A stretch of DNA of 53,272 nt from Perkinsus olseni (taxonomy: Eukaryota). Within the stretch, counting starts at the first letter, position 1; each line of letters starts with the position of its first letter. This document shows, piece after piece, positions 1 through 53,272 of this stretch. The stretch spans positions 1-53,272 of the forward strand of contig JABANN010000204.1 in NCBI GenBank assembly GCA_013115125.1. The letters run 5' to 3'. The notes beneath the pieces are model-generated. The model ran no database searches. It saw nothing but the letters and a program-made list of their open reading frames with translations, and was not told where the DNA came from. A program made the position numbers and the translations under genes.

Positions 1-149
1 TGGAATTGGGAAGACAGCGCCCTCAGCGATCTTGCGTAGGTCGAGGTATTGAGCGCTTCGCTGATTCCTCACACGAGCACTTTCGTGGCGCGTGACGGAA
101 TTTGCCTTTTCATTCGCACCTCCCGACTCAACTGTTTTTCCTTTCGAGA

Positions 150-2716
<2,567 letters not shown>

Positions 2717-3125
2717 TGTTTTTATGGTATAGATGTTGGAGAGTCTTTGCAGTCCAGCTCAACGCGGAATGCGAGGATGACTGTTTTCTGTAGTAGGTGT
2801 AGTTTTTTAGGGTGCGGAACATGTGTGTGGGGATCATCTTTCTTGGTAGTTTTCGGTTTCAATCAGCTTGGGTTCTTGTGTTCTGGCCTGGTCTTTGATG
2901 GTGATGCGAGAATGAGAATCAATTAGGGTAGTAATGCCAATTAAATTGGCCAACACGATTCGATTAAGATGATGATGGTTTTAATGAGGCGAAGGGGTTG
3001 TTACGCTGAGTATGAGTTGGTACTTTCTCACTTTCTCCTTTCCCTCGATCATCAGAGGATTTCAATCGGTTTCAGCCCTCAGCACTCGCCCTGTTGTCTC
3101 AGTTGTTTAGCACTTCCTCTTCCCC

Positions 3126-5385
3126 ATGAGCATGTCGATTTTCGGCGAAGTCACTTCTGATTCTACTTGGGTGAGTTGGACGACCTATTGCGTCCCCTCT
3201 TATTTTGTTCGCGAGTATTTGCCGTTGGAAATACTGCTGGGCAAGTGAGTATTTTATTTTGCGTCTTTTTAGTTAATAGCAATCGCGGTATTGCTGGGCC
3301 TCGCGGTTCTGATCGAGCAAGTCTTGTACGACACTTTCTACAAGAAAATTGCTAACTATAGGACAGGCGAAATGAGGAGGAAAATTGTCCCTGCTAATTT
3401 CAACGCCCATCCTCACGCCCTTCAAGGTAGTGGTTGGTGTTGGAAGCCGGGATCGAACCGGGGACCTTTTGATTGCAGGTTTACTGCCTGAGCTAAGCCC
3501 TGCTTCACCTTTGAAAGGGACTGCTGGGCTTTATTCTTTGAAGTCCACTGGCGACAAGATATTCTGGGAGTAAGTTTATTCGACCGAGCTTCTCGCTGCA
3601 GATAAACACGCATTCAAAGTCCTCGAGAGAGCACAGAAAACTCTTGAAATTGTCGTAAAATTTTGCATTTTTCAAAGTAATTCTTACAACAGAATCTCGG
3701 CAATCTTTCGTGTGATTTCAGTATTATGTACTCTTTTTCAGGACCTTCGTTCCAACCGGTGTTGCCCACCCTAAGGGAGTGATCGTCTTATGCCATGGTT
3801 ATGCTGACCACTCGGGCTTCCACATATTCAATGACGCTCGCATGTTCTGCGAGAAGGAGAAATACGCGTGCGTGCTGTTCGATCAGGTTATACCAAAATT
3901 TCGTGAAATCGTGACTTACACTACTCGCTTCAGGTCGGCTCAGGGCGCTCGGACGGTCTTCAGGCATATGTCGATGACTGGTTCAAATACTGCCAACTCG
4001 CCAAGGAGTTCATCGATGAATTTGTAGGCTCCTGGGATTGAACCCGCGACCTCGGTTGATTGCCCGTCGATGCAGGTTCTGGGAAGTTTTGTACCATCTC
4101 TAGCGGAGCGAAGCCAGCATTTGCCATTTTATGGTTACGGCCATTCGATGGGGGGTGGCCTCGTAGCATCGCTGTCTATTCTGCATCCCACTTTATTCGA
4201 TGGAATTATTCTCCAAAGCCCGATGTTGAAGGTGAGAAATCGATCGTCCGGGCGTGCGCTTTTCACATGACGGTGTGTTAGATACCTCAAAGTATGCATC
4301 CTTCTTGGATTGTTGAGGAGTTGCTGAGAGGTCTTGCTAGGGTTGCTCCCAAGGCCCCCATAGTAGGGATAATTTACGGAAAAGTTGGTATGAGTGCATG
4401 CACGCTTGTTTCAGGTTCCGACGAAGAATCTAGGCGAGGTCATGTACCATCATAAGGATGCGGTTCACTATTCTGCCAAGTACAATCTTTTGGTGTACCG
4501 CGGGAAGCCTCGTCTGCGTACGGCCCTTAGCTTACTACAGGGACAGGTAATATAATGGATGGAGCAGGGATCGAACCCGGGCCTCTTGCTACGCCCTAGT
4601 GGCTAAAAAATTTTCACACTTTTTGTCATTGGCGTTACTCTTGCCGAAAGTGGAGCTTCCGCCTGATGGGTTTTCTGTTTCCGGATTGTCGATGGCGTAG
4701 CGGGTCTATTCTTGCGAGCTCGTTCGCGTTAGTAGCCGTCGAGCTCCACATGAGGCCAATCTCAAATGCAGAGAGAGGGCTTCTCACGTCAGCCTTTCGA
4801 TCAGGATTTCGTCAGCGCAAATTTCAAGTCTGTGACGACACCTTTTATTGTGTGCCACGGAGCAGCTGACGAGATCACCGATCCTCACGCGGATGTCGAA
4901 TTGTAGGGAAAGGGGCGGGGTCATTGGCAGGCAGGTTGACAGAGTTTGTGCTCCCATGTCTCCGTACAATGAGCGCACTCTGAAGTTGGTGAAGGTGGTG
5001 ACAGGGCAGTCTACGTGTCTGTTAATGTCGTGCACAACCTCTGGATTCCTTTACCTTCGGCCTCCTCGTTATTGGATCATTACTAGAGCGGCGATGACAT
5101 TTTTTCACTTTATTGTAGGTACAATGAATCGCCAGCTCAGAGCAGGTCGCGAGTTTGCCTGTATCCGGGTCTGAGGCACTACATTACGGGCATGCAGGAG
5201 CCGGAGGAAACTCAGAAGGTCATAATGGAAGGGGCATGGTTATTGATGGCGGGCTTTAGAGTTCTCGCGCGCCACGAAGTTATATTTGTGGTAACTTTGG
5301 GAGTGTTTGGTAGGTGTTCAACGACATGTTCGATTGGATTGACAATCGGACTGAGGAGGTGAATAAGGAGTACAAGCAAGAGTGA
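3126..5385 (+). CDS. Alpha/beta hydrolase, monoacylglycerol lipase/lysophospholipase-like (Hydrolase_4), multi-exon
   Basis: Exons carry VIVLCHGYADH, FDQ|VGSGRSDGLQAYV, the nucleophile elbow YGYGHSMGGG, GIILQSPML, PRLRTALSL, CVCHGAADEITDP, YPGLRHYITG and VFNDMFDWID...KQE*. Confidence 0.9.
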
Positions 5386-5758
5386 AATCTTGCAATCTTG
5401 TTACTTCTTGCAAACACTTAACGCAAGCATGGATTCTGTTCTGTTCCTGTGTGTACGACGTTCCTTTCTGCCACTTGGTGGCGTATCGCAATTTGTGTAT
5501 CGTGAAGCTCTCCTCTAGCGGAGCGAAGCGTTTGTCGTTGTTGAAGATTTGTCTTGCTACTGAAATACCGTGCGGAGATGCGCCGCTTGTTTGTCACGTA
5601 CTCATCCTGGGTTTCGTTGAGAGGTTCTGGTGATGTTGAGTTATATCACAGCCGTCTTAGTAGAGAGGAGGATCTTTGTTCTCCGATAGTTCAGGAGCTG
5701 GCTAGAATTTCCACATTCCGTTGAAGCGAAGAGACCATAGGCAGCAGTTTGTTTAAAT

Positions 5759-8700
5759 ATGACAACAGAAGGTGAAATTGAAGGAGAAATCGTCAGCGAC
5801 CGTCCTGCGTTACCTAAGGAGATGGACGCATTCTACTGGACAGGTTTTGGTGGTCCTGAGGTTTGCAAGGTGATAGCAATGGGCGTGGGAAGGTGACTGG
5901 AAGGTTGGGAATGTCTTCGAGTAATAGGTTTTCTTGACGCTACTAACTTCCGTTAAGGCTCTTGTCAGAAGAGTGTGGCAACTGAGAGCGTACGTGGAAA
6001 TAACTGATGGCACTGATTGACAGGAGTGTGCATGGGTTGAATATGCCCAGTTCGAGTTGTCGTTGGTTCGGATTCGGTACATGTTAGGGTGTCATTTTGC
6101 AGGTTGGGAAGCTCCCGCTGCCAGGCTCGCCGGGTCCTCATCAGCTTTTGGTAGTAGCTGTATGATTTGGGAGAAAGTTGGTATGGTTTGGTGTGCAGGT
6201 GAAAGTACATTATGCGTCCCTGAATCCGGCAGATTATCAGCAGCGTAAAGGCGAAGCGAAGCACCTTTTGAAGTACAAGTTTCCGAAAGTACTACAGTCG
6301 TTCGACTCGCCCGCTTCGTAATCTCTTTGCTTTTCGTTTTTCCCTCGGATGAAAGATACTGTGTCGAGCTGTGGCGGAGCGAATCGTTCTTGGTAGGTAT
6401 TCGGATTCGACTTCTCAGGGGACGTTGTGGAGGTGGGAAACGAAGTAAAAGATTTCAAAATCGGCGAAGAGGTGAGGTTATTAGCGCTCGCCCGCGTGAC
6501 CGATTTTCCGTCTAATTGATAGTCTGCTAGGTTTTCGGTATGGTGGCTGGTGTCAGGACAGGGACGGCCGCGGAATATGTGAGTTGAGGAAATGTAAGTA
6601 TCGTTAAGATTGCAAGATTTGTTAGGTTCTAGTTGATGATTATGTTTGTGCGTTGAAGCCAGCGGAGATTCCTCACCATTTGGCCGCAGCAGTGCCGTTG
6701 GTGGGGATAACGGCTGAGAAGGCTTTGAAGAAGTGCAAAATTAACGACATGCATCGGGTAGTAGGCGTAGGGAAGGGTTGTTGGAATTTTTACAGCGTAT
6801 CTGAGGTCGACTCTGGCGGAATCCAAAAGGACTTTGGTACATACGGCTACGAACAGTTATTATCAAGAGCTTGTTCGAAGAAGTCATTAGTTTTAGAATT
6901 GCAGTGGGAGAGGTTGATTCGCTGCAATCCTCCGACGAGTTTTGCGAGAAGTGCTTTACTGTGCATCGCTTGAGCTGGATCTGAGCGCACTGAGAGGAGT
7001 GGCTGCGCACTCTTCTTGCCGCGGCAAGTGCTGACGGGAAATGCCGTCTATCGCTTCGAATGGAGTGTAGTTCACCGGACAGCACTCCCATCGGTGCTCG
7101 AAATCTTTCTCTGGTCTCCGTGCACTCCTGCGCGAAAAATAGAACATGGCCGGTTCGACCGTCGTTTCCCTTCTACAAAATGGGCGCATACCATAACATC
7201 CCCAAATTCCCTTGGAAAGCTGTTGCTGCTCAGCCGCCGTATGCTTAGCAATATGATGAACGAAACGCCCTAGAATGATACCGAATTTGACGACCTCTCA
7301 CGAAGGGGGGTTTCAAACCTCGCACGTCCGGCAATTCCCCCATAGTGATTTCAAAGGTGGAAAAGTTGATGTGTTCACGTCGGGAGCTACTATCACAAGG
7401 ACTAGATATGAGGATAGGTTTCGTGTGCATAGCAAGCTGGCACGTACAGTAACGAGGCTTTGGCACGACAAAGGACGTGAACGGGCCAGAAAACGCGTTG
7501 CGGACCTTCCTATGGTCTCAGTGCTATAGGGCGCTGTAGAGTGCGAGCGGGGCCGGGAGTTTCCATGTGAACTTAAGACAGAGCGAGAAGAATGCTCGAG
7601 AGACGAACTCGAGGTCGTTGCTGAGAACAGCTTTCCCGAATTCATTCTTCCGGAGGGATGACGGAGAAGCCGTCTGGTGGCGCATGTTAATATTATCAGG
7701 TTCTTATCACAGGAGGCTCCGGCGGGGTCGGGTCGATAGCGGTACAGCTGTGCAAGGCGGAGTTCGGCATTGAGTGGGTGGCCACTACCAGCAGTGAGGA
7801 GAGTCGAGGCTTGGTGGAAAGCTTCGGCGCTGACGAGGTAAGTTTGGTTGCTGATGATGAGGAGTCCAGTCGACCTTTCGTTCTGAGAAGTTATTCGTGT
7901 ACAGTTTTTCATCGCTTCAACAGCTCTGGCTCGTGAGAGACCACCGGGGGTCGTTTTTCAGCCGAACGCGATTGAACAGAGGCGGTTGAGAATTGCGAGC
8001 CTTCCCAAGGTTGGAGTGGTGTTCAGGTCTTTGACTATGAATGTAACGACCGGCGCTGGGCCGAGCAGTTCGACAGCGGCACATGGCGGCATGTTTATGA
8101 TGTAGTATTCGACACTCAGGGCGACTCCAAGCAGGCTGTTCTGTTGCTGGGAGGTGAGACTTAGGAGGGGGGATGGTAGTAGTGAGAGGTGGGTCATTTC
8201 ACTCGAAGTCAATGTTGCCATAGCGGATAGACTTTCTTTTTTCTCGCCACAAACACCGTGGCGAGGAGACGGTTCCGTACTCGAAGGAAACCTCTCCCTG
8301 AGAGGGCATACTGGCATACCGACTCGGTATTACCGAGTCTCTCTCCGAGAGAAATTGGAGAGAGACTCTCTCCGATTTCCTTGCCATTTCTTTCCGATTT
8401 CTTACTGATTTCTTTCTCGTTACTTCGCGTTCCTTTCGTCCTTCTCCAACAGCTCCGCGGTGATGGCTACGTTATTTGGGAGAGGAAGAATGAGTCTAGT
8501 GTGATATAAATCGTTATTCTGTTTAGATAGCACCGACGGGGAAGGCCCAAAAGATGCAGGTGGGATGGTATCAATTGTGGATGGTCCAAGTGCCGAGGCT
8601 GCACTTGAATGGCTTAAAGAGTCTGGCACGGAGGTGAGCATTGAGGAAATGCAAGATTGCAAGATTTCTGGAATTCTTGTGGTGCTTTTTTTCAGCCAAA

Positions 8701-9544
8701 GCATTCATACATCACCTCATTTTTGGAGAACTTCTCGTGGCTGTGGGATTCGGTGAATGGCGTGCGATCGATGCGGAAGAAGGCGAAGGGCAAGTGAGTA
8801 GCGCTCGCCCTTTCGATCGATTTGTACTTGAGATGTTCTTATTTTGCAAGGTATTGGACTGTGATCGGAACTGGCGACGGTGACGCGTGTCGGCGGCTGG
8901 CGACCATGCTTGAGTCGAAAAGTATCGTTCCTCACATCGATGGAGTGTAGGTAGCTGTCTTTCGTACACTTGTAGTATTTGCAAAATCCTCGATGAAGCT
9001 CTCGCTCGCCCTGCATATGATTCGAGCGCTTTGTGATTTTCCGGGGATGTCAGGTACCCGTTGGCCCAAGCAAAGGACGCTTTAGCGAGGGTTGAGAGCG
9101 GTCGGGCGAAGGGAAAGGTTTTGATAGAAGTAAGGTTCGATGACTTTTCATTTGGGCATGAAATCGCTCACTCTGATGGAGCGGGCTAGGGGCTCCTATC
9201 CTCTGCTCCAGGGTTTGATGTTGTCTACGGGTTGTTCGTGTTGTTAGGTCATTCCCGATGCGAAGGCGACTTTTGTTGAGACAGATGCCTCGATGGAAGC
9301 GGTTGAAGGGTCGAGTGAGCCTCAGGCTAGCTCCCCGGCTGAGGAGAGGGTAGAGGTTGCCAAGGAGGCTGCGATGGAGGCCGAAGAAGCGGTGAAGAAG
9401 TCGGAGGTTGAAGCGAAGACTTCGAAAGAAGCTGCTCAGACGGGATTGAAAGATGCCGCTGAGGGAGTTTCCAACGCTGAGGCTGCCGCTGAGGAAGCGG
9501 AGAGCGCGGGAGCGGCAGTTGAACGGCGGGAAGAGCGGCTTTAG
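5759..9544 (+). CDS. Zn-independent MDR/NADPH:quinone oxidoreductase-like protein with acidic Ala/Glu tail; central segment apparently missing
   Basis: VKVHYASLNPADYQQRKG, GFDFSGDVVEVGNEVKDFKIGEEVFGM, GTAAEYV, AAAVPLVGITA, then after a 1.7-kb intron GGMVSIV...IVPHIDGVYPLAQAKDALARVESGRAKGKVLIEV. These are typical MDR N- and C-terminal motifs. Confidence 0.85.
7245..8317 (-). pseudogene. Decayed antisense ORF of unknown function inside the MDR-gene intron
   Basis: ORFs 8317-7958 and 7912-7313 are in the same frame, separated by one TGA plus 15 open codons. Protein-like sequence continues in another frame (KAVLSNDLEFVSRAFFSLCLKFTWKLP). No family was recognised. Confidence 0.35.
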
Positions 9545-10382
9545 ATGTCATCGAACGATGTATTTACTGACATTCACAGGCAGATGTTCGGGCCCTGAGT
9601 TTCTTTATTTGTTGGAGTTGTCGCGTTGTGAAAGGTAGTGGGCGGAGAGCAGAGACAGTTGACGAGGGGGGATTGATGTTGTTGAGCTTCTCTCTCTGTT
9701 TATATGATGATCTCCTCGGTGCAGCTGCTCACGGGGGTTGTCGCGCTACTTAACGGGTGAGTTAAATGGTATCTAGTGTGGGACTTGAATCTGAGCCTTT
9801 CGGATAGTGAGGTTTGGCGGTGGCTCTCCCGAGCTCGACTGTGTGCCTTGGCGGTTAGTCGTCTCTCAGGTTCTCGATGGCGGCGGCGAGTAACCCTCAG
9901 GGCATGTACGCGAAATATTTCCGGCGGATGGAGAAGGTCAAGAAGGCACATGATGCCAGTCTGAGGTGAGCTTGAAGGAAGGATTCGGTGGAAGAGTCCA
10001 CTGAGCAGTGTGTCAGGACTTTGCAAGCCCGAAGCGCCAATCGGGCTGGATCTCACTACGCGATGCAAGTGGTGGCCTGCTCCGGTGTTAATTGCGATAA
10101 GTTCGACAGGGAAGAATGGCGAGGGGATTTCCGAGGCAAGGTGAATCAAGATTACAAGTAGGTGGCCGCCGCTTATGGGTGGGCCTTCCGGATTCGCCTC
10201 TTGTGCGCGGCCAGCGGGGTCGTGTATGAGCTGTTGTTCCTCGGAATCGCTGCCGGCGAGTCGCCGGTTGTGGAATTCTGCAGTTTCTTTTCTTCAAAGA
10301 AATTCTTATTTGTTTTCTATGCTCGTTAAAACTCTATTTTTTCTTATCGGTTGAATTATCTACTTCTCAATCGTCAATTCCG

Positions 10383-11555
10383 ATGAATTCCATCGCAACA
10401 GGGATTCAAGCCTGCTGGTCCTCTGCTCGCGTCCGTTCGAGTCGTCTCGTCATGAGTCGCGGTGGCAGATTGTCCTTCACCAAAGGCGGTATGTGCTGCC
10501 GTACAGAGTCCTTTACTTTCCAAAACGACGCGTTCGTGAGGACAGACTGCGCTCAGTGCGAGCGCGGCGGCACTGGTCCTAGCGATATGACCGAGTTCAA
10601 GGCTCACCCGGGCACTAAAAAATACATGTATGAAAGTTCGAAAGTCTATGACCTTGATGGGGCTTACACGAAGTCCATCGTGAAGAACACAATTTGGTCT
10701 TCGGAGGTGATGAACTAGCTTGGCCTGAGTGCTCTTTGTACTGTGCCATGTATGTTGGTCGATTTGGCGATGTCTTTGTCGTTGAACTTGTTGTGTGCTC
10801 TGAATTCCCGAAGGCTCCAGCTGGTTTTCAGCATCAAATCCGTACCAATGCGAGCCGCTCACGAGCCACTGTGCATCCTCCTTTCTACTACCACCATCTG
10901 TGTTGCTGTAAGAAGAACTTACACAGGGCTTGGTGGTCGCGAGGGAGGTGTGAGGTTCGCCGTTGATTATGATGCCGAATTGGAGAACCCAAGTCTTGAG
11001 CTCACGTACGCCTGCGGTGGGAAAGGCGGATACGTCAGGTTGACGCAGTTTGATGAGGTCTTCGAGAGAGATTTTGATTCGGACGATAGCGACGACGAAG
11101 CCGCCCTTGGTTACCTCGTAGACTCCCAAATTCAGAAGAACAGTCTCTTACAGAAACTACGCAGCTTTACAAAGCGAAGATCTGCTCACATGGAGCAGCT
11201 TGAAAGCACTGAGAATGATACCAGAGAAGACCGGGGTCATCGCCAATTTTTTTACGAACCTTGGGGTATGGGGATTAGTATATACGATATGCGAGACGTT
11301 GATGAAGAGGAGCAACCCGATGGTGCCTCGGACGATAAGAAAAAGGTGGACACGAGACTGCGCTTCACGCCAGTTAGTGAGTCTACTGAGGAACAAGTTA
11401 TGAAGAAGTTCAACGAAACGTGCGGGGAGAAGTACGGCCAGATTGGAGACGATGCCGTCCTGCTTCTACTGCCAAAAGTGACTGATGACCTCTTATACTT
11501 GAGCTTTTTAGGCAAGGTTTCGGTCTTGGCCAGAGGTGAGTCATTCGCTGGGTAG
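10383..11555 (+). CDS. Hypothetical protein, probably spliced and lineage-specific
   Basis: A 270-codon open frame (10743-11555) with protein-like composition (VRFAVDYDAELENPSLELTYACGGKGGYVRLTQFDEVFERDFDSDD...), plus an upstream ORF at 10383. Exon structure is uncertain. Confidence 0.5.
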
Positions 11556-12252
11556 GGCACTTCAAGGTTATAGAGTGAATACAAAGTTCCCAATTTTCAA
11601 AAAATTGACAATTTTGAAAATTTTCATTCATTTTTCATGGGCAGCGGTGTTGTTGTTGCTGGCAGCAGCTTGCTGCCGCTCAGTTGACCGCAACGCAGAC
11701 TGAGAATTACTGGAGGACATAATAAATTATTATTACACTTGTAGTTTCTTGAGTTTTCCTAATTATTATTAATGATTAGGAAAACTCGATGAGTAATTAA
11801 GAAAGTACAAGTGTGATGAGTAATTAGTGAGTTATGATGAAACGGTTTCTAGCGAAACGCTAGAAGACGAAACGCTTTGTGCACGCGTGCTGCACAAAGT
11901 TTAATTGTCGCGCTCGGCGCCACGGAACAACTGTCCCAATCACTGGTGGGATTGGCTCCGGACATCGGTCTCGTAGCTATTGGCAACCTATTATGCGTTC
12001 TGCCATATTGAGCTCTTGGCACAATGGCAAATTGTGTCATCGTGTCTCCACTAGTCTCCACTCGCTCCTTAGTCGTCATGAGCTTTATCACACTGGCCTT
12101 TTGATCAGTCATTGGTGGGTGCAAATCTCTAAAATTTTCATACCACTCCTCCGTGAATTCGCGCCATGCTTATTGGAATTCCTCACATAACGAGCATCAA
12201 CTGATCGCTGGGTGTTTCAGGGCAAGCTCCTTTCCCTGTAGGGAGATTTTAC

Positions 12253-12639
12253 TTGGATGGTAACGAGGGAGTGACGTTCCGTGGCGAAGGGGGCCCGGAG
12301 TCGACCATCACGCTTGGTGAAAGGGGAATGAAAACTGTCGTCAGCTTGAGTCCGTGGACGAATGCTGATACGAACGATAGGCTTATCAACGAGCTGGCTC
12401 GAGATGCGCTAAGGAATGTTTCTGTTTTCCGGGAACCTTGGAGGGCCTTCCTGAGGGAGTATGGCAGGCTGTTTAATAATGGTACAACGCCGGACTCCGA
12501 TAGTTTTATGGAGTTCTCCTGGAGAGAGGAGGATGATACCTGGGTCACCAAGGTCGATCGCGATGAAAGACGACTGGTTAGAATGCCCGCCCGCCCTCCC
12601 ACTTCTAAGAGGGTTCGACAGATTCCCCTATCTTTGTAG
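12253..12639 (+). CDS. Hypothetical protein exon
   Basis: 128-codon ORF with protein-like sequence (RLINELARDALRNVSVFREPWRAFLREYG), flanked by possible splice signals. No known motif. Confidence 0.35.
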   Translation: MDGNEGVTFRGEGGPESTITLGERGMKTVVSLSPWTNADTNDRLINELARDALRNVSVFREPWRAFLREYGRLFNNGTTPDSDSFMEFSWREEDDTWVTKVDRDERRLVRMPARPPTSKRVRQIPLSL

Positions 12640-15600
12640 GTCAGTAGTGTCTAAGAACGAACAGAGAGCTGTCACTTCTCGTTCTATGGCGACGTGAAAG
12701 AGTTTTCTTGTTTTCTTTGTGTGACGATGTGTTGTTTAGGACCATGTCTATGATTTTACCCATTCCCCGTGGTCCCGTCTTTTCAATCTGGCGGGAACCA
12801 CCAAGTGCCGACTGTGATCGTGTCGATGTACGTACGACCGATGGCATCGCTCATGATGTGCCGTCACAGCCCGCATTTCCGGGGTGATACGTGAACGTTG
12901 AAGCCCCCATCGGGTTTTCTCGGTGCCCGCCTGGAACGGCTGACACTCTAAGGAACGCAGATGATATACAACTTTACTATGCAGTGGAATGCGGAGTACC
13001 ATGGTTATGTTCGGGATATCAGAAAACTGGAGACGTTCCGAGGATCCGTCGTACTCGTCGGACGGGCTGCGGTGTGATGCACTGTCTCGACTTGAGTCAA
13101 GTCACTTGACTTGACCGCTGCAGCACTGTCGATCATCTGGGGTACTGGATGAGATAAAGGAAGCTTCTGTGCTAGGCAAGCTTTTTGATATCTATCTGAT
13201 TGCCCAGCATGCCAACGCTACAGAGAGTCTCCAACTGAGCACATCGGCAAGAGTCTAAGCCGGAACCGTAAGCGTTGGACTATAAACTCACATACACGAG
13301 GAATCGGTGTACCGGTCGTTATTGGTGTTAAATATGACGGGGTTTTTCTGCGGACTGGATGCCTTCTGGTTGCCACTTAGCTGGCATTTTTCTAGCGAAG
13401 GACAGCATGTGCACTACCGCACCGCCAACGAGACCGTCATGGGAGGACTTCAATGGAATTCTTGATAACATCACTCGGACGAATGCGAGGAAGTTGACGA
13501 CAGAGAAGCCGAAGCAACTTGTAAGGAAGGCGATCGAGTTGGCTGCGTGGAAGCCACCAGCAAGGGAGGCACCACTACTAGCGTGAAAACGGGCACTTGT
13601 TAATCGACGGTCGCAGATTTCAGTGTCGACTGAAATTTGCCGTCGTCCTTTAGGGTGAACAGAAGTAACCCTGTTGGAATTTGTATTGAAATAAGTGGGA
13701 AGCGGACTGACCGACTTGGAAGCTCGCGCAATGCCTCGTTGCAGCGATGTAGTGGTAGAACGCAACATAAGTAGATTGGGCTCACAGTGAACGAGACAGA
13801 GTAGAGAGTAGTCCAAAGAATTGCTGTTGGTGATGGGGCCCTAGTACGATCGAGCTAGGGCGCTCCTTGAGACCGACTCATTGGGAACACAACTTTCTGA
13901 TCCAACTTTCAATTGCCGTATTTTGTCTATTGCCAGTTTCCACTTGGCTTCTCTAGAATCAGCGGACTGGAATTAACAGCACAGGTAAATTGTGTTAGGT
14001 ACTTCCTCGAGCGTTCGAGGAGCTTCTGACCAGGAAGCAGTCGGAGCCTCCACAGAGGGTTGACGACGACTTAGTCGTGCGGAAGGCCTTTGTGGGAGCG
14101 CTACGGCAAAATGGGGGAGGCAAGACGAATACGAAGCAGAAGAGAAAATTAAATTCAATTGGTGTGCTTTCAGAATTTCAACCGCCGCAATATTTGCGCG
14201 GAAAAGTCCTCGACGTTTGGACTGCACAGCGATGTGTGATGCCACTGAGGAGCTATGAGAAACACGTGCAAGGGCCGGGGGGAAAACGGTAGGTAAACAG
14301 ACTTCTTAACACACCTGACGCGTTCATACCAAAAATTCGCTAACGAGTAGAAGAACAAGCGACGAGGCACCGTACCAGCAGATGAGTGATTCAACCGTTA
14401 TCTTCATAACTCATCTCGAATTCGCATCCTGTGGAGTATTTCGGGACTTATTTTTATGCGCTGCGGTGAATAGGGGAATCCAAGGTTGATGATGGTCAGA
14501 CACCGAGGATACCAGTTTGATGCTCACCCCCGAGAGTTTGGACCGGCCGATCCCCGGAAGAGCGCCTCTGCTGAATTTAATAAGTATCTGGACCGGCATC
14601 TGGAGAACACACTGCGTTCGATGTACCCGCGGTATTTTGAACAGAAGGTAAGATCAAAATTCGGTTGTGGTCGTGAAAGTAGCATAAACCTGATCGAACA
14701 CACTGAGGAGTGTGAGAGTGGAGCTAGTTCGAGCTCAGTTCGATCGTGTTCCGTACCCAAGGCGATTGGTGATAGGGCACAGCCGCCGCAGTTGTGGCAT
14801 CAGATTTTAGCTAGAGAAGAGAAAGTTGATCACCCTGTGAGACAGCTGAGTCCGCAGTTTCCTTTAAAATCGATACAACACTAGTATGCAACTTATCGGA
14901 GGAAATATTGTCCAACGGGAAAAATATAGACAAACAAAAGATTGCTATCAGCGGTTGAAGGAATGGGACAGAGAGCACATAACGATTGGGCATTACAAAT
15001 GTTCACTGTCTTACACCTATCCTACTCTCGTGTCTGAGAGCTACATTCCTGGTTGATGGAACTGCTTGAATCAATCCCTCTTAGTAGCTGGCTTTCTGGC
15101 TTTCTCTGAGTAGCCGCTTTTTAGTAGTGGCGCCTGACTTGAAACTCGCACACAAGTCCTCGGAGCTTCTCGCCCAGGTTGATAGATGGTACTTTATCTT
15201 CTTCAGCGACGAGAAAACGAAAGATCAGCGGCCAAGGCTCGGCGAATAGCAGCCCTCCGTCGTGAACTCGAGGCGCAGGAGACAGCGCTCACGCCCCGGA
15301 GTGGCAGCGAAGTAGCAGACGCCAGGCCGCTGGATCGATCAACTGCAGAACCCTTTTCAGGTGAACTCTGTTCCTGTACCGCCCTCGAGAGTGAAGGTGA
15401 AGCTGACTGGTCGAGTGCATCACCTTCACCCGTTTGCGTAAGTTAGGGCGAACCACTGCTTATCGACGGCTTCGCGGTGTGTTGCCGGATTGTTTGGCGT
15501 GACTCGGCAAAGAGCGTTCATACGTGGAGATCACAACTCGCGAAGTGCATTTCACTTGTTGACGAGCTCGAGACGACCAGTCACGCGTAATTGCTACAAG

Positions 15601-18600
15601 CTTCCGAGGAATGATAATTTCTCCCGTTGGGAGAGGAGATAGATTATGAATCCGCCTGTTGTCCGGTCAAGTTCGGAACGAAGGGGTCCGTACGGCGATG
15701 AGTAATCTCGAGTCCGGTCCGGTTTCATCCATCGTTGAAGGTACGTGAATCGTCACTCTAGAGACATCTCCTTGGTGTATCCCTGGAAGTGCGTTGACGA
15801 GGAGAATCAGTAAGGATCGTGTTGACCGTTGCAAATCAGCAGTCGTCTAATCAGATTGAAACGCCGTCTGAAGACCAAGTCTTGTTGACGCATGCGAACG
15901 GTGTTATCATCTCCGTCCCAGCTGAGCTTTTTGTTGTCAATTCCTTCGCTACTTCGTCATGTCCTTATTGCTTGTCTCGCCGCGAAACCCTCGTAAAAGC
16001 GGAATAGGTCAGTGATGCGTGAATAGGTCGAGTTGTGGTATCATCATAATAGTGACTACATATTCTGCTGAAAGCACGCCGTTGAAGTATTGACTGCGCT
16101 CTGAGCATGACCTTTCCGTTCTAGCTTTGATACTCGAGGACTATATCCATACTTTTTGCGGTGTCTCTTGGCTCAAGATCGAGTCTACCCAGTGCTAACT
16201 CAAGCGCGTCATTGACCGCGGAGTTACCCGTTAGGAAATGAGAGTGATACTAACTACGAATGGGATATCATCGAATGACTCAGACTCGTAGTCCGATGAC
16301 TCGGGAGTAATCCGTAGCTGTGGCACGCATACAGTCCTCCAAAGAAATTTGGGATATCGTCTTTTCGTCTTTTTGTTGTTGCCCTCATCGTTCGTAGAGT
16401 GTTGTGGCGTCCCGGTCATCTCAACACAAGTAGAAATATAGAAAGTAACTATAGAACATACAATACAAACATAGTCTACTCCGACAGCTGCGGGGAGACA
16501 AGCTTTGTGCCAACAATAAGCTACGAAAGGGGGACAGTCTTAGCACAACGTCACGGTCACAACAATTGGGCATCAACAGCCGCCATCTTCAAATGGGACT
16601 CGTTACGCAACGAAATTTATAGGGATACCTTCTACGACCCCACTGAGTGTAACCCCAAAGTTTCAGACCACAACTCTTGATGGGTGCCGAGATCTCGGAG
16701 GGTCCCTCGAAAAATGACATTTTTCACACATATTTGGCACATTTTTAAAATGCGCTAAATAATTTTGGAATACACGGCTTAAAACTCGGAGGGAGGAATC
16801 CCAGTTTTTACTGGGTAAGTACTTGAATTATTAATCTTCCGGTTCATTGCAGCACGCCGATGGAAAAAGTGTCTTCACAATCGCTATCCACCTTAAGTTC
16901 ACCACGATTCTCTGAGTTGTATGCTTGAGATTCGAATCTTTCATCTGCTGTCTTTTTATCACCCGCCGCTCATCTTCGACGTAGCTTCTCATCGGAGCGT
17001 GATAGCGTCAACGATATAAATTACCCGAGCAAGTTCCTGCTGTCATTATCAGGAGTACGGTCGTGGTTGAAAGCGGCTTCATAGCAGTTGATTCCCCAGC
17101 CCTTTACCTCTCGGAAAATGCAGATCCGTCTTTATCGTTCCATTGCTGCTCTGGCTCTCGTCTATAACAACGTCGAAGCTTCGGCCACGGTGCGAACCAT
17201 GGGCGCTTCCGCCGAGCTTTTTCCTGATAGCTTGACCAAGCGTGATAGCGTGAAAGTCCCGTCGATCTGAATTTGAACGGCGTGAAGACTGATATTCGTC
17301 CACAAGTAGCCGAAATCGGCAATTTTGACTACGACTCGCCCGAGCGAAAAGGATGATTCCGAACTTTTAGACCACGCTCTCCCCCGACTACATGTGGAGC
17401 CCTGAGCAGTTTCGTAAAATGAATCAAGAAAAGCTGGTGAGGCTGCCATCAGTTGCTGTCTTGAAGTCACATGAAGTATTTCCTTTAGAGAATCGGCAAC
17501 GAGAAGAGGGAAGCGAGAGGTGTTATGAGTGAGGCGAATCTCCTTCACCATCCTTAGCGGTCTACCATGTACGACTTTCGAAGATTCACGCCCTGCCTCA
17601 GGACGCTGGCGAAGCCTTTATGCAGATGACGGAAAAATAGATGATTTTCCCAGGTTGAGTCGGGAGAGAGTTGTAGGTTACCTCTCTTTGATGATGCTAG
17701 TTGAAGTTTACTCGCGCGTTCTTTCAGAGGATTGGAAGAGACAACAGAGACGCCAGGGGTGATACCGGAATGCTCGCATTCTGTCTTCATCGCTCAATCG
17801 AACTCGCGCAGCATCGAAGCAACCGAAGATTCCTACTCCGTTTCAGGCAAAAGAACGGTTAGTTTTGACGATGGTGAGTACCGCATTCGCAAAGGCTATA
17901 CCAAGGAAACAGACCAGTGGCGTGAAATGATCGGCGAGACGCGTGTAAGTAGCCTTCTCCTTTTCTTTCTGTCTGATACCACAACATTCGAATATCTTTT
18001 CAGAGAATCAAAGCGGATAGGAATCGAAGCAAAGGTGGGACCCGGGGCGTTCTCGGCTGACCCCCCTTGCATCGGGCGGAAGTGTCGTAGCGCCGTGCTA
18101 CTTTTGTAGGGAATTTCCGCGCCAGTACCAAGGCTGGGCAAACGCAGGAGAGTCAAGATTGAAGCGAGTAAAGAGTGCATGTTGAGATACGAATGATGAG
18201 ATGTTGTTGTTGTCTATGAAGTGTCTGTTGTACAAGCTCCGTGTTGAGCTCGTCAGTCTTTCGAGGGCGGCGTTGGTTGTGACGTTCCAGTGAGAAGAGC
18301 ATTAAAACCCGCTAGTCGTACCGGGAGAATCCGAATCAGATAACTCATACTTGGAGTCCCGTGTTCTGGTAACGATGACATCGATAGCCAAAAGGAACTA
18401 CCTGCAGTGATTGATTAACTTTCAGCGATGTGCTCAGATATTGAGAGCTTTCTGCACAAACTATACACGAGATTAGCACGGAATCTTCATAGGGTAGGCT
18501 AGACTTTAAATTTCCATCGGAAACTAGCCTGAGACTCGTCTCAATCCGTGTTTCCACTTCATTGTCAATCACAGTTGAGGTTTTCCACTGTCAAACAACG

Positions 18601-21254
18601 GCCGAATTAACCACAAAGATTGAGTTCGAATTCGATAGCACCTCATTGGTCAGTAGAGAGTCTAGGCCAATAAACTTCTTTAACAAGAGCGGTTTGGTCG
18701 CGTGGTTATCCTGCATGCCTGTAGGCCGAAAGACCCTAGGATCAATTCCAGGTTCCGACTAGTGCGGATTTTGCCGACCACAGCAGTGAAGGTCACCAAT
18801 CGATTGAGATCTCCTTTACCTCCCGATTCGCGTTCAATTAACTCGATGTTGCTTCGACCGCTGCCCCTCCGGTCATGCGCCGTCCGTGTGCGAGTTTTGA
18901 GTCCAACGCCATGAATGGGCTCAATCAGACTAGCACTGATGTATCTTGTTTCAAGAGGGACCAGGTTGGGCACGTCTATTGAGCACAGAAAGCAGCGCTG
19001 AGGCGGAGGGTCGGGCAGACCTGAGATACTTTCTTTCCTCCCGGCAGGATCCGCTTCCACAACTGTTCATGCGGCTGTGTTTCAGATTGGCTCGATAGAT
19101 AAGCGGGAGTGTATGTACGCCGAAACGCAACAGTACGAGAGTGATAAATTAAAAAACATCGTTTTCCATGGGAACAGCCAAAACAACGCACACAAACAAG
19201 AGCGCGAAAGATTCGAAATCATGAATAACCATCTTCAGTCCAAGAAAATGGCGTCCATACCGTTCGGGATGATTCTTCCTCATTGAAAGGCATCGCTCAT
19301 CCGAACCGCGAGATCAGGCTCTCCACCAAGTTCCGTTCGTAACCCATTCGAAAATGTTGAGGGCCTGCAAGTCTGGATGGGACTTCCACCTACCCCAGTG
19401 CAGCCCTTCGAGGTATTCGTTGTAGAGCCGCACTTGCTCCCAAGGGAAAGCAGTGGGAGGAGCCTTCTCACATGTCGGCAATAATTCTTCGAACCTGTCC
19501 GCGTGGAACTTGGGCTGGATAATCCTGAAAGAGACAGAGTGTTGAACAGGAATTAAGAGAAAAAGTTAAAATTTCGAGTTCGCCAACACTCCGTTGCACT
19601 GTGCATTTACTAGTCGCCAAACGCGGGGGGAAGGGGCGTTCAATCCTGAATTTCAGTATCGATTCTGGCATTCGTTTTCACGCCTAACTAGGTTCCAGAA
19701 GTAGTTGATTGAACAGTGGACTAAGGGTTTGTAAGGGTTGCCATTACGACCAGTACAAATAATCCGCGACTAATGACGAAGGGAAAAAGGTGCGAGCGCT
19801 GAATGAGCTCCCCACGAAGGCAATAGCGCTGCCATTCGAGCGGCGGCCTACAATCTATATTTGGGATCATTGGCAGTTTCCATCGCGAAACCAGGCCAGG
19901 CGTCAAACAAATCGTTAAGATAACCTTGGGCGATATCCGTTCCGGAGCTCCGCAATAGAGCTGCTTTGAGGGATGGCGGACTCCTAGTGTGAGAGCTATT
20001 CGCTGCGATCGCTTTTATTAGCGGCTTGCTGAATTTCTTCAACTCATCTTCACCGACTATTATTGAGTAATTGGTTTCCCTGAGAATAATACTGGATATT
20101 CAACAAACTGCCTCTCCTGAGTTTCAACAGCCCACCCAGGATCGTCTTTTACAGGGTAAATTCGATCCTGAGGGCGCTGGTGCAATTCAGGAGAGGCATC
20201 GCCAGGTAGAAAGCGAAACCGACGGCAATGAGATCAGTCACCACCCGTATGAGTATTGTATATGGGCCACGTCAGTCAGGCGGGGATGCTCGTCTTTTGG
20301 GCCTTAAACATATCCGAACACAGTCTGCAAGAGGAGACAAGGTCGACCCTGGTCGAAAACGAAGAGAAAGATACCTTACCCGTGAGTTTTCGCCATCAAT
20401 TGGGAATTCGCCGCGCTCGAGATCATCGGCATTCACAGGAGCAGAACGAAGAGCAGCCGAGTGCGATGATGATATCAAGACAGCGGCTAGGAGCAGTAGT
20501 CTCGACCGAAGGAAAGCGTGGAACGAAGTGGCCATTTCAAGGCAAGGGAACCTCTTGAGAGGACCGTCTTCTTTAAAGTCTACGATCTGGTCGATGAGTG
20601 GTATAGGGCCGGCAATTGGCCCCTTTTCCTGCTCCTTGGTAAACGCAATAGCCAACCATTGGCCCATCACGGTATGCTCCGCGATGAGTCACTTCCAGCT
20701 GCCAAAACAGCGTCACAACGCGACCGCTTCATTCCGAACCAGTAGGTTGAAGCGGGTGAAACTATTCTCGATGCTCGGACGGAGTCGAAGATGAGACCGG
20801 CTGTTCAGTGAAAGAAGAAGAAACCAGGCCTGGGGTCGATCCCGAAGATCGATTTTGGAGACGTGTTCAGGAAACTCGGTCCTGAGATTTACCAGGGTTG
20901 AACGTGAACTTTGAAAAATGTTCTTGAAATCTAATCCTGTGACTAGTCCTAGGGACGTCTGTAGTGTAATCTTGTAGCCACCGGAGATCTCAAAGGGTTC
21001 ATTATCATCGCCATGCAGTGCCAGCCATCTTAATCACTCTGTTTATGGAAAAATCCTCGAGAAAGACAGGCTGCCGGGATCGAACCCGGGCGACCGCGAG
21101 TGACGTCGGAATATTCTTCCGCGCGCCAGGAAATTCCCCCTTCTTCTTTTCACGCGCCACTTTTCGCAGCCTGACTCGCGAGAGGGTGGTGTCGAAAAGT
21201 CACATCGGTGTGGTAAGGCCTCCTCCTCTGCTGCATCAGAACGACTTCGTTCCG

Positions 21255-24136
21255 ATGGCGGCCACTGAAGCGACAGTTCGATCCTTGCGGAGAGCACTGA
21301 CCGAGGCAGGCGCATTGTGGTCTATCACGGACGATGAAGATACCCTCAGAGAGAGGCTACAAGGTGTTCTTGCTCTCTTAGCCGGCCCCTTTGAATGGTG
21401 TCTTAGGTTGACCATGGACGAGTATCCTTCAGGTCGCTCTGGGAGCGAGCTCGGGCGAGAGTGTTCGAGTGATGAGCGTCGGCTCCTGTGCAGTCTTAGG
21501 GAGCTCTCGGTCGTCGTAGTGGACTCTGGGGCCAACACGGACCGAGTTGAGACTGAAGACAAGAGAACGCAGGTGATCATCATCATGAGGAACGAAATTT
21601 GTGGTACACATCTTTTTCTAGTGGATTTCGATTTTTTAGGAGCTCTTCTTCACAATAAAGAGTTCACATGCTCGCCAGGACTTAACGAGGGGGGGGGGCG
21701 TTTATTTTATGATACTTCTTTGCTTGGTACTCGGCGAGGATGTCTATAGATCTTTCATTAGACTCTCAGCGGCATACGGCGAAGTCTTGTCAAGAAGGCT
21801 GTGTTCATTCACGAATGCAAAAAAAGTTAACCCAGTAGTATTTCTTCTTGGGTCAACCTAAAGCCGGGTTTCTATCTTTAAGTTTACCAAAGCCTAGAAA
21901 ATTTTGAATGTACTTTTTGGTATAACAGATGCTGATAAATAAGGTATTCCACTTAGCCGTTTTTCCTGGGATGGTTACGGCGTAACCCTGCATTTGTGCG
22001 ACGTGGATGTCGCTTTCCAGCGGAAGACGTAAAGCCAATACGTCGGTATAAATTTTTCATTGCGCAGCATCTCAGTTTGGCTCTAATATCGGTTCGCATA
22101 GGGTGCTATCTAGATTGATTGATCATACCAACTTTTCCTGAACGGACCTTTGATTAGTATCTGGGGGATACCTGAGTGCTCTTATCATGTTGTTAGGGCA
22201 GGCCTTGATAACGGGTCGAGAAGAGAGGGATGCGGCAGTCCAGACCGATTCTAACGGAGAAGTGGATCGGCTGAAGACGGAACTAGCTTTCGAGAGGCGA
22301 CGTGTGATCAATCTGGAGAGGCAGTATACTAGGTAATATAGGATGGATATTATCTTGTTTGGCGTAGTGGTTAAGATGTCGGGCTTCCTACCTATAGGTC
22401 GTGGGTACGACACTCGGCCCTTGTTTGTATAGCCGGGTAAACTGATGTGTTAGCCTGTCATTTTCTTGAGCATTTGGGAGATGTAATTCTTCCTTGAATT
22501 GAATATAGAGGGGACGTAGAACTGGATAGTGGGGTCGTTACCAACGAGTATTGGCGTGGATTTTTCCATCTTTGTGCGTCCCTTTTTATGTATCTCTCAA
22601 TTTTCTTATCTCTTGATGAGCGCGGGAGGGGACAGGGTCTCTCGCGGAGTCCGAGCGTGGTACAGTAGGAGGACATCTAAAGGGGAAATTCCTTGAGTGG
22701 TTATTCGGCAACTGTGACTTGTAAACATTGGGAACTTCGACTAGAACATTATAATACATTATCGCACTGAGTTGGTGGTATCTCAGGTCGGAGGTCGATC
22801 GATTGGATTTGATAGCTCGTGCCAACACTCTCGAGATCGAATTGCGGCGTCTTGAACAGGAGCTTGCGCACGATAGAGATCTTAATGCTCACAAGCACGC
22901 GAGAGAAGATACCTCATTGAAAGGTAAAGGTAGTGTGCTCAGTTTCCTGCGTCATCGGCCCCTCAGATCTCGGCCGGAGTATCCTTCCGTCTGTGGCGTC
23001 CCCGTGTGGCGTACAGGCTGTCCTGGGTGGTGGAGGGGGACCGACGTTATTACTGTCTATTATGGTAGTGCATTTTGTCGGTGTGAGTGCATCGACTTAG
23101 CTATCGGGAATTCACGTCTCGAGGAGGGTTCTTTGGCGTGAGAGTCTCATCGTTAGTTCATGAAGAATTCTTATGTACTTTACGATAATGATTTGATCTG
23201 TTTGGCACGCATGCATCATTCTAATAGCTCGAAAACGTAATGTTATGAAAGTCAGTAAATCACTATCGGAGAATATTCCATAAAAATAGTATAATAAAAT
23301 TGAGTATTCTTGCGGTAATGATGATGTGTAATAACATATTATCGATAATTTTCGGCTAGGGCTTACTAGTTGCCCTGGCTGTTTTTTCTCAATGCAACAA
23401 CTCTTACTGGTCTAAGAAAATCAGTTTGAATGTAACAGTTGAAATATCTACTGGTTTTCATACCAACTTTTCCCCAATTTCTCTCTGGCGGCGCAAATGC
23501 TTGAAGAATTATCGGAGTATCTTAGGTTGAAGCTGTGTGTACAGGACATGTCAAGCACCAAGATTACTGTTGGGTGGAGATAAGGTTGGCCTCGGACGAT
23601 TCAGGAAGACTGATCGCTGCTGGACGAACGCATGGAGAGAGGTTTTCGGTTGAAGACGGGAGGGAGTTGTCTTTTGGCGGAGCGAAGCTGGAAATGACGT
23701 GCCGGTGTAGGGTTTTACCGTAAAATTGTGAATTTTTTTGAGGTGCGAGTTTGCTGTGAAATATCTTGGTAACGTAGTTGAGAATCTTCGGGCTGGTACG
23801 AGTGTGTATAATTCCGTTACGGATCCTACCGTTTTGTATAACCAAGAAAAAAGATTCTCTTGAGGTTTGAGTATGCTGGGGGAGATAGTTTCTGCGCGAA
23901 GACTGTGAGCTGTTGAACTAAAATTTTTGAAGGGAGATTTTTTTCGTGCGCCGGAAAAATGTAGAATGGCGACGTTTGTCCTCTTTATTCTCATGTTAGT
24001 TTCATCCAGTGCGGCGGAGAGGGCCCTGAAGATGCTGATATGTGTGTGGGGGAAATGTGATGAGGGCAAGGCTTACTTGGCTGAGAAATCGTCACAGTGG
24101 GAGCCTGTGTCGACTCATGAGGAACCTAGAATGTAA
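21255..24136 (+). CDS. Hypothetical coiled-coil protein, multi-exon
   Basis: Consecutive exons MAATEATVRSLRRAL...EDKRTQ | ALITGREERDAAVQTD...LAFERRRVINLERQYT | SEVDRLDLIARANTLEIELRRLEQELAHDR... | VEAVCTGHVKHQDYCWVEIRL... | AAERALKMLICVWGK...EPRM*, each bounded by AG/GT. The 3' end is uncertain. Confidence 0.6.
22360..22420 (+). other. Degenerate tRNA-like sequence (A-box plus decayed B-box), intronic
   Basis: TGGCGTAGTGGTTAAG ... AGGTCGTGGGTACGACACTC at tRNA spacing. No acceptor stem was found. Confidence 0.45.
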
Positions 24137-24397
24137 GGCTTTGTTGAGGATTCGGTTGTGGTCGTGGTGGTAGCATAAATTTGAAGGGAATTCAATTGCT
24201 CGGAGCTGGTGCGATTGGGTGAGGATTTTACAAGGTATCCGTTGGACGGAGGAGGGTATCTTATGTTGAAGCACGTCATAGCCGGAATGACATGATATTA
24301 CTGTGGTATCTTAGCTGGAAGGCGATATTTGTGTTCTGAGTGCTACTAATTGATGCGCAGTTGATCGTCGTCGTCGTAGTTGTTGTTTGTCGTCATT

Positions 24398-27300
24398 ATG
24401 GCGAACATTATTGAGCGGATATCGAGTTGGACTGGAGGTAATATTACAGAGGATGCGGGGACGAGAATGGTGTATAGACTAGAGTATAGCTGAGGCCTTG
24501 ACGGGCTCGTTCAGGCTCGTGACCGGCTCAATTGCGCTTTTTCATGGCCCTTATGATTACTATTAGAAAGTAGAGTAGTTGTGAGCACTTGGGATAACAC
24601 GACCACCGGTGAGGCGAAAGAGTTTTGCTATCGCTCCATGTCAGGCAGACGACTGAGTCGTGCGCCACAACAAACAGTATGAAAGCCTTAGTTGAATCGA
24701 TCACGTCCCTTCCCATAGGTTTTAAGGAGTTTCTATGAGTTGTGTCTGTTAGGTGGCTCGGATGATGAGCAGACGCTGACGGCATTGAGGGAGTTGCTAG
24801 CCGCTGTGACGGCCCCTAGGAGTAGTGTTCATGGCGATGACCTTATTAAGGGCGTTAAGATGTGTTTTGAGGTAAGTATCCGGACGAACAGCCCCCTCTG
24901 GATCGCTACTATCATGAACTGTGTTCATGTATTGAGTAATGGGTTTAATTATTGTACAGATTATATTATGTACTGTATAAATTTATATTGTAAATTGTAG
25001 TATTTATGTATATAATTTATTAATTTATATTATCTGCCTCTTGAACACTCCAGGTCCACCGTTCGCCCAAGTCGTCTGAGTTAGCACAGCGGACGGCCCA
25101 GGCGGTGTTAACTCAAATACTTCACGCTACAGTCCAGCGGGCTGAGATGAGCCCGGCTGATATCCTTGCCGAACAGAGGAAGGTGATATGGACGGGGGAT
25201 CTCGTTGGCAGTCTTCTTGTGAAGCGTTAGCTCAATATTTCATGGAAAATCTTCTCTTGTGAAGTTGTTTTTGATCAGCTATGCGTTACTCGGGTTATCA
25301 AAACACCCTATTTCTGCTTGTGGTCTCTCGACATCTCGACGAATCGTTGCAGATGTTAGTAATTCTTAGCAGTCTCTTGTGAAGGATTCCTGATTAAGAA
25401 AGTGCGTGAAGAATAACCGAGATTGTGAGGAAACATTTCTAAGCGTTTCTCCTCATCATGAACCCGAGAAGGGATTCCTTTTTTCATCACTGTCTGCAAG
25501 TGTTAGCGTGCTGTTGCTACTCATCATTTCAGGCGACCAGCGCGTCTACTAGTGGTATTGTTGGCGGCGAGGCTTCGAGACGGAGTAATAGCGTGTCCTC
25601 GTCTGAGGAGGAGTTATCGGAGGAAGAGAGGAGTAAAGAACAGCATGAGTGGATCGAAAGTCAGGTAGTGTTCACATGGTGGTGTCTTGATAAATTTAGA
25701 TTTTCGTATTTGAATCGGTGTTAGCATTTTGCCGGATAATCGTTAGCTCTCGTTGTGCTGCTGTCAGTCTTCATTTTTATGAAGTTTTTCGTGACCATAT
25801 CGTAGTGCTCTGTTTTCGTTATCTGAGCGATTGAGTTTGAAATTGGTGTGTCTGCGGTTTTTGGTCGTTCTTTTGCAGTGCTTATCTTCGTATCTTAGGT
25901 TGACCAGTGGTTGGACGAGGCTGTTGCGAAAGTGGACCCCTCCGCGCCGAACGAGCGTGGCGAAGCGCCGAAAAAATTCGGATTTTGTATCGTCTGTCGG
26001 AAGCCCGCGCCTCACTATTGTCTGGAAACCAAGGACCCTGTCTGCAGCAAGACGTGCAAGGAGATCAACCTACAGCGGAGGAAGGTTAGTTGGACTTGGT
26101 GGTCTGCTTGTTGTTGTCTATGACGGCTCAGGTGGTGGACGCAGCCTTGCCTGGTGAAAGTCCGGCGGCGGACGCGGACGCTGCCTCAGAGTTGCCCGAG
26201 GGTGATGATGAGGTTGATGTCGAGGAGCGATCGGAATTGTATCAGGAGGATGCGTTGAGGGTGTTCTCAACACTATGTAATTTGGGATGTGGGGTTAGGG
26301 AGTATTTTACGCGCCATAATTTTATCTGGTGGAGTTCCAGCTGAGGTATGGGAAACAAATTTCACATTGTTGTTCTTCGAGAAATTTACATTTGGCGGGT
26401 GAGAATCGCGTTATGCACATCACAGATGTCTGAAGGGAGTGGTTCTTTGGGATCGAATGCCCGACGGATAAATTGATTTTATTCGATACAGCTCACCGTG
26501 GGAGTGATAATACACAGCTATCTACGTTGTAGCCCACAACAGGTGGGTGGTGCAATAATTCGGGCCTGCTGTGGGTTACAACAAAGATTGCTATATAGTA
26601 TTACTCCACGCGATGCGATGTATCGAAGCACATGAACAAATACGTCGGACACTTGATACCAAAAAATCACTCCCTCCAGACACCTGTGACATGGGGTGTT
26701 TTGCACTCGCGCGCTTCCCGTAATACGGGTGATCCTCTATTAATTTTCACCTCTACCGATGGATATATATTTTTTTATTTCTACTGCCTTGTTTATTATC
26801 TTTATCTCATATCAAGTTAGTGTCGTATACGGTATTCTATCAATAACCTCGACCCAAGTCACTTGCGCGCGTTCAGTTTTGTGTCGGTTGTCTCCTCCGA
26901 TAGAAACCGTGCGCGTTGTTATCGAATGCATTGTTCGAAGAGTATCTTTCTGTCCTAAGTTTAGCAGTGATTGACCTTGGACTGTGAATATCGTCTCGCT
27001 CGGCCGCAGCATTACTGAGAGACATGATAATGCGGTTTCGAAACGGTTTGTGAATCCCCTCTTCTCGTGCATGTCTGCGTAAATTTGCGCAATACTTTTA
27101 CCCGGTTTACTTTACTGGAAAAAATGAGTACTGAAAATGAGTAAAAAATTTGTTGAATCAGTTCATTCGTTTACTGCGTATTTAGTACAGCTAAAATTGC
27201 TACGTGCGTGTCCCCTTGAAATCATGCGTGCTAAGCCTCGCTCGTATTGAAGGTACGATCTCGCTGTACGGTACGTTGGAGCCTCCCGAAGATGGCGATC

Positions 27301-30300
27301 AGCAGGTCGACCCGTCTTCAACCACAGATCCGCTGGTAGTCATGTGAGGGGTTTGGACTGGGTGTAGGGGAGCTGGTTGTTTTCAGGCGGTGAAGACGAA
27401 GCGACTGAGTCTGGATATGGTGTTGTGTGTTATTAACGGATCGGGGAGCGTGTTGAAGAGGAAACCCGCCTTTATAGAGGAGATTAAGTAGTGTACGGAA
27501 GGGCGTGGGTTCGATCCCCAGAGACGCGTATTTCTGAGTTGTATCCGAGTCAGTATCGGGGTGCTGCCTCGAGTCCCAGTCGCTCATGCCATGCAGCATG
27601 AAACCATAGCGGCCTCCTCATTATTGCAAGGGTGATGAGACCGAGTCCGATATTTTGACCTTATGTGCATCTGGCAAGAATCAACCTTGGATACGTTCCG
27701 TTCTCTTTCAGGTCTCGTCTAATGTTCTCTATACTCCGCAACTGCGTGTCACCGGTTCCGAAGATCTTCACCCTAGCCCTGCAAGTGTTTGTAGCGGTCG
27801 CGACGAACCCAGATCTGAAGATGCACATAAGTACGCAAATAGGGGTCTTTGTGGAGGAGGTCTTCAAGAGGATATTGGACTCGGGCAACTCGAGTTTTCA
27901 ACATAAGCATCGAGTCCTGCAGGTAATAGGAGGCGGGACTAGGATTTGGGCGATGGATGGTACTGTACTCTGTTGTATTATCGCTCTATCCGTTTAAACT
28001 GACCTCCTAAATGATGGTGGAATAGCTGCGACTGAAACAATCATTTGAGTTCAACCAGCGATACGAAAACCCACGTCATAAATTGTAATATGCTTAATAA
28101 TGTTATTCCGTCGCGAAAAGTTTACGGTTTTTCTCTCCGTAGTCGCAAGGTTGTTCTGTTGTAGGTTTTCTACAAGCTGTGTACAGACGCCACCACTTCT
28201 CTTGATTTATTCAAAGAATACGATTGCAGTGTAACAGAGGGGAATGTCTTCGAGGGGTCGATCACGACGCTGGCGAAGATAGCTCAGGGCTGCATACAGA
28301 AGTCAGGGGCTGGGGATCTACAGCCGGAACAGGAGGCGAAACTGAGGATGCTGGCTTTGGAAAGTCTTGTGACTTTGACCGGGAGTATGGTCGAGTTATC
28401 GAACCGCCAGGCTGCTGAGCAGTCCTCGGGGGGTGGAGAGAAATCGACGGAAGAGAGTTCGGATGGGAAGGGAAACGATCCAACCACAGCGAGTTGTTCT
28501 GCTGGGGAGAGCGACAGTGGGGGAGGAAGTCCGAGGAATTCTACTATTACTGCCAATGGTTCGGCAAGATCGAGCGCGATTGTTGCGAAGGCGCGGAAGT
28601 CGGAGTTAGAAGCGGGAGTGAGGAAATTTAATATGAAACCGAAAAGGGGAGTTGAGTATTTTGTGGCGCGCGGTTTTTGCGAGAACGATCCGGCAGATGT
28701 GGCGAGGCTGTTGAAGAGAACGAGGGGGTTGGATAAGACGGCGTTTGGCGACTACTTGGGTGAAGACGAGCCCTTCAATTTACAGGTTATGTATGCGCTG
28801 GTGGACTCCCATGATTTTCACGGGATGGATCTTGTCTCGGCTTTGCGGGAGTTTTTGGAGGACTTCAGGCTGCCGGGGGAGTCTCAGAAGATCGACAGGA
28901 TGATGGAAAAGTTTGCGGAACATTACTGCAAGCAAAATCCTGATATTTATGCGAACGCGGATTGCGCGTATATTTTGTCGTTTTCGTTGATTATGTTGAA
29001 CACGGACCTGCACTCGTCACAGGTGAAGAATAAAATGAGTTTGGATGATTTCAAGAGAAATAATAGGGGAATTAATGACGGTGCGGATGTACCGAGCGAG
29101 CATCTGGAGTTTCTGTATAACGAGATTAAAAACAAACCGTTTTCTTTGGACGAGGATGAGGATTTGAAGTTGAAACTGGCGAGTCAGCAGCGGTCAGCGA
29201 TGCAGCCGTCCAGGAGGTTTGAGCTGTTCATTAAGGAGACGGAGTCGATCGTGGAAAAGTCGAGGGAAATGCTGAGCAGGAAGCCGGAGGATATGGGAGG
29301 GGTTCAAGACCCGCAAGAGTAATACAGGAATTGGAATCATCTGATCATTGGAAGGGAAAAGGGCGTTTTTTCGTCTGTAGTTTTATGGTCGCTGTCATGG
29401 CTTGCAGGAATGTGAGGGAGAAAATTGAGAGAATTTCACGATTGATTCGGGAATGAATTCTAGCAGCGCTTCGTTATTTTAACAAATTTCACCAGCTTGA
29501 GCTTTCTACGAATATCGGGGTTATTTTTCGTCTCTTTCCTTCTCACCGGGAAATTTATGATGGAATTTTGCTGAGCTTGGCAGTTGATTAAGTTTGTCGC
29601 AACCAGGAAATAGCTTCTTCAAGTAGTGTTGTTAGGTATCTTGGTCCGATGTTTGAAGTGATGTGGGGCAGCATATTAGGGACATTATCACAACTGATGA
29701 ACTCGGAGGAGGAGTCTGTCGAGGTCGTCGAGTGGTAAGTCGGACGTCATTGTGCTGGTGGGAGCGGAGGGGTAGGAGCTCACATTGATTTCACGGAAGA
29801 GTTGTGCTGGGATGCGGCTGAGAATTGGTTGCCTACCGTAAAGTCAGCGTTTCATCGGAAATGCCCGCGTCGTTCGAAGGAGGCTTCTTGGGTCCTATCA
29901 ACTGTTTATAGATCGGTCGTGATCGGTGTTGTGGGCGGTGCTGATTTTGTCTCTTATTAACGGATGAGCGGTCGGTCGTGGTCGACGGAGCAGTGATGAC
30001 TTCTTCTTCGGTATAAATTTCCCAAGCTAGTATGTTTCGGCGGGTTGGGGGATATCTAAGGTTGACCCTGGTCAGGTGTGTGGAAGGTTTGAAGCATTCT
30101 GTTAAGCTGTGCGCAAGATTCGAGATGGATACCGAGCGGGAGTGCTTCGTGGCGATGCTCGCGAAGTAGTAGCTTGTAGGTTAATATGGTTTTTCGCTAT
30201 ATCCCTTTGCCAGATACACAGGACTGATGCGAAGTCCCTTCGAGGCGCCTGCGAGTGCCTGTGAGAACATCATGTGCATCAAAGCGTTGCTTAGCTTAGC

Positions 30301-33300
30301 CAACAGCGAGACAGACGGAGGGGATGTTGTCCTCGGTAGTAGACTTGTGGTTGCAGACTTGCGGTTTTCACGCGCATATATCAACAAGGGAAGAATATGG
30401 GAGTGTGAGCTGATATGATGAGCGCTTTTTTCGACTCGTCTGCAGTGGCCAGAAATTTCGTTGTATTCGGCCGGCGCTAGGCTCGAACGGTATCACCTGG
30501 AGCCGATTTGTCGTTCATAGTGGGCGTGTTCAGGTCACTCATGGAAGCATGTACTGCTGATGGCTTCCCAGATAGACAGACTAGCGCTCCTGGCGAGTCG
30601 AGCGAAGAGCGATTATGTGTATTTTACAAACCCTTCGGGAGCGTCGGAACCGCAGAGGGTAGTAATGCTGGGTGGTTTCGATTTCTCTGGCCGATCGGTC
30701 GTGCGTTGTCTAAATGACTCATTCTCTGTTTCGAGAATGACTGGTCACTCTCCACTGAACGACGACGCTGCTTCTTCTGTTCAGCACGCTAGACCGAGCA
30801 TGATGGGGGTTATGTTCGCCACGCATTCATCATCGTCTTCTACGGCCCCTCACCTTGCTACGCAGTGGGTCGGCACTGGGGTGAGCGTGATGATGAAGCA
30901 GCCGGAGGAACCCTCAGAAGCGGAGATTAATGTAATACCGATGGGAGTGGCATTCTTCTGGCCGTGTTGATTCGCATCTAAAGGTGGAGTAGATAGCCTT
31001 TCCTCAATTGTGATGCATCGTGAGGTGAGGCCAAACAATTGGAGCGTGCGTGTTTCTCGTGAGTGTCTGAAGTGATGAAAATTTGATGGTGTCAGGCTAG
31101 CAAGGAAGTTGTGGAGGGTCATCCTGAGATAGTACCGGCAACTGATGCTATCTTTCAAAGGTGAGCCGGGAGGAAGAATGTATGGTGGATTTCTCGCGGT
31201 GGTTTGCCAAATGAAGTGAGTGAAAACATGACATTTTAAGCCAGGATGGCTGCGGAAGTTTATCACTAGTAAACCATGCGAGAAGCGCGGGATCGGGGAG
31301 CCTTAGGATTCGCTATGTGTGATGAAGCACACGCCCCATGATGATTCTCTCTGCACTGTTGAGCGGTTTCGGTTTTTCTCAAGATATTCGTCGTCCCTTC
31401 AGGTCGACTAAGCTGTCGAATGGAGAGATTATAGTGTTTGTGGAGGAGCTATGCAACCTCTCATCAGCCGAGCTGGCGGTGGTGGATAACCCTAGAGTCT
31501 TCTGTCTCCAGAAGCTGGTGGAGGTGGCCGATGTTAATATGTCTAACCGAATCAGGTTGGTGTGGTCTCGGATCTGGCGGGTCTTGTCGGCTCACTTCGC
31601 GCAAGTAGCGCAAAGCAAGAACCAGCAGCTGTCTATGTACGCAATCGATTCGCTGAGGCAACTGGCCCTTAAGTTCCTGCAGAAGGATGAGTTGTCAAAC
31701 TATCACTTCCAAGTGGAATTCTTGCGCCCTTTCGAGGCAGTGATGGGATCGTCGGAAAGCTCGCGAGAAGTGAAGGAGCTGATTTTGTCGATAATGGAAT
31801 CTTTCGTGGCATCGGACGTGACGCGGTCGAACATGAAGTCTGGTTGGAAGTCGGTCTTCCATGTGCTGTTACTGGCCGCTACCTCGGGTGGTGATAAGAC
31901 TGTTGTCGAAATGGGTATGAGGATCGTCACGACGCTGAGGGAGAGCTACTTCGATACGGTCTGTGTGGAGAACATGCGGGAGTATGTTCGGGTTTTGGTG
32001 GGCTTCGCACAGTGTAGGGAGGGAGGGTTGGAGATCTCTATGAAGGCGATGCAATATCTGCAGGATTGCATAGGTGAGCCTACCCTAGAGCAGCGCACCT
32101 CCTTAGTGAACTGTTGCTGTCCTCAGATTATCTGGCGGACCCTGACAACCAACTGCCACCGGTGCAGATGTCATACCAGCAAGGTCTCTTGTCTGGAGGT
32201 GGTGCTTGCTCAAATTGTTGCTGGGATGATTTGGTGGAGTTTAGGTACGCCACAGTCAAGCTCTGTTGCCTTGCCTACTACTGCGTCACCTGGGAGGAGA
32301 GAGACGGCGCTCTCGGCTGGCCCACAACAGCAGCCGGCGTTACATTGGTTTCCGGTAGTAATTGGAAGCATTAAATTGCTATGGCCCATAGCCTATGGGC
32401 GAGAGAGATATGTTTGCCGGAGTCCGCCTTGGTGGGGATTCTATACGCCATGTGGATCTGATAGAAAAACGGGAAAATAGGTTTATAGGCTAGGATATAG
32501 TCCTACCCTATCAACCTATTTTCCCATTGGTCCCTGAGCACAGGGACAAATTGTGCAAACGGATTGTAGTTTACGAGATGGTGTTGAATAACACCTTGTT
32601 ATGGTGGTGCATAGCTTAGAAAATGTACATCTTCGCTATGCGCCACTTCAATCGACCGTGGCGGTCTCGGAAGTAGACTCGACGCTTCCGTATGCTGGTG
32701 GCGCGATGCCTTAGCATGCGCAGCAGCTTCGAGTAATCCGTCTTGATGGGAATACCGTAAAACAGCTTCCCTGTTTTGATGAGAATACCGTAAAACAGCT
32801 CCCCTGTTTTGATGGGAATACCGTTAAACAGCTCCCCTGTTTTGATGGGAATACCGTTTAAACAGCTCCCCTGTTTTGATGGGAATACCGTAAAACAGCT
32901 TCCCTGTTTTGATGAGAATACCGTAAAACAGCTCCCCTGTTTTGATGAGAATACCGTAAAACAGCTCCCCTGTCTTGATGGGAATACCGTAAAACAGCTC
33001 CCCTGTCTTGATGGGAATACCGTAAAACAGCTCCCCTGTCTTGATGGGAATAGCGTTAAACAGCTCCCCTGTTTAGACTACCGGTATCAAGCTCACTAGG
33101 TGTCCTCAACTGTTGTGAATCTGTGGACCAGTTTCATTGCCTCAGATACTACATGGTTTGGAGGTCCTCGTTTTCGACAGCCGCAGAGATGTTCGAACGT
33201 CCGCGATCGACAAGCTCTTTGAGTGTCTCAGTTCCCAGATTGATGACTTTGATAACGACACTTTGCTGATGATTTTCAATGGCGTAAGAAGACACCTACT

Positions 33301-33420
33301 AGTTTACCCAATATCGTATCCGTTGTTATCAGGTACTCTCCCCCTTGTTTGATGACATGTTGCATCTGTTGACGCCGGGCAACAGGTCCCCTGCGACCCC
33401 TCCTGCTGAGAAGGGTGCTG

Positions 33421-33478
<58 letters not shown>

Positions 33479-36400
33479 CGACCAGGGCGTCACTAGCAGT
33501 GAGTTGGGGGAGAGAATAGTCACATAACATAGTGACATTCACATAACGTCATTCGTAACTCAATACGTGAATCACCTGTTTCTCATTTTTTCGGATTTTT
33601 CTTCCACTTACTTCTGGAGCCCGTTCAAGTGCAAAACACTTCCGAGTTCCGAGTCTGAGTACTTCCCTCCGAGTCAGTATTCCTAGTGAACGAGTTCCGA
33701 GTAATCGTCTGTTCAAGTCCGGCCGCTCGGTTTGGTCGCATTTCCGAGCTGTTTTGCAAAGTACGAATCCCGAGTTAATTTTTCTCGTGTTCAAGTCATT
33801 GCTGTGAGAAATGGCTCCGACTCGGAAAAGTAGCCTTACTCGGTGAACTAATTCCTGCGACGAAACGCGCTGCGGGACAGAAACACAACGCAACTTTTTT
33901 ACTTCGTTCTCGTCAATACAATACGAGTTTGCACTATGAGGCCCTCACAGTGAGGAATAGGCTATTCCGAGTAGCTACATTACTGGTAGTAATCATTCCA
34001 TAGCATAGTATGATCCAAGGGAACGGAAGCGTTGCGTTCGCAGGAAGTTCGGGTTCCGAAAGGACTCGGAAACACTAGCCCTCCCCACTCGGACTCGGAT
34101 TCACCTTTAGCGAGCCGAGTGGGCGGCACTTGAACTAAGAACTCGGTTCGAGTTATCCGAGAGCTCGGATTTCCAGGCCGCAGAGAATTTCTTAGCTCTC
34201 GGAAAGTGAACTCGGGAAAAGTTTGCACTTGAACGGACAATTTTTCTCTGAGCTCGGAAGGGTGCTCTCTCCGAGAACTAAGACTCGGAAATGGGAGCAC
34301 TTGAACGGGCTCCTGGTGTGTGTATCTTCGCCGTCGTATTTTTCCGTGCACATTAGTGCCTTCGGGGCGTATTTGAGGCAGCCTTCTATTGTAGATGGCT
34401 TGAGGCGTATCAAGGTTGGACCATGCATGTCACATGATACGCTCATTCTTCGTATCAGGTACTTGCCTATCGGCTGTGTCGGCCCTCACGCGTCTAGTCG
34501 ACAAGCGTTTCGACCGGCTAGGATTCCTCCTACCGCAGGTGAGCTCCGCTGGGGGTTGATGATTGCTAGTGCTCACCGTGTTACGTATTTTCAGATTCTA
34601 TCGTTGCTTGGAGCGTGTATTCATCACGAGAGCGAGGCTGTTGCTAGGATAGGTAATAGAATCTTTTGGTCACCCTTGCTTTTCGCGCGCAGAAAGATAT
34701 GTTTTCTCGCACTCAAAAAGGATACAAACTCAGTGTCTTATGCGGAATTTTCTGGTCGGCTCTTTCGTGATAATTACTATTGTGAATTTCCGGATCACAT
34801 AAGATGGTGAGGTTACCGCCACCTTGGTCATGCCTTCGGATGTTGTTAATGCGTATTTTCTTTGCGGCGAGTTCGCGTTTTACGAGACGGAGCAGTGAGA
34901 ATCTTTTGTCAACACTGTTCACACTGTTCTTTTGGATTTCTTCGCTCGCTGGCTGCTGAGAATAGCGCGTGAAAGGAATCCTGCAGATATCAGGTTGACG
35001 ATGTTTTTGTGAAAGACAGGTTTCTTTTGTCAGGAGTTGAGGCGGAGAAGCAGCTACTACTCGCGATTGGTGGCCGGTGCTCGGACGCCCAGTGGATGAA
35101 AATCGCCGATCATCTTCATAAACTGTTCAACTCTACGCTTCCCAGTGAGCTCACGAGAAGCACTAAGCAAGCCAACAACGGCCCGACCAGCGGTGCCAGT
35201 CCGAACCATAGGGTGACCGGAGCGCTGCGGGGACATGGGAGTGCCTTACCGTTCGACTCGGTAACCTCTCTGAGTCAGTGCTGTGATTTCTGATTGGTTT
35301 TTTCTTCAGTCGGAAGTTGTGACCAAATGTGTGGTCCAGCTGCTGTTGATCGATCTGGTGTACCGAGTTGTCTTCCGAGAGCACTACGACAGCGTGCCTG
35401 CTCAGGCTGTCCACACCATCCTGGACGCCCTTCACCTTAGTTTCAAGTGAGAATGGGGCCTGGACTGAGTAGCTGCTGCCGTTGAGGCTCTTCGTTTGAC
35501 GCGATAATATTGCATAAAATCCTTCCTAAAAATTCTGGATCTGAATCAGTCGTCTCAAAATATTTTCTAGTATGATTTTGTGGTTCTTCGAGAACTTCCT
35601 CTCCTCGTACCGGAAGCCAGCTACCAGATGGTGGCTTTGTCGTCAATGTAAACCGAGCAAGAACGCAGTAAAACATCCCTTATACTGATGGTCGCCTCCC
35701 GAATTGGTGACCGCTCCGGATACATTCTAAAAAATAGCTGAACTTGAGTTCGTTTGATCTCTGTGAGTGTCTTGGTTGGCCAAAAATCTTTCAAGGTCGA
35801 AAATCTTGACGACTTCGTAAGCTTGGTTTTAGTCATCAATGGATTTTTCGCTTGACTTTTATCTTGCACCGCAAAGGAGTCCCTCGTGACTTCAGATTCG
35901 CCCATTCCTTCAACGTCCGTCTGGACATACGGGAGAAGTTGAAGAAGCTAGGCTTCATGCGTGATATGAAGCAGCTGCCGGGCTTATTGAAGCAGGAACG
36001 TGAAGGTGGGGAAGGGAGTGTTTGGATACCGCGCTCGACCGGGTGTGTCTGAACTAGCGTAACCTTCTAGCTCGCGCTGAGACTCTGATGGTCGTTAGGC
36101 GGGACTAATACTCATTAGGACCAGTTCGTAATGCAGTGAAAATACTCTCCGTAATAACGAAGAGAATGTAACGCGCAGAAATAGTTCCACAGCGTGCGGA
36201 GTTAATAGCGGTCGAGCAATTGAAGAGCCTAGCCAGTATCTGAGTGTTTCCTCGACGTTCCGTTGCTGATGTGGCATAGTGTCATCCTCATTATTGCATT
36301 CAGTACCCGAGCCTCAGGTATCTGCGTCTACTTCCGTCTGCTTGTGAAGCTTTACTCCACGACAAGTTCTCGAGAGTGCGCGGAGAAGTTATCCCAAGTT

Positions 36401-37496
36401 AGCATCGACGTCGTGACGTCTCTGCAGAGGAAAGAGAAATTCCTGAAGACACCAGAGGGCGGCGGCCTGGGGACGCCTAAGGCTGCTGACCCGGTCAAGG
36501 TGATGGAGTTTGAGAGAGAGGTAATGACGAGCGCAGCAGGGGCGTCTTGAATTTTTCCTCGCGGGAGATTTTGAGGCCGAAAAACGGTTTGTGGTCTAGT
36601 TGCGACCACTTGCAGTATCATCAGTGAAAGATGAACGATAGGGGGGGGAGCTGTGAGAGATTCTGATCCTGAGAAAATGCGAAATGAAAGTAGCGTCCCG
36701 AGGTAGTCTGTGACTAGTAGTAGTCGTCGTACTAGTGGTCCTAATGAGTAGTATCGGTCTGAAAGATGATACAAAATTTTGTAAACTGAAGTAAACTTTT
36801 GTGTAAAAATCAAAAATTGTTTCATGAAAGAGAAGACAAAGTGGCGTGAACGGGAGGCACTGTATCTTGACAGGCGACAGTTCTTTCGTGGAGCTTTGTG
36901 TCGACCTCTGCCCGGCTTTGGTGAGCTAGCTCCAATAGCAAAGTACTGAGAGATGGAATATGATTCTCCTCCTGGTGACAGCAGTGGGCGGGGTCCACTT
37001 GTGAGTTGTTCAGGTTGCTGGACTGATTCCGTTGGTATCGGACGTCATTCTTGGCTCTTTAATGGAGTTGCCAGATGCGATGTTCGCCGAAAATTGTGGC
37101 GATTGGATATTCCCGATGCTTTGTGACCTCATCCTGGTGGACGACCGGGGCATCCGCAGCAAGGTAGCCTCGAGCTCTCGGGGGCAATTTCTAGGAGAGC
37201 TGAAAATGATGCTATTTTCGTGGATTTTCGAAAGCGGGGAATGGCACGTGTGCGGTACTGGCAAGAATAACAAAACCGATATTAGAGACTTTGAGAGCCC
37301 TTGGGAGTCTGATCATTCCTGAGAGAAAATGCATCACCATCGCGGACGTGTGATTCCATAGATTACTAGTCTACCCGCTCAGTTCTCGTCCTTGCAGGTC
37401 CAGCAAATTATGTCGACTAAAGTTCGACCGATACTCGGCAGCAGTAGCACCCCTCAGTCGTCATCTTCCACAGGCTTGCCACCTAGCTCGCAGTGA
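24398..37496 (+). CDS. Large Sec7-domain ARF guanine nucleotide exchange factor (BIG/Sec7 type), multi-exon
   Basis: DCB-like TAQAVLTQI, HUS-like FKEYDC, Sec7 domain (KFNMKPKRG, LDKTAFGDYLGE, FRLPGESQKIDRMMEKFA, AYILSFSLIMLNTDLH), and HDS regions (PRVFCLQKLVEVADVNM, YAIDSLRQLALKFL, NMKSGWKSVF, LPGLLKQE). Ends ...GLPPSSQ*. Start is uncertain. Confidence 0.95.
32742..33075 (+). repeat. 33-bp minisatellite, about 10 tandem copies, intronic
   Basis: Unit GATGGGAATACCGTAAAACAGCTCCCCTGT(T/C)TT repeated head-to-tail with few substitutions or indels. Confidence 0.95.
33423..33479 (+). repeat. (ACT)18 microsatellite encoding a poly-Thr tract in an ARF-GEF exon
   Basis: In frame within LFDDMLHLLTPGNRSPATPPAEKGAA-T19-DQ. 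Confidence 0.9.
33617..34312. mobile_element. Non-autonomous TIR element (MITE), PIF/Harbinger (Tourist)-like, 696 bp, intronic
   Basis: Perfect 16-bp TIRs GAGCCCGTTCAAGTGC (33617-33632) and GCACTTGAACGGGCTC (34297-34312). 3-bp TSD CTG at 33614-16 and 34313-15. Internal GTTCAAGT/ACTTGAAC and CCGAGT/ACTCGG repeats. Confidence 0.85.
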
Positions 37497-37719
37497 GGTT
37501 TTTGGCGGGCTCTTTTTTCTAATCAACAAGTATTGATATTCCATTACCATTACTGTCATTATCGCACCGCCAAGATTCCCATTATCGCACCGCCAAGATT
37601 CCGTCTCTTGCCGCTGCTGTAGTTTGCGTTGGGCGTGAAAGATACTTTCGACCTCATGTGTTTCGTCCTGTCTTCGAGTTTGGATTCTTTCTTCACAGGA
37701 AAGAGTTTTTCGTCTCATC

Positions 37720-40700
37720 ATGAACTATGTATTCGGAGACCTAGTCGATCTCTACTTTTTTCGCCCGCCAGAATTCTCCCTGGATCGACCCAGATACGAT
37801 CCACAACGTTACAAGGGACGCTTCAAGCAGCTTGTGGTAGGTTCTGACCGTCTCGTGATCGCCCTGTCCTCCATCGCTCACCCTAGTCGATTGCCGTCGT
37901 GAATGTTTACTAACGGTCACCCGAGTGAATCATCTGTTATTGCAATTATCACCTCTCATGGTAGAGTGGAAATGCACTGATCGATCACAAATTTATCGGG
38001 ACTATGTTTGAATAAATCAATTCCGAAACTCAAAATAATTCCTGAGATTAAAATTTCATTCAACAGCTCCAGCTTACCATTTACCAGCTTCGCTCCGTTC
38101 TCTTCTCGCTCACTTCCGCCGACCGTCTTTACTTCCTGGGGAGGTGTTGCATCATCGCGAGCTTCTTCTTCAGACGATGCTGGACCCGCGACTCCTGTTG
38201 AAGACAGAAGAAGACGTCATGCAAGCGAAGCAGCTGTTGCAGAGGTCCGCCATCGCCTGTAGTTGTGCGGCAGCTTGTCGATTTAGGTTTCGAAACGGTG
38301 AGGATACTGGTGCGAGTGATCGAGAATTATGGGCGGCGAGGAAGCTGTGTGAAGCGGCGATTCATCCGGTCACGCAAGGTAGGGTGGGGTCTCAACGCTC
38401 TTCCCCTGTCTTGTTCATTTTCCCTATTTTTTCTAGATTGGCAAATTCAGTAACACAATTGCTTGGTGTTAGCCCGGCTAACTTAGCTGTGAACGCCAAC
38501 CCCTAGCGGATAGTTTAGTGAGGGGATTTTTACGCGGGGATGGAAAATGGATTCGCTTTCGTTGGTGTTCGTTTTTTGTGCGACTCTCTTCTCTTGGAAC
38601 TATGAAATTCTCCCGAGACGCGTGGGAATGGCCTACACCAGTCGATCAGGAGCGAAGGTTCCGCCAGTGGCAAAACCTACGCAGTAGCGCCACATGAGTC
38701 TCTGCCGCTTTATGGGTGCTGCTCTCACAAAGATAGTCGTGGCGAAACTACACGTCAGCAAGGTCACTCGAGAGTAACAACGCAATAAGTGAAATTAATG
38801 ATTCTGAGCTACTACCAGCAAGAACAACATGTGCTGGAGAACATCAAGGTAAGGTTAAGTATCGTACTCGAGGTCGCAGCCTGGGAAGTTGTTCGACGCT
38901 TCGAATGGCTTCGACAAGTCCTCGTTGTTAAAGCTGATTGCTGAGGAAGTCGTCGAACATCTTCAACGCTTCTTCTGGAGCATCCATAGTGACACTGTGA
39001 CCGGCACCGCGTACCTGACCGGGCGACTTCCACCGAGTTGGCGGAGATGCTAATGATTTAGGATGATGACTCATCATCCTAAATCATCATTGATGAGCTT
39101 CTTCGTCAACGGCGTCTGCTTGAAGAACATGTCACAGTTTACTTTGAGGAAAATGAGTTGGCCGCCGGTGTCTGGCAAAGTAGAAGCTCTCAGATCCCCG
39201 ATAGGCCTGCCGTCTGGTAACTGAGGAGAGAAGCACTCGGAAGACAGCTTGTTGTGGGTTGTTCATCCCACCCTGTAGACAGCAGGCACTGATCTACGTA
39301 GTGTTGCACCTCCCTTCCAAGGGAGTGCCATCACCGATGCTAGATTGCTGATCCAATTGCAAATGAGATCCCGGTCACCTGCATACACGAGGACCTGATA
39401 AAGTTGGCTCGTTTTCACCGAGGAAATCTAGCGAGCTTTGCTTACCCGCAGGCCACTGTGAAGCAAGTCAGGCAAGAAGTGGTGGTAGCTGCGCGGGATG
39501 TCACATGTGAAGTTGTAGTATACCTACCAGAAAAGAACAACTAAATTTAGTTTTCGCTGATTCGGTGTGATCTGAGTGAGGCTTACATCCCAAGAAAAAT
39601 GTTGCCAAACAGAGTCAACCTCGAGGAATCTTTGGACGGTTTCACTGTTCATGAAGGATTCAACCTGTTCGTCTGTAGTTTTGCAGCCATCAAGTTCGTG
39701 CATCTTACCTTCTTCACCACTGGGTCGTCTTCGCTGGGTACGTATTCCTTATCAAGATTAGAGCTGTAGAAATAAAAACAGTATCAAACCCGATCTTCCA
39801 TGGCCAGGGTGCTATTGACCCCACCTTACGTGTGCCTCCCAGCGCGGATGGCCGGGCCCAGCAATTCAGTGAAGAGCTTCCTCCGCGCCCGATCGCAGGT
39901 GTCCTGGTAGGTCTCCTGAGTGGAGGGGTCCAGGGTCTCTCGGAGGAGCTCGCATTCGTGCACTAGGCGAACGCAGTCCTTGGCTTCGGCATTTACACGG
40001 GCGTATCTGCATTTGGGACGCGAGCTTGACAGCAGCCTGTCTCGGTGGATTACTCTTCGGCAGAGATGATACCTTCCATTAGCAGCATTCGGGGGTGGTG
40101 ACACCATCTGAGAAAAATCGTCATCGGTCCTTGGTGAGAAGACCGGCACCTACTCTATCTCGGGTGCAATGGTGGGGTTGCCTAGTAGAATGCCCTCGAG
40201 CCGCACGAAAGAGCGATTTTCCATCAACTTGGTGGCCAGTGGCGGGATGTAACGCCCTGACATTGCGACTCCTCGTAACCAGTCCGCTAACGTGGACACT
40301 CTTGTTGTAGTACATGCGAACTACCAGCTTTGGTCCGAGAGACAACACAACTGCTGGCGTAGTGTCTACCGTCCACTATGCCACTGTAACCCCGGCCGAC
40401 TCTGGTTGCTCACTATGCGCCGATCGTCCTGTGCATGCGTGCTAATACACCAGCTCCTCTAATAGATCTAGAGAGAATAGACTTTACACTCCTTCCCGTC
40501 CTGGGTTAAGTATGAGCAACAACTCCGAAGGTGCCCGGTCTGGTCTTACCAGCGTACGATTGACCGGCTAGGAAGACTCTGGTGTTGTATTGTGGGCGTG
40601 AAGCGAAGAAATGTGAGAGGGCGAGGAACCTGCAGAGAGGAGCATGCGATACGCACGCTGGCAACTAGCTGATAATCAGAACATGTCAATTTGTGCATTA

Positions 40701-43700
40701 AGACTGTCTTTTGTTGAACTCATTACGTGGACTCGGCCGCTTCTACGGAGTCCTCCGGGATGGTGCCTCGGCTGAACCCGACCCCTGCCGGTTGATCGAG
40801 GTACATTACATTTGCATGGGTGTTCCAAGAGTATCTTGAGCGTTTCAAGTGTTTGTTGCTGGAGTCCTGAGACGCTCACTTGTTTATTGAAGTACGCTTG
40901 CCGTCCTCGTCATCAACAATACACGGACCGCCATTGCCTGACACGGCTGCGTACAGACTGCTGCCTCCAGGGCCTCCGTGGAAGTAAATCACAGTCGGGC
41001 TGCTTCTTGGGTCATTGCGAGACTCAAAGAACCAGTAGAACAACCTGCTACTGTTCATCACATCGCGACGGCAGCTTATCGTCCGACCTGGTATCGCCTT
41101 GGCCGGGTAAGTAACCGTGCAGTTGAGCGACGGTCTCGTCACAAATGCTCCTGGGTTTTGATTCACCATCTGCCACGGCCGCTCCTGATGGACTCGGTAC
41201 TTCGTCGAGGGGACCTGATAGAGGAAAATTCTCTTGGGGGGCGAGTGTTGTGCTGGGGAGTGCTGTTTTACCCCGAGTATGAAGCAGAGAGTTCCCGCGG
41301 GTTTTCCCGCTAGCTCTTAAGCCGTACAGGGTTAATACCATAACGGCCCCAGCTTTCATCCAAATGGGTGGGCCGATGACGCTGACGGTGGAATGAATGA
41401 ACTACGCCCACTAGCGAGGGCTGCGTCCCGACCGAGACGGGAGATGCTGCCCCGATCGGCGCCGTCTCTTGAGCATCCATTTTTCCAAGGGTGATGACTC
41501 GTCGATGAGTGTCTACCGCCCGTCAAGAGCCTGGGAGGGCAGCACGCGAGTCGCGTGTCGCGTTCAGGATCGCCAAATCGCGTTGGGCATACACACCTTG
41601 CTCGAATGGGTTCTCACGTCCGCCTGCTGCCTTCGAGAAATCGATGTGTTTTCAGAAGTGATCCCTCCGTACGGCCGAATGGCCTCCTTCGTACCGATAA
41701 ATGTACCAATAGTTTTGGGAATGCTCACGATGCACTCGACCCCGGCCATCGTATTCTGGCAGTGGGTAAGTCCTGCTCATCGTTGCTCTGGTGAAATCTC
41801 CTATCGCGGGCGGCGGACGGCCACCGTGAGTCGGTACGCGTCGTGTGATCGGGAATCGTAGTAGTGTTATGGCCGATTATTTGAGGATGGCCGTCGCCGG
41901 GCTTGATTGATGAATAAAACTCCCGCCTCGGATGATAGCATAGTCCCCCGAGGGTACTACGGCATAATCGTAGAATGTTTTCGGTAGTTGTGGTATTTGC
42001 GGACTTGCTATGTATGACGCGTTTGAACCTGGCGAGAGCATTTCATGTCTGTTGTTGAGGGGACTCGGGCTTTGCCGTCTATTATATTCGTCCACGCCGT
42101 GTCCTCTCGTTTTGATGGTACTGGGGATGCTCATGATTCGAGCTTGCGTGTGACCGATTCGTACAGTTGAGACAACTTCACAAGGGCAACTTCGCAGCTC
42201 GTTCATGCGGGTCGATGTGCTATCAGCAATCTCCTTCATCTCGGTTCATCATTCTTATGGTGTTGGCTAGGTTAACCAGAGCTACAATGCTGTGTTCAAC
42301 TATTGTAACCGTAGTGGTATGGAGATGAGTACAGAACAGCAGACGGTCTCCTACGTCTTGGCTACTGGTAGGGGTATTCTGGACTTGTCCGCTAGTTGGT
42401 TGGAGAGTCATCGCTGCGACGGTCGTCGTGTGGTGTCTCAGGGTCATCGTGCGCGATGGCTTTGCTGATGAAACGTTTTCAACCAGAGGCCCTCCGGAAG
42501 ATACCATGGGTTGTAAGGAACGTAACCGTGGTTATGTGACTAGTTGATGGCATTCATTGCAGCTGCCGTATATTTCTGTCGCCACTGGGGGATCAGCGAA
42601 CCTCTATTTTACGCGACGGTCTGAGCTGCAGAATGGTGAGTTCTGTATAAGGTTTTGTATGCTACCGGTGAAGCTTTAACCAGTTTTGAAAATTTCGTGC
42701 ACTGAGTATTTCGACATCTCTTTGGGAGAGAATTAACTCGAACTAGTCGCGAGCTCGCCCGTTGATCTTTTTCTGTATTAAACCGCCGAAATTTCTCATG
42801 CAGAAGGCTTGTTCAGGCACGCCCATACTAGATCCAGACACTAACGAGCAGTTGGGCGTTTCGAAGAAAGCCGGGCAGATAGCTTTCGTTAAGACGTGGA
42901 TATCGAGGTATTGTTATACCGTTTCATGATACTCCCACACCTTAAGGAATTTAGATAGATTTTTAATTTGATCACAAATTTTTTATGAGCTGAGTCAGCT
43001 CAGCTCACTGGCTTCAATGTCATTAAAGCTATCATTGATAATATCGGCAACAACATTTATGATTGAATTTTGACTAAAATCACCGAAACCGGGTGTTCGT
43101 GTGATCAACTAACTCGGAAAAAATAGTTATCACTGATAAAAATTGATAACTAAGTGAAACGTAGACGTGCGTGGTGCACACCACTTCGAGCGATAGAATC
43201 TTATCATAAGATACTTTCCAGAATTCTTAGACTGTCTTTCTCAGGACGCTGATGCTGCCGATTCCCCTGCTCGTCCTTCCGAGTTCTCTTAAGAAGTGAG
43301 AATTGGGAATTTTCGGTTGCCTTGCTTAGAGGGTTTCTCGCTTGATAACGCGGGATGCACACAGTCATGTTCTTAAAGGTTCATCGTAGAGGCTATGTGG
43401 TTCGGCGACCTGCGTCGTCACCGTCGCGGGGCTGTATCGTTGGAGGCCTTCCTGGTCATCCTATCCTTGTCCTTCGCTCTGCCTGCATGTGTGGCGTTAT
43501 ACCCGCAGAAGATGGAGGTAGGCTGCTCCTTATCAAGTTATCAAAGTTCAATATCGGAATATAAATTTCACATTTACAGTTGGCTGGATGAAGCGATCCT
43601 TTCTTATTGTTTCGTGAACGTTCTTTGCATGTTCACATTCACGTTGCATCCTTTACAGTCTTTTCATTCATGAAAAAAATTCCCCCGAACTAAGGACAAC

Positions 43701-43890
43701 TTATCTAGGATAAGTCACCAAAGTACATACTATTGAAGCCTGAGAATTTCTCTTCTCCTAGCGAGCCAACCGTGTATGGTAACCGCTGTCGTGGCAGGTG
43801 TCGGTGGCCTCTCTCGAACCGGAGTTCCTGCCATTACGCAATCGCCACGGCGGTAGAATGTCCCATGTTATCGTCAATAAGGGGCTGTGA
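37720..43890 (+). CDS. SFXN: Sideroflexin (mitochondrial tricarboxylate/serine carrier family), multi-exon
   Basis: [112 protein letters not shown], and C-terminal LEPEF...VNKGL*. Confidence 0.93.
38928..41359 (-). CDS. Serine carboxypeptidase (peptidase S10), nested antisense in a sideroflexin intron
   Basis: [42 protein letters not shown], Ser motif [22 protein letters not shown], Asp motif [13 protein letters not shown], His motif VRGAGHSV...NQL*. The N-terminus resembles a signal peptide. Confidence 0.9.
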
Positions 43891-44027
43891 ACAACCCTGG
43901 TCAACAACCCAAGATTCTGTTACGAAGAATGTTTCAACATGTCAATTTTAGGGAGTTTATTTTCTTCGGGTCCAGTCGGCTCCGTCGTAGTTTATTTCTC
44001 CCCTCTTTGTTGTCGTCCTTTTCCTCG

Positions 44028-45283
44028 ATGGTTTGCATTCGTCCCGCTGTTCTTTCGGATCTCCCTGCCATGCAGGAGTGCAATCTCATGTGCTTGCCTG
44101 AAAACTACCAGGTGAGAGGTTGCTGCTGTGCCGGTAGCATAAAATTCTCGAGTCAGATGAAATACTACTTCTATCACATACTGAGCTGGCCGCAGTTGCT
44201 GTATGTCGCTGAAGACACCGATCGTAAAATCGTTGGTTATGTAAGACCGTGGGCATCCAAGCTCGACCGTGGTCAAGCACAGAATGGCATTTCCGCAGGT
44301 GTTAGCGAAGATGGAAGAAGATGCTGGCTCGGAGCCTCCCAATGGTCACATCACGAGTCTGGCCGTTCTCAGGTCGGCTTGTTGTTGGATGGGGTGTATT
44401 GACTTAATTTATATGCATATATACAGTTATGGACATTGTCTTAGATGGACTCTTCTCATCGACTATGACTAGGATGTTTAGTACCACACCATTGTGAAAT
44501 TTTGCGGAAAACAGCTAGTGTATAGGGTATCTCAGTAGCACCGGATGTGCATGTTTCCGCTCTTGTCGGGGACGTCTCCACTATCCTGCCTACTGGACCT
44601 GATCGCGTGTCTCTTATCTTTTGCTCTTCCTCAGATCTCACCGTAAGCTCGGCATTGCGACGAGACTGATGAAGGCTGCCTTGAAGGCGATGCATGAGAC
44701 CTTCGACGCTGCATACGTCAGTCTGCATGTGAGTGCGACGGCGGGCGATTCCATCGGCGGGCATGCAAACCTATGAATCTTGTGTATTAGTATTATGGTA
44801 GTATTATTGGTATTGATAATTAACGTTGTTGTTGGTGCAGGTTCGAGTGTCTAACACAGCGGCCCTAACTCTTTATAGAGATACTCTGGCCTTCAAGCAG
44901 CACGATATAGAGAAGCAATACTACGCGGATAAGGTGCGTCACTATCTTTTCTATTTCGCGTTCACTATCGAAATGTCTTCACTTGCAATAGCTTCGGTCG
45001 AAGAGGTGGTGTGCTTAGCATTTCGGTTAACATGTCGTGCTTTTCAGGAGGATGCCTTCGATATGCGCAAGTACTTGACAACGCCCTCGACGAAGGCTGA
45101 TAAAGAGAATGAGAAAAAGGAAGAGGCCTCTGCCGAGCAACCGGAGGTGGGGATTTTTCGAATGTGATTGGCTCACTTGCAAAAATCGTTGTACAGGAAA
45201 CGTCTGATAAACCTGCTGATGATGACTGCAAACCGACGAAGGCCGTCACCGGTAAGAAGACGATTAACAGGAGGAGAAAGTGA
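44028..45283 (+). CDS. NAA10: N-alpha-acetyltransferase 10, NatA catalytic subunit, multi-exon
   Basis: [92 protein letters not shown]. Confidence 0.96.
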
Positions 45284-46054
45284 AGCACCGTAAACGATAT
45301 CCACACTGACTTGATGGTACCATTCGGTTAATAGTGCTGCTGTTTCTCTCACATACCTCATCGTTGCTGTTGCGTTGAGTTCCTTGCATACGAACACGCT
45401 CCGACCGAAACAGCAAGCTCTGGGATGCGAAGGCCTCAAGTAATGACGAATGCGCGTTCCGCACTTGTGATGTGAAACGCATCTTTTGTGATACTCACGG
45501 CCCACTCAGAAGCAGTGGAGGTCGACTCGCTGTTTCCATTCTTCCGCGTGATATACTCCTCCGGCAAACTTGGGTTTCACATTGACAGACTTGCCTGTCC
45601 AGTGTCCACTCATCAAACCCGCATGACAAAATGTGTCTCCGCAAATGATATTAAATAACAGTGTACACTAACAGATACACTAAGTGTCTGCCCCGGTGTC
45701 ATCTCCATGGTCATCCTGGTTGAATGAAAAGTCTCTTTTGATGAGCTTGATTTAACACTCGACGAGACGCAACAAGAACGTTCGTTAGACACACAACATT
45801 AAACAAGATTGATGTATTAGGATAAGATGACAGCTATGCTGTACCGCCGATACATCATCACCAACATTCATCGCAGTGTCAACAAAAAATGAAGGCAGCA
45901 CGGCCGCCGTGCCACGGCGAGCCGTGAATATGCGCGGAAAATGCAAATATGGGAATTTGTTCTGAACCATTACTCGACTATGTGATCGGGCAGCACTTGT
46001 TCGGTATGCGGCCAAGAGCCCTAGTTCGGGTTCCTCGGAAAAACGCTTTCTGCC

Positions 46055-47383
46055 TCAAATCCCTTCTTCCACCCAGCGAAGTAGATCTTCTTCGTTCTTT
46101 GCCAGCCAATCCAAAGTCTCTTCGTCCAGGCGAGGCTCCAATTGTCCCATCGTGTTGTCGAATGATTCTCCAGTGACTGCTGTCGTCTCGTCGGCGACTT
46201 TTCTCTCCGGTGCTGGGTGTCTGGAAGGCCCCGGGGCGTAAGAGGGCTCTTGTAGCTTGCTGGGGACGCCACCCTGGCTCGACTCGAGCTGTGCAAGTTC
46301 ATCGGATTGCGTCCTTCCCGTTCCAACAACGCTTGCCGTAGTAAGCGACCCATCGCCTTCCGTCGCCTGGCCGTTGACCCCCTCAAGCTCCTTGGTATTG
46401 GTCGATCGTCTGCCTAGACGCTTCACGGTAGGGCTGTCAACCGTGCCCGACTCTGAACTGGATCGCTGGCGCTTCGCAGCTGAGGGGGCGTCTACCGAGG
46501 ACTCCGCGGTATCGGAAGGTCCCTCGGGCTCGACCGTCGCCGGTTTCAAGGGAATTCTCAAAGTTTCAAGCACCAAGTATAACCTTGACTCCAAAGTCTG
46601 GCATATGCCCACATCTCTCACCCGGGTGAAACTTAACGTATGCTGTTTCGGGATCGGCGTCCTTCGGAATAGAAGACGCCTGTCGTTGCTCTCTCCGAGC
46701 CAGAAGCATCTTCGGCTCGGATCGCGGCGATAGGCCTGTGCCTGGAAGCTCACAGTCGAATTGTCCCAAAATGTGAATCATATAGACCATCCTTCCTCGG
46801 CGGCCGTCAGCAGTACATCGCTGAGATGAGGGTCGGGTATTGACCCGTCGTTCAAATACAGACCAGGTGGCGGTGGCTCGGAGGGAGCTTCCAGGATTTG
46901 GTTGGGATCCACTGAGGTCCGGATCATAGGTAACTTGTCTGTCCCAATCCTCAGAAAAACATCACCACCGGAGATACAGGCGAGTACGGGTTTCCGGCTA
47001 AAAGGCTTTCGCTGCCTGGCATATCTTGTGAGGCTTTCAGCCCAATTGAATGCTTCGTCCCTATTCTCGAAGAGGTAACAGGACAATTTCGTGACCTGTC
47101 GTGACGGCCACCCTTTGTGTTCCACAGTTTGCACCGTTTGTGGGGTCGTCTCGAATGAGTTCAAGAAATAGTGCTCAGGCATTCCACCGAGGAATGCTAC
47201 AGCGCATCGTTGTCCCTGAAAAGCTCGCAAAGCCACGCTGGAAAAGGGCGGCACTGGACGGGTGGTTCGATACACGCCAGGTGGTATGGTCTCCAAAGGT
47301 GCTGTTCGGCGACAGAAAACCGTAACGATGAGGGGCCCCAGAAGGCCCAACACCGATAACAAGGAAACGTTGCGCGGTCTCAT
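46055..47383 (-). CDS. Hypothetical secreted protein (lineage-specific), at least two exons
   Basis: N-terminal hydrophobic signal-like segment (MRPRNVSLLSVLGLLGPLIVTVFC), repeated PPG(V/L)Y motif, and long ORFs 47383-46778 and 46753-46055. Confidence 0.6.
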
Positions 47384-47865
47384 CGCAACTAGCCTAGTTA
47401 AACTAGGGAAGAATGAAACTACTGAGATGAGGCAGTACTGATGATTTCACAGGCGTCGGGAAAAGTTCTTCTGAGCGGCACCGTCATTCCCGTCTCGGGC
47501 GCAGCGCAAGTGGCTCGCCCCTGGTTAGCGGGAAGGAAGCGATTTCATCACGGCAGACGAAATGGATGAACCGCGGTTGCATCGCACAAAGTTTCTGACC
47601 GAAACAATTTTTGACAATAACGATCAAGAACGTCCAAGTGTCTGATCACCCGATCTGGAGGTCCACTGACACCAGGAGCATCAGCAGGTAGGCGCAATAT
47701 TTTTCAAGGCATACCTGCTCCTAGTCAAGCAGGAATTTATCCACAATACCTAAGAGTTGCTTAACGTGATAATTTGCAGCAAACGTTGACGCGGGCAACA
47801 TGATTAACACCTAACAAAGTATCAGCGTGGATTGATGAATGGCGGATTGAATCAACATTTTGGCG

Positions 47866-48466
47866 GGGATGTCCTTGTCCCAGTTTCGAGTCGTACGGCG
47901 TCATTTCGTACATCCCTCGAAAATTTTTTAGGCAAGTCGCGAAGCTGCTCCGCGACTTGCCTAAAAAATTTTCGCGCCGGCTACGCCGCCGCCGCCCTTA
48001 GTACCACTCTGCTTCCTCCCTGGTAAGAGAGTCCCTGGCAGGGACTCCCTGCACATAGAACCGACCCTGCGGTCTTCCGATCGAGAGTCCGCAACCTCAA
48101 CTACCATACCACACACAAATTTTTTCCTCACAGAGTGGCGCGGACTTGCCTAAAAAATATCGCAGAGTGTACGAAATGACGGTGTACGACTTGAAACTGG
48201 GGTTGTGTACGAAATGAGAGTGTATGAAATGCCAGTATACGAGTTGAAAGTGTACGACTATTATGTGTATGGGTGTTATATGTACGGGTATTACGTATAC
48301 GAGCATCATGTAGACGAGTTTTATATGTACGAATCTCTTGTGTATGAGTATTTTGTGTATGACTCTCCGGTGTACGAGCATCTCGTGTACGATTAGAAAA
48401 TGTATGAGTATTGGAGGCCAGAGTCGAAAATGTACGACTCTTTGGTGTACGAAACGTGAACATCCC
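47866..48466. mobile_element. Foldback/MITE-like element with ~62-bp inverted repeats and a 15-bp-period subterminal array
   Basis: 47879-47941 is near reverse-complementary to 48140-48201. The ends are GGGATGT (47866) and ACATCCC (48466). Internal hairpin TTTTTTAGGCAAGTCGCG/CGCGACTTGCCTAAAAAA. No clear TSD. Confidence 0.6.
48167..48456 (+). repeat. Degenerate tandem array, 15-bp period, core (G/A)TGTA(C/T)GA
   Basis: About 19 units such as AGAGTGTATGAAATG, CCAGTATACGAGTTG and AAAGTGTACGACTAT: fixed core, variable flanks. Confidence 0.9.
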
Positions 48467-48487
48467 GTGTGGTTATCTCTCCGTGGC

Positions 48488-48618
48488 TGTGATGGTCAGC
48501 ACAATTTCTGTCTCCCATTGATCTTGCTCCGTTCTATCGATTAGCTATGGTATCGTTCTCTGTTGTCTTACGTGTTCTATCTCCACCAACATAGGAGTGT
48601 TGTGTCTAGAGTATTACA
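48488..48618 (+). repeat. 5' LTR (131 bp)
   Basis: TGTGATGGTCAGC...GAGTATTACA, identical by eye to 52866-52996. Confidence 0.97.
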
Positions 48619-48620
48619 CG

Positions 48621-48633
48621 TGGTGCCCAGACC
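48621..48633 (+). promoter_or_regulatory. Primer binding site
   Basis: TGGTGCCCAGACC lies 2 nt after the 5' LTR. The TGG start is complementary to tRNA CCA. The primer tRNA was not identified. Confidence 0.8.
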
Positions 48634-48636
48634 ATC

Positions 48637-49638
48637 ATGGATAAAGACCAAGCTGATAAGGAAATTGAAGAGACGGAAGGTGACTCGAGGAAGTCGCCGA
48701 GGGAGACTTCCGAGCAGGAAGAGTTAGAGATAGATGGCCAGGAGCTACAAGGAGCAAAGTTCGAAGCTCGAGCACGATTACTTCGACTTCAGTTCAAGGA
48801 ACTCTTAGAGTTCATGGGCTTGTGTCTCACTGATAAGGCATGGGACACTTACAATCGCAGATTGATGCACAATCCTCAAGAGCCTCCCGAGAAGATATAT
48901 TATGGTATCGTTACTGAGTTAACGAAACAGTATAGTGAAAGCCCGAAACATGCCTTTAGTACTCTCTGTAAGATGAGGTACAAGAAAGATATATTCCGTC
49001 ATTCAACGGAGATATATAGACTGACAAAATTGGCATTCCCAAACATGGCTGCAGACGCTCGAGACCAGGTCTGCGTGCATGTGTTTTGGAAAAGTTTGCC
49101 ACAGTCTAAATTAGTGGAAGGTTATTTTAATACGTTCACTAAGATGGAGAAACAAACGCTATCAGAAGCGGTGACGCTGGTCGGTGATAGTCTCGACAGC
49201 TCGGATGATGAGCACGAGAAGACGGAGGACGAGAACGATGACAAGAAGGAAACAGTAGTAACGGCTACGGCTTACTGGCCCTATTCCAATAGAGGAAAAG
49301 GAAAGGGCAAAGGCAAAGGCAAAGGATGGTATTATACCTATAATTACGGTAAAGGGTATGGCCCAAGGAAGGGCTACGGTTACTCCAAGGGCAAGGCCAA
49401 AGGAGGAAAAGGTAAAGGCAAGTATAAGCGACCAGCATCACAAGAAGACGGGGATGACGACGAACAGAATAAAAGAATGAAGGTAATAACGCCACAGCAG
49501 TGGTTCGACGATTGTTGTATTGGTCATCCCTCGAAGTTCGTTGAAGTAGGTGACAGCCAAGAGCGAGTAGTGGGCCACTACTCGCTCTTGGCTGTCACCT
49601 TCTATGCCACTGCTAGTGGCAGTACTAGATACCGGTAG
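48637..49638 (+). CDS. gag: Gag-like protein
   Basis: 333-aa ORF directly after the PBS, with a helical capsid-like core and a basic G/K/Y-rich C-terminal region. No CCHC knuckle. Confidence 0.85.
   Translation: MDKDQADKEIEETEGDSRKSPRETSEQEELEIDGQELQGAKFEARARLLRLQFKELLEFMGLCLTDKAWDTYNRRLMHNPQEPPEKIYYGIVTELTKQYSESPKHAFSTLCKMRYKKDIFRHSTEIYRLTKLAFPNMAADARDQVCVHVFWKSLPQSKLVEGYFNTFTKMEKQTLSEAVTLVGDSLDSSDDEHEKTEDENDDKKETVVTATAYWPYSNRGKGKGKGKGKGWYYTYNYGKGYGPRKGYGYSKGKAKGGKGKGKYKRPASQEDGDDDEQNKRMKVITPQQWFDDCCIGHPSKFVEVGDSQERVVGHYSLLAVTFYATASGSTRYR
49548..49600. other. Perfect palindrome (26-bp arms, 1-nt centre) at the gag/pol junction
   Basis: AGGTGACAGCCAAGAGCGAGTAGTGG-G-CCACTACTCGCTCTTGGCTGTCACCT. 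Confidence 0.97.
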
Positions 49639-52600
49639 CTCCAAGACCTTAATGTCGAGAAGAGTGGTAGATATGATGAAGACAAGTCATAGGTATTCAG
49701 TAGAAAATGATGATATCATCATTGGTATTGCTGGTAAAGTTGATATTCTCTGTTACGTTGACGTAGTCGTGAATCACCTTGTTGAGTTGCAGTGCCCAGT
49801 AGTTAATACCGATAAGGGTATAATCCAAATGAACGGGGCAGAAGTAGACATATTATTTGGAATGGATTACTGTAATGACTTTGAGTTGGTTAATTATATG
49901 AACACAAATAAGGTTGTAAAACCTGATGAGACTCGTATAATGAGTGCTCAATACACAAGCGGAGAACACAAAGAGAACCAAGGTGTAACGAACAGAACTA
50001 AGGACGTAACAATCAGGGCTAGCGATTTTGAGGCCACTCGTAAGAATGGTAAATGGATAATAGCATGGAAATGGATAAATAAACCTGAAGAGAAACAGAT
50101 AAGGCCTGCATTCTATGATGGTCAGATTGAATCACTAACAACGCAACAGAGAGATCTATTTCGAAAGGAGATAAACTTATGGATTGAAAAGCGTTACATA
50201 CGACCATGCACTGAAGAATATGCTCAAGCAACATACACTATTATGCCCCAGATACAAATGCATAAAGAAAGCACACCTGTAAGACCAGTACTCAATCTGA
50301 AACCGTTGAATATCGAAATAAAGAGTATGCCAAACGAGCAATCGGACCCACTCGCCTGTGGTAATCCATTACGAAGATGGAGATGCAAATATGGATCAGA
50401 AACATTGTTAATAGACATTAAAAAGGCGTACTTACAGGTATCAGTTGATAAGGAACTCCAACCCTATTTGTGCTTACGAATACCATACCTTGACCATGAA
50501 TATTGGGCGATGGATTCAATGCCCTTCGGCTTGAATATAGCGCCAAAATGCTTAACTACAATAATACAGTATTGTTTGAAAGAAGATAAGATACAAGATC
50601 TCGTAGAATTCTATGTCGACGATGGAGCGGTTGAGAAGCAATATTATCCGATAGTAAAGAAATGCTTGGAGAAGAACGACTTCACATTAAAAGAACCAGA
50701 GAAATTATATCGAGCGAGAGTACTCGGAATACAAATGAGGAAAGATAAATTAGGATACTGGGCGAGAAAAGGAGGAACTCCGCAGTTGCAGAGAGTGAAT
50801 GAAAACACGGTTACACGAACTCAGATTGGATCATGGGTAGGCAAATTAGTAGCCCATTATCCTATAGCAAAATGGTTGCGAAGCGCATGTGCTATGCTCA
50901 CGAGATTAGCTTCAATAGACACGGACGAGAAGGATCAAGTAGTATCAAAAAAGATAGTTGCAATATGTGATAAATTAGAAAACGATATACTAGTCAAAGG
51001 TGATCCAGTGGAAGGACAATGGAAATTGAATGTTAAAGAACAGTGGACACTATATGTAGATGCGAGTCGGGTAGCATATGGTGCCTGTCTATATGTAGGT
51101 CAAATACGAGCGGAGGATGGATCGTGGATCCGACCACGAAACGACCATAGGCACATAAATATTGCCGAATTGGATAGTGTATTAAAAGGACTTACACTAG
51201 TGATGCAATATAGAAAAGTAAATAAAATAAAAGGAACGCAACACATCAATTTAAAAACGGACAATAAGAGTGTAGCTGCGTGGTTGAGCCGAAAAAAGTC
51301 GAGTCACTGGATACCGGTTAAAGGTATATGCAGGAGTGCAGTAGAGTCTCGTCTACAGTATTACGAGGATACACTTCAGTATAACGATCTTGAAGTTGAT
51401 GTACAGTGGATAGCATCATATGATAACTTGGCCGATGAACTGTCGAGAGTCCCACAGTATATGATAGGAAAGGATGATAACCAGGTGGCAAGTGCATCTA
51501 GTCAGCTGTTTAGCACTAGCATGGATGATAAAGAAAATCAAGTGGCGGTAACTGTAGAACAGGTCAAGTCTCCAGATCCGAGTAATCCGGACGAGCCAGT
51601 AGATCAACGCAACTGGATAAGTAGATTACAGAGAAAAGATGGTAAAGTAGTGGTGCCAGAAGAAGATGTAATAAGATTCATGACTACAGTCCATGATCAT
51701 GAAGGCGCGTCAGCCTTGTATAACCGTCTACGATCATGGACCAATATCCCACATCTTAAAAAGCGTTGTAGAGAGGCGGTGAGCAATTGCGATGCTTGCC
51801 AGCGAGGGAAAACTTTTCCCGGAGATCGTCAGGCTTGGCATAATACACAAGGATATGCAAAATGCGAAGTGCCTTTTGCTAAGGTCTATACGGATGTAGT
51901 AGGACCTTATCAGACCAAGAATAGCGAGTCGTCAATGTTCGCCATCACCATAGTTGACGGAGCATCAGGATACGCTTTAACTCGGAGTACTAAGCATAGT
52001 CCGACCAGCCAGGATGTTGTAGAGCTTTTCCAACACTTGACTGAGGTGTATGGTACGTCACCGTTGGTCGTCCACACTGATAACGGATCAATCTTCGTCT
52101 CCGAGAGGTTCTCCAAGTACTTGAGGACCATCTTGGCAGTACAAGAGCGATCAGCCGTACATGCTAGTTGGTCCAATGGTAAGGTCGAGCGCCTTCATAG
52201 GGATATCAACGCATATATAAGATGTAGAAGTAATAAACATACACTTAACTACAAGGAATTCTCGTTGCTAATTAAAAAAGCCACCACTAAACACAACGTC
52301 ACTCCTCAGAGGGATGGTAAATGCCCGCATGATAAGATTTTCCGGTTCAACGCAGTGAGTGAACCGTATATGCCGATAGAATTCAGAGAAGGATACGATG
52401 AATTATTTAGTGATGTAGTTGATCCATCACAGTTAACAGAAACACTTAAAAAAGGAACAAAAGTACTCTGTCGTAAGCATGTGTTGGGACCGAAACACCA
52501 ACCAGTCTGGGAAGATGGACGCATTCTTCGCAGAGTAGCTTCAAATATGTATGAAGTAGCCGTTCCAGATCAAAAAGGCGAGTTGTATGCTCGAGTAGAA

Positions 52601-52870
52601 CATACAAGGAATCTGAAAAGGTTACCAAGTCAACACAATACGGGAGATGATTCAGAAAGCTTACGAAATGCCAAAGATCAGGCTATAGCGCCGGCTTCTT
52701 CAAAAAGTGAAACGGTTTCTAGGAATGCGCAAGAAGTCCAAGATTTCAAGAATGCAGATCATGCACAACAAGTCGAAGATGATACTCCGGCTCGAAGGCC
52801 CCTGAACGGGTTTGAACGTCGAAGATCAGCAAGACTACAAGCCTTGCAGAAGAAGAAGGGGGGCATGTGA
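49604..52870 (+). CDS. pol: Pol polyprotein: aspartic protease, reverse transcriptase, RNase H, integrase
   Basis: PR: VLDTGS, ILFGMD. RT: DIKKAYLQ, MPFGL, FYVDD. RH: YVDAS, HINIAEL, TDN, NLADELSR. IN: HDHEG...CDAC, YTDVVG, HTDNG, SNGKVERLH. It is in the +1 frame relative to gag, and the stop codon lies inside the 3' LTR. Confidence 0.97.
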   Translation: MPLLVAVLDTGSSKTLMSRRVVDMMKTSHRYSVENDDIIIGIAGKVDILCYVDVVVNHLVELQCPVVNTDKGIIQMNGAEVDILFGMDYCNDFELVNYMNTNKVVKPDETRIMSAQYTSGEHKENQGVTNRTKDVTIRASDFEATRKNGKWIIAWKWINKPEEKQIRPAFYDGQIESLTTQQRDLFRKEINLWIEKRYIRPCTEEYAQATYTIMPQIQMHKESTPVRPVLNLKPLNIEIKSMPNEQSDPLACGNPLRRWRCKYGSETLLIDIKKAYLQVSVDKELQPYLCLRIPYLDHEYWAMDSMPFGLNIAPKCLTTIIQYCLKEDKIQDLVEFYVDDGAVEKQYYPIVKKCLEKNDFTLKEPEKLYRARVLGIQMRKDKLGYWARKGGTPQLQRVNENTVTRTQIGSWVGKLVAHYPIAKWLRSACAMLTRLASIDTDEKDQVVSKKIVAICDKLENDILVKGDPVEGQWKLNVKEQWTLYVDASRVAYGACLYVGQIRAEDGSWIRPRNDHRHINIAELDSVLKGLTLVMQYRKVNKIKGTQHINLKTDNKSVAAWLSRKKSSHWIPVKGICRSAVESRLQYYEDTLQYNDLEVDVQWIASYDNLADELSRVPQYMIGKDDNQVASASSQLFSTSMDDKENQVAVTVEQVKSPDPSNPDEPVDQRNWISRLQRKDGKVVVPEEDVIRFMTTVHDHEGASALYNRLRSWTNIPHLKKRCREAVSNCDACQRGKTFPGDRQAWHNTQGYAKCEVPFAKVYTDVVGPYQTKNSESSMFAITIVDGASGYALTRSTKHSPTSQDVVELFQHLTEVYGTSPLVVHTDNGSIFVSERFSKYLRTILAVQERSAVHASWSNGKVERLHRDINAYIRCRSNKHTLNYKEFSLLIKKATTKHNVTPQRDGKCPHDKIFRFNAVSEPYMPIEFREGYDELFSDVVDPSQLTETLKKGTKVLCRKHVLGPKHQPVWEDGRILRRVASNMYEVAVPDQKGELYARVEHTRNLKRLPSQHNTGDDSESLRNAKDQAIAPASSKSETVSRNAQEVQDFKNADHAQQVEDDTPARRPLNGFERRRSARLQALQKKKGGM
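52848..52865 (+). promoter_or_regulatory. Polypurine tract
   Basis: AGAAGAAGAAGGGGGG(CA) immediately precedes the 3' LTR. Confidence 0.9.
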
Positions 52871-52996
52871 TGGTCAGCACAATTTCTGTCTCCCATTGAT
52901 CTTGCTCCGTTCTATCGATTAGCTATGGTATCGTTCTCTGTTGTCTTACGTGTTCTATCTCCACCAACATAGGAGTGTTGTGTCTAGAGTATTACA
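52866..52996 (+). repeat. 3' LTR (131 bp)
   Basis: Identical to the 5' LTR and followed by TSD GTGGC. Confidence 0.97.
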
Positions 52997-53272
52997 GTGG
53001 CCCAGGATGCCAACAGGCCCAATTTGTCTACAGTACCCGCCATCTAAAGACATGTAAACTTTCAACGGGGCTCACGCATTCAGTTTTTAGAGTTAGGGAA
53101 TGAAATTTTGCATATATACACTTTCAGCTATGGTGAGTGGCTTAGGGGAGTGAACATGACCGTTTCATGAAAAAACGGGCGAGCGAATTTTTTGGTCACC
53201 TACTCGTGATGCCTTGCGACGAAAACGACAAACTGAGCCGTATCTTGCGCCTATATGAGAGACAGACACAAT

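Follow-up and report, generated by a model that had tools for sequence, protein, structure and literature searches.

Three introns of one Perkinsus olseni gene carry, antisense to the gene, sequence resembling the T arm, or B box, of a tRNA. Where did these pieces come from, and are they remnants of something inserted or elements with a role of their own? A preliminary description of the locus proposed either tRNA- or SINE-derived introns or intragenic TFIIIC-binding sites kept by selection. Here, we investigated both proposals in the window, which is the whole stretch of 53,272 nt that was analyzed.

The host gene and its spliced introns

The gene encodes a 387 aa lipase-like protein and has 10 introns, which make up 1096 nt of the 2260 nt CDS span. 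All ten have GT..AG ends and are supported by RNA contigs from two studies (X7 and X19). The protein matches P. olseni proteins at NCBI, a P. marinus protein annotated as "Monoglyceride lipase, putative," and P. chesapeaki proteins. Run kinds were presumed from the run table, with X7 taken as RNA and X8 as DNA, and only stretches covered by RNA contigs were used as evidence. The features of the gene that matter here are as follows.

3126..5385, plus strand: CDS of a monoglyceride-lipase-like alpha/beta hydrolase (RNA-contig junctions, open spliced translation, protein matches)
3427..3478, plus strand: intron 2, 52 nt, GT..AG, X7 and X19 junction; antisense tRNA-Cys(GCA)-like 3′ part
3488..3495, minus strand: A-box-like TAGCTCAG, in exon 3, adjoining intron 2
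4024..4075, plus strand: intron 5, 52 nt, GT..AG, X7 and X19 junction; antisense variable-loop and T-arm core at 4031–4052
4232..4281, plus strand: intron 6, 50 nt; first 32–36 nt repeated at other P. olseni loci
4363..4414, plus strand: intron 7, 52 nt; core 4368–4404 repeated at another locus (X1 record 6)
4547..4804, plus strand: intron 8, 258 nt, GT..AG, X7 and X19 junction; antisense variable-loop and T-arm core at 4564–4585

The three motif-bearing sequences are genuine introns, as 3427–3478, 4024–4075, and 4547–4804 are all spliced out with GT..AG ends in both X7 and X19. The RNA junctions agree with the earlier observation that introns 2 and 5 are both 52 nt long. This length is unremarkable, as the short introns of the gene measure 47, 50, 52, 52, and 52 nt. 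The intron starting at 4547 does contain the tRNA-like sequence reported for it (GAGGCCCGGGTTCGATCCC, minus strand 4567–4585), but it is 258 nt long and not ~53 nt. A home-made intron predictor (GT..AG, 40–75 nt, open frames joined) gave 415 plus-strand candidates, was too noisy, and was dropped; for the window as a whole, tblastn exon maps put the number of introns at roughly 100–150, an estimate and not a direct count.

Intron 2 and its likeness to tRNA-Cys

By sequence comparison, intron 2 is specifically tRNA-Cys(GCA)-like. Its minus strand begins CTGCAATCAAAAGGTCCCCGGTTCGATCCCGG, and minus-strand 3435–3478 corresponds to the anticodon loop, variable loop, T arm, and acceptor strand, followed by ACCA; this 3′ part spans 44 of the 52 nt. 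An anticodon-neutral pattern retrieved five loci, all of them (5/5) tRNA-Cys(GCA). When the intron was aligned with five tRNA-Cys genes, the likeness ran from the anticodon loop to the acceptor strand, with 31 of 36 aligned bases identical and a local score of 22 that was reached by 0/5000 shuffles. The preliminary description had likened this intron to the anticodon-to-T-arm half of tRNA-Cys(GCA), and the retrieval, the alignment, and the shuffles all uphold it. The same alignment agrees that the splice acceptor, TGCAG, is complementary to the anticodon loop, CTGCA. The likeness exceeds the T-arm core in both directions, with shuffled flanks matching the observed score in 0/60 runs upstream and 2/60 downstream. 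CCA is found 8 nt past the T stem, and on the minus strand a TTTT run lies ~50 nt downstream of the tRNA-like part.

None of the cores is a functional tRNA, and none appears to be a SINE. ARAGORN with default settings found 0 tRNA genes in the window; a pseudo-call at 3439–3515 appears only at 85% thresholds, and 75% thresholds give 94 calls, which is noise. The low-threshold tRNA search that had been envisaged came back empty, as Rfam gave no tRNA match at the gathering score, nor with E ≤ 10 on either a 2.4-kb stretch or a 106-nt slice. Across intron 2 and exon 3, inspection by eye leaves 5′ GGGCTTA unpaired with 3′ TTCCAAC and pairs 2/5 positions of the anticodon stem, and the alignment to tRNA-Cys has a 7-nt D-loop gap. 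The suggestion of tRNA- or SINE-derived introns therefore fares differently in its two halves: tRNA-derived pieces are supported, but a SINE is not, as there is no head with a body and tail, the cores differ from one another (74% mean column identity), and the window has no other repeat linked to them. No space is left for a SINE body, because an exon starts 0–20 nt 3′ of every T-arm piece. Around introns 2, 5, and 8, nothing but an AG|GT-type splice consensus was seen, with no target-site duplication and, by eye, no inverted termini.

An A box had also been pointed out upstream, in the adjacent exon. The 8-mer TAGCTCAG is indeed present, at intron 2 only, in a coding exon and with shortened spacing: its distance upstream of T-arm position G53 is 37 nt, where ~45 nt would be usual. 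The wider likeness of exon 3 to a tRNA 5′ half is weakly supported, since its score is reached by 127/5000 shuffles and by 341/15,210 genomic 42-mers. Furthermore, the protein residues encoded here are conserved in two other species, P. marinus and P. chesapeaki, and the other P. olseni allele has an eroded version of the stretch. If the tRNA likeness of exon 3 were real, protein conservation across three Perkinsus species would make the insertion old and leave the intactness of the intron part to be explained in some other way.

The sole strain comparison comes from X8, a P. olseni strain ~2–3% divergent. Intron 2 has 0/52 differences from X8, and the flanking exons have 7 in 217 nt. The only LTR pair of the window is 48488–48618 and 52866–52996; no LTR adjoins intron 2, and the PBS-like sequence of this element (48488–52996) differs from intron 2.

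Related cores in the gene and across the window

The window holds five T-arm cores, three of them within the 2.26-kb lipase-like gene. The other two are found at these features.

21073..21094, minus strand: fifth T-arm core, ~170 nt upstream of a plus-strand ORF
27488..27711, plus strand: intron of a BIG1-like Sec7 gene, 224 nt, inferred from annotated P. olseni protein P0001 by tblastn, junction ..EEIK|SRLMF..

All five cores fit the B-box pattern GGTTCRANYC, and four are exact GGTTCGATCC. Each also has a variable-loop RGGYC and a T stem. Relative to the plus strand, four are antisense and one is sense, the latter in the BIG1-like intron (27500–27521, 20 nt from the donor), and 4/5 are placed 11–23 nt from a 5′ splice site. 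We compared the window with a library of 961 real viral and metagenome tRNAs, none from Perkinsus; many of these match the five sites (33, 120, 50, 44, and 46), and the remaining match clusters are at noise level (185 vs 174–239 in 10 shuffles). A covariance model of the five cores scored its training sites at 36–40 bits and the next best site at 10.4 bits; by this model, the 53 kb window contains neither a sixth core nor decayed copies. The five are mutually divergent, with a mean column identity of 74%.

These counts bear on one alternative, that GC-rich near-palindromic 10-mers landed in three introns by chance. Such a reading can point to the loose pattern GGTTCRANYC, which is weakly enriched in the window (5 matches vs 1.99 expected, with 5 or more in 7/100 shuffles). 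It can also point to a rough estimate that three of five cores in one gene is only a moderately unlikely event, among many windows screened. However, exact GGTTCGATCC occurs 4 times vs 0.12 expected, and first-order Markov simulations reached 4 in 0/200 runs, with a maximum of 1. Coincidence also fails to account for the RGGYC variable loop and T stem of every core or for the 36-nt match of intron 2 to tRNA-Cys. We consider chance extremely improbable, and it is close to refuted.

Intron 5 was described as carrying an antisense T-arm fragment, and this is confirmed: its minus strand includes GAGGTCGCGGGTTCAATCCC, with a core matched by 120 library tRNAs. Its donor GTAGGCT sits where the complement of the tRNA acceptor 3′ strand would. 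The intron 8 core, matched by 50 library tRNAs, is 21 nt from the donor, and the tRNA-like piece is confined to the first 39 nt of the intron. No anticodon stem-loop could be drawn for either intron. For the four cores other than that of intron 2, likeness past ~22 nt is no better than with shuffled flanks; shuffled upstream flanks equal the observed score in 20/60 runs for intron 5 and 46/60 for intron 8, and in 52 and 36 of 60 for the others. Judged in this way, their tRNA likeness seems to be demonstrable over ~22 nt only. Eight nt past the T stem, TTTCT stands at site 21077 and ATTTCT at the BIG1 core.

The T-arm pattern of intron 5 has 122 matches in viral contigs (Met 32, Gly-GCC 16, Asp 7, Ile 7, other tRNA types 33, no called tRNA 27), and that of intron 8 has 13 (Glu 4, Gly-TCC 2, no called tRNA 7). 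We abandoned the assignment of tRNA species to introns 5 and 8, site 21077, and the BIG1 core because the patterns occur in several tRNA types and the flank tests were negative. A common origin of introns 2 and 5, which share GCAATCAA, was likewise rejected, as the best library matches of intron 5 are Met- or Ile-type tRNAs. Folding of the introns as pre-mRNA gave no structure signal in seven stretches (z-scores −0.93 to +0.73); the BIG1 intron slice folded was 27491–27541, which begins 3 nt inside the intron.

In a second alternative, the cores would be selected B-box elements: putative TFIIIC-binding (ETC-like) sites, or weak Pol III units, that lie within a Pol II gene and influence chromatin or transcription. 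What looks like tRNA would in that case be the binding site proper. This would suit the fit of all five cores to the pattern, four of them exactly, the lack of anything tRNA-like outside ~22 nt in 4/5 cores, and the intactness of the cores, with no decayed copies in 53 kb. It would also suit the minus-strand surroundings of intron 2, with the A-box-like TAGCTCAG 37 nt upstream and TTTT ~50 nt downstream, and the identity of intron 2 in a strain with ~3% divergence in the flanking exons. However, intron 5 differs from X8 at 4/52 nt, with ~2% elsewhere in the same contig, and three of these differences are in the core, one of them within the B box, still inside the consensus. Three of the four X8 changes raise the tRNA likeness, and one restores GGTTCGATCC. 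The mixed orientation (4 antisense, 1 sense) also argues against such sites, as does the CCA or T-run 8 nt past the T stem, which suggests copied gene ends and not bare sites. Moreover, intron 2 holds much more tRNA sequence than such a site requires. Overall, we think selected B-box sites unlikely.

A third alternative is that these introns belong to introner-like families, some with a tRNA-derived core by accident, that spread as ready-made introns. The cores of 5/10 introns of the lipase-like gene match other P. olseni loci at ≥90% identity over 24–37 nt (12 partial X1 contigs); X1 contig records 2, 4, and 5 match 4231–4267, in intron 6, and a single 26.7-kb contig carries both intron-2-like and intron-6-like cores. 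In X8, the 33-nt core of intron 2 recurs in an apparent second 52-nt GT..AG unit, assuming that both loose ends belong to one contig. A second locus in this strain has TTTTT 8 nt past the T stem. Another X8 loose end starts GTGAGAAATCG.., identical to the first 32 nt of intron 6. Within the window, an extra GGACCTTTGATTAG lies at 22144–22157. Self-comparison of the window, in contrast, revealed no repeat family around the cores; only a 16-nt exact match (4567–4582 vs 21076–21091) and a 16-mer of intron 7 (GGAAAAGTTGGTATGA, 3 copies) turned up. Furthermore, the five tRNA-like cores differ among themselves, neither terminal inverted repeats nor target-site duplications were seen, and copy number is apparently low. 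The likeness to other loci mostly ends inside the core, with the loose ends at 3468 and 4581 diverging within the intron, and these loci are candidate introns, some of which may be tRNA genes or pseudogenes. Spread as ready-made introns is, in our judgment, quite improbable.

Proposed origin and known systems

On balance, we lean toward an origin by insertion, with the cores as remnants of tRNA-gene 3′ fragments that today serve as intron sequence. The inserted pieces would be 3′-terminal fragments of tRNA genes or copies of (pre-)tRNAs; each would retain its 3′ end but extend a variable distance toward the 5′ end. The CCA or T-rich trailers found where a tRNA gene end is expected favor this origin. 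The insertions would have hit, or created, 5′ parts of introns. For introns 2 and 5, the fragment occupies nearly all 52 nt, so the simplest reading is that they were made or re-made by insertion. Read in complement, C32-U33 of the anticodon loop plus the GCA anticodon would supply the acceptor TGCAG of intron 2, and the variable loop with the anticodon stem would supply CCTTTTGATT, a pyrimidine tract that includes a possible branch site just ahead of the acceptor. At present, such relics would drift neutrally, and the differences of intron 5 from X8 speak for this. Against this origin, the next best site scores 10.4 bits vs 36–40 bits for the cores, a gap not expected from steady neutral decay; intron 2 is unchanged between strains, the flanks of 4/5 cores are not tRNA-like, and no target-site duplication was seen.

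The source of new spliceosomal introns is an open question, and known cases are mostly transposon-derived introners. A bolder proposal, which we offer tentatively and with considerable doubt, is that Perkinsus builds new spliceosomal introns from 3′ pieces of tRNA genes or pre-tRNAs. These would form a tRNA-derived introner class, possibly reused as B-box sites. An antisense fragment would supply a ready acceptor, complementary to the anticodon and the near-universal C32-U33 before it, together with a pyrimidine tract and possible branch site, complementary to the anticodon stem and variable loop. The acceptor strand or trailer, read in complement, would provide a GTAG-type donor, and a ~50-nt piece could be spliced at once in a genome with a ~50-nt default intron. 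As a rough extrapolation from 4 cores per estimated 100–150 introns in the window, ~3% of introns might be tRNA-derived. If this is true, intron 2 is a compact example of abundant small-RNA genes as an intron source, with an anticodon loop as acceptor. Recent gain of the cores would support tRNA fragments as an intron source; conservation across species would point to B-box (TFIIIC) sites inside the genes of an alveolate, likewise something new; and cores neither conserved nor specially placed would be ordinary sequence debris in introns.

Several known systems resemble parts of this picture. The sense strand of intron 2 reads TGG plus the complement of an acceptor strand and T arm, like an LTR-retrotransposon primer-binding site, but no LTR adjoins it and the complementarity, at 44 nt, is far longer. 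Another parallel is with tRNA-derived SINEs and with splice-site donation by antisense SINEs, as in Alu exonization. The P. olseni case is similar in that tRNA-related sequence lies reversed inside a gene and contributes splice signals. Unlike SINEs, however, the pieces are 22–45 nt and lack a complete A- and B-box head, body, and tail, and unlike in Alu exonization, the fragment forms an intron and not a new exon. What defines the ETC (extra-TFIIIC) sites of yeasts is occupancy by TFIIIC. Like them, the cores have a B-box-like motif without a working tRNA gene, and the motif appears intact between flanks that do not look tRNA-like; unlike them, intron 2 has a long tRNA-Cys stretch and one core is strain-variable.

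Within the genus, the available text of PMC3706591 describes hundreds of tRNA gene copies in P. marinus (>500 of five types) and Dada transposons that sit in tRNA genes, where one-ended transposition can leave tRNA fragments at new sites. The abundant tRNA genes and a route for the spread of tRNA fragments make this a close parallel. However, no Dada sequence lies near the P. olseni introns, and Dada cuts in the A box (PMC3706591, available text), whereas the P. olseni fragments begin at the anticodon arm or variable loop.

Finally, introners are known in Micromonas, fungi, dinoflagellates, and Amoebophrya (available text of PMC11282704, PMC7789003, and PMC9860276). Those known are for the most part DNA transposons or MITEs that carry TIRs and TSDs and form families of near-identical copies. 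tRNA- or SINE-derived introners go unmentioned in the review and survey text as far as the available text extends: "SINE" is absent from PMC11282704, and "tRNA," "SINE," and "Perkinsus" are absent from the main text of PMC9860276. We found no description of tRNA-derived introns in Perkinsus or elsewhere in the literature covered by our search, which mostly excludes subscription journals. Unlike those introners, the P. olseni cores are pieces of different tRNA-like sequences, with no TIR or TSD seen and a seemingly low copy number. Like them, they would be intron sequence from an inserted dispersed element, with cores repeated elsewhere, in an alveolate related to dinoflagellates.

Introns of the hydrolase gene

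We aligned contigs of four public sequencing runs (X1, X7, X8 and X19) to 3000-5400, which covers the hydrolase gene, a + strand monoglyceride-lipase-like gene. Ten GT..AG stretches were skipped by contigs of X7, a presumed RNA-like run of the same organism, and X19, a metatranscriptome from another study.

Introns of the hydrolase gene, skipped in X7/X19 contigs (intron 7: GT..AG junction used by X7)
3171-3272, +, intron 1
3427-3478, +, intron 2, 52 nt
3570-3741, +, intron 3
3887-3933, +, intron 4
4024-4075, +, intron 5, 52 nt
4232-4281, +, intron 6
4363-4414, +, intron 7
4547-4804, +, intron 8, 258 nt
4903-5118, +, intron 9
5219-5313, +, intron 10

Once all ten are spliced out, 3126-5385 is open and encodes 387 aa; the product shows the alpha/beta-hydrolase motifs HG and GHSMG and is nearly identical to an annotated P. 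olseni protein. Protein matches of exon 4076-4231 are a P. olseni hypothetical protein (100% identity), P. marinus "Monoglyceride lipase, putative" (88%) and a P. chesapeaki model (85%). Because the RNA contigs skip the three introns that carry tRNA-like pieces (2, 5 and 8) and an open frame results, these introns are real, as the preliminary description had proposed. It had put the third at ~53 nt, which falls short of the actual 258 nt. The shared 52 nt of the first two is correct but nothing special, being the usual short-intron size here (47, 50, 52, 52 and 52 nt).

At 4362-4418, an X19 contig runs from 4364 straight on to 4418, with AG..TT ends and a single additional letter, which is either an assembly error or an alternative junction. 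Before ~3101, one X7 contig has 20 overhanging letters; their final part, CTTGGCTCA, looks like the last bases of the spliced leader of Perkinsus, in which case a trans-splice acceptor would lie ~25 nt upstream of the ATG. Three neighboring genes, for adenosine kinase, the hydrolase and a zinc-type oxidoreductase, are collinear over 168-9535 (+) with P. chesapeaki model P0123 (1260 aa), so their order is conserved, and the public model is probably a three-gene fusion. On the + strand, G persistently exceeds C and T exceeds A through most of the window (1-32000), and the + strand genes found here are consistent with transcription-linked skew.

Elsewhere, an LTR retrotransposon (48488-52996, +) has two identical 131-bp LTRs (48488-48618 and 52866-52996), a gag-like ORF (48610-49638), a 1099-aa pol (49571-52870) and a primer-binding-site-like TGGTGCCCAGACC 2 nt past the 5' LTR; it looks recently inserted. 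A tandem repeat of ~33 nt and multiples (32616-33077) is open on the minus strand, with ..SKQGSCFTVF.. as a recurring unit of the ORF.

tRNA-like cores in the window

The minus-strand strings quoted in the preliminary description were all found as given. GGTTCRANYC occurs five times against 1.99 expected, and at least five were reached in 7 of 100 shuffles, so enrichment of the degenerate motif within the window is weak. The exact GGTTCGATCC makes up four of the five matches, with 0.12 expected and four reached in 0 of 200 simulations. We compared the whole window with a library of 961 real tRNAs (ARAGORN calls on viral and metagenome loci). Five sites only drew many matches (3445-3461, 4034-4055, 4570-4585, 21071-21086 and 27503-27520), and all remaining matches were at shuffle level. 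These are the cores, ~22-nt variable-loop and T-arm pieces. Three lie antisense in introns 2, 5 and 8. The other two are:

21073-21094, minus strand, core at site 21077, upstream of an ORF
27500-27521, sense, core of the BIG1-like gene, 20 nt into intron 27488-27711, inferred from the annotated-protein junction ..EEIK|SRLMF..

The Sec7-domain ORF of the BIG1-like gene (28165-29322, 385 aa) matches an NCBI P. olseni protein at 100% identity. Together with the match of exon 4076-4231, this identifies the window as nuclear DNA of P. olseni. A covariance model of the five cores found no sixth site in the window; the next best scored 10.4 bits against 36-40, values that are partly high because the model was built from these cores. 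Setting site 21077 apart, the core starts 23, 11, 21 and 20 nt from the donor site in four of the five cases (with the BIG1-like intron taken from the protein junction). Two of these introns are long, 258 and 224 nt, and simple arithmetic puts the chance of both cores lying so near the donor well under 1 in 100.

The proposed likeness of intron 2 to tRNA-Cys(GCA) was borne out: the alignment spans the anticodon loop, variable loop and T arm and runs into the acceptor strand, with 31 of 36 bases identical and one gap (score 22, reached in 0 of 5000 shuffles). A 27-nt pattern from the minus strand, anticodon excluded, matched five metagenome loci, and ARAGORN called tRNA-Cys(GCA) over the match in all five. 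With the 22-nt core fixed and the flanks shuffled, the best library score was reached in 0 of 60 upstream and 2 of 60 downstream shuffles. TGCAG, the last five bases of the intron, is indeed the complement of the anticodon-loop CTGCA, and 3' of the T stem the minus strand reads seven bases, A, then CCA. Judged by its sequence, intron 2 is a piece of tRNA-Cys in reverse orientation.

The alignment extends into exon 3 through GGGCTTAGCTCAG, followed by a 7-nt gap. The string described earlier as an upstream A-box is present. The tRNA likeness of this exon part is weak: scores as high came from 127 shuffles out of 5000 and from 341 of the 15210 genomic 42-mers. The stretch codes for ..GLLPELSP.., conserved as GILPEISP in P. 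marinus and GLLPDVGP in P. chesapeaki, and the other P. olseni allele has two changes in it. The putative A-box in exon 3 is unproven.

Outside the 22-nt core, intron 5, intron 8, site 21077 and the BIG1-like site resembled library tRNAs no more than shuffled flanks did (20, 46, 52 and 36 of 60 upstream shuffles, respectively, reached the observed score). This negative is weak, given a library without Perkinsus tRNAs and the variation of anticodon and acceptor stems among species, but it still stands. No anticodon stem-loop could be drawn for introns 5 and 8. Eight bases past the T stem are TTTCT at site 21077, ATTTCT at the BIG1 core and TTTTT at a second locus in X8, which fits the anatomy of tRNA gene ends.

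Matches at other loci and in another strain

Among DNA contigs of X1, the probable source assembly, 12 pieces of other loci match 24-37 nt within introns 2, 5, 6, 7 and 8 with identities of at least 90%, which leaves room for mobile intron families. Loose ends in X8, presumed DNA contigs of another P. olseni strain, read GTAGTAGTAAAAATGCC, then the 33-nt core of intron 2, then AG; provided that both ends lie in one contig, this would make a further GT..AG unit of 52 nt. X8 diverges from the window by ~2-3%; introns 2 and 4-7 are present in it, as is the beginning of intron 8, all free of indels. Intron 5 differs at 4 of 52 positions, three making the X8 copy more tRNA-like and one of them giving the exact GGTTCGATCC. 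Intron 2 differs at 0 of 52. This unchanged intron, together with intact cores and the lack of decayed core copies, leaves room for a B-box role under selection.

Introns 6 (4232-4281) and 7 (4363-4414) have no tRNA likeness, yet their cores too are matched elsewhere in this genome, over 29-37 nt with at least 90% identity. A single contig of 26.7 kb has intron-2-like and intron-6-like cores 10.8 kb apart. Three exact copies of the 16-mer GGAAAAGTTGGTATGA, their flanks unrelated, lie in the 53 kb, at 4378-4393 (+), within intron 7, and at 22123-22138 (-) and 23458-23473 (-). Adjoining one copy, GGACCTTTGATTAG at 22144-22157 (+) closely resembles the final 16 nt of intron 2, GGACCTTTTGATTGCAG; another intron may end there, carrying a decayed version of the intron 2 module.

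Origin of the pieces

The pieces are tRNA-derived. They are not tRNAs, none being called by tRNA searches of the window and its slices, and the SINE origin suggested earlier is not supported. The introns gave no RNA-structure signal. The best fit is insertion of 3'-terminal fragments of tRNA genes or (pre-)tRNAs, which are now part of introns. Introns 2 and 5 consist almost entirely of such a fragment, splice site included, from which we infer that insertion probably created, or re-created, both.

We found no description of tRNA-derived introns in the literature searched on introns, introners, tRNA/SINE and Perkinsus. A 2024 review of transposon-derived introns lacks the word SINE, and where it mentions "tRNA" the subject is not tRNA-derived introns (PMC11282704). 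The main text of a large introner survey mentions neither Perkinsus, tRNA nor SINE, and its supplements may list Perkinsus genomes (PMC9860276). In P. marinus, tRNA genes of five types number more than 500 copies, and Dada transposons, which target tRNA genes for insertion, can deposit tRNA fragments at other places (PMC3706591).
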